The translations under genes were made by a program, and so were the position numbers. DNA of 64,000 bases, taken from positions 10,614-74,613 of the forward strand of contig JANOAN010000003.1 in assembly GCA_031411135.1 (NCBI GenBank). The letters run 5' to 3'. Position 1 is the stretch's first letter; every line of letters begins with the position of its first letter. The stretch is from a bacterium (GTDB lineage Bacteria; Patescibacteriota; Minisyncoccia; Phycocordibacterales; CAIZLB01). Under the pieces are notes generated by a model. It was not told where the DNA came from and searched no databases. It saw only the letters and a list, made by a program, of their open reading frames with translations. Shown here piece after piece: positions 1 through 64,000 of this stretch.

Positions 1-1422
1 GATAGGAGAAATTTCCGGCAGAGATCGGACACCCTGGTCGCTTATTGTCAAAATAATTTTTGAATTTTTATTTTCAAGTTTGATTGCAACTGTAGAGTCT
101 TTGGAATACTGAATTGAATTTTCTAGAACATTTGCGATTGCGGTATGCAACTTGGTGCGGTCCCCTTTTATTTTATAGTCCTCATCCCCGATATCCATTT
201 CAATATTAATATTATGATGATCGATGATAAATTTTCTATCGCATAAAATATCATTCAAAGTTTGAGCTAAATCAACTTCATCTTTTGAATATTTCATTTC
301 TTCATTTTCTATTTGAGAGATGGCGAGAAAGTCTTTCACGATGACAATAAACCGATCGATAATTCCTTGCAGGCTTTTCAGGCCTATTTTGTCGAGATCT
401 ACGTCTTTGTCGTTCAACAATGAGGCGTAAGCGTTTATGGCGGTTAGAGGGCTTGCCATCTGGTGGCGGGCCAAGGAGACGAACTTTGATTTTATTTCGT
501 CGACTTCCTTCAATTGGTGGTTGGCGTGGGCGAGTTCGAGGACTAAACGGCGATTTTCTTCGTACTGTTCGGCTTGTTTTTTGACGGATTTGATGAGGAG
601 GATGCCGATGAGGATGGAGACCACGAGAAATATTACGGAGGTTGATGCGTTCCCTTTTTGTTCAAAAGCAGTGATTTTTACCAGGGTGAAAATCCATAGT
701 AGTAGGACGAAGATTTCTGTGGTGATTACTTTTATATTGAATAGATGGTGACGAGTAACAGCATAAGTAATAGCTAGTGCTACAAAAATAGTAGAAGTAG
801 GTCCAATCCATATATATTTAAAATTACCCATGGTGTGAAGTAGTAAATTTGTATTGAAAGAAATCACCCCAGAAAGAGTGTACCCAATAAAGATATATAG
901 GATCTGGAACTTCTTCGGGTCATTTTTTGAATAATTAAGGTACTTTTTAAATAATCTTAAAAAGCTGCTACAAAAATAGTAGAGTATATAGATTATAAAA
1001 ATACCGTAGTAGTGTCCAAAAACTACCTTGTTATCAAATGATTCTAAAGCAACCCCTCCTGTAACAATAGTATTTGTTTTTAAAATCAAGAAGATTAGGA
1101 AGATGTTTATAAGTACAACCTTTATTAATTTATTCTTATATTCTTGTTTAAAATCAGGAAAAATTAAACTAAAATAGTAAAAGCTACTTGCGATGGGTGT
1201 AGCTGAAACATACAAACTTCTAATCATAAAATTTATATTTTCGCTATTGGCTATTCTAAAAAATGCAACACTCCCCGCCCACCAAACAATCGTTGTAATA
1301 TTCAAAAGATAAAGAATATAAACCATACCCTTGTCGCCATTTCTATACCCAGAAGAAGACACCGTCACTAGCATTAGATTTATAAGAATAATAGCACTTA
1401 GTAATATGTTTATATTATCCAC
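1..1422 (-). CDS. sensor histidine kinase, 3'-truncated at window edge; multi-TM N-terminal domain, HisKA, HATPase_c
   Basis: Minus-strand translation gives 'ELAHANHQLKEVDEIKSKFVSLARHQMASPLTAINAYASLL' (HisKA H-box) after about six TM helices. Paralog of 2921..4504. Start is GTG 1422 or ATG 1374; the ORF track missed it because it runs off the edge. Confidence 0.7.
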   Translation of the reverse strand, partial: MDNINILLSAIILINLMLVTVSSSGYRNGDKGMVYILYLLNITTIVWWAGSVAFFRIANSENINFMIRSLYVSATPIASSFYYFSLIFPDFKQEYKNKLIKVVLINIFLIFLILKTNTIVTGGVALESFDNKVVFGHYYGIFIIYILYYFCSSFLRLFKKYLNYSKNDPKKFQILYIFIGYTLSGVISFNTNLLLHTMGNFKYIWIGPTSTIFVALAITYAVTRHHLFNIKVITTEIFVLLLWIFTLVKITAFEQKGNASTSVIFLVVSILIGILLIKSVKKQAEQYEENRRLVLELAHANHQLKEVDEIKSKFVSLARHQMASPLTAINAYASLLNDKDVDLDKIGLKSLQGIIDRFIVIVKDFLAISQIENEEMKYSKDEVDLAQTLNDILCDRKFIIDHHNINIEMDIGDEDYKIKGDRTKLHTAIANVLENSIQYSKDSTVAIKLENKNSKIILTISDQGVRSLPEISPI

Positions 1423-1592
1423 TTGTTTCGCTTTATTATATACTAAATGAAAGACATGAACTTTTTATGAAATAAATATGAAATATACACGATTACTTAC
1501 ATTTTTTCATATGTTATATACTTGATTAATATGCACATTTCCATTCATATTAGGAAAGCATATAATATTACCTGCCCCATTAATGATTATGT

Positions 1593-2264
1593 ATGAATTC
1601 AGACTCAAAAATAATTACCTTAACTTATTATCTATTAAGAACACTTTTGAAACCTTTCATAAAAGGTTTGTGGGTTAAAAACGTGACAGGTTTATCAAAT
1701 ATTCCCAAAAGTGGATCAGCCATATTTGCTTTGAATCATCAAAGCTTTCTAGATTTTTTGACGTTTACTGTTATTTCCCCTCGAAACGTACACTTCCTTG
1801 CGGCTGAGAAGTTTTTTGAAAGCTTGTTTTGGAAGCCCATCATGATACTGTCCGGACAAATTAAAGTGACTAGAGAGTCTCACGATAAAGCAATAGTGCA
1901 TTCAATTGTTAAAAAACATGTAGATAAGGGAATGTTGTTGGCAATTTTTCCCGAAGGGACTCGTTCTCATTCTGAATCGGAAATGCTTAAGGCTTATACT
2001 GGAATAGCAAAATATGCCCTTGAACATCGCATCCCTATTATCCCTGTCGGGGTAAAGGGAACTCATGGAATCTTTTCAAAAGGTTCTAGTGAGCTAAAGT
2101 TCAGAAAGAGTGTAGAAATTAATATCGGAGAACCATTAATACACTCCGAATACTGGGGCAAACACTTAGACAAATCTACATGCACTCTTGTTACTGAAAA
2201 AGTCATCAAAAAAATAGAGGCATTATCTGGTAAAAAATATAACCACTATGAATTCAATCAATGA
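1593..2264 (+). CDS. plsC: 1-acyl-sn-glycerol-3-phosphate acyltransferase (lysophospholipid acyltransferase family)
   Basis: Acyltransferase motifs 'LNHQSFLD' (HxxxxD) and 'FPEGTRS'; length typical of PlsC. Confidence 0.8.
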   Translation: MNSDSKIITLTYYLLRTLLKPFIKGLWVKNVTGLSNIPKSGSAIFALNHQSFLDFLTFTVISPRNVHFLAAEKFFESLFWKPIMILSGQIKVTRESHDKAIVHSIVKKHVDKGMLLAIFPEGTRSHSESEMLKAYTGIAKYALEHRIPIIPVGVKGTHGIFSKGSSELKFRKSVEINIGEPLIHSEYWGKHLDKSTCTLVTEKVIKKIEALSGKKYNHYEFNQ

Positions 2265-2943
2265 TATAAAAGTTGCATTTGTTGATCTAGACGGCACTTT
2301 AATAAAAGGTCAGAGCCAAGCTTTGTTTATTAAATTTCTAAAGAATAAGAAAATTATTAGTAATCACCAATCTTTTATAATATTGTCTTGGTTTTTTTTG
2401 TATAAGATAGGCCTTGCTAAAAAAACAGAAAAAATACTCTCCTACGCACTTTCTTGTTTTAAAAACAGACCAGTAAAAGATTTCTACATCTATGTGAACG
2501 AATTTATAGAAAGTGTCATTAAAGCTAATTACTATAAGGACGCAGGGTTATTCTTAGACGACATGAGATCTAGGAATATTAAACTGGTAATACTCTCAAC
2601 ATCTGTAGATATACTTGTTAATAAGATTTCGGAAAATCTTAGGATTGAATCCTACTTGGCCACGAAGGTTGAAATATCCAATGGAATATTCACTGGTAGA
2701 ATTATTGGGGAACAAAATTATGGCGAAAAAAAATTATCAAGAATATTAGAATATATAAAACGAGATAATATAGAATTGAAAAACATCCTTGTGGTTGCGG
2801 ATAATTATTCAGATAAGGAAATTTTAATACAAGCAGGTGTAGGAATTGTTGCAAACCCCGACAAAAATATGATGAATTGGGCCCTACAAAATAAATTACA
2901 CATGATATACTTGGACAGATATGAACCTATTCAGTATATCTAG
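2248..2943 (+). CDS. HAD-superfamily hydrolase (HAD-IB, phosphoserine phosphatase-like)
   Basis: N-terminal 'VDLDGTL' HAD motif I. Overlaps plsC by 17 nt, so translationally coupled. Confidence 0.7.
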   Translation: MNSINDIKVAFVDLDGTLIKGQSQALFIKFLKNKKIISNHQSFIILSWFFLYKIGLAKKTEKILSYALSCFKNRPVKDFYIYVNEFIESVIKANYYKDAGLFLDDMRSRNIKLVILSTSVDILVNKISENLRIESYLATKVEISNGIFTGRIIGEQNYGEKKLSRILEYIKRDNIELKNILVVADNYSDKEILIQAGVGIVANPDKNMMNWALQNKLHMIYLDRYEPIQYI

Positions 2944-4504
2944 TTTGATACTTTGTCTTAGCAGTATCTTTTTTAGTCTTATTGTATATAGGTCTGACAG
3001 AGAAAATCCCGTTAGTTCCGCATGGCTATATACTTCTATATGTTTTGTTGGATGGTCATTAGGTCTCTATGGTGTGACATCTTCTAACACAATGGAGACT
3101 GCATTAAAGTGGCAATATGTTCTGGATGTTTCTGCTATTTTATTACCCGCGTTCTACTTTAATTTTATATCTGAGTTATTTAAATTTAAAAATTATAAAT
3201 GGAGGTATTTAATAATTACAGTATCGTTTATTCTTGCGGGATTTAGTTTTAGTTCATTATTTAAAATTGGAGTAGAACCAAAATATGAATTTTTCTGGGT
3301 TAATCCAGGTCGCTTTTATTTAATATTCCCCATATACTTTATTATCAATGCTTTCATATCAAGTACGATATTTATTTCTCAATTTCTAAAAACATCCCCA
3401 AAATCTATTGAGCGTGGTCAAGTGAGAAACACGATGATTGCAGGCCTTATGGGATACATTGGTGGGGTATCAAATTTCTTCCCGCAATTTTTTAATATCT
3501 ACCCTTACGGAAACTACCTTGTCATCTTGTTCATAGTCTTCATGGTATACGGAGTTTTGAGATATAAACTATTAAGTACGAAGGTTATATCCGCACAAAT
3601 ATTTTCAACGATTCTAGTCTTGGTTTTTCTATTTAACTTATTTCGTTCTGCAACACTTTACGAGTGGGTTGCGAATTTTTTAGTTTTGTTATTTGTGTTT
3701 ATTTTTAGTGTCTTCTTAATAAGAAGCGTTGACCAAGAAGTTATCGCCAGGAAGGAAATCGAATCCCTCGCCACCTCACTCGAACAAGCCAACTCGCACC
3801 TCAAAGAACTGGACCAGCAAAAATCTGAATTCGTCTCCCTCGCATCGCACCAACTCCGCGGTCCCCTCACCGCCATAAAAGGCTACGCCTCAATGCTTCT
3901 CGATAACGACTTTGGACCAGTAGAGGGTGGTGTCCGCGATGCAGTGGACAAAATGTACCAATCTACTCAGGACTTGGTAGTTGTGGTTGGAGACTATCTA
4001 GATGTATCAAGAATTGAACAAGGTCGCATGAAGTACGATTTTTCTGACTTTGACATGAAGGATCTTGTCGCAACTACAATCACCGAACTAAAACCAAACA
4101 TTGAACGCGCAAAACTAGATGTGAGTTTTGATTATGATTCAAATTCAAACTTCATGGTTAATGCAGACCAAGGAAAAATCAGACAAGTAATTGGTAACTT
4201 GTTAGATAACTCGATTAAATATACACCCAAAGGTAGTATTCATGTCTGGCTTCAAAAAACTCCTGAAAATAAAATCTTAATTAGTATTTCTGATACCGGA
4301 GTTGGTATTCGCCCGGAAATTCTACCGAGGCTTTTTGAAAAGTTTACCCGAGCACCCGATGCTTCGAAAACCAATATCTTAGGAACAGGACTCGGTCTTT
4401 ACGTGGCAAAGAAAATGATAGAGGCGCATAGTGGCCGGGTGTGGGCAGAATCTGCAGGTGCTGATAAAGGTTCAACTTTCTTTATTGAACTAAAATCCCT
4501 TTGA
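2921..4504 (+). CDS. sensor histidine kinase with multi-TM N-terminal domain
   Basis: Six to seven predicted TM helices, then 'SLASHQLRGPLTAIKGYASML' (HisKA) and an HATPase_c G-box 'GTGLGLYVAKKMIEAHSG'. Confidence 0.85.
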   Translation: MNLFSISSLILCLSSIFFSLIVYRSDRENPVSSAWLYTSICFVGWSLGLYGVTSSNTMETALKWQYVLDVSAILLPAFYFNFISELFKFKNYKWRYLIITVSFILAGFSFSSLFKIGVEPKYEFFWVNPGRFYLIFPIYFIINAFISSTIFISQFLKTSPKSIERGQVRNTMIAGLMGYIGGVSNFFPQFFNIYPYGNYLVILFIVFMVYGVLRYKLLSTKVISAQIFSTILVLVFLFNLFRSATLYEWVANFLVLLFVFIFSVFLIRSVDQEVIARKEIESLATSLEQANSHLKELDQQKSEFVSLASHQLRGPLTAIKGYASMLLDNDFGPVEGGVRDAVDKMYQSTQDLVVVVGDYLDVSRIEQGRMKYDFSDFDMKDLVATTITELKPNIERAKLDVSFDYDSNSNFMVNADQGKIRQVIGNLLDNSIKYTPKGSIHVWLQKTPENKILISISDTGVGIRPEILPRLFEKFTRAPDASKTNILGTGLGLYVAKKMIEAHSGRVWAESAGADKGSTFFIELKSL

Positions 4505-4553
4505 TAAATCGCCATTTTATGGCATTATGCACCTGCAGCGATAGCTGCTACAT

Positions 4554-4628
4554 GGTGACTATAGTTTAGTGGTAAAACTCCGGTTTGTGGAACCGGTATC
4601 GAGGGTCCGATTCCCTCTAGTCACCCCA
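4554..4628 (+). tRNA. tRNA-His (anticodon GTG) with encoded G-1 and 3' CCA
   Basis: Cloverleaf folds by hand: G-1 pairs C73; acceptor GTGACTA/TAGTCAC; anticodon loop TTGTGGA; T-arm GAGGG-TCCGATT-CCCTC. Confidence 0.8.
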
Positions 4629-4731
4629 AATATATACTCCTAGCAAAATTGACTAACCCCCTTCTTTTGCATACTATCAAAACGGAACTTGAAAAAACAT
4701 CACAAAAACAACACCAGAAAGCAGGTAACCA

Positions 4732-5580
4732 ATGAATCCACAAATCTTAGACGGAAAAATCTGCAGTGCCGAAGTTCGCGGAGAACTCGCCGATGAGGTC
4801 CGTAAGTGTCAGCGTCCCCCGAGTCTCGGTATCATCCTCGTCGGAAACGACCCTCGAAGCGAGGTGTACGTCAGTCACAAACTGAAAGCGGCAAAGGAAG
4901 TTGGAATAGAAACTCACATCATCCGGTGTGACTCAAACATTTCAACAGCAGACCTTCTGCTTGTCGTCGGACGGTATAATCGGGATGTGAACATGGATGC
5001 ATTTATCATCCAATTCCCGCTCCCGCCGCACATCGACAAAGAGGTCATCATCAACTCAATCGACCCTTTGAAGGACGCCGACTGCTTCCACCACGCAAAT
5101 CAAGGGTTGCTTTTCCAAGGCACTCCACGCTTCGTCCCAGCCACCCCTCGCGGAGTGATTGAATTGCTCCGCAGGTACGGCCACACAACGTCCGGAAAGC
5201 GCGTGGTAGTCGTCGGTCACAGCCTCATTGTCGGACGTCCGCTTGCTGCGGCACTTCTACTCGAAGGTCCAATGGGAGAAGCGACGGTAACAATTGCTCA
5301 CATTAAAACACAAGATCTACCGGACGTTACTCGCACAGCGGAAATCCTCATCACCGCGACAGGTAAGCCCGGTTTGATTGCACGTGAACATGTCATGCCT
5401 GGCGCAGTGGTCGTCGATGTCGGTATAACCAAAACCGAAAAAGGAATCGTAGGTGATGTGGACTTTGAAGCGGTTAGTGCTGTTGCTTCGGCAATTACTC
5501 CCGTGCCGGGAGGAGTTGGGCCGATGACGGCCGTAATACTTCTCAAGAACACACTTCTTGCACACCAGTTGTGCCGTTAA
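4732..5580 (+). CDS. folD: bifunctional methylenetetrahydrofolate dehydrogenase/cyclohydrolase
   Basis: Full-length FolD-like sequence ('YVSHKLKAAKEVGI', 'TPRGVIELL', 'PGGVGPMT'). Sits in the GC-rich segment. Confidence 0.85.
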   Translation: MNPQILDGKICSAEVRGELADEVRKCQRPPSLGIILVGNDPRSEVYVSHKLKAAKEVGIETHIIRCDSNISTADLLLVVGRYNRDVNMDAFIIQFPLPPHIDKEVIINSIDPLKDADCFHHANQGLLFQGTPRFVPATPRGVIELLRRYGHTTSGKRVVVVGHSLIVGRPLAAALLLEGPMGEATVTIAHIKTQDLPDVTRTAEILITATGKPGLIAREHVMPGAVVVDVGITKTEKGIVGDVDFEAVSAVASAITPVPGGVGPMTAVILLKNTLLAHQLCR

Positions 5581-5592
5581 TCTTCCACCGAT

Positions 5593-5641
5593 CCATTCAC
5601 GAGACCACCGTCCGTGACAGGGTCGGTGGTTTTTCGTTTTT
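5593..5641 (+). terminator. intrinsic terminator downstream of folD; member of a conserved terminator family (see 9254..9306, 37833..37866)
   Basis: 'ccaccgtccGTGACAGggtcggtgg' hairpin followed by TTTTTCGTTTTT. Confidence 0.6.
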
Positions 5642-5693
5642 ATATATTAAAAAAAAGAGCTTGCAACATATCGCTACGTTGCAAGCTCAGTAA

Positions 5694-6803
5694 TTAATTC
5701 TTCAATTGCTCAATCGACCGTACCAAGTTCTTCCGAGCAGTAGTTTCGTACTTGTCTCGAAACAACGCTGTCGAATAGATCGATGAACGGTCGAGGAAGG
5801 ACTGGAGGACACTTGACCGACCTGCACAGAAGTCGACCTGCGGAACCCAATCATATTCTCTGCGGATTCCCGCTTCGTACGCATCGAAGGCTTTTTCTGA
5901 CTTACCTAAAACCATGAGGTCAAGGTCTACCAGAATTTGAGCTGCACGATCAGTTGGCACTGCGGCATGCTTGGTCTCCATAACCAATTCACTGACTTGT
6001 TCACCTAGGCTATCAGGTAAATCAATCTTTCCGATAGTGTCCTTTGCCAACTCTGCACTCTGCTCTTCATTGTCCTTTGCTTTCGGATCGTAAACTGCAT
6101 CATGGAACCAGATTGCCAATGCCACAGCTGGATCACCTTCGTGCATTTGCTCGAGTTCGTCGAGCATCATCACGATATGTTCCAGATTATGGTAGGCCCT
6201 CTGCGCTTCACCATATCGTTTCAGGAGATCTTCCAAGACCGCTTCCGATCCTTTAGGATTTCCCAACACCGACATAAGCGTCGCCCAATGCTTCCGTGCT
6301 TTTCCGAGAACAAACTTTTCCTTGAGTCTGACCACAACGGCTGCAGGAACTGAACGAGTCACTTGGCTCTCCCACTCGGGGTCGATTCCAACATGCCCCT
6401 TTACCATACTTGAACTCACATGCATGAGATTCGGCAAGCATGGAACCCAGATAGTTTCGACTGTTGGGCAGATCATGCGATTCTCTTCGGCCAGCGTTTG
6501 CTCGGCTTCGAGATCTTTGAAGTTCCGCAGACCCCGAACAATGACTTGTGCACCGATAGATTCGGCATGCTTTACGACGTAATGGCCGGAGCAGACATCC
6601 ACGGTGACATTTGGCAGATGTACTACAGCTGCCTTAGCCATACCTACTCGCTCCTCGGGAGTGAATGTGTATGTCTTTCGAGGATCCACTGCGACGAGAA
6701 CAATGAGTTCATCGTAGAGCGGTGCCATCCGTTCGATGACGTTGATGTGTCCGTTTGTGATTGGATCGAGACTTGCCGCATATACTGCTTTTCTTGCTTT
6801 CAT
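5694..6803 (-). CDS. coaD: phosphopantetheine adenylyltransferase (CoaD) fused to a C-terminal HD-domain phosphohydrolase
   Basis: N-terminal 155 aa align to PPAT ('AVYAASLDPITNGHINVIER', 'IRGLRNFKD'). The C-terminal ~200 aa carry HD motifs 'YHNLEH' and 'WFHDAVYDP'. Confidence 0.8.
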   Translation of the reverse strand: MKARKAVYAASLDPITNGHINVIERMAPLYDELIVLVAVDPRKTYTFTPEERVGMAKAAVVHLPNVTVDVCSGHYVVKHAESIGAQVIVRGLRNFKDLEAEQTLAEENRMICPTVETIWVPCLPNLMHVSSSMVKGHVGIDPEWESQVTRSVPAAVVVRLKEKFVLGKARKHWATLMSVLGNPKGSEAVLEDLLKRYGEAQRAYHNLEHIVMMLDELEQMHEGDPAVALAIWFHDAVYDPKAKDNEEQSAELAKDTIGKIDLPDSLGEQVSELVMETKHAAVPTDRAAQILVDLDLMVLGKSEKAFDAYEAGIRREYDWVPQVDFCAGRSSVLQSFLDRSSIYSTALFRDKYETTARKNLVRSIEQLKN

Positions 6804-6805
6804 AA

Positions 6806-7402
6806 CTATTTTCCTTTCTTTTGTTTGAGATTTTGATAGAGATTGCTCACCCTATCTTTGAGTTGATCCAAGCTACAGTCTGTGTGAACCACAAACTGAG
6901 CTCTCTGTTCTTTTTCTGCTGATGGAAGTTGCTGATCAAGTCTGGCTTGTATCTCTACATCGTCCATCTGTCTGTTTTCTCGCAATCTTCGAAACTGCTC
7001 GTCAGGATTACAGGTTGCAACTATGATCTCTGCAAACTGTTCCTCGCTCATTGTTTCGAAAATGATAGCTGACTCGACAATGCAAACCTTGCCATCACCG
7101 GCAAAATCAACCTTCTCATTCACACTTGCCCACACAAGGGGGTGGATCAGAGCTTCAAGCAATCTTTTCTTTTCAGGGTCCTCAAAGATGATTTTTGCAA
7201 TTGCTCGAAAGTTCACTTTTTCACTTGAGAAAACGTTTATACCAAGGATGGTATTGATTTGATGTCTGTGTGCATTACCAGAGATGATTTCTTTAGCAAT
7301 CTGGTCACAATCTAGAATCAATACATCTGGATACTTTGAGAGCAGTGTTGCCACAGCACTCTTACCGCAGCCTATATTGCCCGTAAGTCCGAATGGTTTC
7401 AT
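6806..7402 (-). CDS. coaE: dephospho-CoA kinase
   Basis: 'GLTGNIGCGKSAV' P-loop; DPCK-like length. Separated by 2 nt from coaD, so an operon. Confidence 0.8.
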   Translation of the reverse strand: MKPFGLTGNIGCGKSAVATLLSKYPDVLILDCDQIAKEIISGNAHRHQINTILGINVFSSEKVNFRAIAKIIFEDPEKKRLLEALIHPLVWASVNEKVDFAGDGKVCIVESAIIFETMSEEQFAEIIVATCNPDEQFRRLRENRQMDDVEIQARLDQQLPSAEKEQRAQFVVHTDCSLDQLKDRVSNLYQNLKQKKGK

Positions 7403-7453
7403 AAGTTGTCCTTTCTTTTTTAAATGTGCTGTTCCGGAGTCATCTTCATATTT

Positions 7454-7481
7454 TTGACAAAAAGAGTCAATACTGTATAAT
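7454..7481 (+). promoter_or_regulatory. sigma70-like promoter (TTGACA-16-TATAAT) for the TrmB-like regulator gene
   Basis: TTGACA at 7454-7459 and TATAAT at 7476-7481, about 15 nt before the ATG at 7497. Confidence 0.5.
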
Positions 7482-7496
7482 AACCATTATACAAAT

Positions 7497-8264
7497 ATGC
7501 AAGAGCCCCGAAAACATCTTATGAGTCTTGGTTTAAGTGATTCTGAAGTCACCGTGTATTTAGCCATGGTGTCAGGGGCCAGAACTGCTAGAGATCTCGT
7601 AAAGGTTACTCGCCTAAAAAGACCAACAGTTTACTATGCACTGGGTTGTCTAGAAAAAAGAGGACTGACAAGCAAAACTGGCTTAGCGGGTGATAAAAGC
7701 TTTTCACTTGAACAAATTGAAAAACTATCTGTCATTGCTAAAGAAAAAGCATTGGAGTTTTCTAAACTTCAACAACGCATCGATGAGATGGTCCCTACCC
7801 TATCAGCTACATCATCTCCAGCTAATCAAAAACCAACAGTCGCTTTTTATGAGGGAGTAGACGCAGTGAAGAGCGCCGTCATGGATATGCTTTATTGTAA
7901 AAGTAAAAAAATTAGCTCTGTTGTGCCCAAGCAAAACTTTTTCTGGCAGGTAGGCCAAGATTTTGTTGAGCTTTATATTGAGGAGCGTGTTAAGCGAAGT
8001 ATTAAAACTAAGAATTTATGGGAAGCACCCATAAATAAGGGATTAATAAAACAATATTACGAGGGATTATCGCAAGTCAGAATATTACCTGAAGTAATGC
8101 ATGATAAATTTCAAACAACAACCTTTATGTATGACGACAAGACTCTCTATGTATCCTCAAAAAATAACAGCTACTGTGTACTTATAAAATCTAAGGAGCA
8201 CACGGATACGATGCGGGCATGGTTTGATGGGCTTTGGGGTGCATCGAAGCCGCATGATAGGTAG
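7497..8264 (+). CDS. TrmB-family transcriptional regulator
   Basis: N-terminal winged HTH 'LGLSDSEVTVYLAMVSGARTARDLVKVTRLKRPTVYYALGCLEKRGL', followed by a TrmB-like C-terminal domain. Confidence 0.65.
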   Translation: MQEPRKHLMSLGLSDSEVTVYLAMVSGARTARDLVKVTRLKRPTVYYALGCLEKRGLTSKTGLAGDKSFSLEQIEKLSVIAKEKALEFSKLQQRIDEMVPTLSATSSPANQKPTVAFYEGVDAVKSAVMDMLYCKSKKISSVVPKQNFFWQVGQDFVELYIEERVKRSIKTKNLWEAPINKGLIKQYYEGLSQVRILPEVMHDKFQTTTFMYDDKTLYVSSKNNSYCVLIKSKEHTDTMRAWFDGLWGASKPHDR

Positions 8265-8307
8265 AGCAAATATGACAGAGACACCAATAACCTGATAAAA
8301 TATAGGT

Positions 8308-8727
8308 ATGGATATTATTTCTAGAATAAAGGCACTGCACCTTCCAATCGGTAAGTATATTGTCTTTGGTAGTTCTGTTATGGAAATTCATGGAATACGA
8401 AAATCTAGAGATGTTGATTTAATTATTGATAAAGATATATACGAGGAATTAAAGAAGCGTGGGTGGAAAAGACACTGGTTTTTTAAAAGGGTTCTTACTT
8501 GTAAGGCTTTGAAAAAAGATGGGAACGAGGCTTTCAGTCATATAAAGTGGAAAAATTATAGGGTAGAAAATGATGAGCTGTTTAGAAATGCGGAGATAAT
8601 AGACGGAGTCCCATTTATGGAGCTTAGGGAATATTTAAGGTACAAAAGATGTCTTCCACGAGCAAAGGATAAGATGGATGTTAAGTTGCTGGAAGATTAC
8701 TTTTCATCTAAAGGAATAGTGGTGTAA
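8308..8727 (+). CDS. nucleotidyltransferase-domain protein (pol-beta-like minimal NTase)
   Basis: 'FGSSVMEIHGIRKSRDVDLII' matches the GS...DxD NTase signature. Confidence 0.5.
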   Translation: MDIISRIKALHLPIGKYIVFGSSVMEIHGIRKSRDVDLIIDKDIYEELKKRGWKRHWFFKRVLTCKALKKDGNEAFSHIKWKNYRVENDELFRNAEIIDGVPFMELREYLRYKRCLPRAKDKMDVKLLEDYFSSKGIVV

Positions 8728-8846
8728 AATTTTCATAAAGATCATCTAGCCAATTCCTCAAAACCATGTTATTTTCTAGGCGGACTCCGGTATAGTATCG
8801 GACGACAAGAAACTAAATTCAACGGCCCAACTGGGCTAGAAAGGAA

Positions 8847-9236
8847 ATGGCCATGCCATATGCACGATTGGTAGTACAGAGGACAGCGCACACACAACTC
8901 GGAAGTAACCAAAGCCTCATTGAGCTCGCAAACAAACTTCGCGGGTTGATCGCAGGTTGCCTCACTTGTAACGACGAAGGAGGAAAACTCCAGCCAACCG
9001 ACGTAGAAGTTGAGATCGTCGATCGCGATTGGCGTCATGTCAGTGGAAGCCACTATGATGTAACTCTTACGGTCTTTGCCAAGGAATACCCGAGCCGCAA
9101 GGTCAACCTTGGCCTCTACACGACGGGCTTAACCAAAGGACTCCAAGGTCTGCTTCCTGAGGGGCTTACCGGCTTCGTTTGGGTTCTCCTCTGCCCCGCT
9201 GCATTTGTCGAGTTTGGTTTTGAGAAAAAGGAATAA
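8847..9236 (+). CDS. hypothetical protein (GC-rich)
   Basis: ORF with an upstream AAAGGAAAT RBS; a plus-strand terminator of the conserved family follows. Preferred over the antisense ORF 8769..9053. Confidence 0.45.
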   Translation: MAMPYARLVVQRTAHTQLGSNQSLIELANKLRGLIAGCLTCNDEGGKLQPTDVEVEIVDRDWRHVSGSHYDVTLTVFAKEYPSRKVNLGLYTTGLTKGLQGLLPEGLTGFVWVLLCPAAFVEFGFEKKE

Positions 9237-9253
9237 GGAGGAACCGACCATCG

Positions 9254-9306
9254 CCCATCACGAGAGCCACAGCCCTCAGTGACAGAGGGTGGTGGTTTTT
9301 CGTTTT
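9254..9306 (+). terminator. intrinsic terminator, conserved family
   Basis: 'ccatcacgagagccacagCCCTCaGTGACAGaGGGtggtggTTTTTCGTTTT', about 80% identical to 5593..5641. Confidence 0.6.
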
Positions 9307-9328
9307 CCAACCTGATAAGCTTTTTGAC

Positions 9329-9976
9329 ATGAAGCGCATCAGAGAAGAATTTCTAGATAAGGTAGAAAAAGTCATTACCCTCCAAGAAAAAAATATCCTG
9401 GAAATCGGATGCGGTTCTGGCTCTCGATCTATCCAAATTGCAAAGAGATGTAAACACCTTACAGCCATCGAACCGGACAAAAACTTAATCGATGATGCTC
9501 TAAAAATAAACAGAGCTGACAATATTGACTACAAGATCGGTAGTGCCGAACAATTAAATTTTCCTAATCAAGCTTTTAACATCGTAGTCTTTACCCTATC
9601 ACTTCATCATGTCCCGGTTGGAAAAATGGACCAAGCTATAAATGAAGCCATACGGGTTATAAAACACAATGGTTATATTATCTTTCTAGAACCGACTAGC
9701 GATGGAAACTTCTTTGAGGCTGAAATAAAATTTGATGCTTGCGATGGAGATGAAAGGGAGCAAAAAACTTCGGCTCATGAAGCCATTCGAAATATTAAAG
9801 ATGCCAAACAGATCGCGGAGATTTCAGATGAAACAATTTTTCAATTTGACTCTGTTGAAGATTTTGTTAAGTCACTTAGTCCTAAAAAATCGATTACGGA
9901 GCTAGAAGACTTCCTTAGAAAGACCAATTTTATATTAAAAGCTTCACGAAGAATAAAAATTTTTCAGGTAGTGTAG
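9329..9976 (+). CDS. class I SAM-dependent methyltransferase
   Basis: Motif I 'ILEIGCGSGSRS'. Confidence 0.7.
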   Translation: MKRIREEFLDKVEKVITLQEKNILEIGCGSGSRSIQIAKRCKHLTAIEPDKNLIDDALKINRADNIDYKIGSAEQLNFPNQAFNIVVFTLSLHHVPVGKMDQAINEAIRVIKHNGYIIFLEPTSDGNFFEAEIKFDACDGDEREQKTSAHEAIRNIKDAKQIAEISDETIFQFDSVEDFVKSLSPKKSITELEDFLRKTNFILKASRRIKIFQVV

Positions 9977-9992
9977 TGTTATAATAACTCCC

Positions 9993-10853
9993 ATGGAAAT
10001 ATTTTTCTCACTAATCGTAAAACTAGCCCCACTCTACCTTCTCGTATGGCTAGGCTATATCTCAGGTAAAAAACTCCGGGTTAACAAGGAATCAGTTGCT
10101 GATTTGTTGCTTTTCGTCATCGCCCCAATCGTTGTATTAAATGGTGTAATGACCACAAATTTGTCATGGACTATCATCGCCATACCCTTCGGCTACTTTC
10201 TCGTTTCAAGCATTATAGGAGTTGGCTCGTATTTCATACTAGGTAAGTTTTGGCCCGGCTCTGAGAAGAATATCTTAGCCTTCAGTGCCGGGGCAGGAAA
10301 TGTTGGCTACTTCGGTCTCCCATTGGTTTTGGCGGTTCTCGGTGAATCAGCACTTGGTATCGCAATACTAATAGTCTTCGGTTCAATTTTGTATGAAAAT
10401 ACCATTGGTTTTTTTCTTGTCTCAAGAAGCAATGCATCCATAAAAGAATCGCTTATTAAAGTTCTACTTATGCCACGTCTGCATGCTTTTGTTGTGGGAG
10501 TAATTCTTTCTTTACTAAGTATTCAAGTTCCGGAAATGCTTAAGGATTTATTTGCCAATGCGCGAGGTGCATATTCGGTGCTTGGTATGATGCTGGTTGG
10601 TATTGGAATATCCGGAATATCAAAGGCGTCCGTTGATTTAAAGTTCATGCTATCGGCTTTTATTCCTAGATTTATTATATGGCCGACAATAATCATAAGT
10701 TTCATTATTTTAGATTCAACCTTCTTTAAACTTTACAGTACTGAAGTCCATGCAGTTCTTCTCCTGCTTTCGTCAGTTCCAATGGCTTCAAATACGGTTG
10801 CATATTCGAGTCTCTACGGAGGACATTCGGATAAGACTGCCCTTTGGTTTTGA
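9993..10853 (+). CDS. AEC-family (auxin efflux carrier-like) membrane transporter
   Basis: Ten hydrophobic segments; the N-terminal 'LAPLYLLVWLGYISGK' is typical of AEC permeases. Confidence 0.6.
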   Translation: MEIFFSLIVKLAPLYLLVWLGYISGKKLRVNKESVADLLLFVIAPIVVLNGVMTTNLSWTIIAIPFGYFLVSSIIGVGSYFILGKFWPGSEKNILAFSAGAGNVGYFGLPLVLAVLGESALGIAILIVFGSILYENTIGFFLVSRSNASIKESLIKVLLMPRLHAFVVGVILSLLSIQVPEMLKDLFANARGAYSVLGMMLVGIGISGISKASVDLKFMLSAFIPRFIIWPTIIISFIILDSTFFKLYSTEVHAVLLLLSSVPMASNTVAYSSLYGGHSDKTALWF

Positions 10854-10967
10854 TTAGCACGATAATAGCTCTGGTGTTTGTTCCTTTGATTTATAACGTA
10901 TTTAGTTTTTCCGTTTAATTTAAAAAGGGCTGTGTCGTGGAAGACACAGCCCCGCAATATCAATTTG

Positions 10968-11198
10968 TCAGTTGAGGTTCTCCTGTCGCGGAGGAGGAAG
11001 CAGTAATACTTGCAAATTTCGGCCAGGGAAGACCTTATCGAACCACTCTGCTCCTCCGTGCTCAGTGAACCACATCATGCATTCGGCATTAGTTGGATCA
11101 TGTCCAAGATTAACGCCTGCTACCCAGCGACTGAAGCCCGTCGTAGCGATCCGAACTTGGATGCGATGACGGAACAACATCAAGGGGTTGTTGTTCAT
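10968..11198 (-). CDS. small hypothetical protein (GC-rich, 76 aa)
   Basis: Perfect AGGAGG RBS 6 nt upstream of the ATG (revcomp of 'catactctacctcct'). A bidirectional hairpin terminator lies at 10923..10957. Confidence 0.5.
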   Translation of the reverse strand: MNNNPLMLFRHRIQVRIATTGFSRWVAGVNLGHDPTNAECMMWFTEHGGAEWFDKVFPGRNLQVLLLPPPRQENLN

Positions 11199-11348
11199 AC
11201 TCTACCTCCTTTCTATAGGGGTTAGAAGGTTTTTAGGCCAGACGGGGTGTTTGGCTTAAATTAAGCATATTCCTCATTTTATAGGGTTTCAATAGAGTTA
11301 TGCACAGTTAAACCACAGGTTTTCAACTGTTCATACATTATATTTATT

Positions 11349-11810
11349 TTATAAAACCTTCTCCAAACTCACATCAATTTCTTTAAAACCGTTATTTTTG
11401 TAAAACTCTATCGCTTCAACATTTTGTATATACGAATTTACAAAAGCTTTTTCAAACCCCTTCGACTTTGCCCATTCAAAACACTTATTCATGATAAGTT
11501 TTCCTATGCCTTTCCACCTATATTCTGGAGTCACTCCCATGTTTTCAATTTCAAAGTATTTACTTTTTCTATAGTCGATTTTCTTTGGACTGGCAGCGAG
11601 GTATCCAACTTTCTTGCCTTCATCTTCCACAATCAAACAAAGAGCCTCTGGATTATCGAGTAATTCAGTAAAATACACCCTTCCCTTATTTGATTTCGCC
11701 CACGTCAGGTCCAAATCTTTATCATATTCGGCATTATGTATAAATACCTCATCATTGAGATTTTGGAGGTCAGATACTTCATCTTTTCTGAAAAGTCTGA
11801 TGTTTAGCAT
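11349..11810 (-). CDS. GNAT-family N-acetyltransferase
   Basis: 'GYLAASP...MGVTPEYRWKGIGKLIMNKCFEWAKSKGFEKAF' acetyl-CoA binding motif. Confidence 0.75.
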   Translation of the reverse strand: MLNIRLFRKDEVSDLQNLNDEVFIHNAEYDKDLDLTWAKSNKGRVYFTELLDNPEALCLIVEDEGKKVGYLAASPKKIDYRKSKYFEIENMGVTPEYRWKGIGKLIMNKCFEWAKSKGFEKAFVNSYIQNVEAIEFYKNNGFKEIDVSLEKVL

Positions 11811-11909
11811 AGGTAAAGTATAGCAAAAAATAAAGATATGGGTTCAAAAACAAAACGCCGGAGATTTCTCTCTCCGGCGTTTGTGATTGTTTTACTTCGC
11901 GATTTTCCG

Positions 11910-12566
11910 CTAGGCAACTTTTCCGAGCAGACTCGGGTCAGCCACCAGCATTTTCTTTGCGTCAGCAGTGCTGATGATGACTGGAATACCCGCCATACGG
12001 AGCTGGAGTGCCCAGATCAGGTTGTCGGTTGTTGCCGCTGGAGCGTGAATCGTGTCCCCTGTTGATGAATGGATCAGTTCGATACCGCGTTCAGCCTCGA
12101 CCTTATTAAGCGAAAGTCGCTTCGTCAGGTTGAGACCGGACAGATCGATTGAACCAGTACTTTTCACCTCATCCAACGACACCACCTCAAAACTCCCACC
12201 GCGGCTTCCACCGCACCAGAAGTTGGCCGATTTGACTTGGCATCCGGACATGGTGATCCACGAACCCGAACAGCTTTCAATCCACAGTCCACCAAGGAAG
12301 TGGGTGTTGTGCATCGTCATGACCAGGGCGTCGTAGCCGCCAATCATGACCATACCGTTGAATACGATGTTTTCAAGATGGATCGATTGGTACTCCTTTT
12401 TTTCTGCCCCCGTACCTTTTTTTGTGAGATCGATCTCCTTACTGTTAATATGAACGTCGTGTTGGACGGTCATTGATGAGTGGCGGCCCATGACCATATC
12501 ATCGGTCTTGGACTTCGCCACCATTTGCTGGAACTCACGAGCTGTGAGCAGTTGCGGTGTTTTCAT
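11910..12566 (-). CDS. hypothetical protein (GC-rich)
   Basis: GGAGG RBS 12 nt upstream; no recognisable motif. Confidence 0.45.
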   Translation of the reverse strand: MKTPQLLTAREFQQMVAKSKTDDMVMGRHSSMTVQHDVHINSKEIDLTKKGTGAEKKEYQSIHLENIVFNGMVMIGGYDALVMTMHNTHFLGGLWIESCSGSWITMSGCQVKSANFWCGGSRGGSFEVVSLDEVKSTGSIDLSGLNLTKRLSLNKVEAERGIELIHSSTGDTIHAPAATTDNLIWALQLRMAGIPVIISTADAKKMLVADPSLLGKVA

Positions 12567-12624
12567 AGTTTGGATGTGCCTCCGTCAGGCAGTCTAGTAC
12601 ATCTAATAATGAAGTCAACTTTAA

Positions 12625-14259
12625 CTACTTTACATGCACCTCATTCCCCAACACCGGCACATAAAACTTATCGATATATTCCACAAGCATTCTTGTCGTA
12701 CTGAATTTTTCTAAAATCAAATCTCTGGAATTTTTCATTCTCGTTCTCCATTGATCTTTCGAGTCATAATACATCGGGACAATTTCCCACTCTAAAATAT
12801 CCAACATATTTCGACTTCCTTCTATTGTCCAACCAATCTGCGAGAGATTCACTTCATACACCCAGCCGTCCCTTGTTGAAAATGGCAAAGCCCCGTTGAG
12901 GCACGCTTTCATACCTGAAGTTCCACACGCTTCCCTTCCAACCTCTGGAGTATTGAGCCACACATCACATCCTGAAACCAACATTTTTGAAAGTTCTAAA
13001 TCATAATTCGGTAAATATACTAAAATATCTTTTAACTCATTTCCTGCATATTGTAAGAGGGTTTTTAAAAACGGATTTCCTTCTTCCGCTGGTCCTGAAA
13101 AAACAATCTGCACTTTACATCCTTCTCGTGAAGCGATTTCTTTAAATCTTTTCAAGTCTGAAAGAATCGCAATTGGTTGCTTGTATTCCACCAACCTTCT
13201 TCCCCACCCAAGGAGCAGTACATCTTCGTCAAAAGCTTTCCCAGTTTGTTTTTTAATTTCTTTTAAAAGCAACCTCTTATTCTCCTGATGTCTCTGCCAA
13301 AAATTAGCTGAATCTACATAGTCGCCTATGGCATCCCAGCGCTCTATATATATACCATTCGTCACCACTTCAATATTAAAATCCTTCCACAGAACTCCAG
13401 CTTTTATTGAATGTAGCATCGACACAGCATTCACCTTTGATGACATATTAAGTGCCAAGTTTGTCATCGAGAAAAACTCTTCGTTAGGAATTTTTCCAAG
13501 GGAAATGATCACATTCAGTGCGACTTCAATTTCCTCGGAAAATCTACGGAGCATATAATCTACTTTATCAATTGCAAAAATTTCCTGACCAGCTGGCACA
13601 AGTGTGTGATTGGTAAATACAATATGCTGACGTGCATATTGATAAGCTTTCGCAAACGGCAACTGATGACGATGCATCTCGTGGCGTATAAGCTCAAGAC
13701 ATAAAAATGCCGAGTGGCCTTCGTTTAAATGGAAAACTGATGGATGGATTTCAAGTGCACGTAAAAATCTCATACCCCCGATACCAAGAAGGATTTCCTG
13801 CATCAATCTCACATCGTGATTCTCATCATACAAAATGTTCGTAATACCCTTATCATCAATATGATTTTCTTCAATATCCGTATCTAGTAAAATTATTCTC
13901 GCATTATTACTTTTGATTTCCCACGCACGAATCAGCACGTCGCGATCTCCTATGGGTAGTGTGATCGTTAAAACTTTTCCTTCTTTGTCCAAAACTTTGG
14001 ATAATCCGAAATCCCAAGGATTCTTTTTTTCTCCAAAGACACTGCCCCACTTATATTTATAAAAAAGCCCCATACATACCACCGGAAAACCCTGGTCTGC
14101 CATTTCAAAAAAATAATCTCCTGCCAAAACCCCTAATCCTCCTGCATAAAACCTACGATCATTAAAAATTGCGTACTCGGCGGAGAAATAGGCCACCGGG
14201 TCTTTTTTCAAAGCCTCGTACTGCTCTGTATTTTTAAATTGTGCAAGCCACTCTTTCAT
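12625..14259 (-). CDS. glgP: alpha-glucan (glycogen/maltodextrin) phosphorylase, GT35
   Basis: PLP-lysine motif 'EACGTSGMK'. The start was trimmed from 14382 to the ATG at 14259, which has an AGGGGG RBS and sits 4 nt after the GH57 stop. Confidence 0.8.
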   Translation of the reverse strand: MKEWLAQFKNTEQYEALKKDPVAYFSAEYAIFNDRRFYAGGLGVLAGDYFFEMADQGFPVVCMGLFYKYKWGSVFGEKKNPWDFGLSKVLDKEGKVLTITLPIGDRDVLIRAWEIKSNNARIILLDTDIEENHIDDKGITNILYDENHDVRLMQEILLGIGGMRFLRALEIHPSVFHLNEGHSAFLCLELIRHEMHRHQLPFAKAYQYARQHIVFTNHTLVPAGQEIFAIDKVDYMLRRFSEEIEVALNVIISLGKIPNEEFFSMTNLALNMSSKVNAVSMLHSIKAGVLWKDFNIEVVTNGIYIERWDAIGDYVDSANFWQRHQENKRLLLKEIKKQTGKAFDEDVLLLGWGRRLVEYKQPIAILSDLKRFKEIASREGCKVQIVFSGPAEEGNPFLKTLLQYAGNELKDILVYLPNYDLELSKMLVSGCDVWLNTPEVGREACGTSGMKACLNGALPFSTRDGWVYEVNLSQIGWTIEGSRNMLDILEWEIVPMYYDSKDQWRTRMKNSRDLILEKFSTTRMLVEYIDKFYVPVLGNEVHVK

Positions 14260-14263
14260 TTTT

Positions 14264-15757
14264 TTAAACCCCCTGTTGTTCTGGTTGACCACCACGGAGG
14301 CGCGAGTATTCATCTTTATATTTTGTAATAATTTGTTCGACTTCTTCATTTGGAATTTTAACACGTAAAAGGTCAATTGCATTCATTGCTTCATATATAT
14401 CAAGTTTGTTTTCTAGTTTGTACACCGCATCTCGCCATAAAATTGCTTGTTCATATTCCTTGTTTTCAATTGCTTCCTTTTCCAATCGTTTCATCATATC
14501 AACGAAGGCATAATAAACCCCTTCTTCTTCACCACCTTTAGAAATAGTTCTATCTTTGAAAGGGATGCGCAGAACCGTTTGTTGTTCATGACTCATCTCA
14601 CGAATCTTTCCTGATCGTTGCCAATTGAAACCGGTCGACACGATGTTTTGATAAAGTTTACCCGCCTTGTTTAGAACTTCCGGATCAAGATTTGAAATTA
14701 AACTTAAGACTTCATGCAATCTATATGCTCCGTCCTCTACCATTTCCATACTCCACCAAGGTTTTCCTGAAGCCCACCAAAAATGATCGCTGGTTAACGC
14801 ACGATCCATCTTTTTTCGCACGTCCAAATATTCGGAAGCGTTTTTATCCATTTTCTGAACTTGATCCAACGCAAGTTTTAACAATTCATGTTGCATTGTG
14901 TGTAAAATATTCTCAGGATCTGCCCATGATATGAATTGAACTCCCCTTTCAATATCCTTCTTGCTACTAGCCCAAGTAGACTTGATTGGAGAAATTTCTA
15001 CTATGTCTTTATAAAGCTCCATGAGCTTTGAAATATTTACAAGATGTAATTCTGGAACAGAAAACATATCAAAAAGAAGTTTCTCTAACCCAGGTCGGTG
15101 GTGCCCGAAAGTTTCCCCATCCATTCCAGTCAAAATGTAACGGTTACTCTTTAAATCATCAGTCATCGCATCCATCAAAGTCTTCACCGAACGCACGCCG
15201 GCGCCCATAATAAGATTACTTAGTCTTCTTTCTCTAAAAAATACTTTCAAATTAGTATTTTTTATCTTATATATTTTAGTGTAGTCCACCCTTCCTGTTT
15301 CCCCATAAGCCGCAATCTCATCGAGGATGATCCATTCAAAACCCATTTCCTCAACGATCGCTGACATTTCCTCTTTAAAAGCCATCTCGGGTGGAAAGAA
15401 TCCTTTCGGATTATATGAATCTCCAAGGTACTGGCGGCTAATCTCATCGTTAATTTGTATCTGGCGAACAATTTCTTCTTTATCCAAAAATGGCAAGAAC
15501 GAATGATATTTGGCAGATCCTGTAAATTCGATTCGTCCATCTTTTCCCATCTCTTTCAACATTTCAATTAAATCCTGGTGACCATATCTATCAAAAAGCT
15601 CTAGCAAAGACCCGTTTATATTAAGTGTTAAGTGAATATCTTTATTGTCCCGCAACTGAGTTAGCAGGGGTCGGTAGCACTGTGCAATCACTGCTTCCAA
15701 CACATCAGCTTGCTGGTCCGGCGGCTGATATATGTGTAAGAAGTTTGCCCAGTACAT
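14264..15757 (-). CDS. GH57-family glycoside hydrolase (alpha-amylase / glucan branching enzyme-like)
   Basis: N-terminal 'HIYQPP', 'GHHRPG' and ~500 aa length match GH57 branching enzymes. Confidence 0.65.
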   Translation of the reverse strand: MYWANFLHIYQPPDQQADVLEAVIAQCYRPLLTQLRDNKDIHLTLNINGSLLELFDRYGHQDLIEMLKEMGKDGRIEFTGSAKYHSFLPFLDKEEIVRQIQINDEISRQYLGDSYNPKGFFPPEMAFKEEMSAIVEEMGFEWIILDEIAAYGETGRVDYTKIYKIKNTNLKVFFRERRLSNLIMGAGVRSVKTLMDAMTDDLKSNRYILTGMDGETFGHHRPGLEKLLFDMFSVPELHLVNISKLMELYKDIVEISPIKSTWASSKKDIERGVQFISWADPENILHTMQHELLKLALDQVQKMDKNASEYLDVRKKMDRALTSDHFWWASGKPWWSMEMVEDGAYRLHEVLSLISNLDPEVLNKAGKLYQNIVSTGFNWQRSGKIREMSHEQQTVLRIPFKDRTISKGGEEEGVYYAFVDMMKRLEKEAIENKEYEQAILWRDAVYKLENKLDIYEAMNAIDLLRVKIPNEEVEQIITKYKDEYSRLRGGQPEQQGV

Positions 15758-15762
15758 ATTAT

Positions 15763-17265
15763 TTATTGGTTTTTTTCTTCACTATTAAAAGCAATCGCTT
15801 TTTTGAACATTTCTATGTATTCTTTGGCAGACTTTTTCCAAGAAAAATCTGTGGTCATTGCGCGCTTTTGGAGAGTCACCCACTCTTTAGGATGCTTGTA
15901 AGTTTCAAGAGCGCGCACGAAGGCACCAAAAAAAGCATACGGGTCATACTTTTCAAAAACGAATCCTGTGCCTTCCTTATTGTTCTCATTATAATCAACA
16001 ACACTATCCGCTAGACCTCCTGTTTTTCTAACTAGCGGTAGTGCCCCATAGTGCATAGCTTCCATCTGAGTAAGGCCAGATGGTTCAAATTTTGAAGGGA
16101 CAAGGACTAAATCCGCCCCAGAGTGCACAACGTGAGGTAAGGTTGTATCAAATGATAAGTGAGTGGCAACTTGAGTATATCTCTTCTCTAAATCCGCAAA
16201 AAATCCTAGATATTTAGAATCCCCATTTCCTAGCACAATAAGTTGAAATTTGAAGTTTTCAAGAAGGGGTTCGATTGTCTGTAATACCAAGTCCATCCCC
16301 TTTTGCTCTGCTAGTCTAGAAACGATTGCGACAAGAGGAGTACTTGGCTCTTCTTCCAAGTTAAATTTTCGCTGTAAAACAGCTTTGTTCTTTTGCCTGT
16401 CTTTGAGGCTTTTTACTGAGTACTTGTATTCAATATATGGATTAGCAGTTGGGTCGTTACTTGTATAATCGATTCCATTTAAAATTCCCGACAGACGTGA
16501 ACGACGCTCTGCTAAAAGCCCATCGAGCATTTCACCGTATTCTGGTGTGGTGATTTCTTGCGCATAGTTTGGAGAAACCGTGTTAACCACATCTGCAAAA
16601 AGAATACCACGTCGCATAAAATTGATTTTTAACATGCGCTGATCATCAATTGCAGGTATAACTGATCGTCCATCGTCATAATCCATTTCATTTATAAAAT
16701 GATGATCAAACATTCCCTGAAAATGCAGGTTGTGAATACAAAAAACTGAAGCAATCTTGGAGATAATCGGGTCTTTGGCATATTCGGTTTTCATCAAGTT
16801 TGGAATAAGCCCTCCTTGCCAATCCGCTGAAACGATAATGTCCGGTCTCCAGTCTTCATTTCTTTTTATGAATTCTAATGCGGCGCGCGAAAAAACGGCG
16901 AATCGCGCGCCGTCATCATCATATCCATATACATTTCCTCGCTGTTCAAAGTACTCCATGTTCTCCATAAAATAACTTGGAACTTCTGAGCCGTTTGCGG
17001 TAGCCACTTTTACGTTACAAGAAATTGGGTGCTCATCTCTTCCGCTTGGAATAGAAATTCCTTCCATGATCATTTCCATCGGGAATTTTTCTTTTGGAAT
17101 TGAGCTGTAGTAAGGAATCATTACCCGAGCATCATGGCCAAGCTCGCGAAGAGCCTTTGGAAGAGAGTACATCACCTCGCCAAGTCCTCCGACTTTGATA
17201 AATGGAGCTGCTTCACAACCTAAAAAGAGAATTTTAAGGCCTTTTGATTTTAGAGAGAGTTTCAT
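15763..17265 (-). CDS. glgA: glycogen synthase (GT5, ADP-glucose type)
   Basis: 'KVGGLGEVMYSLPKAL' (KxGGL motif) and the C-terminal 'GLTQMEAMHYGALPLV'. Confidence 0.85.
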   Translation of the reverse strand: MKLSLKSKGLKILFLGCEAAPFIKVGGLGEVMYSLPKALRELGHDARVMIPYYSSIPKEKFPMEMIMEGISIPSGRDEHPISCNVKVATANGSEVPSYFMENMEYFEQRGNVYGYDDDGARFAVFSRAALEFIKRNEDWRPDIIVSADWQGGLIPNLMKTEYAKDPIISKIASVFCIHNLHFQGMFDHHFINEMDYDDGRSVIPAIDDQRMLKINFMRRGILFADVVNTVSPNYAQEITTPEYGEMLDGLLAERRSRLSGILNGIDYTSNDPTANPYIEYKYSVKSLKDRQKNKAVLQRKFNLEEEPSTPLVAIVSRLAEQKGMDLVLQTIEPLLENFKFQLIVLGNGDSKYLGFFADLEKRYTQVATHLSFDTTLPHVVHSGADLVLVPSKFEPSGLTQMEAMHYGALPLVRKTGGLADSVVDYNENNKEGTGFVFEKYDPYAFFGAFVRALETYKHPKEWVTLQKRAMTTDFSWKKSAKEYIEMFKKAIAFNSEEKNQ

Positions 17266-17282
17266 ATTGCTTAAAAATTATA

Positions 17283-17876
17283 CTATATAGAACCCTTATC
17301 TACCATAATTGCCCTGTATTCATCTGCCGTCATCTCCTTTATCTCAGGGGTATTTTTGTAGCTTGGGTTCTTTACATAAGCCGGTTTACCACCACTTTCC
17401 ATTACATAATAGGCAAAACCTTTCATTTTTCGAACTATTTCGTAGTCAGCGTGTCCTGGCAGGCTTACTGGATCTTTTTCGGCAAAGTTTACCGGACTGT
17501 CATCTGCTGTTGCGAGCCAAACCTTACCCGTGTTTACCATAAGGTGCCCAATACCTGTTGGAATTGGGAGGATATCACCTGCTTTAGTGTGAACTGCCAC
17601 GCACACTTCCATTTCATCATCAGTTTTTCTTTTCTGAAGCATCAAAATCCCTTCCCCCCGGAGAACATGGTACGTCTCATGTATGTCGCCAACATGGTAG
17701 TGCCCATAGGCTTTGATGTATTCACCCCCTACTGTTCCAGGCTCCCACACAGTAATATTCTCCTTCTCACTTCCCCCACGGATCATATAGTAGTGCACTT
17801 CTGGGCCTTCTGCATCAGGTGACATCAACACCTCTCGCATCATTTCGTGACTCCGCTCGGCAAATGGTTTTATCAT
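17283..17876 (-). CDS. cupin-type (archaeal-type) glucose-6-phosphate isomerase
   Basis: ~190 aa cupin with metal ligands 'GHYH...E...H' ('AYGHYHVGDIHETYHVLRGEG'), matching the cupin-PGI family. Confidence 0.65.
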   Translation of the reverse strand: MIKPFAERSHEMMREVLMSPDAEGPEVHYYMIRGGSEKENITVWEPGTVGGEYIKAYGHYHVGDIHETYHVLRGEGILMLQKRKTDDEMEVCVAVHTKAGDILPIPTGIGHLMVNTGKVWLATADDSPVNFAEKDPVSLPGHADYEIVRKMKGFAYYVMESGGKPAYVKNPSYKNTPEIKEMTADEYRAIMVDKGSI

Positions 17877-17899
17877 AAAGATATTATACTGCTATACTA

Positions 17900-18646
17900 G
17901 TGATTATGGAACTCAAAAAAATTATTGCTTTCGATCTGGATGGGACGCTGACCGAAAGTAAGCAGCCAATGACAGAGGAGATGGCGCACCTTATTGATGA
18001 GCTATCTTCTAAAACCAAAGTGGCAATCATTTCTGGCGGTTCATTCCCGAGATTTAAAGATCAATTTCTCCACCAACTGAAAAATACAAAAAACCTTATC
18101 CTCCTGCCGACAAGTGGAAGCTGTCGATACGAATATGATGAAGCCACAAAAGATTGGAAGCAAACTTTTTCTCACCCGTTTACAAATGAAGTAAAGAACA
18201 AAGTCATCGAAGAGCTAAATAAAATTATCCAAGAAAAAGAATTTGATATACCAGAAAAACATTTCGGGCCCTATATCGAAGACCGTGGCAACCAGATTAC
18301 CCTATCGACACTTGGACAAAATGCACCAAATGATGAGAAGAAACTTTGGGACCCGCATAGCATCAAGAGACTTAAAATCAGAGAGAGATTAGAAAAATTT
18401 ATACCGGAAATCGATGCGCACATCGGCGGGATGACGTCGATAGATGTACTTCCAAAAGGTTTCGATAAAGCAGTTGGGTTGAAGTTATTATTAGAGGCAG
18501 AAAACCTCACAATTAAAGACATTCTATTTATTGGTGACGCTGTTTTTGAAGGGGGAAATGATTATTCCCCCCTCCAGGCTGGGATTGAAACCATTGGGAT
18601 TAAGGATCCGGGTGAGACAGCGGAGGTTATAAGGAAACTGTTATAA
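17900..18646 (+). CDS. HAD-IIB family hydrolase, eukaryotic-type phosphomannomutase-like
   Basis: 'FDLDGTLTES' motif I; ~250 aa like PMM. Confidence 0.55.
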   Translation: MIMELKKIIAFDLDGTLTESKQPMTEEMAHLIDELSSKTKVAIISGGSFPRFKDQFLHQLKNTKNLILLPTSGSCRYEYDEATKDWKQTFSHPFTNEVKNKVIEELNKIIQEKEFDIPEKHFGPYIEDRGNQITLSTLGQNAPNDEKKLWDPHSIKRLKIRERLEKFIPEIDAHIGGMTSIDVLPKGFDKAVGLKLLLEAENLTIKDILFIGDAVFEGGNDYSPLQAGIETIGIKDPGETAEVIRKLL

Positions 18647-18774
18647 AACCCTTTACTTTTTAAAGATTTGTACTATAGTTTTATCAGGCTAGCAATCACG
18701 CTAGAAGGCACCATTTCAAAACCAAAACGGACCAAAAGGAGGACCAGGTGTTGTAATACACCGAACAAAGAAAC

Positions 18775-19119
18775 ATGAAAAAACTTTCTGCTCACCTCCA
18801 CGAGGTGTTCCCGAAAATTCGCTCACTGATGAAGGCATTCATCGGGGTTACCCCGCAGACTTACCACCAACATGACTGGGCGAACTTCATCGGGCTGTTC
18901 TTCACAGGATGGTCTTGCCAGATCATTGTGCAAGGAGCGAGTCCGAGGAACACATTCTGCTTTATGTGGGACAGCGACCACAGCACGCTAACGGTAACGA
19001 GAAGGGATCAGTGCCACTTGGGGCAAGTTGTACCACTTGAGCCTGAAAACATCCCAGACAACACAACCATTCCGAAAGAACAGAGGGACGCAAAAAGTCA
19101 GGTGACTTTCACCTTCTAA
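18775..19119 (+). CDS. hypothetical protein (GC-rich)
   Basis: AAAGGAGG RBS upstream and a hairpin terminator 'cctgcaattttgcagg'+T-run downstream. Confidence 0.45.
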   Translation: MKKLSAHLHEVFPKIRSLMKAFIGVTPQTYHQHDWANFIGLFFTGWSCQIIVQGASPRNTFCFMWDSDHSTLTVTRRDQCHLGQVVPLEPENIPDNTTIPKEQRDAKSQVTFTF

Positions 19120-19216
19120 GCAATAAAGGTACCCCGACTACCTGCTCACGCGAATCGTCGGAAAGGTCCTGCAATTTTGCAGGCTTTTTTAATACTTTCA
19201 GGTTATAATTCCCTAC

Positions 19217-19513
19217 ATGACAAACCACCAAGAAAACAATTTTTTAGAATCAGGATCCACTGAATTTTTAGCAAAGTACGGAATCCATCGCGTCAATTAC
19301 AGTTTTTTCGATAAGTTTAGATTTGTGCTGGGGGCGGGACTTGGATTAATTGCTGCTTTAGCATGGGATGAGACTTTAAAATCTGCCTTTGATGCACTTT
19401 TTCCAAAAACAGATTCAGGGTGGCACAGCTTCATATATGCTCTATTTCTTACGATCGTCGCTACAATAGTCACCTTTGGTTTGAAGATAGTTTCAAAACG
19501 ATTGAAGAAGTAA
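19217..19513 (+). CDS. small membrane protein
   Basis: Two predicted TM helices; precedes the ABC exporter pair. Confidence 0.45.
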   Translation: MTNHQENNFLESGSTEFLAKYGIHRVNYSFFDKFRFVLGAGLGLIAALAWDETLKSAFDALFPKTDSGWHSFIYALFLTIVATIVTFGLKIVSKRLKK

Positions 19514-19565
19514 TTTAGTCACCAATTGCTCTATTAAACGGCTAGTAATATACTGAAATTCAACT

Positions 19566-21296
19566 ATGCCCCCAAGCGCAAAAACTCCAAGCATTTTCAG
19601 CATTCTTACCCCTTACAGAAAAATGATTGTATGGCTTATTATTCTTGCCACCTTTGCTAATGGTTTATCACTATTCCTACCTAAACTTATCTCAATCGTC
19701 ATAGATTCATACATTAAAGGAGTTCTGAACCTAAATACCCTTATTCTTGAATTCGGTTCTCTTACCCTGGGTATTCTTCTATTCACATACTTGTATACTG
19801 TATTGGAAATTTACGCCTCAGAAAAAGTCGGCAGAGATATAAGGTCACAACTTGTTACTAAAATTTCTAAACAAAGTTACAGATTTATCGCTGATAAAAA
19901 TCCTTCAAAACTTTTAACAACCATCACTTCTGATATTGATTCAATTAAAATGTTTGTTGGACAGGCCATAGTCTCTCTTGTTTCTTCGACTGTGATCATT
20001 ATTGGTGCCGTTATTATTCTACTTACAATTGATTGGCAACTTGCACTTGCGGTCATTACAATCATTCCAGTTATTGGCATTACTTTCTTTGTCATCTTAA
20101 AAATGGTACGAAAACTATTTGTTCAAAGTCGAGAAGTGGTTGATTGGCTCAACAAGGTAATCAGTGAAAGTATTATAGGCTCTGCATTAATCCGAGTTTT
20201 GCATACCGAAAATCTAGAGGAGGATAAATTTAGCGTTGCGAATGCTAAAGCACGTGACACTGGAATTTCTATTCTTAAATTATTTTCACTCCTGATTCCA
20301 ATTATTACTTTTGTATCAAGTATTGGCTCACTAATTGTAGTTACACTCGGTGGATACTATGTAGTAAACGGATCAATGAGTTTAGGTTCTTTTGCTGCAT
20401 TTACTAACTACATTACAATCCTCATCTTCCCTATTTTAGTTATTGGTTTTATCAGTAACATTATTGCCCAAGCTAGTGCTTCATACGGACGTATATATGA
20501 AGTGCTTCAATCCCCAGATGAAAAAGATTCTGGGAATTTTAGCGCACCACTCACAGGAGAAATTAATATAAAAAATGTAACGCTTTCATACGGCGAAAAG
20601 CCTGCTTTGAAAGACGTTTCGATTTCAATAAAAGCGAAAACTAAAACCGCTATTATTGGTCCTACCGCTGCGGGTAAGACTCAGTTATTAAATGTGCTCG
20701 CAGGACTTACTTCTCCACAATCTGGTTCTGTTGAATACGATGGTCATAAAATTTCTGAATACTCTCACACCTCATTTTACCCACAGATTGGTTTAGTCTT
20801 TCAAGACAGTGTTCTGTTCAATACAACACTCCGAGAAAATATTGCTTTTAGCACGACAGTGACTAATGAATCACTTGAAAAGGCCATTGAAACTGCAGAG
20901 CTTTCTGACTTTATTAGCACCTTACCGGAAGGTTTGGATTCAATTGTGTCGGAGCGTGGAACTTCCCTTTCTGGTGGGCAAAAGCAGCGGTTGATGTTGG
21001 CACGCGCACTTGCACTTAATCCTAAAATTTTATTCCTTGATGATTTCACTGCTAGAGTCGATGCACAAACAGAAAAGAAGATCTTGGCTAATGTTGTAAA
21101 AAATTATCCAGGGCTGACATTAATTTCAATTACTCAAAAAATTGCTCCAATTGAAAGTTACGATCAAATTATTCTATTAATGGAAGGAGAAGTTCTGGCA
21201 CAAGGTACTCACAAAGAACTTCTAAAAATCTCACCTGAATATGTCCAAATTTATGAATCTCAAAAATCAACAGAAAATTATGAACTACGAACTTAA
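19566..21296 (+). CDS. ABC transporter permease/ATP-binding protein (exporter half-transporter)
   Basis: Six TM helices, then Walker A 'GPTAAGKTQ', signature 'LSGGQKQR' and Walker B 'ILFLDD'. Confidence 0.85.
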   Translation: MPPSAKTPSIFSILTPYRKMIVWLIILATFANGLSLFLPKLISIVIDSYIKGVLNLNTLILEFGSLTLGILLFTYLYTVLEIYASEKVGRDIRSQLVTKISKQSYRFIADKNPSKLLTTITSDIDSIKMFVGQAIVSLVSSTVIIIGAVIILLTIDWQLALAVITIIPVIGITFFVILKMVRKLFVQSREVVDWLNKVISESIIGSALIRVLHTENLEEDKFSVANAKARDTGISILKLFSLLIPIITFVSSIGSLIVVTLGGYYVVNGSMSLGSFAAFTNYITILIFPILVIGFISNIIAQASASYGRIYEVLQSPDEKDSGNFSAPLTGEINIKNVTLSYGEKPALKDVSISIKAKTKTAIIGPTAAGKTQLLNVLAGLTSPQSGSVEYDGHKISEYSHTSFYPQIGLVFQDSVLFNTTLRENIAFSTTVTNESLEKAIETAELSDFISTLPEGLDSIVSERGTSLSGGQKQRLMLARALALNPKILFLDDFTARVDAQTEKKILANVVKNYPGLTLISITQKIAPIESYDQIILLMEGEVLAQGTHKELLKISPEYVQIYESQKSTENYELRT

Positions 21297-23031
21297 TTCA
21301 GAGCAAAATAAGAATAAGGTTTCTGCATGGAAAGCCATCAAAAGCTTGCTTCCCATACTTTCAGGCGAAAGCAGTATTTTGATCTATGCAAGTATTGCCA
21401 CCATTCTAAACTCGGCTGTAAACCTAATTGCACCGCTCATTATTGCCCATGTGGTTGATACGTACATCGTTACAAAGCAATTTGGTGGGGTTGTCACTTT
21501 CTCATTTATTCTTTTGGGACTTTATGTTTTTGGACTTTTTACAAGTTACGCTCAAACGAGGCTGATGGGAGGAACAGGTCAGAGAGTACTATTCAACCTT
21601 CGAACAAAAATATTCAACAAGGTCCAAGAACTTCCTACCGCGTTTTTTAATGCAAACAAAGCTGGAGATTTAATATCTAGAATCAACAACGATACTGACA
21701 AGCTAAATCAATTTTTCTCACAGACACTTGTACGATTTGTCGGAAGCATTGTCATTATGATTGGTGCGGGAATCTTCTTGCTATCGATCAATTTAAAACT
21801 TGGCGTAGCGACACTATTCCCTGCTTTTCTATTATTGATAATCACCAGAGCCCTTTCACCTTGGGTTAAAAGGGCAAACACAGTATCACTTAAATCAACC
21901 GGTGGTTTGTCTGCTGAAATTTCGGAAAGTTTACAAAATTTTAAAGTGGTAGTTGCGTTTAATCGTCGAGACTTTTTCCGTAAACGTTTTGAAGTGGCAA
22001 ATGATGATAACTATAAATCTGCAATCAAAGCTGGTGTTGCAAGTAATATTTTTACGCCGATTTTTGAATTTGCCGCAAACCTTGCACAGCTAATTGTTCT
22101 TGCGTACGGGGTTTACTTGATTACAAATGGAAACTTCACACTTGGTTTGTTATTCGGATTTTTGGCTTATGTTGCAAACTTTTACAATCCCCTTCGTCAG
22201 CTTGCTAACCTTTGGTCAAACTTTCAGGTCGCCCTTGCTGGGTGGGATAGAATTTCGGCAATATTAAATATGGAAAATGGTATGCAGGTTTTACCAAAAA
22301 ATAATGAATCGGGAGCTGGAATCATTGAATTCAAAAATGTTTCGTTTAGTTATTCAGAAGAGAAAAAAGTTTTAAGTAATTTAAATTTTGTTTTGGAGAA
22401 AGGTAAAACTTATGCACTGGTTGGACCAACATGTGGAGGTAAAACAACAACCGCCTCCCTCATGGCACGACTATATGACCCAACTGAAGGAATTGTATTT
22501 CTAGATGGAAAGGATATTCGAACCTTTTTTGCATCTGAAACAACTCAAAAGATTGGGTTTATTTTACAGGAACCTATTCTCTTTTCTGGAACAGTTAAGG
22601 AAAACATTCTTTACGGAAATGAAAAGTACAAAGATTTTAGTAATGAAGATTTTGAAAAAGTATTAAAGACTGCAGGACTTGATGGGCTATTAGTTCGATT
22701 TGATGGAGGACTTTCTGCAAAAGTTACAATGTCCGATGCCCTATCGCTTGGTCAGAAGCAATTGATTGCATTTATGAGAGCAGTGCTCCGAGAACCTGAG
22801 TTATTAATTTTGGACGAAGCGACTGCGAATATTGATACGGTGACAGAACAATTGTTGGAAGAGATTTTGAAGAAATTACCGAAGGAGACTACGAGAGTGA
22901 TTATTGCACATAGGTTGAATACGATTGAGAATGCAGATGAGATTTTCTTTGTGAATGGGGGTGGAATTACATTGGCAGGTTCGATGGAGCATGCGGTGGA
23001 GATGTTGTTGCATGGGAAGAGGGAGAGTTAG
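21241..23031 (+). CDS. ABC transporter permease/ATP-binding protein (partner half-transporter)
   Basis: Six TM helices, then 'GPTCGGKTT', 'LSLGQKQL' and 'LLILDEAT'. The true start may be 21253 or 21280. Confidence 0.85.
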   Translation: MSKFMNLKNQQKIMNYELNSEQNKNKVSAWKAIKSLLPILSGESSILIYASIATILNSAVNLIAPLIIAHVVDTYIVTKQFGGVVTFSFILLGLYVFGLFTSYAQTRLMGGTGQRVLFNLRTKIFNKVQELPTAFFNANKAGDLISRINNDTDKLNQFFSQTLVRFVGSIVIMIGAGIFLLSINLKLGVATLFPAFLLLIITRALSPWVKRANTVSLKSTGGLSAEISESLQNFKVVVAFNRRDFFRKRFEVANDDNYKSAIKAGVASNIFTPIFEFAANLAQLIVLAYGVYLITNGNFTLGLLFGFLAYVANFYNPLRQLANLWSNFQVALAGWDRISAILNMENGMQVLPKNNESGAGIIEFKNVSFSYSEEKKVLSNLNFVLEKGKTYALVGPTCGGKTTTASLMARLYDPTEGIVFLDGKDIRTFFASETTQKIGFILQEPILFSGTVKENILYGNEKYKDFSNEDFEKVLKTAGLDGLLVRFDGGLSAKVTMSDALSLGQKQLIAFMRAVLREPELLILDEATANIDTVTEQLLEEILKKLPKETTRVIIAHRLNTIENADEIFFVNGGGITLAGSMEHAVEMLLHGKRES

Positions 23032-23127
23032 TTTAAGACCTAGACATTTAGTTATTTTATTATATAAAGTGCATAAGCGCCGGAATGCATCCGGATGGCA
23101 AGTACAAAACTTCACACCTCGCCGTAA

Positions 23128-23442
23128 TTGAAAATGAATAAATATGACTCGTTAGTAGACACCTCTCGCACGTTAACTGATGCAGACTGGGAACGCGTGC
23201 TCTCTCAGGAATATCGGAAGACTCCCAGAAAACAGGAGAGCATACTCTCCTTCCTTCGAAAACTTCGAGCTAATGGACTCAGTTCCCCTGACAAAGATGT
23301 GGACTGCTTCTGTTATGCAGACCAACTGATCGTCAACAAATTGAACCCTGACCTCATCCTCATTCCAGAAAAGAAAGACTGGGGAACCAATAGTAATGGG
23401 TTTGATTCGACAAAACTTCGGCTTTTCTATCGCAAAAAATAG
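23128..23442 (+). CDS. hypothetical protein
   Basis: ORF followed by the hairpin 'aggcgccatctacggatggcgcct'+T7 terminator. Confidence 0.45.
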   Translation: MKMNKYDSLVDTSRTLTDADWERVLSQEYRKTPRKQESILSFLRKLRANGLSSPDKDVDCFCYADQLIVNKLNPDLILIPEKKDWGTNSNGFDSTKLRLFYRKK

Positions 23443-23678
23443 CAACTGGGAACCCTCCCCTCATCAGGCGCCATCTACGGATGGCGCCTGTTTTTTTACC
23501 CTCACATTGACACCACCCCTCCCCCATGTTACAATCTCTCTGTTAACTTATCTTAAAGGTTTTTCTTTTCAGGACTCACCTCCTCAAACTATCTAGCTCA
23601 CATATACAGAGCTTATCTAAAACTCGCAAGATCCACCGGTCACCAATTATTTTAAAGACTGGAAGTTTACGATAAAGC

Positions 23679-25199
23679 ATGTATCCAAAATCAAACAGCG
23701 CTGGTCCTCGGACTGGCAGTCATTCGCCTAAGCGAAGTTATTCATCATCAAAACCCCGCACAGGTGGCTATTCAGCCCCTGCGGGTTCAGGTTCTTCTAT
23801 TGGACGTTCATCCTCTGGTGGAAGACCTTTTAATGCACGAGCAGCCTACGGCACTGGTTCGGGCTATTCAGCACGACCTGCATCATCTGCACCAAGTCGT
23901 TCATATAGCTCAAGACCTGCATCTGGTGCCCCTTCTCGCTCATACAGCAGTGCTCCTCGCCCTTCATACGGCGCGCCACGTCCTTACAACACTGGCCCTG
24001 GATCACGACCATCATTTGGTGGTTCTCGTGGCGGTTCATCATACGGAGGCGGACGAGGTGGCTACCAAACACGACGCCCAGCTAAAAACTTTGGAACACG
24101 AATCGATCCTTCTCGTTTTATCAACAAAGCAATCGTTACCGAAGTGGTTGAAGTTTACAGCCCTAAACACACCTTTGCAGATTTTCAAATCAATGAAGAA
24201 TTGAAAGCTTCTATTATTGCGAAGGGTTACAAAACCCCTACCCCCATTCAGGATGGCGCAATTCCTAAAATCCTCGAAGGCGTGGATGTTATTGGACTTG
24301 CCAATACTGGTACTGGAAAAACAGCGGCGTTTTTAATTCCACTTATTCATAAAATATTATTGAACCGGGACGAACAAGTTATGGTTATTGCACCAACTCG
24401 TGAACTTGCGATTCAGATCGAACAGGAATTAGTTCAGTTCACAAAGGGATTGAAAATTTATTCTGTATGTTGTGTTGGAGGTGCGAACATTGTTCCACAA
24501 ATCCGAGCACTTCGAATGCATAACAACTTCGTGATTGGTACACCAGGACGATTGAAAGATTTAATCTCGACAGGACGAATAGTTCTCTCACGATTTAATA
24601 CAATCGTTCTTGATGAAGCTGACCGAATGTTGGATATGGGATTCGTAAACGATATGCGATTCATTATGGCCGGAATGCCAAAGACAAGACAGACTCTGTT
24701 CTTCTCTGCGACAGTTTCACCTGAAATTGAAAGATTGATTCAGGAGTTTTTGAAAAACCCTGTACGAATTTCAGTTAAGAGCCGAGATACTTCTAAAAAC
24801 ATTGATCAGGACGTTATCAGAGTTCCTCGTGGCGCTGATAAAGTTCAGATCTTGAGCGATCTATTAAAGAAGCCGGAATTTAGTAAAGTAATTATTTTCG
24901 GACGAACTAAACACGGAGTTGCAAAGCTTTCTGACATGCTTGTTAAAAATGGTTTCAAGTCTGAAGCCATTCACGGTAACCTCAATCACTCTGGACGACA
25001 GAGAGCGCTTACAGGATTCAAAGCTGGAAATACTCAGGTTCTAGTAGCAACTGATGTTGCCGCTCGAGGATTGGATATTTCTAATGTGAGTCACGTGATA
25101 AACTTTGATCTACCTGCCACTTATGACGACTATGTTCACCGAATTGGACGAACAGGACGAGGAGACAAGAAAGGAACTGCCCTTACATTCGTAGAGTAA
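23679..25199 (+). CDS. DEAD-box ATP-dependent RNA helicase with an N-terminal R/S/G-rich low-complexity tail
   Basis: Helicase motifs 'GTGKTAAF', 'PTRELA', 'VLDEADRMLDMGF', 'SAT' and 'HRIGRTGR'. The first ~120 aa are Ser/Arg/Gly/Pro repeats. Confidence 0.9.
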   Translation: MYPKSNSAGPRTGSHSPKRSYSSSKPRTGGYSAPAGSGSSIGRSSSGGRPFNARAAYGTGSGYSARPASSAPSRSYSSRPASGAPSRSYSSAPRPSYGAPRPYNTGPGSRPSFGGSRGGSSYGGGRGGYQTRRPAKNFGTRIDPSRFINKAIVTEVVEVYSPKHTFADFQINEELKASIIAKGYKTPTPIQDGAIPKILEGVDVIGLANTGTGKTAAFLIPLIHKILLNRDEQVMVIAPTRELAIQIEQELVQFTKGLKIYSVCCVGGANIVPQIRALRMHNNFVIGTPGRLKDLISTGRIVLSRFNTIVLDEADRMLDMGFVNDMRFIMAGMPKTRQTLFFSATVSPEIERLIQEFLKNPVRISVKSRDTSKNIDQDVIRVPRGADKVQILSDLLKKPEFSKVIIFGRTKHGVAKLSDMLVKNGFKSEAIHGNLNHSGRQRALTGFKAGNTQVLVATDVAARGLDISNVSHVINFDLPATYDDYVHRIGRTGRGDKKGTALTFVE

Positions 25200-25269
25200 T
25201 TAATACTTATATAAACATCTCTTAACATACCCATTGAGCCAAACTCGATGGGTATGTTAGTATAAAAAT

Positions 25270-25974
25270 ATGAAAGCCCCCGCCAAACTTGTACTAATTC
25301 GTCACGCTGAATCAGAAAGAAATGCAGCACTCAATGGTGGTTTTTTTCTAAATGACCCAGATATTTTACAAAAAGTTGGAAAAGTACCTGATCATAGAAT
25401 ACCCATAACTGAGCACGGTAAATCTCAAGCTAAAAAAACTTCTTCTAAATTACTAGAAATTCATGGGATTCCAGACGTAGTTTTTCATTCTGGATATACA
25501 AGAACTAAACAAACAGCTGAAGGTGTTTTAAGCGATTATCCAGAAAATGCAAATCTTTCAATAAAAGAAGACCTTCTTATTCGCGAACGAGAAGGTGGTT
25601 ATCCATATACATTATTAGAATCTGAAAAAGATCTACACTTCCCTTATTTACAAGATTATTGGAACGTTGTCGGTGGAATATTTTCTCGCCCTGTTGGAGG
25701 AGAAAGCCTAATGGATGTTGTTGAGAATAGACTAAAGCCTTTCTTAGAAAATTTAAATAAAAACTATTCTGGAAAAACAATATTTCTAGTGACGCACGGA
25801 AGAGTGATTCAGTGTATGCGCTTTATTCTAGACGAAATGTCTTTGGAAGAAATGGAAAAGTTTATAGCTGATAATAAATCGTCACCTCGAAATTGTAGCG
25901 TAGCGGTTTATAAATACGATTCAAAAGAAGAAAAATTAAAATTAGACTCTTGGGATCAAGTTTACTGGGAATAA
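25270..25974 (+). CDS. histidine phosphatase family protein (phosphoglycerate mutase-like)
   Basis: 'LIRHAESERN' RHG motif and 'VTHGRVI'. Confidence 0.75.
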   Translation: MKAPAKLVLIRHAESERNAALNGGFFLNDPDILQKVGKVPDHRIPITEHGKSQAKKTSSKLLEIHGIPDVVFHSGYTRTKQTAEGVLSDYPENANLSIKEDLLIREREGGYPYTLLESEKDLHFPYLQDYWNVVGGIFSRPVGGESLMDVVENRLKPFLENLNKNYSGKTIFLVTHGRVIQCMRFILDEMSLEEMEKFIADNKSSPRNCSVAVYKYDSKEEKLKLDSWDQVYWE

Positions 25975-26582
25975 GTAAGAGATAAACCGCCGGTCCGAAA
26001 ATCGGGCCGGCGGTTTGACGCTTCAAGATGAGCTTTCAAATACCGCTTCAGTGCGGGACCAAACTCACTTCCGCACCTCTTCAGGTATCCAGAAATGACT
26101 TCGGAGCCAATTTTCTTGTTATTTCTTTGCGCAGCCCTCACCCAGGACTTCATCTCTGATCCAATCCGACGGATTACTACTTGTCCGTCATTGTTCAGAA
26201 AAACGCTGACGAATTCATCCGGATCCCATCCGCGGGCTTCTTTCCGGATAACACAGGCGATGAGCATCTCACGCTCGACACCACTTCCATCCTCTGGATA
26301 AATCAATCCCAAGGGGAGGAACAACCCTCCGAATTTTTCTGATTGATTCAAAATTCCTTCAATCAGATTCAGGCCGTTAAGCTGTGCCGTGTAGAGATTT
26401 TCCATCACTGCCCTTTTTTCTCCAATTCGCTTCTTTTTGGCCGTTTGGACTTGGATAGCCCAGATGGCCATTCCAATGAGTAGTGCGAGTGATGTCCAAA
26501 AGAGGACCAACATACGGTTGTACGCTACATTGCCACTTTGACGAGCAGGGGCGACTCCAGTAGTGAGTGCGGGTGTGTTCAT
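25962..26582 (-). CDS. hypothetical membrane-anchored protein (GC-rich)
   Basis: ORF with one TM helix. Its 3' end reads through the hairpin at 25984..26017, so the C-terminus is uncertain. Confidence 0.4.
   Translation of the reverse strand: MNTPALTTGVAPARQSGNVAYNRMLVLFWTSLALLIGMAIWAIQVQTAKKKRIGEKRAVMENLYTAQLNGLNLIEGILNQSEKFGGLFLPLGLIYPEDGSGVEREMLIACVIRKEARGWDPDEFVSVFLNNDGQVVIRRIGSEMKSWVRAAQRNNKKIGSEVISGYLKRCGSEFGPALKRYLKAHLEASNRRPDFRTGGLSLTYSQ
25984..26017. terminator. strong bidirectional hairpin terminator
   Basis: 'aaaccgccggtccgaaaatcgggccggcggttt' forms a 12-bp GC-rich stem. Confidence 0.6.
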
Positions 26583-26695
26583 AGAGTACTGAACTCATTA
26601 GTATTAATAAGTGCAAAACGCTGTGAAAAACCAACTAGGAACTTTATCTGTATTAAGCCTATTCCTCCACATTAATAATGTCAATGTGTCAACTG

Positions 26696-26779
26696 TGCGC
26701 GGGAGAAGACTCGAACTTCCACGCCCGTAAGGGCGCTACCACCTCAAGGTAGTGCGTCTACCAATTTCGCCACCCGCGC
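26696..26779 (-). tRNA. tRNA-Leu (anticodon GAG), long variable arm
   Basis: Acceptor GCGCGGG/CCCGCGC, anticodon loop TTGAGGT, variable arm CGCCCTTACGGGCG, T-loop TTCGAGT. Confidence 0.75.
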
Positions 26780-26801
26780 ATGAGTCGTACTATACCAAAA
26801 T

Positions 26802-26834
26802 AAAAAAACCTTACAATTACTGTAAGGTTTTTTT
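26802..26834. terminator. bidirectional intrinsic terminator
   Basis: 'aaaaaaaccttacaattactgtaaggttttttt'. Confidence 0.6.
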
Positions 26835-26839
26835 ATTTC

Positions 26840-27247
26840 TTATTTAACTTCTACTGCTTCTGTCTCTACCACTTCGTCTACTATTCCTGCTCGTGCCTTG
26901 ATTAGTTCTGTCTTCATTCGCTTAGAGATTTCCTTCGCTGCCTTATCTCGGATGAAGTACAACTTTGATCGTCTTGTCTTTGATCGTCGTAGGACTTCGA
27001 TCTTGTCGATCATTGGTGAGTGTAGAGGGAAAATTCTTTCTACTCCCCATCCATTTGATGACTTTCGTACTGTAAAAGTAGCACCTGCCTCTGCTCCGTG
27101 CTTTCTCGACAAAACAAGACCTTCGAAGATCTGGATTCGAGTCTTGCCTTTTTCCTGAATTTTCTGGTGAACTTTAACAGTGTCTCCAGCCTTCATATCA
27201 AGGTCTTTTCGCTCTTTTGTGTTGTTTTTTGCTAGTGTGATTGCCAT
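26840..27247 (-). CDS. rplS: 50S ribosomal protein L19
   Basis: '[38 protein letters not shown]' aligns to the bL19 core. Confidence 0.85.
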
Positions 27248-27278
27248 GGGAAGATAATATAGCAGAAGATACGGACCT

Positions 27279-27806
27279 TTACAAGAGGTCTCCCTCTATG
27301 TGGCTCAGTATAAAGTTAACCCTCTCCTCTGGTGGTAGAACCGGCACAGAGACTGGTTTATACCCAGAATGCTTATAGGCATCGATTATAGCTAGGTGGA
27401 TTTTTAGTCCCTCGTCCTTGTCTTCCCAACGAGACGTATCATTTTCATAAAATGGTAGTGGATCTAGTACGAAAACTTTCTCATACCTACCTCTTCCTAG
27501 CTTCTCTATTATTTCGGGTGGTTTAACTTTACCAAGAATTGAATACCCGTAACCGTCCACTATCCCTCTGTCATGAAAAGTCACCGCTTCGGTATCCATT
27601 TCTTCCAGTTTCAACTGCCTCTCTGCAACTAATTCTTGAAAACTTTGCAGATTAATCCAAGGCAAAGCATCGCTTCCCTTCATCTTCTCTTCTTCCATAA
27701 TCATGCGTGCTGCTTCAGGAACGACCTTATGCCCACGCGAAGCCAAGATTTCAATGACTGTTGTCTTCCCTATTCCTGGCCCACCGGTGATAACGTATTT
27801 CTTCAT
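27279..27806 (-). CDS. P-loop ATPase (AAA_28-like)
   Basis: Walker A 'GGPGIGKTT' near the N-terminus. Confidence 0.6.
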
Positions 27807-27807
27807 T

Positions 27808-28506
27808 TTAGTTACTTATTAAAGTTCCTTTAAATTCATTATTATTTATTGCATCCCTTATCGCGGTTATATTTGAACCGTTAACAACTGCGACATCTAT
27901 TCCTAAACTTTGAGCCTCTTTTGAAGCAATTGGGTCAAATGGCGACGAAAGTCCTGGGTCCCATTTTTTAGGAATAATTTTTCTAAATTCTTTCCAGCTA
28001 ATTTTTTCTACTTGCCTGGCATCTGGATATTTTCTGGGGTCTTTATTATAGACATAATCGATATTTGATAAGTTAAGAAGCTTCTCCGCTTTAAATCTTT
28101 TGGCAAGGAGGACCGCGATGTAGTCAGTTGATCTTCCAGGTTTCCAACCGGCAGCTACCAATATTGGTTTGTTGAAAATTATTTTGTCATCTATTGGATG
28201 GTTTACGATGAATTCTTCGGTGTGAGGAAGCAGGACCGTCTTAAGAAGTTGTGCATTTAATCGTGTCGAGTGAATACCGAGCCAGTCAACTTCGTCTTTG
28301 CGTAATTTTGTCACAGCACCTCCTGCTTGTTGATAGTGCCTAGCCGTTCTTCCTCCTCCGCAGATTATGATAAATCTTTTTCCTTTTTTGATTTCTGCGT
28401 TGATTAGTTTTTTAAAGTTTTGTAAGAATCCTACATCAATTTTTTCTGGGACAATCAAAGAACCGCCGACCGATATGACTATTGGTTTAGATACTTCTTT
28501 TTTCAT
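27808..28506 (-). CDS. pyrH: uridylate kinase
   Basis: Amino-acid-kinase fold 'IVISVGGSLIV' and 'IIICGGG'; UMP kinase length. Confidence 0.75.
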   Translation of the reverse strand: MKKEVSKPIVISVGGSLIVPEKIDVGFLQNFKKLINAEIKKGKRFIIICGGGRTARHYQQAGGAVTKLRKDEVDWLGIHSTRLNAQLLKTVLLPHTEEFIVNHPIDDKIIFNKPILVAAGWKPGRSTDYIAVLLAKRFKAEKLLNLSNIDYVYNKDPRKYPDARQVEKISWKEFRKIIPKKWDPGLSSPFDPIASKEAQSLGIDVAVVNGSNITAIRDAINNNEFKGTLISN

Positions 28507-28586
28507 GTTTTTATTATAGCTTTATTAATTCTTTAAAGGAAAAGCGCCGTACCCGGAGGTAGGGCGCTGATGACCTTTTCAAACCC

Positions 28587-29039
28587 TTAATCTGCAGGTT
28601 CCAGAGCATCGTAGTTAACCCACTGTTCCTTACAGTATCCTCGTGTATCATCTTCCCCAAATGTTTCTTCTGGTTGTTCGAGTGGTTCTATATGCACCAA
28701 CCAATCGTGAGTATGGTGTGGTGCCTTGAAACCCAATCGCTCTCCAACGTTGCGATGATCTTCGCGTTTTTGTAATATTTCGAGAGTGAGTGTTTCTTCC
28801 CCATAATGTTCAGCGGGTGTGCGAACAGCAAGCACTCGACTACGAATTTGAGTCCCGCCGATTCGTGAACCATAAGTAGATAGGACATCTAGGTTGGCGA
28901 TCACGATGTCTCCGGGCTTCACATTACATGCGGGTGTCGGTTTTTTGCATTTATTTTGGACCATGCGATTGTTGATGTAGATACTTCCGCAGAATTCGCA
29001 TTTAAGAATCTCGAGGTTGATGGTGGTGGGTTTAATCAT
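28587..29039 (-). CDS. hypothetical protein with N-terminal Cys4 zinc-ribbon (GC-rich), ribozyme-preceded
   Basis: CxxC...C...C at the N-terminus. Hammerhead ribozyme 1 lies 27 nt upstream of the start. Confidence 0.5.
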   Translation of the reverse strand: MIKPTTINLEILKCEFCGSIYINNRMVQNKCKKPTPACNVKPGDIVIANLDVLSTYGSRIGGTQIRSRVLAVRTPAEHYGEETLTLEILQKREDHRNVGERLGFKAPHHTHDWLVHIEPLEQPEETFGEDDTRGYCKEQWVNYDALEPAD

Positions 29040-29065
29040 GTTGGTTGGGATGGATTATTTATTTG

Positions 29066-29150
29066 TAACGTGCTTCTGTTTCGTCTTGCTCTACCACTCA
29101 GTAGAGAGACTCATCAGGCAGGCTTCACATCCTGCGACAGGTGAGAGTTT
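29066..29150 (-). ncRNA. hammerhead ribozyme (type III), copy 1
   Basis: Minus RNA: CUGUC|GCAGG-AUGUGAAG-CCUGC CUGAUGA G-helixII(GUCU..CUCUAC/GUAGAG..AGAC) GAAAC AGAAG. Canonical core with helix III closing. Confidence 0.75.
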
Positions 29151-29188
29151 TGAAAAGTTCTCTCAACTTTTTCTATTGCACTAAGGGG

Positions 29189-29725
29189 CTATGGGAGCTT
29201 CCTTAGTTCTGCAAGAAATGTGCTGATTTTTTGCAGTCGAGCTGTGACGAGAGTGGAGCGCCGGGTCGATTCCTCCAGCATTCGAAGCTCGTCCTTTTCC
29301 TCCCATTCAAGTTGTGAGAGTGCGGTAGAGAATAGCCCCTTGTTCTTGTGAGTGAGAGCCGACCAGTTATCCCAGTCTCCTCGGCTGTCTTGCTCAGCGA
29401 AAAGAAGTTTTCCGTCTTGCACCCGGAGCATATATCCTCCAGCTTGGCATGAGCAGAAGGAGATACGATCTCCATCTTCAAGTTCTTTGCGCAAGGTCTG
29501 GAGCTTGTAGCTCAGGCAACCTCCCTCGACTGCTTCGATTCCCGCTGAGAAGTAGCCGAGGTTCAGCCTCTCTGCATCTTCTCGAGTGATTGAGCGGTGA
29601 GATCCGAATTGGATCCCGCCAAACTCGCTTCCGTCGGTAGTGTCGGCAAGGATGCTTTGGTTGGTCTTGCCTACAAAGTAGTGCTTGGCTCCGGTGAACT
29701 TTTCAGTGAATTCGATAAATTTCAT
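29189..29725 (-). CDS. hypothetical protein (GC-rich), ribozyme-preceded
   Basis: ORF; hammerhead ribozyme 2 lies 30 nt upstream. Confidence 0.5.
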   Translation of the reverse strand: MKFIEFTEKFTGAKHYFVGKTNQSILADTTDGSEFGGIQFGSHRSITREDAERLNLGYFSAGIEAVEGGCLSYKLQTLRKELEDGDRISFCSCQAGGYMLRVQDGKLLFAEQDSRGDWDNWSALTHKNKGLFSTALSQLEWEEKDELRMLEESTRRSTLVTARLQKISTFLAELRKLP

Positions 29726-29754
29726 AGTTGGTGTTTTGTTGGGGTTTGAGTTGT

Positions 29755-29822
29755 AAGGTTCTTCTGTTTCGCTCTGTTGAGCTCGTCAGGCAAGATTCAT
29801 CTTGCGACAGAGAGGATTTTAA
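29755..29822 (-). ncRNA. hammerhead ribozyme (type III), copy 2
   Basis: Minus RNA: UCUCUGUC|GCAAGAUGAAUCUUGC CUGACGA GCUC-AACA-GAGC GAAAC AGAGA... Helix III is 5 bp (ACAGA/UCUGU). Confidence 0.8.
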
Positions 29823-29842
29823 GGTTCCTCGAACCTGCGTTC

Positions 29843-30073
29843 TCACCCCTCCACAAAGTGGAGTAGGTGAACCTCGTGCTCCTTGTTTTTCCTCTCGAGA
29901 TGCTTGACCAGTTCAAGCTGCTCGTGAGGAATCCTTGGAGTGAACCTGTGTGGTTCAGCTGAGGTGCCAGGTGCTGCGGGCTCTGACTTTGAACACTGTT
30001 CAAAGTTTCGAGTGCGCAGTTCCTGATTCCACTCGTGGCGAATCCGTTGGTGGCGGGCTTGTTTGTGGTTCAT
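29843..30073 (-). CDS. small hypothetical protein (76 aa), ribozyme-preceded
   Basis: Start set to the ATG at 30073, downstream of the track start 30118, so the ORF does not overlap ribozyme 3. Confidence 0.4.
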   Translation of the reverse strand: MNHKQARHQRIRHEWNQELRTRNFEQCSKSEPAAPGTSAEPHRFTPRIPHEQLELVKHLERKNKEHEVHLLHFVEG

Positions 30074-30087
30074 AGTGGTGGTTTGTA

Positions 30088-30168
30088 AGGTTCGCTGTTT
30101 CGTCCTGTCTGCACACATGTGCAGTAGACTCGTCAGGCAAGGTCACACCTTGCGACAGGCGGTTTTGA
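30088..30168 (-). ncRNA. hammerhead ribozyme (type III), copy 3
   Basis: Minus RNA: CCUGUC|GCAAGG-UGUGA-CCUUGC CUGACGA GUC-UA-CUGCAC-AUGU-GUGCAG-ACAG-GAC GAAAC AGCG... Confidence 0.75.
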
Positions 30169-30602
30169 GGCGGTTTCAGAGCTACCTCGCCGTACCATGT
30201 GGGTTCTTCCCCATGGATTCAGCAGCTCCTACTCCCGCCCTTGACGCTGTGCCGCGCACAACGCTTGTCTGCTTTTTGCCAGACAAGTGGCTTTTTACCG
30301 ATTCGGCCTCCTCAGTGGTTTGTTTGCGTGATCTGGTACTTTGGAGGTCCAGTCAGGTTTGAGCCACTTAGACTCTTCGACTCGCACCCTCTGTGCCTAG
30401 TCGCCGTTCCTCGGTAGGGCTTCGCCAGCGAACCCTTGACCTTTTGTAAGGTGCCTTTTCTGCAGAAGACTATACTTGACACAACTAAATAATGCTTGTA
30501 TTTATAGGTAGTTTTGTAATACATATTCAACAAAAGTACCCTACTTGCCTTATTTATAAAGGTTTGTTATAATTCTAAAACGTAATATAAAGTTACACTT
30601 TT

Positions 30603-31331
30603 ATGAAAACAAACTTAATACTCGAAAAAATAGGCCTAACAAAGCATGAAAGTGCTATATACCTAGCGCTTTTAGAGCTAGGTCCCTCAATCATTACGAA
30701 AATCTCAGAGAAGACTTCCATTCATCGACCGATCGTGTATAAAACCCTCCCTAACCTCTTAGAAAAGAAGTTGATTACACAGAACCCAGTCAAAAAACAT
30801 ATTGTCTACACAGCAGAACCACCAAACAGACTTGAAGCAATCTTTGAGGATTTAAAACACGAATTATTTAATCTTCTCCCAATACTTGAGGATTCGTATG
30901 TGATGAATACAAAAAAACTTAAAGTGAGATTTATTGAAGGTAAGGATGGGACAAAAAGAGTTTTCGACGATGTTGTCCGAAGTTTACCTAAAGGTTCAAC
31001 TTTCTACAGATATAGCTCCAACACTGACGGAGTTGAGAAAAAAGATAAATACTTACCACGTGCCTACCGAAACATTCGCGATGCAAAGAAATTGGAGCGA
31101 CAAGTCATCACCAACGAAGAAACTTCTAAGCAGAAAGAAGCAAAGTTAGATCGATTTATAAAAGTAATGCCGAACGACTTTGGATCATTCAACCACAATG
31201 TCACCCACCTGATTTACGGAGACAAAGTTGCTTTCATAGACTACAACTCAGAGACAGCGGTGGTTATTGAAAACAAAAAAATCGCAGATTTCCAGAGAAA
31301 TATTTTCCAAGTTCTATACAAAAAGCTTTAA
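30603..31331 (+). CDS. TrmB-family transcriptional regulator
   Basis: N-terminal HTH 'IGLTKHESAIYLALLELGPSIITKISEKTSIHRPIVYKTLPNLLEKKLI'. Second TrmB-like regulator in the window, divergent from the ribozyme operon. Confidence 0.65.
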   Translation: MKTNLILEKIGLTKHESAIYLALLELGPSIITKISEKTSIHRPIVYKTLPNLLEKKLITQNPVKKHIVYTAEPPNRLEAIFEDLKHELFNLLPILEDSYVMNTKKLKVRFIEGKDGTKRVFDDVVRSLPKGSTFYRYSSNTDGVEKKDKYLPRAYRNIRDAKKLERQVITNEETSKQKEAKLDRFIKVMPNDFGSFNHNVTHLIYGDKVAFIDYNSETAVVIENKKIADFQRNIFQVLYKKL

Positions 31332-32060
31332 AGCACTTCCGAAATCCTCTGGGTACGGTGCTTCAATCTTAATTAATCCGCCTCCCAGGTCAGTAAACTC
31401 AATACTCCTTGAATGTAGTGCTAATCTCTCGAAGCCCAATACCTTGGGGTGATTTGGGGCATACAAGCCATCTCCCACCACTGGGTGATGAAGAAAATGC
31501 ATGTGTACGCGGATCTGATGAGTTCTTCCGGTTAGAGGATGACACTCAATCAAACTAAAACTCGGTGTGATTTTATAATCCTGATTTTCTAAAGTGATTT
31601 CTTTTAAAACTTTATACTCTGTCACCGCTTCGCGCATCTCGCCTCGTGCAAAACGTCCAGCGCTCCACTTTCGAAAATCGCTTTTACTTCTCCCAATCGG
31701 TCTATCCACTTCCCCTTTCTTTTCCTTGAAAAGCCCCCACACAACAGCATTGTATGTTTTATGCACCTCACGATTCTGAAACTGCTCCTTTAAATATTCA
31801 AAACATTCCTGAGTTTTAGCTATAACCATGGCACCTGAAGTTTCGCGGTCCAATCTATGCACAATCCCAGGGCGATAAATAATTTCTCCTTCCGGATTTT
31901 TGCCCGGTTCGCCTACTTCTTTAATTTTTGGATACTTTTCAATCAGCCAATCACATAAATTAACCTCTTTGGTCTTTCCATCTGAATGTACGACCAAACC
32001 GGCTGGCTTGTTTATAACCAGAAGGTTCTTGTTTTCAAATAGGATTATTGGCTCTTTCAT
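31314..32060 (-). CDS. RluA-family pseudouridine synthase
   Basis: Catalytic 'HRLDRETSGAMVIAKT'. Confidence 0.8.
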   Translation of the reverse strand: MKEPIILFENKNLLVINKPAGLVVHSDGKTKEVNLCDWLIEKYPKIKEVGEPGKNPEGEIIYRPGIVHRLDRETSGAMVIAKTQECFEYLKEQFQNREVHKTYNAVVWGLFKEKKGEVDRPIGRSKSDFRKWSAGRFARGEMREAVTEYKVLKEITLENQDYKITPSFSLIECHPLTGRTHQIRVHMHFLHHPVVGDGLYAPNHPKVLGFERLALHSRSIEFTDLGGGLIKIEAPYPEDFGSALKLFV

Positions 32061-32121
32061 TGAAACAACATTACCCTAAAAGGTTGAAAAAGTCATTTAA
32101 ATGGGATACTATCTATTTCAC

Positions 32122-32194
32122 GGGAGATTAGCTCAGTTGGTAGAGCAACTCATTTACACTGAGAAGGTCACAGGTTCGAGTCCTGTATCTCCCA
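32122..32194 (+). tRNA. tRNA-Val (anticodon TAC)
   Basis: GGGAGAT acceptor, D-arm GCTCAGTTGGTAGAGC, anticodon loop TTTACAC, T-arm ACAGG-TTCGAGT-CCTGT. Confidence 0.75.
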
Positions 32195-32268
32195 CAAATT
32201 AACGAGCGAAGCGACTATAACTTGTGAGGATGTCGCGAATAGCCACGCCCACCAAAGATTGATATCTG

Positions 32269-32340
32269 TGCTCCCGGTTGGAATCGAACCAACATTGACG
32301 GCTTAGAAGTCCGCAGTTCTATCCATTGAACTACAGGAGC
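32269..32340 (-). tRNA. tRNA-Arg (anticodon TCT)
   Basis: Revcomp GCTCCTG...CTTCTAA loop...GTTGG-TTCGATT-CCAAC-CGGGAGC-A. Confidence 0.65.
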
Positions 32341-32371
32341 ATAACGTGATGACCCTTACGATACATTAATA

Positions 32372-32680
32372 CTACGATTTCTTCAACTCGATAATCATTT
32401 TTTCAAAACTTTCTTTTTTCTTCATATACAACTCAATGGTTTGATTAAGCTCTAATTTCCCATCCCCACCATCAGAACTAACTGTGCTTGTAGCCGTAGC
32501 GCTTTCTTTTACTATAATAGGTGCGTCCAAGTCTTTGCCATCAGCTGACATTTGGTGGTAAAAAACAAATCCATAAATCAAAACAGCCATACCGAGGATT
32601 ATAGAGGTGATTAAAACCCTCCTCCAGTCTGTTTGAGGTTTTTCGCCAATTATATAGAAATGTTTTTTAAAGAGTTTCAT
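32372..32680 (-). CDS. small membrane protein, probably pilus-assembly associated
   Basis: Single TM helix; last gene of the pilMNO-like operon. Confidence 0.4.
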   Translation of the reverse strand: MKLFKKHFYIIGEKPQTDWRRVLITSIILGMAVLIYGFVFYHQMSADGKDLDAPIIVKESATATSTVSSDGGDGKLELNQTIELYMKKKESFEKMIIELKKS

Positions 32681-32686
32681 ATATTA

Positions 32687-33244
32687 TTACTGGGTTAATT
32701 TTACCTCGACATCTTTTAATTTTACCAAGACCATGTCAATACTAGCCAACCACTTTAAAGTAGAGGATGCATCACCTGATTTTGCAAACGAAAGTTTGTT
32801 AATTTTTATATTGTAAGGCAAGGCTTCAATCAAAGCGATACTTTTTGAAACATCAGATTTTGCACCTTCAATTTTAAAAGTAACCTTTAGAAAATCTACA
32901 CCGTCTGGCATACCAAACGCTTCTTCAGTCGATACTGATTGCGTCGTTATTTTAGTGCCCGTCATAGGTCCGAAACCCTCTATGGTCTGCACAACATCTG
33001 CAGTCTGATCAGGGCGAATCAGGAAGGACTTCAAATCGAAACCTTCTCTAAAATTGAGTTCGATCTTTTTTCTAAGGTCTTTAACTGCTTGATCTTTTTT
33101 CATTGCAAAAGTAACCTTATTTTTCAAATCGCCAAATGAAGCACTTTTAGCTCTGACTTGGTGAAGCATGTAGAAATATGCACCCCAGATCCCTACTGTA
33201 ATTACCAAATTGAGTATTAGAAGATTTAAAGTTTTTTTCTTCAT
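32687..33244 (-). CDS. pilO: type IV pilus assembly protein PilO-like
   Basis: N-terminal TM helix, then a coiled-coil and periplasmic domain. Overlaps the pilN stop by 4 nt (ATGA). Confidence 0.5.
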   Translation of the reverse strand: MKKKTLNLLILNLVITVGIWGAYFYMLHQVRAKSASFGDLKNKVTFAMKKDQAVKDLRKKIELNFREGFDLKSFLIRPDQTADVVQTIEGFGPMTGTKITTQSVSTEEAFGMPDGVDFLKVTFKIEGAKSDVSKSIALIEALPYNIKINKLSFAKSGDASSTLKWLASIDMVLVKLKDVEVKLTQ

Positions 33245-33789
33245 ATTTTTAATTTTTCGACATTAACCAAAAGATTCAAGGTAAAGTCTAAATTGTCTTG
33301 TCTCGCCAAGCTATTGTAAGGAAAAGATGCACCCGTAAAAGCCGGGTCTTGTTTTAAAGTATTAATAAACTTTATAAGCGAATCTCTATTCTTTGAAACA
33401 CCACTAAGTTGCACTGAAACATTTTCATCAAAATGATTTATTTGAAATTGACGAATGGTCGTCATGTCCCCTGCTTTTTTTTCCAAATGGCTAAAAATAT
33501 CCAAATTTGAAAATGTCTTACCTAATGGGGACAGGAACGATGCTGTATTTGAAATATCTGCCAGTTTCTTGGAAAGCTCGTCTGCACCAACAGAAGAATT
33601 TCCACCGACATTTTTTTCCTGCAACTTTAAAATCTTTTCATGGGTAGAGACTAGTACTTTTGAAGGAATAATAGATACAACGGCAACAACCCCTACAAAA
33701 GATAACGAAATCAATGCGACAATAATTAACCGCATTCGGTATTCTTGTAAAACTTTTTTCTTTTGTTCTTCTGTTAATAAGTAGAGCAT
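33241..33789 (-). CDS. pilN: type IV pilus assembly protein PilN-like
   Basis: Single TM helix after a short cytoplasmic N-terminus; ~180 aa; lies between pilM and pilO. Confidence 0.5.
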   Translation of the reverse strand: MLYLLTEEQKKKVLQEYRMRLIIVALISLSFVGVVAVVSIIPSKVLVSTHEKILKLQEKNVGGNSSVGADELSKKLADISNTASFLSPLGKTFSNLDIFSHLEKKAGDMTTIRQFQINHFDENVSVQLSGVSKNRDSLIKFINTLKQDPAFTGASFPYNSLARQDNLDFTLNLLVNVEKLKI

Positions 33790-33795
33790 AAAAAA

Positions 33796-34902
33796 TTAAT
33801 ATCTGTGTTTTGGTAAAGCCAAACCAATTACAGTAGCAAAGTCCAATGAATCATTAAATTTAATATCCGGTACAGTATCTTTTAAATCCAACACATTTTG
33901 CCAAACATTAGCTACCTCAACCTCGACATTTAAACTTGTAGAAAAATATTCCCTCAACCCAGGTAGTAATGAATCATGACCAGAGAGAATAATTTTTTTA
34001 ATCATCGCGCCTGACGTCTCCCCAGAAGACTTGAGCTTGTCTTGAAAAGATTGCCAGTAAACGATGACTCGCTGAGTCTCGTCTTTGATAGCAGATAAAC
34101 CATTAATCATCCCCGCAAAAACCTTGTTATTATCGAGGTCGACATTTTCATACAAAGGATCAGTCTTCATTTTTTCTGCTTCCTCTTTGCTTATACAGTA
34201 CTCTCTCATTAATCCATCCGTAAAATCAGCAGAACCGATTGAAACAGAAGAAGTGAATTGAAGGGCATGATCAGACACAATAGACAAAATCGTGCGTTTG
34301 TCTGAAATCTGAACCAAGAGGTATGCTGACGAGTCATCGTAATTGATTACCGCACGAGATAGGGCTTGATTTTCAATTAAAAAGGAAATCGGGGTCATGC
34401 CAGACTTTTCAAGAAGAATTGTATAATCACGCACAATTTGATAAGGCACAACCGAAACTGCAACGGTAACCATTCCTGTTTTTTTATCTGCTCGAATTGG
34501 AAAGTATTCAAAAATCGCTTCAGCCAATGTTAAAGGCACATTTTCTTCAAGGTGCATCTCGATGTTGGCTCGCATCCCTGAATCATCCCCTGCTGGCACA
34601 TCAGTTGTATACAAATAGGATTTTACTTCCGGAATAGAAACTTCAACAAAGGAAATTTTCTGAGTTTTTTGAATCTGAGTCAGAGCGTCCTGCAGATCTT
34701 TATTATTCACAAGACTATCATCAAAAGAAATTTGATTGGCAAGTTTCTGGCTACCGAATTTATTGATTTTTAGGTGCCCTGATTCCTTTGTTAATTCTAT
34801 ATATTTAACAGAAGAAGGGGTAATGTCCAGACCAACATGAGACATGTCTAAAAAATATGGTGTCGGGAAATATGTAAGGAGCTTTGTGGAGAGCTTCATC
34901 AC
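33796..34902 (-). CDS. pilM: type IV pilus assembly protein PilM (actin-like ATPase fold)
   Basis: ~370 aa; operon context with pilN/pilO; actin/FtsA-like fold inferred. Confidence 0.6.
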   Translation of the reverse strand: MMKLSTKLLTYFPTPYFLDMSHVGLDITPSSVKYIELTKESGHLKINKFGSQKLANQISFDDSLVNNKDLQDALTQIQKTQKISFVEVSIPEVKSYLYTTDVPAGDDSGMRANIEMHLEENVPLTLAEAIFEYFPIRADKKTGMVTVAVSVVPYQIVRDYTILLEKSGMTPISFLIENQALSRAVINYDDSSAYLLVQISDKRTILSIVSDHALQFTSSVSIGSADFTDGLMREYCISKEEAEKMKTDPLYENVDLDNNKVFAGMINGLSAIKDETQRVIVYWQSFQDKLKSSGETSGAMIKKIILSGHDSLLPGLREYFSTSLNVEVEVANVWQNVLDLKDTVPDIKFNDSLDFATVIGLALPKHRY

Positions 34903-34918
34903 CCAATTATAACACTTC

Positions 34919-35251
34919 CTAAGAGATTCTTGTACCGGCTGGAATGTCAGCTGTGGGTTTTAATAACCCAAGATTATTTTCATGCGAGGCAGCGAGGATC
35001 ATAGCCTGACTTTCAAGTCCCATAATCATGCGGGGCTCGAGATTTGTCACGAATGGAAAATTTTGGTTTATAAGTTGTGTTAAGTCAGGAAAAAATTTAG
35101 CGATACCTGAAATTACCTGTCGTGGGGCAGGTTCTGCAAAGCCCACAGTTAGTTTTAAAAGCTTTTCAGACCCAACTACAGGTTCAGCCGACAGAATCTT
35201 TCCGATTGTTATCTCGACTTTTGCAAAGTCATCAAAGGTTATTTTGTTCAT
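34919..35251 (-). CDS. tRNA-binding domain protein (CsaA / Trbp111-like)
   Basis: 'DFAKVEITIGKILSAEPVVGSEKLLKLTVGFA' matches the OB-fold tRNA-binding domain of MetRS C-terminus/CsaA. Confidence 0.65.
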   Translation of the reverse strand: MNKITFDDFAKVEITIGKILSAEPVVGSEKLLKLTVGFAEPAPRQVISGIAKFFPDLTQLINQNFPFVTNLEPRMIMGLESQAMILAASHENNLGLLKPTADIPAGTRIS

Positions 35252-35639
35252 TTTTATATTTAAGCCTATTTAAGTAACTTTGTAAAATGATTGAAGCGGC
35301 ACCGGAGTCGATATTTTCCGTATCTCCTTGGATTTTTGAGACTTGGTGGGAAGATAAAGTTTCGGGTTCGTATACGAGAGGTATATTGGAAAGTTTTGAG
35401 AATTTTTCTACAAATTTTTTTATATCCTTCATAATCGGATTTTCAACATTATTAAAGTCTTTTGATTCCCCTACCACTACCAAGTCGATATCGTTTTGTT
35501 TACACAGCTCTTGTATTTGTTGCGGAAGCTCAACATCATTTTCAATAATAGAATGTGGAAAAGCAATTTTCTTGTCAGGATCTGACATGGCGATACCAAC
35601 ACGTCTTTTTCCGTAGTCAATTCCTAAAGCTCTGCTCAT
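35232..35639 (-). CDS. ruvX: Holliday junction resolvase-like protein RuvX/YqgF
   Basis: 'ALGIDYGKRRVGIAMSD' N-terminal motif. Confidence 0.75.
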   Translation of the reverse strand: MSRALGIDYGKRRVGIAMSDPDKKIAFPHSIIENDVELPQQIQELCKQNDIDLVVVGESKDFNNVENPIMKDIKKFVEKFSKLSNIPLVYEPETLSSHQVSKIQGDTENIDSGAASIILQSYLNRLKYKNEQNNL

Positions 35640-35688
35640 ATGGTGAGAATACTAGCATTTGATAGGGTTTTTTGATAGGATGTTCCGC

Positions 35689-35775
35689 GGAGGAGTGGCA
35701 GAGTGGTCGATCGCAACAGTCTTGAAAACTGTAGTCCTCGCAAGGGGACCGTGAGTTCGAATCTCACCTCCTCCG
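35689..35775 (+). tRNA. tRNA-Ser (anticodon TGA), long variable arm
   Basis: GGAGGAG acceptor, anticodon loop CTTGAAA, variable arm GTCCTCGCAAGGGGAC, T-arm GTGAG-TTCGAAT-CTCAC, discriminator G. Confidence 0.8.
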
Positions 35776-35808
35776 CACGCAAAAAACAGCTCAGAATATG
35801 GGCTGTTT

Positions 35809-35839
35809 TTTGTTTATCCAGGTGAGATTCGAACTTTTG
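35809..35839 (+). repeat. cassette boundary motif copy 1 (tttgtttatccaGGTGAGATTCGAACTTTTG)
   Basis: Direct comparison with 37289..37319 and 38634..38664. Confidence 0.6.
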
Positions 35840-35944
35840 GTGTTGACTTATTGCATTTTAGTGATATAAATGTGAAGAATTTTCAAGTACTTTAAAATCA
35901 GTGCTTGGGCTTGGAAGAAAGACTGTAATTGACTTGCTGGCAAT

Positions 35945-37138
35945 ATGCCAAGCGGATTATTGACTTTCACTCCAAACCCAACTCACTACAAAATGAAAAC
36001 AAATCATGCGGAGCCGATCGATCGGCTTATCCGTTCCTACGAAGCAACGATGCAGTTCATCACATTTATGATGTGGCTCTGGAGAAGAGGAGATACTGAC
36101 GGGAGGTTCACAGATCCTTTTTGGCAGAGAATCTTCAATGGGCCTGTGAAGAACTGGAAGGATCTTCGTAAAGCCCTCCTTCGAATTCACAGCGACGGCT
36201 TTGATAACGAAAAGTTTGCAGGTCCTTCAATCACGGAACATGCTCTTAGTCAGAAAGAATTTGAATTCGGACAGTCTCGGATGATTGCTTCTCGTGTCGC
36301 CGAATGGACAAGGTCATCACGTCGTGTTTACTTTGTCCCAACCGACCTCCAACTCTTGCTTTCGACGACGAGTCTCAAAGATGTAGATTGGTCAATGATC
36401 AATTGGCCGTTTGATTCATTTCTGATTTCCTTCGAAATTCCAGTCAAACATCGAGGCAAGCAGATCGACTCGGTGTTGGTATCAAAGGAGCGGGTGGGAG
36501 AACATAAGATTATGGTGATTGAAACAATTGCCACTGATCTCCCGACCATCGAGTCGGTATTCGTCGGAAACCAAATCCAACGAATTGAAACGGCTCTGAG
36601 GAAGGAAGATTTCGAATACGCATCCGAAAAACTTGGAGGTGCGTATACAAATCGGCTCGCCATTGGCGGTGGAGACATCTGGCTTGCAAGCGAAAAGACG
36701 TTCAAACCTGGCGGACTAGCAGAAAAATTCGAGAACTTAGGGGAAGATCCTGAGTCAAAAATTATCTTCCGATTAATGTTCGGGCTACTTCTATACCTAC
36801 AGTCTCGCCCTCACAAGGAGCTTGCACCAAAAGGATGGGAGCCTTCAGCATTCGAACGGTGCGAAGGTCCAGCAAAAGTCATACGCATCGAGTCAGAAGT
36901 GTGCATCGTAAAAAGCATCTACAAGCTGACTGACACTGAACGGTCTGTGTTAGGACCTGCACTCCGCGGTGGATACGTTGAGGTGTCCCCTCACCACCGT
37001 GAGGGACACTGGCGTCGCCCACCGGGTAAAGGTGATGATCCAAATCACCCAAAGACAGTCTGGGTCAGACCTACAATAGTCAGAGGAGATAAGCTTGTCG
37101 ATGGAACACTACCAGTCGGGAGCTCTGAAGTAGTGTAA
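35945..37138 (+). CDS. hypothetical protein (GC-rich cassette gene, 397 aa)
   Basis: Long ORF; TTGACT-17-TATAAA promoter at 35844..35873. No recognisable domain. Confidence 0.5.
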   Translation: MPSGLLTFTPNPTHYKMKTNHAEPIDRLIRSYEATMQFITFMMWLWRRGDTDGRFTDPFWQRIFNGPVKNWKDLRKALLRIHSDGFDNEKFAGPSITEHALSQKEFEFGQSRMIASRVAEWTRSSRRVYFVPTDLQLLLSTTSLKDVDWSMINWPFDSFLISFEIPVKHRGKQIDSVLVSKERVGEHKIMVIETIATDLPTIESVFVGNQIQRIETALRKEDFEYASEKLGGAYTNRLAIGGGDIWLASEKTFKPGGLAEKFENLGEDPESKIIFRLMFGLLLYLQSRPHKELAPKGWEPSAFERCEGPAKVIRIESEVCIVKSIYKLTDTERSVLGPALRGGYVEVSPHHREGHWRRPPGKGDDPNHPKTVWVRPTIVRGDKLVDGTLPVGSSEVV

Positions 37139-37232
37139 ATGATGGTAATCCCATTCGGTGCCAGTAACGTGTAACTGGCATACCCACCTTTCTCGAGCGT
37201 TGTCTCGGGGGGTGGTTTTTATTTTACATACC

Positions 37233-37319
37233 AAGTTCGAACAGCCTCCACGGTCCTCCGCACGCAAAAACCGCCCGAAAGGGCGGTTTGTTTTATCACA
37301 AGTGAGATTCGAACTTTTG
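37233..37319 (+). repeat. cassette boundary unit 2: partial tRNA-Ser 3'-end copy + hairpin terminator + conserved motif
   Basis: 'TTCGAACagcCTCCacggtCCTCCGCACGCAAAAA' resembles the tRNA T-arm/acceptor end, followed by 'ccgcccgaaagggcgg' and 'tttgttttatcacaAGTGAGATTCGAACTTTTG'. Confidence 0.6.
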
Positions 37320-37422
37320 CGTAAATTATTGAACCACTACGGTAGTCTTTACTTTTAATAATTAAGTGGTAGTTTTAGATTGAACCCAGCACGCAAAACA
37401 ATAAAAACGGAGGTAACCAAAA

Positions 37423-37785
37423 ATGCAAAATTATGCACTCAGGTCTTTATGGAGACCATTAACGCCAGCACAACGAGGAATGATCCTCATGGCATATGAT
37501 CAATCGACACATGCTGACGTGTGGGAAGCGCTCAAGAGTGAAGAAGACCACCAAAGGGTCACTCTACTTTCACGAACAGTAGTCGAGGCTCACGTAGATC
37601 TGGCGCAAAATGATGACCCTGAACTCATGGTAGGAACCTCACTTGTGTCATCCAACTTTGCGGTGAGTTTCGTTCGCTGGTTTCGCGAATTGAAAGCCTG
37701 GAAAGAGTTAAGGTGGGATGACCCTCATCTGTTCCACACGCTTCTATCTCACGCCTGTGTCGCAAAAAAACTCGAAACGGTGTAA
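37423..37785 (+). CDS. hypothetical protein (cassette gene, 120 aa)
   Basis: ORF followed by a terminator of the conserved family (37833..37866). Confidence 0.45.
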   Translation: MQNYALRSLWRPLTPAQRGMILMAYDQSTHADVWEALKSEEDHQRVTLLSRTVVEAHVDLAQNDDPELMVGTSLVSSNFAVSFVRWFRELKAWKELRWDDPHLFHTLLSHACVAKKLETV

Positions 37786-37832
37786 CCGCACGATCAAAAA
37801 TATGGCTACGGCCTTCCCCGCACTGGACTGTG

Positions 37833-37866
37833 CCACCGCTCTGACAAAGCGGTGTTTTCTTTTTTA
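37833..37866 (+). terminator. intrinsic terminator, conserved family
   Basis: 'ccaccgctcTGACAaagcggtg'+TTTTCTTTTTT; loop motif TGACA shared with 5593..5641 and 9254..9306. Confidence 0.55.
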
Positions 37867-37927
37867 TAAAAAGTTCTAACAACCCCCACGGTACTCCGCA
37901 CATTCGAACATTTTATCTACAAAAAAT

Positions 37928-38608
37928 CTATTTTAAGCGCTTCTTATTTGGATTCAAAAAATTTTCCCTAGTCGCCACCCTTTTCCCTGTTTTTCTTTCA
38001 ATTTCCTTGCGGGCATTGCCTGAAACTCTACCGCCGTCCTTTGCATCTTTCTGAAGTAATGGAAATCCTTTAGAGTCTCTACTCCGAGAAAGCTCTGTTG
38101 TTGTTGCTTCTCCTAACATTGTGAGTATAAGTTCAAGCTCATTCATATGGTCTCGTGCATTATCCTGCTTTGAGATTTTTTTATAATCTTTTATTTCTTG
38201 AGCGGTCATTTCAAAAGTTCCTTTATATATTTCGTTTGTGAGAATTGCGAACTCAATACCTTCCTTCGCTTCTCTGTTTTTCCATTCATCAGTAAGAGTG
38301 TTGCGAACATTAATACCTCGAATTCTTTTAGCAATCCAATCTTCGTTGTGTCCTTTTTGCTCGTAAGTTTTCTTTGCTCGTAAAACAGCTCGTTCAGGGT
38401 CTTGTATTTCTTCTATTCGTTCCTGACCTACTTTTGCCAACCACAACTTAAATGGTTCTGCTTTCGATGAAGGAATGGCTTGTATGATACGAAAGATACC
38501 TGCCAAATTGGCACAATTTACCTTCTGAACCCATCCTTTCGTCTCTATTCCAAGGGGGGTGGCAATTTGCCCCCACCCTTTTGATAACTCCTCATCCCTT
38601 CTACGCAT
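37928..38608 (-). CDS. dinD: DinD / Bro-N family protein (DNA-damage-inducible protein D-like)
   Basis: 'FKLWLAKVGQERIEEI' plus a C-terminal 'FAILTNEIYKG...ELILTMLGEATTTELSRSRDS' that aligns to E. coli DinD. Confidence 0.65.
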   Translation of the reverse strand: MRRRDEELSKGWGQIATPLGIETKGWVQKVNCANLAGIFRIIQAIPSSKAEPFKLWLAKVGQERIEEIQDPERAVLRAKKTYEQKGHNEDWIAKRIRGINVRNTLTDEWKNREAKEGIEFAILTNEIYKGTFEMTAQEIKDYKKISKQDNARDHMNELELILTMLGEATTTELSRSRDSKGFPLLQKDAKDGGRVSGNARKEIERKTGKRVATRENFLNPNKKRLK

Positions 38609-38661
38609 ATCCTTGATATACCCTTCGAGCTGTTTTTGTTTATCCAGATGAGATTAGAACT

Positions 38662-39297
38662 TTGATATACTTAAATGGTATGGAGCATCTCCCATTAGAC
38701 ATAAAAAATTTCGGCTTTGTTCAAAGAGAAATCTGTAATGGTATTACTGTTAAATACAAATGTGGAAGAGATTTTCTTTATTATGCTCTACATTTTCTTT
38801 TACCTTCAAAATTCAATCCTGAAACTAACAATCCGCAAGAAATAGATAGAAATCACTTTTTTGGACTTACTGTTCCTGTATGGCTCGCTTGGACACAGCT
38901 GTAATTTTACAAAATGCCAACATTCTTAAAGAGGCTCTCTTTGGAATTAAAGATAAATGATGTGATAGTTACTAACTTTTTGAAATTTGTTTATGCAATG
39001 CTTTTCTCAAGAATATCTTATGAAAATGCCCTGGAAAGAATTGAAGGTAATGTGAAAAATGGATTGGTATCAGGTGTGGATTTGGCCTTACGATGGCAAG
39101 GGTTGGAAGACCACGTGCTTTTTGTGTATGGGTATGATGTAGATAATCTCTATGTGTTTGATACTAATAAAATTTCAAGACTTGAATATGAAAAGCTTAC
39201 TGATGATGAGCGATACTACATGAAACTACCAAAATCAGTAGTTAAAAACAGGTGGAAGACATTTAGTCGGGTGTGGGAAGTGTATAAAGTGAACTAA
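38662..39297 (+). pseudogene. hypothetical gene interrupted by an in-frame TAA (80 aa + 127 aa ORFs in the same frame)
   Basis: ORFs 38662..38904 and 38914..39297 share a frame, separated only by TAA at 38905-38907 plus 2 codons. Confidence 0.4.
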
Positions 39298-39352
39298 TAG
39301 TGTTTAGACCGAGCTAAACTGATAGTAGTTTATATTCTGAATTATTTTTTAT

Positions 39353-39916
39353 CTAGTGCCCCACCTCCTGCAATTCATCATGCCCATAACCCTCACCTTC
39401 TGGTAATTGTTTTGCAATATAAAACAAAGCAACAAAAAGAATCAATCCTACTATTGTAATTTTTAAAAATCTTTTAAATGTAAATTCATTTCGATAATCA
39501 CGATAAATAAAAGACAAATATCCCAAGAAAACACCGAGTGGCAAAAGTATCGCTGCTACGAATGGACCATCTAGATAATGTTGCGTAGCACCACTCACCA
39601 TACCAGTTCCAATGGAAAGGATTGTTGAAAACCAAATGTATGGAATTAATTGTTTAAGTGACGATATCCCATGCTCAAGTATGTTTCCAATAACGAACAA
39701 TATGACACCTAAAATAATTAAAATTATGTATTTTGTTATATTTCCTCCAAGAGTCCCAGCATGCACGATCGAGCCGGAAATTAATCCAACACCTAAATAT
39801 TTAAACATATGAGAAACAAAAGATTTGGTAGAATTCATTTGGTTGGTGTTCATAGTTGAACCATTATATACCAAAATTTTCAAGTTGATACTGATTTTTA
39901 TAATAAGTTTGAACAC
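39353..39916 (-). CDS. hypothetical integral membrane protein
   Basis: Five hydrophobic helices; the start may be the internal Met ('MNTNQMNSTKS'). Confidence 0.5.
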   Translation of the reverse strand: MFKLIIKISINLKILVYNGSTMNTNQMNSTKSFVSHMFKYLGVGLISGSIVHAGTLGGNITKYIILIILGVILFVIGNILEHGISSLKQLIPYIWFSTILSIGTGMVSGATQHYLDGPFVAAILLPLGVFLGYLSFIYRDYRNEFTFKRFLKITIVGLILFVALFYIAKQLPEGEGYGHDELQEVGH

Positions 39917-39978
39917 CCTCCCCTACCAACAAAAAAACCACCCACATGGGCGGTTTTTTTGTTTTACTTACCCTGTCT

Positions 39979-40944
39979 TTATCTCCCTGTCGTAAACGAT
40001 CCTGTAGCAGAGCCTGACATGTTACCTGAAGCATCAGCACTTCTCACAGAGTAGAAATATGTTGTGCTCGAAGCTAAGCCTGAGACAGTTACATCATGAA
40101 GGAATACTCTATCAGACAAACTCACCGTGCTTGAACCAGTCACAACTACTGGACTTGATGTACTCACCCATACCCCACTGTCTGATCTTTCGTTAGTTAA
40201 CCAGAAGATGTGAGTAGACGAAGCGTTCGTGTTGTATGTTGTGCTGAAGTAAATACTTGGTGCAGTTACGTCCACTGAAGCAACCGCTGTAGTGTGGAAT
40301 CGCATAACTTTTGTCACTTTTGTATTCCCTGCAGAGTCCTTAGCTGTGACTGTGAAATAATACTGGGTATTAACACTAAGCCCACTTAACACAACAGAGT
40401 GACTTGTAGAAGTTGAAGTATCTACTACTACATTACTATTTACATCAACAATGGAACTTGTAGCAAATCGGACGTCCCCTGTTGTAGACGCATTAGTCTT
40501 CCAAGAGATTGTTGCTGTGGAAGTTCCGACACTTACCACATTAACATCCTTGATTACTGGGATAACCATATCTACAGTACTTGTAGAATGTTTCTTGAAG
40601 AATTTTCCAAACCAGTTTTGGAAACCACCATTCTCTAATTTCTTCTCTATTCCCTTTGGTAATCCTTTACCATCCTCTAATCTTTTCTCGATACCTCGTG
40701 GTAGCATTATTCCACTTGAAGCTGTGACTGTGGCATTGGCAGATGTTTGAACTCGGACTTCATCCTTATCATCATCGTCATGCTTGTCTTTTGATACGTT
40801 TGTATTTAGAGACACATTACCTAACAACCCCTTTGCATCCGCAACTGCAGGGCTCAAGCTCATGAGAACAAAAGCAAAGGAGGTCATGGTCGTGGCAATT
40901 ATTTTTAAGTTTTTCATTTTATTTTGCGAAATCATGTCGCGCAC
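39979..40944 (-). CDS. secreted protein with two fibronectin type III-like domains
   Basis: Signal peptide 'IIATTMTSFAFVLMSLSPAVADA'; internal repeat 'LPRGIEKRLEDGKGLPKGIEKKLENGG'; two Ser/Thr-rich beta-sandwich segments ('TATISWKTNASTTGDVRF', 'THIFWLTNERSDSGVWV'). Confidence 0.6.
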   Translation of the reverse strand: MRDMISQNKMKNLKIIATTMTSFAFVLMSLSPAVADAKGLLGNVSLNTNVSKDKHDDDDKDEVRVQTSANATVTASSGIMLPRGIEKRLEDGKGLPKGIEKKLENGGFQNWFGKFFKKHSTSTVDMVIPVIKDVNVVSVGTSTATISWKTNASTTGDVRFATSSIVDVNSNVVVDTSTSTSHSVVLSGLSVNTQYYFTVTAKDSAGNTKVTKVMRFHTTAVASVDVTAPSIYFSTTYNTNASSTHIFWLTNERSDSGVWVSTSSPVVVTGSSTVSLSDRVFLHDVTVSGLASSTTYFYSVRSADASGNMSGSATGSFTTGR

Positions 40945-41133
40945 CGTCCTTTAAAGCGCGACTGACTTTATTTTGTATTTAGGCTTATAATTCGTCTCTA
41001 ACACAATAAAAGACGCTGGGTACTATTTCTTCTTACTCAGCAGGTAGACATCTGTAAATAAGCGGTTTACTATAGACCACAAGAAGGGGTGTTATTTCCC
41101 GGCAATCAAAACCACACTTCTTCGTCTTAACAA

Positions 41134-41652
41134 ATGGAGGAAATACAAAATAACTTTTTAGAGGCATACAATACCTACTCGGACTCTATCTTCCGATTCT
41201 GTCTTTTTAAGTTGAGCGATCGGGAAATTGCAAAAGATTTTATGCAAGACACTTTCACCAAAACTTGGATGCTAGTTTCGAAGAAAAAAGTAGAGATTAA
41301 GAGTCTCAAAGCCATTCTTTACAAGATAGCCGGAAATTTGATTATCGATGAATACAGGCGACGAGGAAGACGCGGACTAGCAGCGTCACTCGACGTCCTC
41401 CACGAAGAAGGATTCGACCTTTATTGTGACGAAACATCTTCCATGATGGACCATATGGATGGAAAAAAGGCAGTCTCATTAATCTCAAAAATCCAAGAAC
41501 CGTATGGCGAGGCAGTATTCATGCGATACGTTCAGGGATTGGAGCTCGACGAAATGGCAGAGATTACTGGGGCTTCCGAAAACACCATGTCAGTGAGGGT
41601 GCACAGAGGAATTTCAATACTAAAAAAACTTTTTAATAAAGAAAATGAGTAA
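41134..41652 (+). CDS. ECF-subfamily RNA polymerase sigma factor
   Basis: Sigma-70 region 2 ('FRFCLFKLSDREIAKDFMQDTFTKTW') and region 4 ('MRYVQGLELDEMAEITGASENTMSVRVHRGISILKK'). Confidence 0.8.
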   Translation: MEEIQNNFLEAYNTYSDSIFRFCLFKLSDREIAKDFMQDTFTKTWMLVSKKKVEIKSLKAILYKIAGNLIIDEYRRRGRRGLAASLDVLHEEGFDLYCDETSSMMDHMDGKKAVSLISKIQEPYGEAVFMRYVQGLELDEMAEITGASENTMSVRVHRGISILKKLFNKENE

Positions 41653-42802
41653 AAACAATCAAAACAATCAAATACAGGATCACGAAATGCATGAAGATAT
41701 TCATAAGCTTTTTTCTATAGCCAAAGAGGAGTCGCTTTCTCATGATGAAAAAAAACAAGGGGCGATAGATTTTAAGAACTTTATGGAAAAAAATCCAAAC
41801 AGAGGTGTTTCAATGGTAAGTCCTTATATAAAAAATCTTTTCATTAGCACTTTCAAATTTGTTAAACAGCGACAATTAGTAGCTATAGCCTTAGCGGTGA
41901 TTTTGGTATTAGGAGGATCTAGTGGGACTGCGTATGCAGCGGTCAATTCCCTCCCGGGAGATTTGCTTTACCCGATAAAGATCAATATTAATGAAAAACT
42001 TGAAAGTGTTTTAGCTAGAGGCACAGAAGCCAAGGCGCGAGTTGCTGTAAAGCATGCCATAAATCGAATAGAGGAGGTTGAAAAATTGGCGGTTGCCGGT
42101 AAACTAGAAAAATCGAGTGAGGGTTCTGTTTCTGCCACTTTGGCTTTACAGTCAAAAGTAGTTCAGGAGAATATCTTAAAACTTAAAACAGAGGGAAATG
42201 TAGAAGCGGCAATAGTTATCAGCTCAGATTTTGAAAATTCATTGAATGATCATAAAAAGAATTTGGCAAATCTAGTTAAGAACAGTAGGGACACCGCGAG
42301 GGACCTTTTGGTAAAGACTAGTGAAAATATACATGACAATATATTAGCTGCCGCGAAGGAACGCTTGATACTTGAGGACAGTCTTTCAACATCAAACCAA
42401 ATCACTGTCAATAAAAAAATTGCCAATGACGAATTAATTGCTTCTCAGAAAAAAATTAAGAAAATCGAGGGTGCTGTTAATGCATCTCGCAACATAGATA
42501 AAGATATAAAAGATACTTTGAAAAATGCTGTGAAAACTGTTTCTGAAAGCGAAGAGAAGATAAATGTAGGGGCATACAACAATGCAGTTGTCTTACTCAA
42601 AGACGCCAAGGAGAATACCGATAAGCTGGAGGAGGAATTTAAGAAATCACCCATCGATTATTCAAAATCTGGTAAGACGCCCATACCTACAAGCACTGCA
42701 ACCCCCACTTCTTCAACTTCAGTGGATGGTAGTAGCAGTTCCACAATTAATATTCAAAATAATAACTTACCCATCCCCGTTCCATCAGTTCCTAGATTGT
42801 GA
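41645..42802 (+). CDS. putative anti-sigma factor (single-TM, DUF5667-like extracytoplasmic domain)
   Basis: Overlaps the sigma gene by 8 nt. TM at ~aa 88-108, then 'LPGDLLYPIKININEKLE' and a long coiled/low-complexity C-terminal region. Confidence 0.55.
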   Translation: MSKNNQNNQIQDHEMHEDIHKLFSIAKEESLSHDEKKQGAIDFKNFMEKNPNRGVSMVSPYIKNLFISTFKFVKQRQLVAIALAVILVLGGSSGTAYAAVNSLPGDLLYPIKININEKLESVLARGTEAKARVAVKHAINRIEEVEKLAVAGKLEKSSEGSVSATLALQSKVVQENILKLKTEGNVEAAIVISSDFENSLNDHKKNLANLVKNSRDTARDLLVKTSENIHDNILAAAKERLILEDSLSTSNQITVNKKIANDELIASQKKIKKIEGAVNASRNIDKDIKDTLKNAVKTVSESEEKINVGAYNNAVVLLKDAKENTDKLEEEFKKSPIDYSKSGKTPIPTSTATPTSSTSVDGSSSSTINIQNNNLPIPVPSVPRL

Positions 42803-42979
42803 CTCAGTAATAAATTTTCAGATATTAAGTAATTTCTTTATACATCAACGAAATCTGCCCCCTCACTACCCCAAGCCCCCTTCACAACTTTTTTATTTTT
42901 ATTTATCTCCAATATTGTATCTTTGTGACTAGATACATATTCAATATGTCTATGTACATAAAACAACCTCAAAAATACC

Positions 42980-43291
42980 ATGAATGCAATACTCGAAACT
43001 CCGCTGTCGATCAAAGAACTGGCCATAAAGCTTTTTAAAGGAAGCTTTCACACGTTCTACACACTGTCACCCGAATTCCCTCAAACACCAGATGTTTACA
43101 TGTGCTGGATCGGTGAATGCCGAAACCATGCCATTGGATTAGGACTCCGCAATATCCGTGGATCTGTGCTTCCTTTCTTTGGATGCAAAGATTGCCTACG
43201 GAGATTTAACGGAATCGTCTCTGATGATGTTCCTCCGATGAAGACTTCCCTACTGGCCTTCGACGGAACACCTATGAGGAAAAACATCTAG
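42980..43291 (+). CDS. hypothetical protein (GC-rich)
   Basis: ORF followed by the hairpin 'gcccaccat...atggtgggc'+T-run. Confidence 0.45.
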   Translation: MNAILETPLSIKELAIKLFKGSFHTFYTLSPEFPQTPDVYMCWIGECRNHAIGLGLRNIRGSVLPFFGCKDCLRRFNGIVSDDVPPMKTSLLAFDGTPMRKNI

Positions 43292-43398
43292 CGCCCACCA
43301 TTCAACACGAGCCCCTGTCGTTTGATGGTGGGCTTTGTGTTTTTATATAAATTAAATTTTATAACTTTTTAATCTTTTATTCATATCGTATTGTTACA

Positions 43399-43435
43399 TT
43401 GACACCACATATCCAAAGTATATACTTCGGATATG
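43399..43435 (+). promoter_or_regulatory. toxin-antitoxin promoter (TTGACA-16-TATACT) with overlapping palindromic operator
   Basis: TTGACA 43399-43404, TATACT 43421-43426; inverted repeat 'catatccaaagtatatacttcggatatg' spans the -10 and the start codon. Confidence 0.5.
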
Positions 43436-43702
43436 AAGAAAACCATGCTTAGTATTAAAATAGATTCGAAACAGAAACAAGAAGCCAAAAAAACCGCTGA
43501 GGCTTTAGGGATTCCTCTTGGAACCATTATCTCTGCCCTACTGCGACAGTTTGTGAGGGACAAAGAAATAAATCTTTCGATCCCTCTCAAGCCTTCAAAA
43601 TACTTGAGAGATTCTATCAAGGAAGCGGAGGAAGAATATGCTTCTGGAAAGTTAAAACCTTATAAAGATATTGACGAATTATTCAAAGAATTGAACGTCT
43701 AG
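43433..43702 (+). CDS. dinJ: type II antitoxin, RelB/DinJ family
   Basis: 'IKIDSKQKQEAKKTAEALGIPLGTIISALLRQFVRDKEI' ribbon-helix-helix, DinJ-like. Confidence 0.7.
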   Translation: MKKTMLSIKIDSKQKQEAKKTAEALGIPLGTIISALLRQFVRDKEINLSIPLKPSKYLRDSIKEAEEEYASGKLKPYKDIDELFKELNV

Positions 43703-43708
43703 CGACTT

Positions 43709-43972
43709 ATGAAAATAATCATATCGTCAACTAAATTTAAAAGAAAGGTTAAAAAGTTATCACCTAAAATCCTTCTCCTTATTAAAGAAAAGGTTGCTAT
43801 TTTTAGAGAAAATGAATTCGACCAAATTTTAAACAATCACAAGTTGAGTGGACTCTATATAAACCGTAGAAGTATAAATATTACCAGCGATATTAGGGTT
43901 ATTTATAGAAAAGTCTCTGAAAATATGTACCTTTTTCTGACTATCGGCACCCACAGCGAACTGTACTCTTAA
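43709..43972 (+). CDS. yafQ: type II toxin, YafQ/RelE family mRNA interferase
   Basis: C-terminal 'YLFLTIGTHSELYS' matches the YafQ family '...RTGTHSDLF' motif; 87 aa; 6 nt after the antitoxin gene. Confidence 0.65.
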   Translation: MKIIISSTKFKRKVKKLSPKILLLIKEKVAIFRENEFDQILNNHKLSGLYINRRSINITSDIRVIYRKVSENMYLFLTIGTHSELYS

Positions 43973-43975
43973 AAA

Positions 43976-46900
43976 CTATCGCCTTATTTTCTTTACATAC
44001 GAAATAATCAGAATTGCGATAAAGATAATCAGAAGGACCAACACTGTATTGAGAAGCCATGAATATTTTTCGCTAAATGGTACGACGGCGACAAATGGTT
44101 TGTATTCTGGATTACTAAGTACACCAGATACAACAACCGTTGAAAGGTCTTTTTGCTTTAATGAAGTGTTTTGTAAAACAGTATCGATATCATAAACTGG
44201 TGAATTCAGATTTCCTCCAAAATATAAATAGAATGGCCCGGAACTTCGAGGTACAAAAGTAAGGACTGCTGCAGGAGAGTTAACCATAACTTTTGATTCT
44301 AAATTAAGTGGCTGATTATCTTGGTTATCAATGATAATTTGATAGTGCGACGCCTTAATCATTGGAAAGTTGATATGGAGACTTTCCAGTTTAGTACCAT
44401 CTTCTTTTGAGAAGGAATAGATGCTACCACCCCCAACTTCATACCACACTCCACTTGGGCTTGCGATAATGTTTGAATAACTACCAATCCCCCCTTCTAC
44501 AAAATCGTTTTTAACTTGCAATCTTATGTTTCGGTAAAAATTAGTCGAAGAGCCAATAAGGTCAATCCCATTTGCTAAAATCCCCTTATCTTTAAAATCA
44601 AAATAAATTTCAGTTGTCTGATTTTTTTCATTCTGAACTATTTTTACGTCTTTTGGGACAGAATTTTCCTTAAGTCCTGAAATCAGGGCTGATTGTGTGG
44701 CAAATCCAAATATGCCCACTTTTTTTGGCCTAAAATTAAGTAGACTATTATTAAAACTTACATCATTTTTAATTGAGCTGTCCTGATCAAAAGGTATCAA
44801 GACTACTTTTAAAAACCTTGAATTACTCGGTTCGTATGAGATTGTTGCATTCCCTACAGATTGCTTTGTGGCAGCATCGTAAAAATTAAAAATATATTGA
44901 GGTTTCTCTTCTAGAGATAATTGTCGCCAATTACTACTATCAAGAGAAAGGGATGTGTCTGATCCATACACCTTTACAATATAGCGGAAATTATTTTGAG
45001 ATGCTGTATCTACAAATCTAAGTACATTGTGTGTTAAAAATGTCTTGTCTTTATTATCTAGTATAAATTCAAGGTGTCTATTTCTTTCTGAAAGATTCTG
45101 CACGTCCAAATCTACAAACTCTGATGTGTCCCCGAACGACGAATAATTCAACGTATACGGCACCTGCACTCCGATTCCTGTGAAAACTCTGATATCAGAA
45201 ATGTTACTTTTCTCCTGCACATCAGCTGGGATGATCAATCTTGTAGGTCTCCCTTCAACAATCGAAGCTGAGCTTATTTCTGCACGATAAGGAGAAGCCT
45301 CGATAATCTCTTTATCAGTGGCCGCAAATGTAGAATTTGGAATAGATAATAACCCTAGCAAAAGCAATGAAACCGCCCCTGTCTTTAATTTGTCTTTATA
45401 CTTTGCATAAATAAATGATGCAAAAAGTGCAATAACTCCAAAAACCAGTGATGTTATAATTCGATAAACTGGTCCGAGATCCCAAACATCTACAAATATC
45501 TTAACCGCGGTAACTGCCATCAAAACCATTCCTGTTGTTCTAAACCATTTACTCTTCACAGAAAAACCAATCCCAATTGAAATCAATGCGTACAAGATCC
45601 ACACAATATCTACTGCTGTATTCTTTTGATTTGAAAGACTTCTAGTCACAGTAGAGAGGTCTAATTTTTTTTGCTGAAGCTCTGTTTGGTAATCTTGAGT
45701 CTGTCCTTCCGTCATTGCATTACTACTATTATAAGTATTGCTTGCGTAATAATTCTGTTGCAGTTGTGCTATTTCTTTATTTAAAGATTCAGTCTTAACA
45801 TAAATCTTACTTGAATACAGCTGTGATGTTTCAGATGTTAGTATAAAAATACTAGCAACCTGAGCAATTACAAAGTAAACAGCCACCAAACTCTTTGTTC
45901 CTTGTGTTACATCCACCCCCTCTTTTACGGCCTTATTAAGAATAAACGCCAATACATACGCAGTGACAATTCCTACTAAGAAAATAAAGAACCTCTCGTT
46001 CCACAAGAAATTAAATGCTTTACCGTAAACCATACTGTCCACATATCTTACGAATGTATACAAGGCGCTTACCACGAAAACAATTGAGCCATAGGCGTAC
46101 AGATTTTTACCTTTTAAATTGTAATCGAGTGCATACATAGCCACAGCCTCTACAAACCACGCGAGAGCAATCCAAGGTCCATCTAATTGTGCTGGAATTG
46201 CTAGTGTGAGAAACAAAGCTGACATAGCCGGTAAAAACATGTTCAGTAATTTATTTTCCTTATTCGTCTTGAACGAAAGTAATGCGATTGCAAAATACAA
46301 CATTGCCATCAAAATCATGAAAAATCCCATGAAGTTTTTGAAGGGTTCATACAATAATGAATAAGTTACTGTCGCATAACCCAAAGCGTTCACAACAATA
46401 ACAGCAAGGTCTGTAGAGTCTGACATTTCTTTTCGAATAATGTGATGGAATATTGAGGACAAAAGAAAAACTACAAAATACAGGAATAAGAAAAAGCACA
46501 TTCCAAGTCTGTCAGCTTTTTCATATAGATTCGTAAAGCACATAAAGACCAGAAGCCATGTGCCCGCAAAGGCGGTCGTTGTTAGCTTTCTCCATTTATA
46601 AACATATGCGACGACCATAACACCAACATCGAGAATTAAGATATATGTCAAAACCTGAGAAAGTGACGCGTTCGAAAGTGTCATAAATATAGGAGTCAAA
46701 AATCCACCAACTACTCCGATCATAGCCAAAACCATCGCGTTATCCACCACACTTAACACAACTGATAGGGCCGAAATACCAATAAGAAGTCCGTACGCTA
46801 CAGGGCTTGAAACAAGATGATAGAAAGCAAAACTTGCAAAAGTTGTTAGATATAAAAGTCCAATACCACAACCCATCAAAATGTTTGAATATGCCCGATA

Positions 46901-47356
46901 TTTTTCACGAATGTATTGACCAACAGAAATAAAGGCTACGCCAGCGATAATTCCAATTATTACCCTACCTGTAACACCAATAATATTATTAACGAAGGCA
47001 TATCTTAGGAAAAAAGAAACTCCGAGAATGACCGCGACTACGCCAGCAACACCTAGGATCCTTCCCCACTTCTCTTCATTATTGATAGGATTAGGTACGG
47101 CAACAACAGGAGTAACTGGAACTGGTTGTGGAATCGCTTCAGGAACTTGGTTTAAAATAGGAGCAGATTGTACAAATTGTTTTTTCTCTAAAAGACTAAT
47201 ACGATCCTCTACTTTGTAAATTTTGACTAACAATATAACAAATGCTGCAACTATCAATATAAACTCGAACATAATGATTTTAATAAGGGTTATTAATATA
47301 CTTACATTATACTCCTTATTTTTAAACACAAGAGCATTCCCACGAACCTCAGGCAA
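43976..47356 (-). CDS. large polytopic membrane protein (DUF2339-like N-terminal half, ~20 TM) with a big extracytoplasmic C-terminal domain
   Basis: 1126 aa; repeated TM hairpins for ~650 aa, then a hydrophilic ~450 aa region ending with a C-terminal TM anchor. Confidence 0.6.
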   Translation of the reverse strand: MPEVRGNALVFKNKEYNVSILITLIKIIMFEFILIVAAFVILLVKIYKVEDRISLLEKKQFVQSAPILNQVPEAIPQPVPVTPVVAVPNPINNEEKWGRILGVAGVVAVILGVSFFLRYAFVNNIIGVTGRVIIGIIAGVAFISVGQYIREKYRAYSNILMGCGIGLLYLTTFASFAFYHLVSSPVAYGLLIGISALSVVLSVVDNAMVLAMIGVVGGFLTPIFMTLSNASLSQVLTYILILDVGVMVVAYVYKWRKLTTTAFAGTWLLVFMCFTNLYEKADRLGMCFFLFLYFVVFLLSSIFHHIIRKEMSDSTDLAVIVVNALGYATVTYSLLYEPFKNFMGFFMILMAMLYFAIALLSFKTNKENKLLNMFLPAMSALFLTLAIPAQLDGPWIALAWFVEAVAMYALDYNLKGKNLYAYGSIVFVVSALYTFVRYVDSMVYGKAFNFLWNERFFIFLVGIVTAYVLAFILNKAVKEGVDVTQGTKSLVAVYFVIAQVASIFILTSETSQLYSSKIYVKTESLNKEIAQLQQNYYASNTYNSSNAMTEGQTQDYQTELQQKKLDLSTVTRSLSNQKNTAVDIVWILYALISIGIGFSVKSKWFRTTGMVLMAVTAVKIFVDVWDLGPVYRIITSLVFGVIALFASFIYAKYKDKLKTGAVSLLLLGLLSIPNSTFAATDKEIIEASPYRAEISSASIVEGRPTRLIIPADVQEKSNISDIRVFTGIGVQVPYTLNYSSFGDTSEFVDLDVQNLSERNRHLEFILDNKDKTFLTHNVLRFVDTASQNNFRYIVKVYGSDTSLSLDSSNWRQLSLEEKPQYIFNFYDAATKQSVGNATISYEPSNSRFLKVVLIPFDQDSSIKNDVSFNNSLLNFRPKKVGIFGFATQSALISGLKENSVPKDVKIVQNEKNQTTEIYFDFKDKGILANGIDLIGSSTNFYRNIRLQVKNDFVEGGIGSYSNIIASPSGVWYEVGGGSIYSFSKEDGTKLESLHINFPMIKASHYQIIIDNQDNQPLNLESKVMVNSPAAVLTFVPRSSGPFYLYFGGNLNSPVYDIDTVLQNTSLKQKDLSTVVVSGVLSNPEYKPFVAVVPFSEKYSWLLNTVLVLLIIFIAILIISYVKKIRR

Positions 47357-47373
47357 TGTTACAATATTAACAA

Positions 47374-47847
47374 ATGAAGAAAGATCCTATTACATGGCAC
47401 AACCATGAATACGAACATAGAGAAAAAAGTCGTGACTGGTTCTTTGCTGTCGGAATCATTACGGTATCGGCCTTTATAATTGCAATTCTCTTTAACAACT
47501 ACATTCTATCAGTACTAATCTTACTTGGAGGTTTTTGCATGATTCTCTTTGGTAACAAAGAACCTAATCATGTCCGGTTTGAAATCAATGGGGCTGGAAT
47601 AATTATTGATAAAACCCTTTATCCATTTGGAACCCTACATTCTTTTTGGGTGGAAAATAATGACCACATTGAAATGCCATCGATGCTTTTTATTCGTTCC
47701 AATAAAGCACTGGTTCCTTTAATTCATATACCTATGATTTGGGATGTTGATCCAGAAATAGTTAGAAATCATCTTTTAGAACATATACCCGAGGAGGAAC
47801 ACTCGGGATCAGTTTCTCATAGGATTATGGATTATATTGGTTTTTAG
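47374..47847 (+). CDS. hypothetical membrane protein
   Basis: Two TM helices; divergent from the large membrane protein gene. Confidence 0.45.
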   Translation: MKKDPITWHNHEYEHREKSRDWFFAVGIITVSAFIIAILFNNYILSVLILLGGFCMILFGNKEPNHVRFEINGAGIIIDKTLYPFGTLHSFWVENNDHIEMPSMLFIRSNKALVPLIHIPMIWDVDPEIVRNHLLEHIPEEEHSGSVSHRIMDYIGF

Positions 47848-47882
47848 CTAAGTAAGTATTGACATTCATAACATAATATTTT

Positions 47883-48644
47883 ATGGTGTACTCGGCAAAG
47901 ATCTTTGATCTGGTCAATTGTCAGAGTAATTTCACAAACCACCAACAAGAAAGGATTATTCATATGCTAAGTAATGTCAGACACGAAAGCAAAGTAAATA
48001 CCAACGGAAGAAGTGCAGTGTGTGGTTACGCAAAAGCTGAAGAAAGGAACCATCCTGTAGCCGTAGTAATATTCATAATCATACTGGCAGCACTTACTGC
48101 CGAGTTCGTGATTATCCCTTGGAAGAACAGGACGAAGACGGCAGAAGTGACTTCGGTTCAAGTTTTACCGCTCACCTACATTGAGGAAGCACGTGTAGAG
48201 AAAACCCTCCTCGCCCTCAAAGCGTGGACGGAATCGAGCGAATCCAGAAGTAAAGTCATGGACGAGACCATTCGTCAAATGACTGACGCAGTAACGTCGG
48301 AAATCTACTGGCACCAGACGAATGAAAAGGAACGCAAGGTGCTACGAGAGGTTATCGAGGGCAAGGAGAGGAAGAATATTCCCATTCCCTCTGGACTGCA
48401 AGAAAGTCTGGCAAAGTTGGGAGACTTCGAAGCTTCGATTCCCCACCTGTGGAACAAGGACTTCAACCTCCCTTCCACACTGTCGCGACTTGAGGCGGAT
48501 AAAATCAAGACAGCCGCTGGCAAGACTGTTTATGAGAAGTTCAAGAGGTGGAGAGCAGATGAAGAAGATGTAACGAGGTACGTCCTCGGTATCGTCCCGT
48601 CTCGAGCGACCCCATTGCCCCCGCAGATCAAGAAAAAGCGCTAA
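47883..48644 (+). CDS. hypothetical protein (GC-rich), one TM
   Basis: ORF with an upstream TTGACA-like promoter at 47850 and a downstream hairpin terminator. Confidence 0.45.
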   Translation: MVYSAKIFDLVNCQSNFTNHQQERIIHMLSNVRHESKVNTNGRSAVCGYAKAEERNHPVAVVIFIIILAALTAEFVIIPWKNRTKTAEVTSVQVLPLTYIEEARVEKTLLALKAWTESSESRSKVMDETIRQMTDAVTSEIYWHQTNEKERKVLREVIEGKERKNIPIPSGLQESLAKLGDFEASIPHLWNKDFNLPSTLSRLEADKIKTAAGKTVYEKFKRWRADEEDVTRYVLGIVPSRATPLPPQIKKKR

Positions 48645-48723
48645 CGCACCGTCGCTGATGGTCCCTTCTTTGGGGCCGTCAGCGATTTTCTTTTATATGA
48701 AGTTTATGGTAATTTAAGCGAAT

Positions 48724-48798
48724 GCTCTCGTCGTTCAATGGATAGGACGTAACTTTGCGGAAGTTATGATACAGGTTCGATTCCTGTCGAGAGCACCA
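48724..48798 (+). tRNA. tRNA-Arg (anticodon reads GCG), encoded CCA
   Basis: GCTCTCG acceptor, D-arm GTTCAATGGATAGGAC, anticodon stem TAACT/AGTTA with loop TTGCGGA, T-arm ACAGG-TTCGATT-CCTGT, CGAGAGC-A-CCA. Confidence 0.7.
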
Positions 48799-48870
48799 CT
48801 AAGGCCGATGCGGAGGCCTCATATTTCTCAACGTTTTTTCGTTGTTGAAATTGAGCACCCCGCTTGGAAT

Positions 48871-50268
48871 CTAACTTTTAGGAAGGATACCTTCTTTTTG
48901 CTGTTTTTGATTGGGCTGACTTACAGGAGGTGTGTCTTTCAACAGCTCATCTGATTCAGTCTTATCAACAGATATCTTTCCATCTTTCAAAATCAATTTG
49001 CTTTTCAGGTTTACTAAAACATGACGTTGTTCGTAAATGTTGCCATCTTTCAGGAGAAACTTCATATATTTTTTGATATCAATATCTCCTAATTCCTTAC
49101 TCTCAAATCCACCTGGATCACCGATGACATCTCTGTGAAAACGATACATTCGATTTACATCCATATCCATCTGTCCTCGTACGCCGAGTTCGTTAATGGA
49201 TAATTCATCAACTATCTCACAGAGTGATTTTATGAGATCCTCCTCACGGATATATGTCATAGGACAATGATGATCTTTTGTCCTTGAACAACCATAATAG
49301 ACGTATCTCATAATAGTTCCGTCTTTCAAAGCTTTAAACTTTTCTTCAGCAGTAACACTTGAACCACAGAGTCCGCATTTAATTAAATGTGTGTAAGCAA
49401 AATCTTTTTTGTAAATCCGTGTCGCTCGTTTTTTCTTCTTCATTTCTTCTCGCACTTTATCAAAAAGTTCCTTTGTGATGAGTGGTTTATGTACACCATG
49501 GTACCAATTACCGCTTTTCTTAGGGTACTCAAACATGCCGTAATAAAAAGTTCTAGTGAGAGCTAGTTGTACACCACTTAATGCAATATGTTTTCCGTTT
49601 GGTGATCTAAAGTCTAGTTCATCAGTAAGCCAATCTCGTATACGATGTTGACTCCAACCCTCGGACGCTTTTTCAAACATCATTTGGACTATGTGTGCTC
49701 GAACTGGATCTATCTTCACAATACCTCGATTACCTTTCTCTCCAACATTCGTGTATCCCAAAGGTGCAACCCCTGGCCACAACCCTTTTTCTACAAGAGT
49801 TCTCAAACCTCTTTTTACATTTATACCTTTAGTATCATTTTCAAGTTTTGCTTGTGATCCAAGAATCATGAGTAGAAATTTCTCGTTAGGTGAGTTAGAA
49901 AAGTTTTGATTATATGTCCTGATTTCTAAAAGTTGCTTACTATCCATAAGATCAATCAGTCTACCTAGATCACCTGCATTTCGGCTAAGTCTATCTGGAT
50001 GCCACGTAAGGATTGCATTGTATTTTCCAGCCTTTATCTCGTCGATCATTTTATTAAAAACTTCACGCTCACCAGAATTTTTAGCTGAGTGGGCTTCAGT
50101 TTTTACTGTCACTACTGAAAGATGATCTCGTTCGGCAAGTTTATTCATCTCACTTATCTGAGATTCAATTGACAAAGCTTGTCGTTCTTCGTCCTCGCTA
50201 GATTTTCTGGCGTAGAGGCAGTAGATGAGGGCTGGAGATGGCACTTCTTTTACAGCAGAGTTTTCCAT
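48871..50268 (-). CDS. large serine recombinase (resolvase/invertase N-terminal catalytic domain + recombinase domain + zinc ribbon)
   Basis: 'LYARKSSEDEERQALSIESQ' catalytic Ser region, 'PLGYTN', and a 'CGLCGS...YYGCS...HHCP' Zn ribbon. Confidence 0.85.
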   Translation of the reverse strand: MENSAVKEVPSPALIYCLYARKSSEDEERQALSIESQISEMNKLAERDHLSVVTVKTEAHSAKNSGEREVFNKMIDEIKAGKYNAILTWHPDRLSRNAGDLGRLIDLMDSKQLLEIRTYNQNFSNSPNEKFLLMILGSQAKLENDTKGINVKRGLRTLVEKGLWPGVAPLGYTNVGEKGNRGIVKIDPVRAHIVQMMFEKASEGWSQHRIRDWLTDELDFRSPNGKHIALSGVQLALTRTFYYGMFEYPKKSGNWYHGVHKPLITKELFDKVREEMKKKKRATRIYKKDFAYTHLIKCGLCGSSVTAEEKFKALKDGTIMRYVYYGCSRTKDHHCPMTYIREEDLIKSLCEIVDELSINELGVRGQMDMDVNRMYRFHRDVIGDPGGFESKELGDIDIKKYMKFLLKDGNIYEQRHVLVNLKSKLILKDGKISVDKTESDELLKDTPPVSQPNQKQQKEGILPKS

Positions 50269-50309
50269 AACTCATATTTTAATAAAAATACAGATGGAAA
50301 TCTAGATAT

Positions 50310-51629
50310 TTATTCCATCATCAGCTTCTTATCCTTCAGCAATATTCTACTCTTAATACAACTTAGCACTTCTCGCTTCTGCAACATCGTCCCGTGCTGA
50401 AGCATATGCTTTGCAAATGTTTTGATTGATACGTCTTTGTGCTTCTTCGATTGCCCTAGATCCACCCCAAGCACTCCAGTCTGGAAAAGTGCATATCGTG
50501 CCACTTCTTCTTGAAGCTTCTGCTTCAGTTCTGATTTATCCATGCTCATCTTGTCTATTATCGGTAACATCTCTGATATCAATATATCCTCTTTCACTGA
50601 CTCGTTCGGACAGTCTCGATCCTTCAATTTGGTGCACCTGTAGTAGACATGAGCGTTGAAACCACCATCCTTCAATTCCTTGATCTTCTCCTCTGCTGTT
50701 ATGCCCGATTCGCAGTAGGCACAGTGGAGCATTCTGGTGAAGGCAAACTCTCTGCCGTAGGCTTTTTTCTTCTCAACCCTGATTTTGTCCTGCACCAGAT
50801 CGAAAAGTTCCTTGGTGATGATCGGTGTATGCTTGCCTGTATACCAGTCACCGCTTCCAACAGGATATTCAAACACTCCGTAGTAGAAGGTCAGCCTTAA
50901 TATTCGGTAGATATTACCTAATGTCATCGGCTTGTTGCCTCTTGTTACAAATTTCACATCTTTGAGCCACCTATATATCTTCCTACCAGAGTAGTTTTCA
51001 GTGGCTACTTTTTCAAATATTTCTTTTATGAGTGGTGCTCTTACGGGATCAACTTCCACCTGACACTTTTTATCCACATTTTTGCTGTTTAGGTATCCAG
51101 TTGGTGCTGTGCATGGCCAGAGTCCCATCTGGCATCTTGCCCTTAGGCCTCGCTTCACATTTACCACCTTATTGTCGTTCTCAAGCTTTGCCTGTGATCC
51201 TAGAATCATGAGCATAAATTTCTCATTCGGCGTGTTGCTGAACTTTTGTCCATAGGTGCGTATCTCATGAAGCTTCTTCTGATCCATCAAGTCTACGATT
51301 CTTCCAAGATCACCTGCGTTTCGTGCAATTCTATCAGGTGCCCACGTCAGTATTCCATTGAACTTACCCTGATTGATCTCATTCACGATTTCGTTGAACA
51401 CTGGTCGTTGCCCCGCTTCCTTGGCAGAATGCGACTCTTGTTTTCTTGCCACAATCTCTAATCCCTCATTAATCGCCATCTTCTCCATTTCCCGTATCTG
51501 GCTATCAATGGAGAGTACCTGCTTATCCTCCTGTTCTGTACTTTTCCTTGCGTAAAGCACGTATTTAACCCTTACAGGGATTGATATTTTGGCCTCCATC
51601 CCCACTGGCCTTTGTATTGTATGATCCAT
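50310..51629 (-). CDS. large serine recombinase, paralog of 48871..50268
   Basis: 'LYARKSTEQEDKQVLSIDSQ', 'PTGYLN', and 'CAYCESGITAEEK...YYRCTKLKDRDCP'; ~45% identical to the neighbouring recombinase. Confidence 0.85.
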   Translation of the reverse strand: MDHTIQRPVGMEAKISIPVRVKYVLYARKSTEQEDKQVLSIDSQIREMEKMAINEGLEIVARKQESHSAKEAGQRPVFNEIVNEINQGKFNGILTWAPDRIARNAGDLGRIVDLMDQKKLHEIRTYGQKFSNTPNEKFMLMILGSQAKLENDNKVVNVKRGLRARCQMGLWPCTAPTGYLNSKNVDKKCQVEVDPVRAPLIKEIFEKVATENYSGRKIYRWLKDVKFVTRGNKPMTLGNIYRILRLTFYYGVFEYPVGSGDWYTGKHTPIITKELFDLVQDKIRVEKKKAYGREFAFTRMLHCAYCESGITAEEKIKELKDGGFNAHVYYRCTKLKDRDCPNESVKEDILISEMLPIIDKMSMDKSELKQKLQEEVARYALFQTGVLGVDLGQSKKHKDVSIKTFAKHMLQHGTMLQKREVLSCIKSRILLKDKKLMME

Positions 51630-51634
51630 ACCTA

Positions 51635-51684
51635 CATTGATGACAGAGACCCTCCGAGGAGTCTAGGAGGGGTCAGTTGGTAAC
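51635..51684 (+). repeat. 50-bp direct repeat copy A (duplicate of the KAP gene RBS/start region)
   Basis: 'cattgatgacagagaccctccgaggagtctaggaggggtcagttggtaac' versus 52084..52133, about 80% identical. Confidence 0.6.
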
Positions 51685-52022
51685 TAATTTCGCTCAATCT
51701 CTGATTTTTTGCTCAATCCTTTCTCTTTAAAAAACCCGTCTATCATTTTTACGTTACCTTTCGCTCCAACGTGCCAGATGTTAACTTCGTTAACTGGAAT
51801 GATTTCTTTGTAATCGTAAATTGTTACCACTGTAGGCTTTTTATGTTTTGTTTTGAAAGACCATTCGACACGCACCTTTCCATCGCTAGATTTCCACCTT
51901 TCATCAGTAACTCTGTCGTTGGGTTTACCTAGACAACTGACAAGATGCTCGTATGAAGAAATGGTATATCCACTGAAACTTGAGCCGTTTATATCCTTTG
52001 GTTCTGCTTTGATGAATTTCAT
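51684..52022 (-). CDS. hypothetical protein (112 aa) flanked by direct repeats
   Basis: ORF bracketed by the two 50-bp repeats. Confidence 0.45.
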   Translation of the reverse strand: MKFIKAEPKDINGSSFSGYTISSYEHLVSCLGKPNDRVTDERWKSSDGKVRVEWSFKTKHKKPTVVTIYDYKEIIPVNEVNIWHVGAKGNVKMIDGFFKEKGLSKKSEIERN

Positions 52023-52083
52023 ATGTTTTTTGCTTGTTAATTCGGCCTACGTCAGAGTCACTTGTAGCGGGTTTTCACAAACA

Positions 52084-52133
52084 CATTGATGACGCAGACC
52101 ACTTAGGAAGTCTAGGAGGGGTGAGTTGGTAAT
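52084..52133 (+). repeat. 50-bp direct repeat copy B, containing the AGGAGG RBS and TTG start of the KAP NTPase gene
   Basis: 'cattgatgacgcagaccacttaggaagtctaggaggggtgagttggtaat'. Confidence 0.6.
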
Positions 52134-54897
52134 TTTTAGCCTTAAAAACTTAGTAAATAGGCAATTTTTATGGTATAATGTTGTCATCATGTCAGAAGAC
52201 GAGCAAGATAAAATCAGCAAATGGGACACGCCTTCCAAGAAGGACATGTTCGGCCGTGAGCCGTTTGTAGATACGATAGTAAAAACAATCCAATCGTCTC
52301 AAGAAGGCTTTAACTTGGGTGTCTCTGCTCGATGGGGAGAAGGTAAATCATCAATCTTAGAACAGCTCCAGCCAAAACTAGAAGAGTTGAATTACAAAGT
52401 CTTAACTTTTTCTCCTTGGAAATATACACAGGACAATATATCAATTAAAAGAAAGTTTATAATCGATATCTACTCCCAACTTGGAGAGGATTATGATGAT
52501 ACTGAACTATACAGTTCAACAGAAAGTCAGAAAGAACTAAAAATTGATGCTTACGATAGTATATTTTTTAATAGACTCGGAATTTTTATTCGCTACGGCC
52601 TAACGGTATCTATTTTATTTTTGGCAGTTCTTTTTATTATAAAGTATTGGTTTGGATTTACAATAAATATTACACAGACTTTTTCCACCAATTTATTTAT
52701 TCCTATACTTGCAGCACTTTTACCCATTGTCACAAAAATTACAGAAGTGACGGTAAAACATACAACCCCAAAAATAGAATCTGCCGAGCAATTTGAAAAA
52801 AGATTTAATGACGTTATAAACGGAATAATGGGCACCCATAAATCGCCGGGGAAAATAATCATTTTTGTCGATGATCTTGATCGATGCAATCATGTTGAAG
52901 TTGAACAGATACTTACAGCTTTATTTACATTTTTCAACAATAAGCATTGTACTTATGTGATTACAGCTGATCACACTGTTATTCGAAGATATATAAGTAG
53001 TTTCTTAAAGCTAGAAAACGATCTTAAAGATGATGGAACGGTAGATATGAAAAAGACAGAAGAGACTAGACAAAAAGAGGCGACGGAATATTTAAAAAAG
53101 ATTTTTCAGATTAACTTTATTGTTCCAAGGATACCTAGTGATCTACTTGAACCTTGGATAAGTGACCTACTGAAGGCCAGTCCTGTTATTGAGTTCAAGA
53201 ACCATTACGCAAAAGATTATTTAGTAAACCTCATACTTAATAATTTTCAGGGCAATCCCAGAAAGATAAAGCACTTTATTCGAACTTTAGCATTCCAATT
53301 AGAAGCAATTAATGAAAAAATCCAATGTCTTGCGGATCAAAAGGTAGATGAGAGTAAAAACCTCAACAAGGTTAAGGATTCTCCAGAGCTTTTAGCAAAA
53401 ATACTCATTCTCCAAGATAGGTTCCCTAACTTTTACGAGAAGATCGTATTAGAGCCAAAGCTTTTACAAAGACGTGAAGCTGGCGAGATGGATGAAGACA
53501 AAGAATTACAGAACCTTCTTGCTCAAGAGCCAAAATTCTTTAATTCGCTGACTCGTAATTCTACTCTGAAGACTATCGACCCTTATTACTTCCTGTACTT
53601 CTCAGGATCGACTGGCTTCGTGGAAACTGCTGTAGTCGACCCAGCGGAGGTCAAGGCTCTTGCAAGAAGTGCAGACTTTGACGGACTCACAAAAATAATT
53701 CGAGGTTTGACCGATGAGCCGAGAAACATGCAAGTTGAACATATAAAGCTTGAATTTGATTCTCCACAAATACAACCACCTGAAAAAGTAAATATTGTAA
53801 GAAGTCTTTTCCATACAGTTACTTTAATAGAAGAACCCAGCCTCAGACTCCAAAAGCTTAAAGAAATTCTTGATAATAAGACAAAGTACAAGCTTGAATT
53901 TGCATCCTTGCAGTCGGTTGATTTTGGAAACTTTATAACTTTTGCAGATATTGATGTAATAAACAAACTTTTTGTAGGTACTCCTTTCACAGATATTGCA
54001 ATGCAGACTCAAATTCTTAGTGCATTTATAAGCAAGCAAGATGAAATAAAAAATGTTGATGTTCTAAAAAAGTTTATTCAAGTTATTGCCACTGGCATTT
54101 CTAAGAACGATGCCAATTCTCAATCTTATCTAATATTGGCAAAAAAGATAAGTGATAAAAACTTTCTTGATGCAGATACGCTTCAGAATAGTTTGATTGA
54201 AACATATAAAAAGGCTCCCGATCCTTTAAAACAGGAACTTTTTGATACATTGCTTGATATTAAACCAAAGTTATCTGCACCAAAGCAACAGGAATTTGAA
54301 GAGATAATTCTAGCTGTTATTGAAAAAGACCCTATCGCCGAAAGTCTTGCGATGATTGGCAATATTCCTGTGAAGATTAATAAATCTAAATTAAGTATGT
54401 CGAAAGTCACTTCAGTAGTGAACAAAAGAATTTCTAGTTCAACAGATGTTGAAATTGCTCAGCTTGCAAATATTATGCTTCATCAAGCTATAAAAGATGA
54501 GCTTGGTCCAGATAATACAGAGCTAACACTCATTACTCTGGTCGAATTACTTGATTCTAAGGATCAACCAACGATAGCACTCATAAGAGGACGCCTTCCT
54601 GAATTCATAACTCATTCGACTAATAAGTCAAAGTTGCTAGATCAAGTATTGAAATCTGTAGAAACTGGCCCCCTTACGGAAAGTGCTCAAACGATGGATA
54701 CCTTGAAGAGCATGGATGATTTCTGGAACACCAATCCTTTTTTAAAAAAGGAACTTGTATCTAAATTGAAAGCTTCTTTGAAATGGATCGTGGATAAGGA
54801 TATAAAAAGTTTAGTAACAAAAAGTTTGGGAGAACTCGATCCTCCTCCTGAGCCCAAGAAGAAAAAAGAGTCCACTGAGCCTGCACCAGATAAATAA
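52126..54897 (+). CDS. KAP-family P-loop NTPase
   Basis: Walker A 'GEGKSS', two TM helices inserted before Walker B 'IIIFVDDLDRC' (the KAP hallmark); 923 aa. TTG start with AGGAGG 6 nt upstream. Confidence 0.75.
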   Translation: MVIFSLKNLVNRQFLWYNVVIMSEDEQDKISKWDTPSKKDMFGREPFVDTIVKTIQSSQEGFNLGVSARWGEGKSSILEQLQPKLEELNYKVLTFSPWKYTQDNISIKRKFIIDIYSQLGEDYDDTELYSSTESQKELKIDAYDSIFFNRLGIFIRYGLTVSILFLAVLFIIKYWFGFTINITQTFSTNLFIPILAALLPIVTKITEVTVKHTTPKIESAEQFEKRFNDVINGIMGTHKSPGKIIIFVDDLDRCNHVEVEQILTALFTFFNNKHCTYVITADHTVIRRYISSFLKLENDLKDDGTVDMKKTEETRQKEATEYLKKIFQINFIVPRIPSDLLEPWISDLLKASPVIEFKNHYAKDYLVNLILNNFQGNPRKIKHFIRTLAFQLEAINEKIQCLADQKVDESKNLNKVKDSPELLAKILILQDRFPNFYEKIVLEPKLLQRREAGEMDEDKELQNLLAQEPKFFNSLTRNSTLKTIDPYYFLYFSGSTGFVETAVVDPAEVKALARSADFDGLTKIIRGLTDEPRNMQVEHIKLEFDSPQIQPPEKVNIVRSLFHTVTLIEEPSLRLQKLKEILDNKTKYKLEFASLQSVDFGNFITFADIDVINKLFVGTPFTDIAMQTQILSAFISKQDEIKNVDVLKKFIQVIATGISKNDANSQSYLILAKKISDKNFLDADTLQNSLIETYKKAPDPLKQELFDTLLDIKPKLSAPKQQEFEEIILAVIEKDPIAESLAMIGNIPVKINKSKLSMSKVTSVVNKRISSSTDVEIAQLANIMLHQAIKDELGPDNTELTLITLVELLDSKDQPTIALIRGRLPEFITHSTNKSKLLDQVLKSVETGPLTESAQTMDTLKSMDDFWNTNPFLKKELVSKLKASLKWIVDKDIKSLVTKSLGELDPPPEPKKKKESTEPAPDK

Positions 54898-54956
54898 TCA
54901 AATGTTGGCAACCCATGCTTCGCAAGTCTATATTTTTAAGCTAAGATTCTTCTAAC

Positions 54957-55778
54957 ATGGCAAAGAAAATTTTGACTAACATAAAACAAAAACCTCACTT
55001 CTCTCACAGGGATTTTGTTCTGTATCTTGGCAATTCAACCGATATCCTCAATGAGCTTCCAGAAAATTCCATAGATATGATTTTTGCAGATCCTCCATAC
55101 ATGCTTTCAAACGGAGGATTCACTGTTCATGCAGGAAAGATGGTAAGTGTTGATAAAGGAGACTGGGACAAAAGCAAAGGATTTGATAGCGACTACTCAT
55201 TTCATAGAAAATGGCTAGAGGCCTGCTATCGAGTCCTCAAACCCCAAGGAACCATTTGGGTTAGTGGAACATATCATTCAATCTATCAATGTGGTCACGC
55301 TATTCAGTCTATCGGTTTTCATATTCTCAATGATATAAGTTGGTTCAAGCCGAACGCTTCGCCGAATTTAAGCTGTAGGTTTTTTACAGCCAGTCACGAG
55401 ACATTGCTCTGGGCTAGGAAACATAAAAAAGCAAAGCACACGTTCAATTATGAATTGATGAAAGGTGGAGAATGGTCTGAAGATTTTATTAAAAAACCAA
55501 ATCTACAGATGCGTTCTGTATGGGCAATTAATCCACCCAAAAAAGAAGAGAAAAAATTTACCAAGCATCCGACACAAAAACCACTTTCACTTCTAGAGAG
55601 GATTGTTCTCGCAAGTACAAACAAAGGAGATATAATCCTTGATCCTTTTACCGGTAGTTCCACAACAGGAATCGCTGCTAAAAAACACGGACGAAAGTTT
55701 ATCGGTATTGATACTGAGGAGAAATACTTAGCTCTTTCTCAAAAACGCTTTCAAGATTTAGTCGAGGCTGGTAATTGA
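54957..55778 (+). CDS. DNA N6-adenine methyltransferase, beta class (DPPY before FxGxG), M.DpnIIB/DpnA-like
   Basis: 'IFADPPYM' at aa ~43 and 'ILDPFTGSSTTG' near the C-terminus; 273 aa. Confidence 0.8.
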   Translation: MAKKILTNIKQKPHFSHRDFVLYLGNSTDILNELPENSIDMIFADPPYMLSNGGFTVHAGKMVSVDKGDWDKSKGFDSDYSFHRKWLEACYRVLKPQGTIWVSGTYHSIYQCGHAIQSIGFHILNDISWFKPNASPNLSCRFFTASHETLLWARKHKKAKHTFNYELMKGGEWSEDFIKKPNLQMRSVWAINPPKKEEKKFTKHPTQKPLSLLERIVLASTNKGDIILDPFTGSSTTGIAAKKHGRKFIGIDTEEKYLALSQKRFQDLVEAGN

Positions 55779-56616
55779 CTATTACTACTTCGGATATCTT
55801 TCCTCTCTTGTCAGATTTTGAATTAATCATTCGGCTAGCATATACAGGAATCTGCTTATAGCCAGAATATATTTCCTTAATGAATGGTGCACTAGAATTA
55901 CTAAGCATTACATATACGCCCTTTTTATCTAGCTCGATAAATAAATCTCTAAGCTTTATTTGATCATCCTTAGAGAAACTATCTTTACTATAACTTGTAA
56001 ATGATGATGTCTCTGATAAAGGATGGTACGGGGGGTCGAAGTATACAAAGTCTCCAGCCTTAGCATTTTTCACAGCATCAGCAAAGGATCCACTAGTAAT
56101 TTTTGTATGAGAAAGCATCTCAGATACAAGTTTTAGGTTTTCTTCGTCCACAATCTTTGGATTCGTATAGCTTCCCATAGGAACATTAAATCCACCCTTT
56201 GAGTTTTCTCTATAGACACCATTGAAGGCTGTCTTGTTTAGAAAAAGAAAGTATAGACTCTTTTTGAAATCGTCAGCAGGGAGTGAATTATACTTTTCTC
56301 TGATTGAGTAATAAAACTCTTTTCTTTCTTCTGTATTTTTTGATATAAAATCTTTCTCAATTTTTCTTAAAGACTTAATCAATTCGCCAACATTATCTTT
56401 GATGTTTTTATAGGTTTGAACTAGAGTCTTGTTCACATCGTTTATGTGAGCCTTCTTTGGATTCAATGCAAAGAATACCGCACCTCCACCGATAAACGGT
56501 TCAAAATACGAATTGTACTTTTGGGGAAAGAGAGCATCTAACTGTGTCAAAAGCTGGGTCTTACCCCCAACCCATTTAAGGAACGGCTTAGCTTTCTTAG
56601 AAATATCTATCTTCAT
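55699..56616 (-). CDS. Dam-family DNA adenine methyltransferase (alpha class), M.DpnIIA/DpnM-like, probable GATC specificity
   Basis: 'LKWVGGKTQL', 'FEPFIGGGAVFF' and 'FVYFDPPYHP'. Confidence 0.8.
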   Translation of the reverse strand: MKIDISKKAKPFLKWVGGKTQLLTQLDALFPQKYNSYFEPFIGGGAVFFALNPKKAHINDVNKTLVQTYKNIKDNVGELIKSLRKIEKDFISKNTEERKEFYYSIREKYNSLPADDFKKSLYFLFLNKTAFNGVYRENSKGGFNVPMGSYTNPKIVDEENLKLVSEMLSHTKITSGSFADAVKNAKAGDFVYFDPPYHPLSETSSFTSYSKDSFSKDDQIKLRDLFIELDKKGVYVMLSNSSAPFIKEIYSGYKQIPVYASRMINSKSDKRGKISEVVIVNYQPRLNLESVFEKELSISPQYQYR

Positions 56617-56696
56617 GTATTGATTTTATCATTTTTTGATACCGATTCCTATCTTTCATTGTTCTAAGCCCTATTTTGTGATTTAATTGCATTATT

Positions 56697-57230
56697 ATGA
56701 AAGTCGGAGGTATCGGAGGAACAAACACAAAGTCGGGGCTACACTTTGAAGGAAAGGTGGATTTTCTCGAGGCCCTCAAAATAGTAAAGGGCTATGAAAT
56801 AAAGGATGACGGGTCTATCCTTTTCGAAGGTAAGGTTGTAGCTCTCAATCTCCGAAAATACAAGCTCTACGAATTTCTAGAAAGTAAAGGTGTTAATCAC
56901 AAAGAAATACTTTCAAAACGTCTTCTCCCTGATGATGCTATCTTGGTACTCAACACGAATTCATTTTACGTAATTGAAATTAAATTCCAACAGGTTGCTG
57001 GTTCTGTGGACGAAAAATTGCAGACATGCCATTTCAAAAAGAGACAGTACGAAAAATTGATGAATTCACTCGGTGTAAAAGTGGAATATATCTACATCTT
57101 AAGTGACTGGTTCCAAGCTCCTGCGTACAAGGATGTTCTCGCTTACATTAAAGAGGTTGATTGCGATTATTTCTTCGAAGAAATAACTCTAAACCGTCTC
57201 GGGCTCCCATCTCCAACAGAGACTATCTAA
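56697..57230 (+). CDS. putative PD-(D/E)xK restriction endonuclease (short; DpnII/MboI-like catalytic core)
   Basis: 'DDAILVLNTNSFYVIEIKFQQVAGSVDEKL' resembles the R.DpnII 'DFVIKNEQVLYLIEVNFYSGSGSKLNE' core. Only 177 aa, so it lacks the DpnII N-terminal domain. Confidence 0.4.
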   Translation: MKVGGIGGTNTKSGLHFEGKVDFLEALKIVKGYEIKDDGSILFEGKVVALNLRKYKLYEFLESKGVNHKEILSKRLLPDDAILVLNTNSFYVIEIKFQQVAGSVDEKLQTCHFKKRQYEKLMNSLGVKVEYIYILSDWFQAPAYKDVLAYIKEVDCDYFFEEITLNRLGLPSPTETI

Positions 57231-57846
57231 ATCCTGGCATTGCTGATTGAAGTACTTCTGTATAGTGTTTCTTGTCGTCGATATAATCTCTAAGCGTAAG
57301 TAGTAGGTTTTTAAACATATAAGCCTCGGTATAAATCTTTTCATTCTTGCAGAAAAGTTCAATCATTATCGCAACGTAATCTAAAGACAGGGTGTAATCC
57401 TGCTCAATGTGTGCATACTTTTGTGTAATCTCATCAACGGTTTCAAGTTTATAGTTATTCCTATCTTCAACCGATGCGAAAGGCGTAGTTCTCTCATAAA
57501 AATCAATGTAGTACTGAACTATCTCTCGAACGTCTTTGCGATACTGAGGGATTTTCAGAAGAAGATCGACAACCCAAAATGTATGAGTCGGCGGTGTCAT
57601 TATTTTGTTCACTCCTGGCACGAGAATTTTTACTACGAAATCAATATCTGGTCTTGCACCTCTACTTCCTTGAAATAGACCAATCAAAGTTCCGTCTTTT
57701 GTGACATATGTCTTAAAAGCAGTTAGACGAGGTCTCAGTTGAGCGAGATTAGTTCCATCATAATATCTAGAGTTGTATTCGTGTGACATTACAGAAAGTA
57801 TAGCAAAAGCTAGGCTGTTGGTAACTAGAGCTTCGCAACCCTCCAT
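57223..57846 (-). CDS. hypothetical protein (207 aa)
   Basis: ORF convergent with the nuclease gene (8-nt overlap). Confidence 0.45.
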   Translation of the reverse strand: MEGCEALVTNSLAFAILSVMSHEYNSRYYDGTNLAQLRPRLTAFKTYVTKDGTLIGLFQGSRGARPDIDFVVKILVPGVNKIMTPPTHTFWVVDLLLKIPQYRKDVREIVQYYIDFYERTTPFASVEDRNNYKLETVDEITQKYAHIEQDYTLSLDYVAIMIELFCKNEKIYTEAYMFKNLLLTLRDYIDDKKHYTEVLQSAMPGFR

Positions 57847-57930
57847 ATCTAAGCTAAGGTACAGACAGATACCTCAGTTTTTGGTATCATGGTAATCACA
57901 ACAAAGACCTAACCCCTAGAAAACCCTTAG

Positions 57931-58015
57931 TTTCCTAGGATATGGTCGTAATAAAAACCGCTACAGTATAGAAGACTCCTCGTCAGAGTCACTGTAGCGG
58001 TCGCGTCTAGGAAAC
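57931..58015. repeat. nested inverted-repeat element (outer TTTCCTAGG/CCTAGGAAA, inner CCGCTACAGT/ACTGTAGCGG, innermost GACTC/GAGTC)
   Basis: Direct reading. A third CCGCTACAGT copy lies at 58117..58126, and 'cgtcagagtcacTtgtagcgg' recurs at 52050..52070. Confidence 0.55.
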
Positions 58016-58131
58016 TGGATGTGGGTTGAGCCGAAAGGTTCGATCACAATGGCGAGGGGTCTTCTGTCTCAAGGCTCAAAACTCCTCGCCACTTATTATT
58101 AGTTAATAAGCTTAAACCGCTACAGTGGCTT

Positions 58132-59091
58132 ATGAAAAATCAAATAAGGCGTATTCCGCCATCTGGCTACTTAATTGTAGTTCTGTTTCTAGTAACTTTA
58201 ATATTTCCAAAACACGCAAATGCAACATCAGGATCATGCTCATACCACGGAGGTGTCGCATGTAGTCTCAGGTCGGATTATGACGGCAGTGTAATTTGCA
58301 ACGACGGATGGAAAGATAGTTCAGTATCATTTTCAAATGCAGATGAGTGCAAAACATCCTTACCGTCATGCCCCTTACCTTCAGGTGCGAAATCTGATTG
58401 TGGCTCACTCCGTGCACAACTTGCACGAGGACAGTTGCTCGGCACTACGTTTGGAGACAATGAGCTAGCTCAGTGCGATGCTCAGAATACAACCTACGAT
58501 TCTGCCCAGTCTGCATATCAACAATGTCTTACTTCGCAGTCAGCAATACAATCTCAACAATTTAATAACTACGTGGATCAAAGTAAAACTCAAGATCAGG
58601 CTTTTAATCAGCAGATGCAGACCAAGTACGACGCATACTGTGTTTCATCACAAGGTGTAGGAAGTGTCTGGGTTGGCGAATTCGGTCCGAACGGATCATG
58701 TAAACCAACTAATTCTGATTTCTGGAAATCGTGTCAGGGAAAAATGGGTACAAATGCAACGTACGATAAATCTTCGGGGTATTGTACTTGTTATAGCGGA
58801 TACGTTGTAGATGGAGACAATCAATGTGTAACAGAAGTTCAGCCAAGCATCCAAACTCCAGATGTTCCACAGACACAACCTGTTGTCACTACTCCCATAC
58901 AAAAAGTAATTGCAGTAAAAAAGCCGATAACTAAACCGACCGTCGTTCCAGTCGTATCTGAACAATCTACTACAACCATAGCTCAACCCATTGTCACAGA
59001 TACTCCTACCGTCAAACCTATTGAAGATAAAAGCTGGTTTGGTTCACTGTTTGAAAAAATAGGAAGCTTCTTTACTAATCTATTCCACTAA
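58132..59091 (+). CDS. secreted cysteine-rich protein with a Thr/Pro/Val/Gln-rich C-terminal region
   Basis: Signal peptide 'LIVVLFLVTLIFPKHANA', 18 Cys in the first 230 aa, then 'PVVTTPIQKVIAVKKPITKPTVVPVVSEQSTTT'. Confidence 0.55.
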   Translation: MKNQIRRIPPSGYLIVVLFLVTLIFPKHANATSGSCSYHGGVACSLRSDYDGSVICNDGWKDSSVSFSNADECKTSLPSCPLPSGAKSDCGSLRAQLARGQLLGTTFGDNELAQCDAQNTTYDSAQSAYQQCLTSQSAIQSQQFNNYVDQSKTQDQAFNQQMQTKYDAYCVSSQGVGSVWVGEFGPNGSCKPTNSDFWKSCQGKMGTNATYDKSSGYCTCYSGYVVDGDNQCVTEVQPSIQTPDVPQTQPVVTTPIQKVIAVKKPITKPTVVPVVSEQSTTTIAQPIVTDTPTVKPIEDKSWFGSLFEKIGSFFTNLFH

Positions 59092-59094
59092 AAC

Positions 59095-59472
59095 ATGCCT
59101 AAAACCGTAGTCCACATCGATGATGATAAATTCCTTCTCAACATGTACGACATCAAATTGAGACGTGCTGGCTGTAGTGTGTACGCATTCCAGACTTTTG
59201 ATTCAAAAATTGTCGAGGATATTGCAAAGTGCAAGCCTGACATTATTGTTTCTGATATAGTCCACGACCCAAAAGACCCTGATGGCATTGAACTCTGTAG
59301 GCAGATGCAAAAAGATGAAAGGCTCAAGAATGTTCCGTTCGTCTTTTTGTCGAATACTCTTGGGTATTTAAAGAAGGTTGATATTTCAGATTTGAAGATC
59401 GCCAAACAGATAGAGAAAGCTACGACTCAGCCTGATGACGTGATAACTCAAATCCTTAACATAATAAAATAA
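59095..59472 (+). CDS. single-domain response regulator (CheY-like receiver)
   Basis: 'VVHIDDDKFLLNMYDIKLRRAGCSV...KPDIIVSDIVHDP' with the phospho-acceptor Asp in 'IIVSDI'. Confidence 0.65.
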   Translation: MPKTVVHIDDDKFLLNMYDIKLRRAGCSVYAFQTFDSKIVEDIAKCKPDIIVSDIVHDPKDPDGIELCRQMQKDERLKNVPFVFLSNTLGYLKKVDISDLKIAKQIEKATTQPDDVITQILNIIK

Positions 59473-59481
59473 GCTAGTTTT

Positions 59482-59877
59482 TTATCCTTGAAAATCTACC
59501 TGAAATCTATACATTCCCATTCCGCATGTTCCGTTTAAGGTTGCAACCTGTGGACTTCCTATATCAATATCTGTCGTTCCAGACTGAGGAAGTGACTTTG
59601 AAATATTCATACTTGGAATACGCACAGTTGAAGAGCAGTCGAATGTTCCATTGGTATCGAACCTAAGGATGCTTGGCACACCCGCCTTTGCAATACTGCT
59701 TCCTGGTTGGTATCCGCCCTTGGCATGAATCTCAATAATCTGTTTTCCGTCTACAATTGAGACATTGTTTGCGTTAGCGACTTGACCAGAACCTTTGGTA
59801 TTCGCATTTTTTGCAAACATAAATGCTCCTCCGATTAATACGACCGCCACGATAATTGATATAGTTGTTGCTTTCAT
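59482..59877 (-). CDS. small secreted protein (possible cupredoxin-like metal-binding protein) in the copper locus
   Basis: N-terminal TM/signal sequence; adjacent to the HMA-membrane and CopA genes. Confidence 0.4.
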   Translation of the reverse strand: MKATTISIIVAVVLIGGAFMFAKNANTKGSGQVANANNVSIVDGKQIIEIHAKGGYQPGSSIAKAGVPSILRFDTNGTFDCSSTVRIPSMNISKSLPQSGTTDIDIGSPQVATLNGTCGMGMYRFQVDFQG

Positions 59878-59890
59878 AAAGATGATTATA

Positions 59891-60916
59891 CTAAAAATTA
59901 AAGACTGGTGGAATGACCCCGATCACCACTAAACTGTTAATAAGGTTAAAGATTGCAAACATGATGACTACCAGCCCTGCTGACTTGAAGAATATGCCTG
60001 ACTTAGAGCTATTCTTGATACTGAACGAACTGAAGCTTACCAAGGCTAGTACAGGTAATGTCCCTAAAGCGAATGACAGCATTGTTAATCCTCCTTTTAG
60101 GAAACTGCCTGTAGTAAGTGTGTAAAGTTGCATTGATTGTGTAAATCCACACGGCAGAAAAAATGTAGCAATACCAACAAGGAGAGGTGTAAGAGTATGA
60201 TTAAACTTCGAAACATCAAGTGCATGCTTTGACATAAATTTCGGCATTGAGGGCTGTAGTTTTTTAGCCCACTGGAATACATCAAGAAGATTGATTCCAA
60301 GTATGAGCATAACAATTCCGATTATGAGACTTAAGGCAAATGATGCATTGGTACTTAAGGTGAATGCAGAGCCGATTGCACCTATCACTCCTCCGAGAAT
60401 AAAAAATGAGACTATTCGTCCGCCGTGGAACATGAGCTGTGGACGAATTTTGTCTCCTTCTTTTGCAAATGTTGCCGACATCGAAAGAACTATCCCTCCG
60501 ACAACAGCCATACAAGTTGAAAGTGAAGCAATGATACCGATTACAAATGCCGTACCATAAGTTACGTTGCCTCCACCCACAAGATTAATTAAACCAATTT
60601 TTTGCAGACCGAAAAACAGGACTGCAAAGCCTAATGCGATAGGTACAGCAATTTTAAAATCTGCCCAGTTCTTTTGAACCACTCGTTTTTCTATAGAAAC
60701 AGTATAACCATGAGGCTTGAGTGGAGCAGTAAGCTCCTCTGCGATCTGTTCAGGTGTCTTATCACCAAAATTTCCAGAAACTTCCACCGAATGATTCTTG
60801 AGACTTGCTTTAACAAAACTAATATTAGACAGCTCTCCAAGCTCACTTTCGGTCATAAGAACACAAGCGTTGCAATGTATACCGTGAATATGAAAAGTGT
60901 ATTTTTGTTCAGTCAT
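59891..60916 (-). CDS. heavy-metal-associated (HMA) domain fused to a polytopic membrane permease-like domain
   Basis: 'GIHCNACV' metal-binding motif, then about eight TM helices. Start trimmed to the ATG at 60916 ('MTEQKYTFHIHG') to remove a 77-nt overlap with copA. Confidence 0.6.
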   Translation of the reverse strand: MTEQKYTFHIHGIHCNACVLMTESELGELSNISFVKASLKNHSVEVSGNFGDKTPEQIAEELTAPLKPHGYTVSIEKRVVQKNWADFKIAVPIALGFAVLFFGLQKIGLINLVGGGNVTYGTAFVIGIIASLSTCMAVVGGIVLSMSATFAKEGDKIRPQLMFHGGRIVSFFILGGVIGAIGSAFTLSTNASFALSLIIGIVMLILGINLLDVFQWAKKLQPSMPKFMSKHALDVSKFNHTLTPLLVGIATFFLPCGFTQSMQLYTLTTGSFLKGGLTMLSFALGTLPVLALVSFSSFSIKNSSKSGIFFKSAGLVVIMFAIFNLINSLVVIGVIPPVFNF

Positions 60917-60920
60917 AAAT

Positions 60921-63215
60921 TTATAATTTCTGAGCCTTAATTCGTAATGAGTTCGACACCACTGATACACTTGAGAAAGCCATAGCAAGTCCTGCAAACA
61001 CAGGGTTCAAAAGCCAACCGAAAATTGGATAGAATGCACCAGCCGCAAGCGGAATACCGATAATGTTGTAGATAAATGCCCAGAAGAGGTTCTGCTTGAT
61101 TCCTCTCATGGTTATTTTGGAAAGCTTGATTGCTTTTACAAGTTTTGAGATGTCACCACCGAGAAGAGTAATGCCCGCTGATTCAATTGCAACATCAGTA
61201 CCAGTTCCCATTGCAATACCTACATCGGCTTGAGCCAAAGCAGGAGCGTCGTTCACTCCGTCACCTGCCATAGCCACTATTTTTCCCTGTGACTGTAGTT
61301 CCTTAATCTTTGCCAATTTATCTTGTGGCAAGACATGTGCAATTACCTCATCAATACCAACAAGCGACGCGATGTATTTTGCTGCTTCCTCATCATCACC
61401 TGTAAGCATGACAACTTTTATTCCAAGTTTATGAAGATTTTTAACAGCCTCAATAGATTCAGCTTTTATTTCATCTGCTACCATAACAAACCCAAAAGCT
61501 TTTTCTTTTGTGGATATAATAACAGGAGTCTTTCCTTGTGCGGTGAATTGCCCAATCTTTGTGAAATCAAAAGACAGATTTAAATCCTTTATTAATTTAG
61601 CGTTGCCGACAAAATATTCAGTACCACCTACTGATCCTTTCAATCCTTTTCCTTGAATACTTTCAAAATTCGAAACATCCCGAATTTCAATATTTTTTTC
61701 TTTAGCGTAATTCACAATCGCATTGGCAATCGGGTGCTCTGATTTTTTCTCAAGCGATGCAATTATAGATATAAATTCTTCATTTTTTAGACTTGATTGA
61801 TTTTCAATATCAACGAGTGTCGGCTTACCAATAGTGATTGTTCCTGTCTTATCAACCACGACAGTATCCACCTTGTGAAGCTTTTCAAGCGTCGCTGCAT
61901 CTTTAATAAGGATTCCTTCCTTAGCACCTTTACCAACACCAACAATAATTGCGGTGGGGGTAGCCAAACCAAGAGCACACGGACAGGCAATCACCAATAT
62001 TCCGACAAATGACACGAGACCGTCTGAAAGAGCTTGTGAAAAGCCTAAAGGTCCAGTTCCTAAAAGTAACCATGCTCCAAGAGTCACGAAAGCCAATATT
62101 AGAACTATTGGTACGAATACACTTGATATTTTGTCAGCTAATGCTTGGATTGGAGCCTTGCTTCCTTGAGCCTCCTCAACCATCTTTATGATCTGTGCGA
62201 GCAATGTTTCTGAACCCACTTTTGTGGCCTTAAATGTAAATGATCCACTTGTATTTATTGTTCCAGCTACAACACTGTCACCAATTTTCTTTTGTACTGG
62301 CATAGGCTCTCCAGAAATCATTGATCCATCTACAAACGATGAACCCTCTGTGATAACACCGTCAACTGGAATTTTTGCTCCTGGCTTTATGATAATTAGG
62401 TCTCCGTGCTTCACCTCATTTATTGAAATTTCTATTTCTTTTCCGTCACGAATTATCAGTGCTGTTTTCGCCTGGAGATTTAAAAGTTTTTCTATAGCAT
62501 CGCCGGTCTTTATCTTAGATCTAGCCTCCAAATATTTACCGAGAGCAATAAATGTAATGACTACAATTGTTACATCGTAATACGTGTGGGTCACATTAAT
62601 ATATGGTCGAAGTGCATCCTCAAATGCTGTGATTATAAAGCTATAGAGGAAAGCGACGGACGTACCGATTCCGATAAGGGTGTCCATGTTCGCCTTGCCG
62701 TAACGAAGAAAACGATAGAATCCTAGTAGATACGGTTTACCAACTACGAACAAAGTATATGTCGCAAAGATCGGGAGGAGATGATGAAAAAATTCACTGA
62801 TCGTATAGCTCATCGCAGGAATCGCACCATACTGAGCAAGAATATCCCAGCCCATTACAAAAATACTAATTATTGCTAGAGGAATTACTGACATTACTTT
62901 TGATCTCATGTCTGCCACTTCTGCGAGCTTTTCTTTTTTTGATTGGTTAAGACCTAGATGCTCCGCATGCTCTGAAGCACTCATTCCCATATCTCCTGCT
63001 GAGGGTACATCGAGAGAGTAACCTAGTTTTTCTATCTGCTTTGAGAGGTGTTGTGGATTAGTCTTTGACTCGTCAAAAGAGACTTTTGCTGTCTCTGTCC
63101 CATAATTAACCTCAACAGATTTAACGCCTTCAGTCTTTTTGAAAGTTTTTTCTATGATTCCTGCACAAGAAGCACAGTGCATACCCCTTACTTTGTAGGT
63201 TTTAGATTCATTCAT
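60921..63215 (-). CDS. copA: copper-translocating P1B-type ATPase
   Basis: N-terminal HMA 'GMHCASCAGIIE', 'CPC' ('ACPCALGLATP'), 'DKTGTIT' and 'GDGVNDAPAL'. Confidence 0.9.
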   Translation of the reverse strand: MNESKTYKVRGMHCASCAGIIEKTFKKTEGVKSVEVNYGTETAKVSFDESKTNPQHLSKQIEKLGYSLDVPSAGDMGMSASEHAEHLGLNQSKKEKLAEVADMRSKVMSVIPLAIISIFVMGWDILAQYGAIPAMSYTISEFFHHLLPIFATYTLFVVGKPYLLGFYRFLRYGKANMDTLIGIGTSVAFLYSFIITAFEDALRPYINVTHTYYDVTIVVITFIALGKYLEARSKIKTGDAIEKLLNLQAKTALIIRDGKEIEISINEVKHGDLIIIKPGAKIPVDGVITEGSSFVDGSMISGEPMPVQKKIGDSVVAGTINTSGSFTFKATKVGSETLLAQIIKMVEEAQGSKAPIQALADKISSVFVPIVLILAFVTLGAWLLLGTGPLGFSQALSDGLVSFVGILVIACPCALGLATPTAIIVGVGKGAKEGILIKDAATLEKLHKVDTVVVDKTGTITIGKPTLVDIENQSSLKNEEFISIIASLEKKSEHPIANAIVNYAKEKNIEIRDVSNFESIQGKGLKGSVGGTEYFVGNAKLIKDLNLSFDFTKIGQFTAQGKTPVIISTKEKAFGFVMVADEIKAESIEAVKNLHKLGIKVVMLTGDDEEAAKYIASLVGIDEVIAHVLPQDKLAKIKELQSQGKIVAMAGDGVNDAPALAQADVGIAMGTGTDVAIESAGITLLGGDISKLVKAIKLSKITMRGIKQNLFWAFIYNIIGIPLAAGAFYPIFGWLLNPVFAGLAMAFSSVSVVSNSLRIKAQKL

Positions 63216-63218
63216 ATT

Positions 63219-63551
63219 CTATTTTCTTTTAAGCCTATACACCTTAAGTATTTCTCCAATAGCCGTTTTTTCTTTCCCTTTCTGCATTTGTTTTACAACG
63301 CAAGTGCTCAGGTGATTTTCCATCAGAGCATCTTCAATGGTTGAAAGTGCCTGCTTTACGGCAGACGTTTGAGTTATGACATCAATACAATATGCATCTT
63401 TTAAGAGCATGTCCTGTAGACCTCTCACTTGACCCTCAACAATTTTTAACCGTCTAACCAGCTTTTGTTTTGCCTCATTCATATTATATATAATACCCCC
63501 TAGGGGGTATATGTCAATATTTAAGTATTGAAGTGTTTGTATAGAAACCAA
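63219..63551 (-). CDS. csoR: CsoR/RcnR-family metal-sensing transcriptional repressor
   Basis: ~110 aa helical protein; 'RLKIVEGQVRGLQDML...DAYCIDVITQTSAVKQAL' matches the CsoR W-X-Y-Z fold with its Cys/His ligands. Sits immediately upstream of copA. Confidence 0.7.
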   Translation of the reverse strand: MVSIQTLQYLNIDIYPLGGIIYNMNEAKQKLVRRLKIVEGQVRGLQDMLLKDAYCIDVITQTSAVKQALSTIEDALMENHLSTCVVKQMQKGKEKTAIGEILKVYRLKRK

Positions 63552-63700
63552 TAAAAGCTTTACACTAAATTTACACCCTCTCCATATAATTCACCACATC
63601 AAGCAGAAAGTAATTCGTCATTACATTCGTACTTGCGCCATTAAGTAAGAATACGATGGTGATTATAAAATTAATAATTTGATCATTAAATAAATTACGT

Positions 63701-64000
63701 ATGTTAAAAAATAAAGCAACATCTCTTACTGTCGGTGCAATGGCTCTAGCGGGTCTGGTTGCGGGTTTCGCTACTATGGCAGGTGCACAAAGCACAGCAA
63801 CAACTGCTCCTGCTACTAGCACAACCGTTACAGCAACCCAAACAGTCGATACTCCAGAAAAGGGAGATACTCCTGATGCTACAGGTACAGAGACTCGTAA
63901 ACATGCTCCCTTGGGAGGTGATGGTGTAGTTTCCAGCATCAACGGTACAACTATCGTCGTAGGTGAAGAATCTGACGAAGGCGGAGCGTCATACACAGTA
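63701..64000 (+). CDS. secreted Thr/Ala-rich protein, 5' partial (runs off window end)
   Basis: Plus-strand ATG at 63701 gives the signal peptide 'MLKNKATSLTVGAMALAGLVAGFATMAGA'. Preferred over the antisense ORF 63571..63996. Confidence 0.45.
   Translation, partial: MLKNKATSLTVGAMALAGLVAGFATMAGAQSTATTAPATSTTVTATQTVDTPEKGDTPDATGTETRKHAPLGGDGVVSSINGTTIVVGEESDEGGASYTV

What the first reader, a model, noticed from the sequence alone, without database searches (positions are those of the whole stretch)
48724..58015. ~9 kb island beside tRNA-Arg: tandem large serine recombinases (ccrAB-like), KAP NTPase and a DpnII-like double-methylase R-M module
Two paralogous large serine recombinases sit side by side immediately 3' of tRNA-Arg. 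This is the arrangement of ccrA/ccrB in SCC elements and of some clostridial ICEs. Cargo: a 923-aa KAP P-loop NTPase with its TM insert, often defence-island associated; a beta-class N6-MTase and an alpha-class Dam MTase arranged convergently; a short PD-(D/E)xK nuclease; and two unknowns. Together these indicate a mobile defence island.
Basis: partly seen in the sequence, partly recalled or inferred. Interest (0 to 1): 0.65.

Follow-up and report, generated by a model that had tools for sequence, protein, structure and literature searches.

The report
Serine-recombinase island at a tRNA gene
This is the recombinase end of a mobile element inserted at a tRNA-Arg gene of a tiny-genome (CPR/Patescibacteria) bacterium; it carries a restriction system and belongs to a large, apparently undescribed family that uses serine rather than tyrosine recombinases at tRNA genes.

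Summary
tRNA-Arg(GCG) is followed by two intact, co-oriented large serine recombinases (LSRs). Then come a KAP NTPase with a transmembrane insert, a beta-class and a DpnM-like adenine methylase, and a small PD-(D/E)XK nuclease.

Relatives with the same tRNA-Arg and left flank lack the island and run straight into msrA, rpsT, ruvA and fpg. The same LSR pair (94%/81% identity) sits beside tRNA-Lys elsewhere with different cargo.

Three points need correction:
- **Right boundary.** Position 58015 falls inside a LOOT RNA gene. LOOT and its downstream genes are internal cargo of related elements. No tRNA-fragment repeat occurs within 24 kb, and a terminase/methylase module typical of these elements lies about 20 kb away. 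The element is probably at least 24 kb, or composite.
- **"ccrAB-like".** This describes the arrangement only.
- **The nuclease.** It is not DpnII-family. The methylase-methylase-nuclease trio is a mobile cassette found across phyla.

The wider result: in 37 of 68 CPR loci this LSR family converges on a tRNA gene. Small elements are bounded by repeats running from the tRNA T-loop to its 3' end. tRNA targeting by serine integrases was called unreported in the literature I found.

The parts
48724..48798 (+). tRNA-Arg(GCG): host attachment-site gene, intact, with its 3' end facing the recombinases
   Evidence: ARAGORN and Rfam tRNA at 62 bits. Its 5' 45 nt are identical in 19 metagenome contigs. 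Sequences of relatives diverge immediately after ...GAGAGCAC.
48799..48870 (.). Spacer between the tRNA and LSR-1. It contains the hairpin GGCC-GATGCGGA-GGCC followed by ATATTT, and is the candidate element-side att arm.
   Evidence: About 65-75% identical to the tRNA-Lys/LSR spacer of L003/L011, although the tRNAs differ. L006 has a differently sequenced hairpin at the same place.
48871..50268 (-). LSR-1: large serine recombinase, 465 aa, catalytic Ser23
   Evidence: Pfam Resolvase+Recombinase+Zn_ribbon. Closest solved structure is SPbeta SprA. 94% identical to L003_457. Its clade (>=71% identity) has a second LSR within 10 kb in 5 of 6 loci.
50310..51629 (-). LSR-2: large serine recombinase, 439 aa, catalytic Ser30. 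It belongs to the clades that usually stand alone next to tRNA genes.
   Evidence: Pfam. 81% identical to L003_439 and 58% to the single LSR beside tRNA-Gln in L116.
51634..51683 (.). Conserved region upstream of the LSR (copy 1 of a 50-nt direct repeat)
   Evidence: Repeat D1, 80% identical copies. It matches the region upstream of LSR-2 homologues in L003/L004/L005.
51684..52022 (-). 112-aa ORF of unknown function, co-oriented with the LSRs; candidate accessory or directionality factor
   Evidence: 59% identical homologue in the L003/L011 tandem-LSR element. No family hit in Pfam, NCBIfam, PADLOC or PHROGs.
52083..52132 (.). Copy 2 of the LSR-upstream repeat, here upstream of the 112-aa ORF
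   Evidence: 78% match to the region upstream of the LSR in L116.
52189..54897 (+). KAP-family P-loop NTPase (902 aa from the ATG; 923 aa from TTG at 52126) with two transmembrane segments between Walker A and Walker B
   Evidence: PF07693 at 93 bits. Hydrophobic segments at residues 150-210 and Walker B at 244. No homologue in any other fetched locus.
54957..55778 (+). Beta-class N6-adenine methylase (DPPY motif before FxGxG)
   Evidence: PF01555 at 210 bits. Best solved relative is CcrM, 6PBD, 211 bits. 88% identical in L116 and 87% in L039.
55699..56616 (-). Alpha-class Dam/DpnM-like methylase
   Evidence: PF02086 at 232 bits and TIGR00571 at 306 bits. Best solved relative is DpnM, 2DPM, 256 bits, against E. 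coli Dam at 145 bits.
56697..57230 (+). 177-aa PD-(D/E)XK nuclease, the probable restriction enzyme of the methylase pair
57223..57846 (-). ORF of unknown function (207 aa; probably 188 aa starting at 57789). It is not part of the conserved R-M cassette.
   Evidence: A family of about 91 representatives, aligning from residue 20 or so. No Pfam or PDB hit. The single-sequence model is unusable, pLDDT 38.
57906..58045 (+). LOOT RNA (RF03000), a structured RNA that recurs inside LSR elements
   Evidence: 52.7 bits against a gathering score of 46.4. The 340-nt block 57804-58142 is 82% identical to L116 15072-15410. LOOT is also in L006, L009 and L039 and in 18 of 80 genome LSR loci.
58132..59472 (+). 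Genes downstream of LOOT: a 319-aa Cys-rich protein with an N-terminal hydrophobic segment, and a 125-aa receiver-like protein. Probable cargo.
   Evidence: The 319-aa protein has a 25% homologue directly after LOOT in L116. The 125-aa protein has a 35% homologue downstream of LOOT in L037. Response_reg scores 29.6 bits, just under cut-off.
59482..63551 (-). Copper module (cupredoxin-like, HMA/DsbD_2, CopA-type P-type ATPase, CsoR-type repressor). Membership of the element is possible but unproven.
   Evidence: Pfam labels of the called genes in L110/L001. It lies between the LOOT genes and the terminase/methylase module found beyond the window, at about window-equivalent 68.5-73.0 kb.

Best explanation
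The 48.7-58 kb stretch is the recombinase-proximal arm of an integrated mobile element in a Paceibacteria (CPR) genome. The element belongs to a very large CPR family in which a large serine recombinase gene converges on the 3' end of a tRNA gene.

**Integration (inferred).** The LSR recombines an element site, which carries a copy of the tRNA from the T-loop to the 3' end, with the chromosomal tRNA. This leaves an intact tRNA next to the LSR and a 17-25-nt tRNA-fragment repeat at the far end. That layout is shown for small relatives. It is inferred here, where the far repeat is not within reach.

**The two recombinases (inferred).** This element carries a two-LSR module. LSR-2 belongs to the clades that normally stand alone at tRNAs. 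LSR-1 belongs to a clade that almost always co-occurs with a second LSR. LSR-1 is therefore probably a partner or second-site recombinase.

**Cargo next to the recombinases.**
- A stand-alone KAP NTPase of unknown role.
- A three-gene, probably GATC-specific R-M cassette: a DpnM-like methylase, a beta-class methylase and a small PD-(D/E)XK nuclease. The cassette moves as a unit between elements and phyla.
- An unknown ORF.
- A LOOT RNA followed by a secreted protein gene.

**Extent.** The element most likely continues past the window end to a methylase-methylase-TerS-TerL module about 20-24 kb from the tRNA. It would then be at least 24 kb and look like a phage satellite or degenerate prophage rather than a 9-kb island.
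For: **Family-wide tRNA association**
- Of 68 evaluable genome loci, 37 have a tRNA on the opposite strand within 2 kb downstream of the LSR stop.
- None has only a same-strand tRNA there, and none has a tRNA within 2 kb upstream.

**tRNA-fragment repeats**
- Exact or near-exact direct repeats running from the tRNA T-loop to its 3' end bound or accompany elements in L049 (20 nt, 4.6-kb element), L054, L051 and L083.

**Insertion polymorphism**
- L104 and L106 (157-aa neighbour 91% identical) and L109 and L103 have the same tRNA-Arg without any LSR.
- In L104 and L103 it is followed directly by housekeeping genes.

**Module mobility**
- The window and L011 share only the block LSR-2 promoter to tRNA spacer (75-86% DNA identity).
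- Their cargo and their tRNA differ.
- LSR-1 clade members have a second LSR nearby in 5 of 6 loci, against 2 of 75 other loci.

**R-M cassette**
- It is 77% identical at DNA level in L116, next to a single LSR and tRNA-Gln. It also occurs in L039.
- The same trio occurs in Helicobacter.
- In Neisseria gonorrhoeae a DpnI/'dam-replacing' gene sits beside degraded copies of the beta methylase and the nuclease.
- The Dam-like enzyme is closest to DpnM.

**Extent**
- LOOT plus its downstream genes are conserved inside other LSR elements.
- ParB-MTase/MTase-TerS-TerL modules lie next to LOOT and the LSR in L039, L042, L044, L020, L009 and L116.
- A homologous module lies at window-equivalent 68.5-73.0 kb.
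- There is no msrA/rpsT/ruvA/fpg and no tRNA-Arg 3' fragment up to 73.2 kb.
Against: - The distal end was not found, so the 24-kb extent rests on architecture shared with other loci, not on a junction.
- Copper-resistance and two-component genes lie between the LOOT genes and the terminase module. They have no counterparts in other LSR loci and could be host DNA between two separate elements.
- In L120, a related genome, the terminase module lies on the other side of tRNA-Arg, and that tRNA has no LSR. The module can therefore exist apart from a tRNA-Arg LSR insertion.
- No portal, capsid or tail genes were seen.
- Near-identical LSR-1 enzymes sit beside tRNAs whose T-loop-to-3' segments differ at 6 of 20 positions. 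Which LSR reads the site is open.
- Three LSR-1 clade members (L009, L012, L074) have no nearby tRNA.
- No recombination, excision or methylation has been observed. GATC is only mildly depleted, observed/expected 0.80.
Confidence: 0.6

Rival explanations
1. A self-contained island of about 9.3 kb (tRNA-Arg to about 58.1 kb). LOOT RNA lies at or near its distal end, and the downstream copper genes are host DNA.
For: - All recognisable defence or mobility genes inside the window lie between 48.8 and 57.9 kb.
- In several small loci LOOT sits right next to the LSR, so it can be near an element edge (L042, L026, L063).
- The copper module has no counterpart in other LSR loci.
Against: - No tRNA-Arg 3' repeat or inverted-repeat partner lies near 58 kb. 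Alignment scores are at shuffle level.
- LOOT, the 319-aa homologue and the 125-aa homologue are followed by more element genes in L116 and L037.
- The genes right of 58 kb are not those that follow tRNA-Arg in relatives.
Confidence: 0.17
2. A composite, partly decayed hotspot. Two or more elements accreted at tRNA-Arg and lost their internal att sites: an LSR-pair defence islet, a LOOT/secreted-protein unit, and a terminase/methylase element. The region may no longer move as one unit.
For: - tRNA-Arg(gcg) is a variation hotspot. Four close relatives have four different sequences right after the tRNA.
- Tandem tRNA-fragment scars occur in L014, L051 and L098/L101.
- The R-M trio, LOOT unit and terminase module occur in different orders and orientations in different loci.
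- The LSR-upstream region is duplicated around the 112-aa ORF.
Against: - No internal tRNA fragments lie between 48.8 and 73.2 kb.
- Both LSR genes are intact, and the LSR module is 75-86% identical to that of L011, so it spread recently.
Confidence: 0.2
3. The two recombinases are DNA invertases or resolvases that regulate local genes, for example phase variation of the R-M system or KAP gene. They would not be integrases.
For: Source databases label relatives 'DNA invertase Pin-like'. Serine recombinases next to defence genes can act as invertases (literature titles).
Against: - Both have the Recombinase and Zn-ribbon domains of large serine integrases.
- No significant inverted repeats flank any segment.
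- The strong tRNA convergence and the tRNA-fragment direct repeats fit integration.
Confidence: 0.03

Closest known systems
tRNA-integrating genomic islands and prophages (Islander/TIGER type)
   Same: The integrase gene lies next to an intact tRNA. The element is absent from close relatives. In small family members, direct repeats of the tRNA 3' part bound the element (L049, L054). Cargo is variable and includes defence genes.
   Different: The integrase is a large serine recombinase, not a tyrosine recombinase. Mageeney et al. 2020 (PMC7192596) found tRNA use by only 14 of 297 serine integrases and stated it had not been reported before. Here it is the rule for a whole CPR clade. The distal repeat of this particular element was not found.
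SCC elements with ccrA/ccrB (Staphylococcus)
   Same: Two adjacent, co-oriented large serine recombinase paralogues at the end of an island that sits at the 3' end of a conserved host gene. LSR-1 clade members nearly always come with a second LSR.
   Different: Not Ccr orthologues: NCBIfam scores are 119/122 against 900 for CcrB and 53/49 against 700 for CcrA. Both hit CcrB best and are 48% identical to each other. The target is a tRNA gene, not rlmH. The host is a CPR bacterium.
DpnII restriction-modification cassette of Streptococcus pneumoniae (dpnM, dpnA, dpnB), and the neisserial dam/drg locus
   Same: A DpnM-like alpha methylase, a second beta-class methylase and one nuclease. In Neisseria gonorrhoeae, homologues of the beta methylase and the nuclease lie beside the DpnI-family 'dam-replacing' gene. 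This echoes the DpnI/DpnII cassette exchange.
   Different: The nuclease is a 177-aa PD-(D/E)XK protein (PF20472-like), not DpnII/MboI family. The genes are not co-oriented; the methylases converge and overlap. The beta methylase is closer to CcrM than to the chains deposited as DpnA. GATC specificity is inferred, not shown.
SPbeta SprA and other phage serine integrases
   Same: Closest solved structures. Same three-domain layout, with the catalytic Ser aligned.
   Different: Only distant similarity (E about 1e-13). No identified directionality factor; the 112-aa ORF is only a candidate. Targets a tRNA rather than a protein-coding gene.

Membership tests
Large serine recombinase (serine integrase) | N-terminal resolvase catalytic domain with the nucleophilic Ser and the DRxxR motif | tested here: met
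   PF00239 at 76 and 75.5 bits. YARKS Ser23/Ser30 and DRLSR/DRIAR. Ser23 aligns with the SprA RRS serine.
Large serine recombinase (serine integrase) | Recombinase domain plus zinc-ribbon domain C-terminal to the catalytic domain | tested here: met
   PF07508 at 49.6 and 58.5 bits. PF13408 at 33.4 bits (LSR-1, above cut-off) and 23.4 bits (LSR-2, just below 25.3). CxxC is present in both.
Large serine recombinase (serine integrase) | Demonstrated attP x attB recombination with a central crossover dinucleotide | not testable with these tools
   Only indirect evidence: tRNA-fragment repeats in relatives.
SCC ccrA/ccrB recombinase pair | Orthology to CcrA and CcrB (NCBIfam equivalog cut-offs) | tested here: not met
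   CcrB model scores 118.9 and 122.5 against cut-off 900. CcrA model scores 53.4 and 49.2 against 700.
SCC ccrA/ccrB recombinase pair | Integration at the 3' end of rlmH (orfX) | tested here: not met
   The neighbour is tRNA-Arg(gcg).
SCC ccrA/ccrB recombinase pair | Two adjacent, co-oriented LSR genes that travel together | tested here: met
   A 41-nt spacer here. The same pair occurs in L003/L011.
tRNA-integrating genomic island | Present/absent polymorphism at the same tRNA in related genomes | tested here: met
   L104, L106, L109 and L103 lack it.
tRNA-integrating genomic island | Direct repeat of the tRNA 3' segment at the distal end | tested here: not met
   No match with 4 or fewer mismatches in 18 nt between 48.8 and 73.2 kb, apart from chance-level hits. 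The repeat is met in relatives L049, L054, L051 and L083.
DpnII-type R-M system | DpnM-like alpha-class GATC methylase | tested here: met
   2DPM at 256 bits and E 5e-75. TIGR00571 at 306 bits against cut-off 115.
DpnII-type R-M system | Second, beta-class (DpnA-like) methylase | tested here: inconclusive
   The class is beta (PF01555, motif order). The best solved relative is CcrM at 211 bits. Chains deposited as DpnA score 109 bits. Specificity is unknown.
DpnII-type R-M system | DpnII/MboI-family endonuclease | tested here: not met
   The only Pfam match is PF20472 at 21.4 bits. There is no DpnII family match. The fold is a generic type II PD-(D/E)XK fold.
DpnII-type R-M system | GATC recognition | not testable with these tools
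   Indirect evidence only: DpnM similarity, the neisserial DpnI/drg neighbourhood, and GATC observed/expected 0.80.
KAP family P-loop NTPase | P-loop domain with transmembrane helices inserted between Walker A and Walker B | tested here: met
   PF07693 at 93 bits against cut-off 20. Hydrophobic segments at residues 150-210 and Walker B at 244.
Qat anti-phage system | QatA orthology plus QatB/C/D neighbours | tested here: not met
   QatA scores 71 bits against cut-off 600. No Qat partner hits in PADLOC.
LOOT RNA (RF03000) | Covariance-model score at or above Rfam's gathering score | tested here: met
   52.7 bits against 46.4, covering model positions 1-121 in full. The stems co-vary, and the terminal hairpins have GNRA/UNCG loops in five aligned copies.
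Prophage or phage satellite | Packaging genes (TerS/TerL) in the element | tested here: inconclusive
   TerL (phrog_38, E 4e-75) and a TerS-like gene lie at window-equivalent 68.5-71 kb. Whether they belong to the same element is unproven. No capsid, portal or tail genes were seen.

The most novel reading that the evidence does not exclude
A large CPR/Patescibacteria-wide clade of large serine recombinases has specialised in tRNA genes. Crossover would fall within the segment from the T-loop to the 3' end, so the element restores the tRNA. This is a serine-recombinase counterpart of the classic tyrosine-integrase strategy. These elements form one modular family: LSR or LSR pair, defence cargo, a LOOT RNA driving a secreted 'moron' gene, and a methylase-TerS-TerL packaging module. 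They may be phage satellites of CPR bacteria. LSR-1 would act as an obligatory partner recombinase.
Probability: 0.4. Interest if true: 0.75.

Novelty: new variant of a known kind. Interest (0 to 1): 0.6.

Why it matters
- **Serine integrases at tRNA genes.** Serine integrases are prized genome-engineering tools and are textbook non-users of tRNA sites. A big natural clade that targets conserved tRNA 3' segments would widen the known target range. It would also offer attB sites present in almost any genome.
- **Mobile elements of CPR bacteria.** These organisms are mostly uncultivated, and their mobile elements and phage defences are poorly known. This family gives a handle on both.
- **LOOT RNA.** An orphan Rfam motif gains a genomic context.
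- **A new GATC-type R-M lineage.** The trio of DpnM-like methylase, beta methylase and small PD-(D/E)XK nuclease is widespread. It links CPR elements, Helicobacter, lactic-acid-bacterial plasmids and the neisserial dam/drg locus.

Tried and rejected
**Repeats and boundary searches**
- Repeat searches and Smith-Waterman alignment of the tRNA/spacer against 51.6-64 kb gave only shuffle-level scores.
- A fuzzy search for the tRNA-Arg 3' 18-23 nt up to 73.2 kb gave only matches with 4-6 mismatches inside coding sequence.
- A 14-nt match between window 57929-57942 and L003 about 991-1004 looked like a shared element end. Alignment showed no further similarity, so I treat it as chance.

**Reaching past the window**
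- The 100%-identical methylase P0121 is 'not on record', so that route past 73.2 kb failed.
- The 319-aa protein is also not on record.
- The Logan contigs break inside the tRNA. This may reflect k-mers shared with other tRNAs, so I did not count it as evidence.

**Motif counts**
- GATC is mildly depleted (0.80) and GANTC is at expectation, so the counts do not decide specificity.

**Viral collections**
- One IMG/VR contig (L122) carries a related LSR and tRNA-Ser but no structural phage genes.
- The TerL protein found nothing in viral contigs.

**The 207-aa ORF**
- No Pfam, PADLOC, PHROG, NCBIfam or PDB hit, no plasmid hit, and an unusable AlphaFold model.

**Literature**
- Searches found no description of CPR serine recombinases at tRNA genes.
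- The LOOT supplement of Weinberg et al. 2017 is not held.

Full report
**1. What is there**

The window comes from a CPR/Patescibacteria genome. Close homologues of its proteins are labelled Candidatus Paceibacterota.

- ARAGORN places tRNA-Arg(gcg) at 48724-48798(+).
- Seventy-two bases downstream, on the opposite strand and converging on the tRNA 3' end, lie two large serine recombinase genes 41 nt apart: LSR-1 (48871-50268) and LSR-2 (50310-51629). Both match Resolvase and Recombinase above the Pfam cut-offs. The Zn-ribbon match is above cut-off for LSR-1 and just below for LSR-2. They are 48% identical.
- Both keep the YARKS nucleophile and the DRxxR motif. LSR-1 Ser23 aligns with the active-site serine region of SPbeta SprA, the closest solved structure.
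- Next comes a 112-aa ORF, flanked by a 50-nt direct repeat at 51634-51683 and 52083-52132 (80% identical).
- Then a KAP NTPase with two hydrophobic segments between Walker A and Walker B.
- Then a beta-class N6_N4 methylase and an alpha-class Dam-type methylase, which converge and overlap by 80 nt.
- Then a 177-aa PD-(D/E)XK protein and a 207-aa ORF.

**2. Is it mobile and tied to the tRNA?**

I scanned metagenome contigs for the first 45 nt of this tRNA and obtained 19 loci.

- L104, L106 and L109 share the left flank. The DUF2339 protein is 67-72% identical where it is covered, and the 157-aa protein is 76-91% identical.
- In every one, the sequence diverges from the window immediately after ...GAGAGCAC, the end of the tRNA.
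- None of these close relatives has a recombinase there.
- In L104 and L103 the tRNA is followed directly by msrA, a bPH_2 membrane protein, rpsT, ruvA and fpg.
- Four close relatives have four different sequences after the tRNA, so this is an insertion hotspot.

The LSR pair itself moves.

- A Paceibacterota MAG (L003/L011) carries LSR-2 and LSR-1 homologues (81% and 94% identity) in the same order and spacing. There they sit beside tRNA-Lys(ttt), with unrelated cargo: a diversity-generating retroelement, a PIF1 helicase and a methyltransferase.
- DNA similarity between the two loci is confined to the block from about 60 nt upstream of LSR-2 to the tRNA.
- L006 has an LSR-1-like gene followed by a third-clade LSR and then tRNA-Arg(gcg).

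**3. The family-wide pattern**

A scan of species-representative genomes with LSR-1 returned 80 loci, almost all from CPR lineages.

- Among the 68 loci with enough downstream sequence, 37 have a tRNA gene on the opposite strand within 2 kb of the LSR stop codon, and 16 within 300 nt.
- No locus has only a same-strand tRNA there, and none has a tRNA within 2 kb upstream.
- The tRNAs vary: Ser, Gln, Trp, Arg, Asn, Lys, Gly, Glu.
- Several loci keep a second copy of the tRNA 3' end:
  - L049 has an exact 20-nt repeat (GAATCC...GCCA) 4.6 kb away that encloses the LSR.
  - L054 has a 17-nt repeat 5.9 kb away.
  - L051 and L083 have 24-25-nt repeats.
  - L014 and L098/L101 have tandem scars.
- The repeats start in the T-stem or T-loop and run to the 3' end.

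These elements therefore integrate inside the tRNA gene and restore it, as tyrosine-integrase islands do.

The literature I could search treats this as unusual. Mageeney et al. 2020 (PMC7192596) found tRNA use by 14 of 297 serine integrases, said it had not been reported, and asked for experimental proof. I found no paper describing it for CPR bacteria.

**4. The two recombinases**

- Proteins at least 71% identical to LSR-1 form a tight clade: the window, L011, L012, L074, L009 and L006. All other hits are 58% identical or less.
- Five of these six loci hold a second LSR within 10 kb. In three it is adjacent. In L009 and L074 it is 6-8.5 kb away and faces outward.
- Only 2 of the other 75 loci hold a second LSR.
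- LSR-2 groups with the clades that normally stand alone next to tRNAs, for example 58% identity to the L116 LSR beside tRNA-Gln.

I infer that LSR-2 is the tRNA integrase type and that LSR-1 is a partner or second-site recombinase. That is an inference only.

The resemblance to ccrAB lies in the arrangement. Both proteins score far below the Ccr equivalog cut-offs, and both hit CcrB best.

The 112-aa ORF has a 59% homologue in the L003 element and nowhere else. It is a candidate accessory factor.

**5. The R-M module**

- The Dam-type methylase is closer to DpnM (2DPM, 256 bits) than to E. coli Dam (145 bits).
- The beta methylase is closest to CcrM (211 bits).
- The 177-aa protein belongs to a family of about 3,900 proteins of roughly 175 aa across many phyla. 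They are 55-60% identical to it, with invariant D79, E94 and K96.
- Its neighbours are consistent:
  - The same trio with the same convergent overlap, 77% identical in DNA, lies in L116 next to a single LSR and tRNA-Gln. It also occurs in L039.
  - Helicobacter has the nuclease, a beta methylase and a Dam methylase together.
  - A Leuconostoc plasmid has a Dam methylase next to the nuclease.
  - N. gonorrhoeae has a DpnI-family 'dam-replacing' gene followed by a split beta methylase and a truncated nuclease.

The trio therefore works like a DpnII-type, probably GATC-specific, double-methylase system, and it is itself a mobile cassette. The nuclease is not DpnII-family, and the specificity is unproven. 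GATC is only mildly depleted in the window (0.80).

The 207-aa ORF is not part of the cassette and remains unknown.

**6. Where the element ends**

Position 58015 lies inside an Rfam LOOT RNA at 57906-58045 (52.7 bits against a gathering score of 46.4).

- The 340-nt block around it is 82% identical to a block in L116. In both loci a homologous secreted protein gene follows.
- The next gene, a 125-aa receiver-like protein, has a homologue downstream of LOOT in L037.
- LOOT also occurs in L006, L009 and L039. A profile of five copies finds it in 18 of 80 genome LSR loci. In 15 of these it lies upstream of the LSR on the opposite strand.
- Beyond LOOT these loci typically carry a small secreted or surface protein gene and then a ParB-methylase or methylase, TerS and TerL module.

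Using a Logan contig that extends the window to position 73,215, I found the following, in order:

- copper-resistance genes;
- a two-component system;
- DUF347, PAP2 and DUF2127 genes;
- TerL (phrog_38, E 4e-75), a TerS-like gene and two methylases. These four are 42-74% identical to the module that lies between the two LSRs of L009.

No tRNA-Arg fragment and no msrA/rpsT/ruvA/fpg appear up to 73.2 kb.

The simplest reading is an element of at least 24 kb whose distal end lies just beyond my reach. A composite of several elements, or host DNA between two elements, cannot be excluded. In L120 a related terminase module lies on the other side of a tRNA-Arg that has no LSR.

**7. Verdict**

The 9-kb boundary, the ccrAB label and the DpnII-family nuclease are not supported. 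The KAP protein's defence role is untested.

The most interesting outcome is family-level. A CPR-wide group of serine-recombinase elements targets tRNA genes, carries LOOT RNA and defence cassettes, and often carries a terminase module.

Noticed in passing
window 57906-58045 (+); also L006 8767-8882, L009 8886-9006, L039 4366-4491(-), L116 15173-15314: LOOT RNA (RF03000) recurs inside serine-recombinase elements of CPR genomes. A profile of five copies finds it in 18 of 80 LSR loci, and in 15 of those it lies upstream of the LSR on the opposite strand. A small secreted or surface protein gene usually follows it. Its terminal hairpins co-vary and carry GNRA/UNCG loops.
   Followed up: partly
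window 47856-48706 (ORF 47883-48644): An insertion of about 850 nt sits between the 157-aa gene and tRNA-Arg. It holds a 253-aa ORF with its own terminator-like hairpin. It is absent from close relatives L104, L106 and L109, where the tRNA follows the 157-aa gene within about 20-40 nt. The ORF has no family hit and no homologue in any fetched locus.
   Followed up: partly
window 51634-51683 and 52083-52132: A 50-nt direct repeat (80% identical) flanks the 112-aa ORF. It corresponds to the conserved region upstream of LSR genes in L003 and L116, so the regulatory region seems to have been duplicated when the 112-aa gene was acquired.
   Followed up: partly
L110 194-4700 (window-equivalent about 68.5-73.0 kb, outside the window): A methylase(426 aa)-methylase(252 aa)-TerS-like-TerL(703 aa) module with no capsid or portal genes nearby. 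Homologous modules lie next to LSRs in L009, L039, L042, L044 and L116, and at a contig end in L120.
   Followed up: partly
L080, L082-L085, L087-L089: In a distant branch of the LSR family (33-41% identity), the stop-to-stop reading frame of the recombinase runs 27-81 nt into the antisense strand of the adjacent tRNA gene. The 3' end of the gene would then cross the attachment site.
   Followed up: no
L014 13881-13900 and 14060-14079; L098 274-293; L101 1339-1358: Extra copies of the last 18-20 nt of tRNA-Arg(gcg) lie downstream of the tRNA with no recombinase nearby. In L014 there are two, spaced about 180 nt apart. They look like scars of earlier insertions.
   Followed up: no
L111 2197-4456 (Neisseria gonorrhoeae chromosome, filed as a plasmid record): Downstream of leuS lies a DpnI-family 'dam-replacing' gene, followed by a frameshifted beta-class methylase (55% identical to the window's) and a truncated homologue of the 177-aa nuclease (46%). 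None of these is listed among the record's annotated features in the collection searched.
   Followed up: partly
L003 1030-2432: The sister element with the 94%-identical LSR-1 carries a diversity-generating retroelement (bAvd plus reverse transcriptase) and a PIF1 helicase as cargo.
   Followed up: no
window 47374-47847 and loci L091-L109, L120: A 157-aa membrane protein with no family hit is adjacent to tRNA-Arg(gcg) in nearly all relatives. It lies upstream on the same strand in some and downstream on the opposite strand in others. This linkage survives rearrangement.
   Followed up: no
L116 10547-14531: In L116 the R-M trio is followed by a CHAT protease gene and a 980-aa protein, where the window has the 207-aa ORF. 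This may be another defence-type cargo slot.
   Followed up: no

Follow-up and report, generated by a model that had tools for sequence, protein, structure and literature searches.

The palindromic region at 57906-58045 on the plus strand of the window (the whole 64-kb stretch of DNA analysed here) is a LOOT RNA, matching Rfam family RF03000 over the full model (1-121) and above its curated threshold (52.7 bits vs. the gathering score of 46.4; E-value 4.5e-7). Judging from comparisons of sequence, this element is probably a bistable, cis-acting leader of the gene starting at 58132 and is transcribed from a promoter of its own. From 5' to 3' the leader consists of the modules P1 - a - b - a' - P3 - P4 - b' - b2 - a2 - AUG, which are listed below with their coordinates in the window.

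57862-57890, plus strand: LOOT promoter from a promoter scan, with a -35-like CAGACA (57862-67), a 17-nt spacer and an extended -10 TGgTATCAT (57882-90)
57906-58045, plus strand: LOOT RNA core, P1-P4, by the Rfam RF03000 model
57906-57947, plus strand: P1 hairpin, whose internal loop GACC-UAAC...GAUAU-GGUC is conserved; helices 1 and 2 with 100% and 86% of cells paired
57957-58001, plus strand: P2 hairpin, with arm a at 57957-67 (ACCGCTACAGT), arm a' at 57991-58001 and an inner stem at 57974-78 / 57986-90
57968-57990, plus strand: strand b, the whole P2 interior, complementary to b' (duplex -31.5 kcal/mol)
58003-58045, plus strand: P3 (58003-22) and P4 (58024-45), each with a GAAA tetraloop; 95.8% and 90.5% of cells paired
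58046-58068, plus strand: strand b', a conserved extension past the Rfam model
58050-58091, plus strand: P5 hairpin (b':b2)
58092-58110, plus strand: P6, a short A/U-only hairpin CUUAUUA...UAAUAAG, seen in the fold
58114-58131, plus strand: box a2, a copy of arm a with an A-rich foot, which pairs with 57986-58001 over 16 bp, two of them G-U, and reaches the base that precedes the start codon
58132-59091, plus strand: downstream gene of 319 aa, Cys-rich, with an N-terminal signal-like segment, no Pfam match and no hit in an exact protein look-up; presumed regulated gene

Assignment to the LOOT family

The characteristic features of LOOT are found in the window without differences in the core, namely the full-length match, the P1 loop, the variable P2 and two tetraloop hairpins. 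In P1, the CCUAA bulge on the 5' side and YAUGG on the 3' side read GACCUAACCCC...GGAUAUGGUC at 57906-57947, and these columns are invariant across 74 sequences; the long variable P2 is then followed by two short tetraloop hairpins, with compensatory changes in the helices. Folding of 57900-58140 is stable, with a z-score of -9.1 against dinucleotide shuffles. A structured RNA had been one of the candidate roles offered in the preliminary description, which also named folding and covariance analysis as a check, and the RF03000 match, the strand-specific G-U pairs and the compensatory changes bear this role out.

LOOT RNAs occur in the ultra-small bacteria of the candidate phyla radiation (CPR). 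The host of the window is such a bacterium (Paceibacteria), and the window's relatives are MAGs of Paceibacteria / Patescibacteria. Our collection comprises about 115 loci, single tests covering subsets of 105, 108, 112 or 114 of them, and the Rfam cut-off was passed also by 19 of 20 other collected loci. A scan of viral contigs gave LOOT in only 4 of 85 matches, most matches being due to chance.

The LOOT RNA motif was published in 2017 (Weinberg et al., PMC5737381), in a paper whose main text does not discuss it. Within the searchable literature, which does not cover the 2017 supplement, no proposed function was found and later papers contain passing mentions. The Rfam model ends at P4. In none of the searchable papers, which again do not include the supplement, did we find what lies outside this model, namely strand b', hairpin P5, box a2, a promoter, the position as a leader or the link with recombinases.

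Repeat boxes and their place in the RNA

All the sequence features listed in the preliminary description are present, with coordinates agreeing within 1 nt. The box CCGCTACAGT has three exact copies in the 64 kb, at 57958-57967 (plus), 57991-58000 (minus) and 58117-58126 (plus), compared with about 0.1 expected; with up to one mismatch there are 5 matches vs. 1.14 expected, a number reached in 0 of 100 shuffles. The repeat is longer than had been noted, since AAACCGCTACAGT at 57955-57967 is identical to 58114-58126, and ACCGCTACAGTG (58116-58127) recurs as its reverse complement at 57990-58001. The 10-bp inverted repeat of CCGCTACAGT and the GACTC/GAGTC that it encloses (57974-78 / 57986-90, folding as a hairpin) proved to be the outer and inner stems of P2, and GGCGAGG...CCTCGCC at 58050-58091 folds as P5. 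An outer 9-bp inverted repeat had been thought to enclose these stems. Its letters exist (GTTTCCTAG at 57931-39 and CTAGGAAAC at 58007-15), but the nested architecture is not a real unit, because this TTTCCTAGG repeat links the 3' strand of P1 to the 5' strand and loop of P3 and is missing in the nearest relatives L030 and L035, where P3 reads GTGTATCCGAAAGGATATAT. We have accordingly rejected it as a helix and regard it as a chance match between P1 and P3. The third box ends 5 nt before the ATG at 58132 and does overlap the start-upstream (ribosome-binding) region, and no other part of the original observation proved as informative as this overlap.

The arms of P2 comprise 76 different 9-mers in 115 loci and their complementarity is kept, 98.5% of the a:a' pairs being Watson-Crick; such variety fits base pairing and does not fit recognition by a protein. 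G-U pairs make up 1.5% of this stem vs. about 20% in the neighbouring P3/P4, a scarcity that is not explained by a simple structural switch.

A copy of the P2 arm in front of the start codon

In 49 of 108 loci the interval from b' to the ATG contains 9 nt or more of the P2 arm as an exact copy, compared with 31 of 4320 permuted pairs. The distribution of copy lengths is bimodal, 29 different arm types are involved, and a2, present in about half of the loci, ends mostly 3-5 nt before the ATG. Where homologous downstream proteins are preceded by LOOTs that differ in arm type, a2 matches the arm in each case. When the best partner of the start region was searched for within LOOT, it was a' in 46 of the 56 a2-bearing loci (mean z -3.5). 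There is little difference in energy between P2 and the start-masking helix: the fold with forced a':a2 minus that with forced P2 is +0.86 +/- 3.8 kcal/mol (56 loci), and the values in the window are -96.1 vs. -93.4 kcal/mol, these energies comparing a':a2 and P2 folds only, while the combined b:b' and a':a2 fold is a pseudoknot, which we count against the bistable leader.

The alternative pairing over the translation start co-varies in about half of the loci, including the window, and is absent in the rest. Complementarity between leader and start region was also looked for in loci without a2 and none was found there (mean z -0.5); masking of the start is therefore not a universal function of LOOT. 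The a':a2 pairing is almost purely Watson-Crick and has no strand bias, so that action of a2 at the RNA level is not proven by sequence alone. Two loci carry additional boxes: in L197 the second gene is preceded by an a-box as well, and in L144 the boxes stand in tandem.

Competing partners of strand b'

Strand b' pairs either with b at the top of P2 or with the downstream strand b2. On an unfitted MAFFT alignment of 74 arm types, helix b:b' had 18 pairs that were 78-96% paired, compared with 37-46% for slid controls, and 15 of these pairs had changes on both sides. The mean b:b' duplex energy is -25.5 kcal/mol within the own locus vs. -15.0 for permuted pairs; 17% of the pairs are G-U, and the plus strand is more stable than the minus strand in 98% of loci. 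For b':b2, the corresponding values are -14.5 and -10.7 kcal/mol. Because the spacer between the strands aligns poorly, a':a2 and b':b2 were judged by permutation tests rather than by column-wise counts.

In most loci b' is G+C-rich and is followed by UUUUUG, and its pairing with b competes with P2, an arrangement reminiscent of attenuation in which b:b' and the U-run would be an intrinsic terminator and P2 an antiterminator. This explanation is hardly credible, because the U-run pairs and co-varies with an A-run in b (UCUUCU opposite AGAAGA in the window), it forms the loop of P5, and some 65 nt, which include two hairpins, separate b from b'. A scan of 57700-58300 found no intrinsic terminator, and P5 is followed by ACUUAUUAUUA, which is not a U-tract. 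The terminator model, whose U-run is absent in the window, was rejected on these grounds.

Leader position and downstream genes

The promoter is a recurrent part of the element. Across loci, the position of a -10 hexamer TAnn[AT]T has its peak 26-30 nt ahead of P1, with a TGn extension in 71 of 112, and transcription in the window is predicted to start near 57897. An ORF of at least 50 aa follows LOOT on the same strand in 103 of 105 loci (98%), with its start at a median of 39 nt after b' (IQR 32-49). A second promoter between P5 and a2 is not conserved, the motif ATTAT[TC]A at the position of P6 being found in only 22 of 108 loci. The gene is thus directly downstream on the same strand, LOOT has its own promoter, and no terminator separates the two, as is usual for a cis-acting leader.

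Clustering of the 108 downstream proteins gave 78 clusters, which share no pathway or metabolic theme; the proteins include nucleases, are mostly without a Pfam family, and are membrane or secreted proteins in 68 cases. The same LOOT type can precede unrelated genes, the homology breaking at the ATG. GGAG/GAGG was found upstream of 1 of 37 ORFs in the window and 18 of 416 ORFs in LOOT loci, compared with 6% in random sequence. Shine-Dalgarno sequences are not used in this lineage, and access to an unstructured start region is therefore likely to decide initiation.

Second-messenger riboswitches control gene sets that resemble this one in being varied and mostly membrane or secreted. LOOT might accordingly be a riboswitch that senses a small molecule or second messenger, with the P1 loop, P3 and P4 as the sensor and P2, b:b' and a2 as the expression platform, and the leader position, the mutually exclusive helices and the highly conserved P1 and GAAA loops agree with this. 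We consider it improbable on the whole: the 78 clusters do not form a coherent gene set, the Rfam fold has four hairpins in series with no junction pocket, the element is linked to mobile elements, and no ligand can be inferred.

Serine recombinases and the inserted island

The following features lie upstream of LOOT in the window.

48871-51629, minus strand: two tandem large serine recombinase genes (48871-50268, 50310-51629), divergent to LOOT, with Resolvase, Recombinase and Zn_ribbon_recom domains
52045-52079, minus strand: S1, complementary to the 3' strand of LOOT P2 (core 52050-52070; duplex -42.3 kcal/mol)
57817-57825, plus strand: GTTGGTAAC core, at which the inserted island has its right junction, 81 nt before P1

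Of 114 loci, 34 have a recombinase linked to LOOT; its gene is upstream and divergent in 25 of these 34 and lies within 124-241 nt in 13. Further cores are present at 51676-51684, 52125-52132 and 54904-54912, and the insertion junctions of the island map to a GTTGGTAA core some 90 nt ahead of LOOT, not to the boxes or to P2. The boxes had been placed at the edge of an island, and this holds in the looser sense that the island was inserted between LOOT and its partner, the divergent large serine recombinase; the junctions themselves are not at the boxes. The association of LOOT with a large serine recombinase, with a fixed insertion core between them, points to a recurrent mobile-element platform in Paceibacteria.

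These findings bear on whether the boxes act as DNA, as recombinase or regulator binding sites had been among the roles proposed at first. P2 would then be a 45-bp palindromic attachment or binding site of the linked recombinase, and box 3 and the copy at 52050 would be half-sites left by recombination. P2 does resemble a serine-integrase att site in size and symmetry, being an imperfect palindrome of 45 bp, a feature that is weak when taken alone; the recombinase linkage, the nearly pure Watson-Crick a:a' stem, the homology of S1 to P2 beginning at the palindrome centre, and the occurrence of one LOOT type before different genes would also suit such a site. We nevertheless judge this very unlikely and find the binding-site role unsupported, since the arms vary beyond what a protein could track, the homology of a2 to P2 ends 11 nt short of the palindrome centre and so does not make a reciprocal hybrid site, the a-boxes are in mRNA sense and keep a constant distance of 3-5 nt to start codons, and the remainder of the element is clearly a plus-strand RNA. 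P2 was rejected as the recombination site of the island because the junctions are elsewhere.

The motif copy at 52050-52070 is real (CGTCAGAGTCACtTGTAGCGG matches 57981-58000 with a 1-nt insertion). This copy, S1, is what remains of a serine-recombinase gene at its 5' end, on the basis of its alignment with the 5' end of the recombinase in L035; the ATG has been removed by a 13-nt deletion. Extra a-type copies of at least 10 nt are all at gene starts in mRNA sense: at the second gene of L197, 8 nt before the recombinase ATG in L203 and L191, at recombinase codons 5-13 in L035 and L261, and in the relic of the window.

Such copies, together with the filing of LOOT by Rfam as an sRNA, are what would be expected if LOOT were a separate, trans-acting small RNA, in which the 3' strand of P2 (a' and the inner strand) is an antisense seed masked by arm a, and whose targets are a-boxes at the starts of nearby mRNAs, i.e., that of the cargo gene and, in a part of the elements, also that of the recombinase. 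The duplexes in question reach -35 to -43 kcal/mol vs. about -18 for permuted ones, and LOOTs lacking a2 would need another target. Complementarity to the recombinase start was, however, seen in only 3 of the 34 recombinase-linked loci, on which basis general antisense pairing with this start was rejected; 8-mer copies of the arm are not enriched (128 found vs. about 135 with permuted arms), and the gene placed about 39 nt past the conserved RNA, with neither a terminator nor a conserved second promoter, speaks for a leader. This explanation partly overlaps with the cis-acting one, and we regard it as rather unlikely, although it deserves more weight than the other alternatives.

It is also conceivable, as a long shot, that LOOT is a programmable guide RNA of serine-recombinase elements, whose P2 arms pair with both DNA strands of the matching a-box before cargo genes and direct the capture or exchange, by the recombinase, of the gene behind the box; if true, this would be an RNA-addressed, integron-like cassette system in CPR bacteria. 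Several observations that have no other explanation fit this idea: the scarcity of G-U pairs in a:a', the same LOOT type with unrelated genes and the homology break at the ATG, the second a-box in L197 and the tandem boxes in L144, and the linkage of a recombinase to LOOT.

Proposed model

Returning to the cis-acting leader, we propose that transcription runs rightwards from the extended -10 promoter, making LOOT the 5' leader of the gene at 58132, and that the leader may adopt two mutually exclusive sets of helices. The first fold would consist of local hairpins only, namely P2 (a:a' and the inner stem), P3, P4 and P5 (b':b2); in it, a2 and the start codon would stay unpaired. This fold is expected to be the earlier one to form as the RNA is transcribed, and is read as ON. 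The second fold would combine a':a2, 16 bp reaching the base before the AUG, with b:b' of about 20 bp; it would bury the translation start region and is read as OFF. The data directly support the family membership, the promoter, the leader position, the covariation of a:a', b:b' and a=a2, and the near-equal fold energy, and from these we infer that the switch controls translation and which of the folds is ON. As to how the switch is flipped, we would guess at a kinetic mechanism that limits itself, or at a factor, RNA or protein, by which P2 is opened, in preference to a metabolite.

Comparison with known systems

The third box of the window is one instance of a family-wide pattern, and together with the b' extension this changes how LOOT should be read: as the promoter-proximal leader of variable, mostly accessory genes, with two well-supported, mutually exclusive helix sets and an address-like arm copied before the regulated start codon. 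In the CPR group, where almost no gene regulation is understood and Shine-Dalgarno pairing is unused, LOOT offers concrete parts that can be tested by experiments.

Translational riboswitches and RNA thermometers share with LOOT the 5' leader position and a strand, here a', that pairs with either an upstream strand (a) or the start region (a2). LOOT differs from them in having no known ligand or sensor and no Shine-Dalgarno sequence, in that its competing strands are hypervariable exact copies, and in its second competition, of b and b2 for b'. The hok-type mRNAs of plasmid addiction modules have tac, fbi, ucb and dcb refolding elements, in which metastable cotranscriptional hairpins and long-range pairings gate the start region. 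LOOT resembles them as an mRNA of mobile elements with metastable hairpins and alternative pairings deciding access to the start region, but it has no conserved toxin, overlapping antisense gene or 3' processing signal, and its downstream genes belong to many clusters.

The IS110 bridge RNA and the IS1111 seekRNA are structured RNAs encoded beside a recombinase, and their variable segments show covariation with DNA in the vicinity; LOOT is like them in both respects. The neighbours of LOOT, however, carry Resolvase/Recombinase/Zn_ribbon_recom and not DEDD/Tnp (IS110 family), the variable segments form a closed stem rather than internal loops, and the co-varying box is at a start codon rather than at the end of the element. 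In class 1 integrons, intI is divergent to the attI/Pc leader, which is followed by exchangeable cassettes. The LOOT recombinase belongs to the serine and not to the tyrosine type, attC hairpins are absent, and the leader is a large structured RNA; the likeness lies in the layout, where a short control region separates the recombinase gene from an outward leader with variable genes behind it, and in insertions at the fixed core GTTGGTAA beside the recombinase.

Identity of the element

All motifs listed in the preliminary description were found in the window, and the structured RNA that it had named as one candidate role was borne out: the Rfam model RF03000 (LOOT RNA) matches 57906-58045 (+) over its full length with 52.7 bits (gathering score, 46.4). 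The element is genuine and non-random and belongs to a known RNA family, and we regard its identity as a LOOT RNA as almost certain. Judging from relatives in our protein-anchored genome scan, the host is a Paceibacteria-type CPR bacterium. The following features are used below.

Features of the LOOT leader in the window
57862-90, +, LOOT promoter, CAGACA-17-TGgTATCAT (promoter scan)
57906-47, +, hairpin P1 (Rfam fold)
57957-58001, +, hairpin P2 (arms a and a', interior strand b); its outer stem is formed by the CCGCTACAGT inverted repeat and its inner stem by GACTC/GAGTC (Rfam fold)
3' of P2, +, hairpins P3 and P4 with GAAA loops (Rfam fold)
58046-58068, +, strand b'
58114-58131, +, box a2
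58132-59091, +, gene for a 319-aa protein

CCGCTACAGT has three exact copies in the 64 kb, at 57958-67 (+), 57991-58000 (-) and 58117-26 (+), with about 0.1 expected, and its count with at most one mismatch in the 64-kb window was reached by no shuffle. The repeat is longer than had been described: AAACCGCTACAGT is common to 57955-67 and 58114-26, and ACCGCTACAGTG at 58116-27 complements 57990-58001 exactly. The LOOT region folds far better than shuffled sequences (z = -9.1). The outer repeat GTTTCCTAG / CTAGGAAAC, thought to enclose the inverted repeat as a nested unit, is present as sequence but is not such a unit; it joins the 3' strand of P1 to the 5' strand of P3, is absent from the nearest relatives, and is treated here as a by-product of CCTAGG-rich stems.

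Collection of LOOT loci

At least 115 non-identical LOOT loci were collected by a protein-anchored genome scan followed by nhmmer, a DNA-pattern scan of viral contigs, and a DNA-pattern scan of metagenome contigs (at least 120 matches); all family counts are among the matches listed. Rfam confirmed 19 of 20 submitted loci. Since the search patterns were built on the P1 sequence only, features downstream of it are unselected. Four LOOTs (L091, L138, L144 and L150) are on contigs classed as viral by IMG/VR, and in one locus (L242) a tRNA gene at 1121-1191 lies 140 nt upstream of LOOT.

The -10 hexamer peaks 26-30 nt before P1, with a TGn extension in 71 of the 112 loci listed, and a same-strand ORF of at least 50 aa was present in 103 of 105, starting at a median of 39 nt after b'. 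Upstream of long ORFs there was practically no Shine-Dalgarno signal (window, 1 of 37; LOOT loci, 18 of 416; random sequence, 6%). Translation can also be initiated independently of a Shine-Dalgarno sequence, and an open start region is therefore probably what the ribosome needs here.

Helices beyond the Rfam model

The conserved strand b', located 3' of P4 (consensus YCUGGYnnnGGGnYUUUUUGY), is complementary to the entire P2 interior, with a mean own-locus duplex energy of -25.5 kcal/mol versus -15.0 for permuted pairs. G-U pairs make up 17% of b:b', and in 98% of the loci listed the + strand gives a more stable helix than its complement does; this helix therefore forms in RNA of + polarity. 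In the covariance check that had been suggested, run on an unfitted MAFFT alignment (A2, 74 arm types, i.e. sequence classes of the P2 arm), the 18 b:b' pairs were 78-96% paired, as good as P3 and P4, and 15 had changes on both sides; slid controls gave 37-46%. With a:a' paired, the 23-nt loop that it closes is unable to form 20 bp with another strand, and we thus infer that P2 and b:b' are mutually exclusive.

The same strand also pairs with a downstream strand b2 to give hairpin P5 (own-locus -14.5 versus -10.7 kcal/mol permuted), which in the window is the GGCGAGG...CCTCGCC hairpin already described (58050-91). P5 was considered as a terminator and ruled out: no U-tract follows it, the U-run of other loci lies in its loop, and this U-run co-varies with an A-run in b.

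Box a2 and a possible switch

The third box, first described as overlapping the RBS region of the next gene, is the informative part, and reveals a family-wide leader with a start-masking alternative fold. This box, a2, repeats the 5' arm of P2 exactly, together with its A-rich foot, and is found 3' of b' and upstream of the ATG in about half of the loci listed; copies of at least 9 nt occur in 49 of 108 loci versus 31 of 4320 permuted pairs. Copy lengths are bimodal, 29 arm types are represented, and a2 mostly ends 3-5 nt before the ATG. Homologous downstream proteins are found behind LOOTs with different arms, each time with a matching box, and therefore the box follows P2, not the gene. A second arm-box copy precedes the ATG of the second downstream gene by 6 nt in L197 (about +773 from P1), and two tandem boxes precede the first gene in L144 (about +170 to +190).

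In the minimum-free-energy fold of the window (57900-58140), 57986-58001 pairs with 58116-58131 in a helix of 16 bp (2 G-U) that replaces P2 and ends at the base before the AUG. Among the 56 a2-bearing loci listed, folds with P2 and with a':a2 differ by 0.86 +/- 3.8 kcal/mol.

The helices and their mutual exclusivity are demonstrated by these data, and from them we propose an effect on translation and the existence of a trigger. In a first state, read as ON and favoured while transcription proceeds, a:a' and b':b2 would be paired, all hairpins would be local and a2 would be free. In a second state, read as OFF, b:b' and a':a2 would be paired, so that b' and a2 would together occupy the continuous stretch 57968-58001, with the start region buried. 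We lean towards such a cis-acting switch as the model of the LOOT leader. In the listed loci without a2, complementarity of the leader to the start region was not found, which indicates that what all LOOTs share is the choice of P2 or b:b', to which some of them, including the one in the window, add start masking.

The copy at 52050 and the insertion core

The motif noticed at 52050-70 inside the island is present and matches 57981-58000 with a single inserted T. Alignment A1 shows the surrounding 52020-52140 to be homologous to the L035 serine-recombinase gene, at its 5' end and in the spacer upstream of it. Codons 5-13 of that gene (AAACCGCTACAAGTGACTCCTGACGAGG) complement the 3' strand of LOOT P2. 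Relative to L035, a deletion of 13 nt has removed the ATG from the window copy, and the remainder of the gene is gone; the copy is a relic of the 5' end of a serine-recombinase gene. The relic (52040-52132) with its upstream spacer constitutes copy 2 of repeat D1, and a 112-aa ORF (51684-52022, -) now follows. In L203/L191, whose arm type differs, such complementarity lies 8 nt upstream of the recombinase ATG. With three of the 34 recombinase-linked loci listed showing it, we take it for a sporadic rather than a core feature, one in which the same antisense strand finds a target in trans.

The boxes had also been suggested to be recombinase binding sites. Homologues of large serine recombinases occur in 34 of the 114 LOOT loci listed, 25 of them lying upstream in divergent orientation and 13 at 124-241 nt from P1, and the spacer between recombinase and LOOT contains conserved motifs including GTTGGTAAC. 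This spacer is interrupted in the window: 52071-52124 and 57817-57905 are colinear with the intact spacer of L215 (score 133 versus 103 and 78 for contiguous controls), which marks the KAP NTPase and restriction-modification genes (52133-57816) as an insertion at a GTTGGTAA core. The recombination site is thereby placed about 90 nt upstream of LOOT, which argues against the boxes as recombinase sites and leaves that reading unsupported.

Array-like region adjoining the serine recombinases (window)
51634-57858, whole region, with four GTTGGTAA(C) cores
51676, further core
52125, further core
54904, further core
57817, core nearest LOOT

These cores separate the 112-aa ORF, the KAP NTPase and the restriction-modification block from LOOT. 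In the comparison with L215, L035, L138, L200 and L226, every other locus whose recombinase is displaced from LOOT keeps one core near the start of the recombinase gene and another about 100 nt upstream of LOOT, an arrangement with the appearance of a fixed insertion site of a serine-recombinase platform. Within 48724-51629, a tandem pair of large serine recombinase genes (465 and 439 aa) ends 73 nt from a tRNA-Arg (gcg) gene, and the other limit of the mobile region may lie here. At 52126-52189, the KAP NTPase ORF has a listed TTG start that overlaps the GTTGGTAA core; the ATG at 52189 (MSEDEQDK...) is the more likely start. Repeat D2 (TGTTGGyAAC...CTTCGCAA...TAAGCTAAG) occurs at 54903-54945 and 57816-57858 (74% identical), preceding the N6_N4 methyltransferase start (54957) and the LOOT promoter, and corresponds to conserved sequence right of the insertion core in other loci.

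Just upstream of LOOT, a 207-aa protein without Pfam match (57223-57846, -) has an 80%-identical homologue at the same position in L185 (1-492), whose LOOT is of another arm type. The copper-handling cluster at 59482-63551 (a 131-aa protein, an HMA-membrane protein, a CopA-type ATPase and a CsoR-like repressor) recurs at 70-85% protein identity in 80 MAGs (L001-L080), some of them labelled Saccharibacteria or even Coxiellaceae, where its neighbours differ, and is probably horizontally mobile itself.

Purity of the P2 outer stem

The a:a' stem (57957-67 / 57991-58001 in the window) is 98.5% Watson-Crick and 1.5% G-U despite 76 different arm sequences, with and without a2, compared with about 20% G-U in P3/P4 and the 17% of b:b' (at least 115 loci). 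Possible reasons are that both arms also pair with a third party, that a duplex-specific nuclease selects against G-U pairs, or that a DNA-level process is at work. Among loci of one arm type, homology breaks at the ATG; on account of this break and the stem purity, we keep a small probability for an RNA-addressed recombination system. The literature within reach of our search gives no function for LOOT, and in one paper the family is described as having unusually many 'cross-covariations' (PMC7657543).
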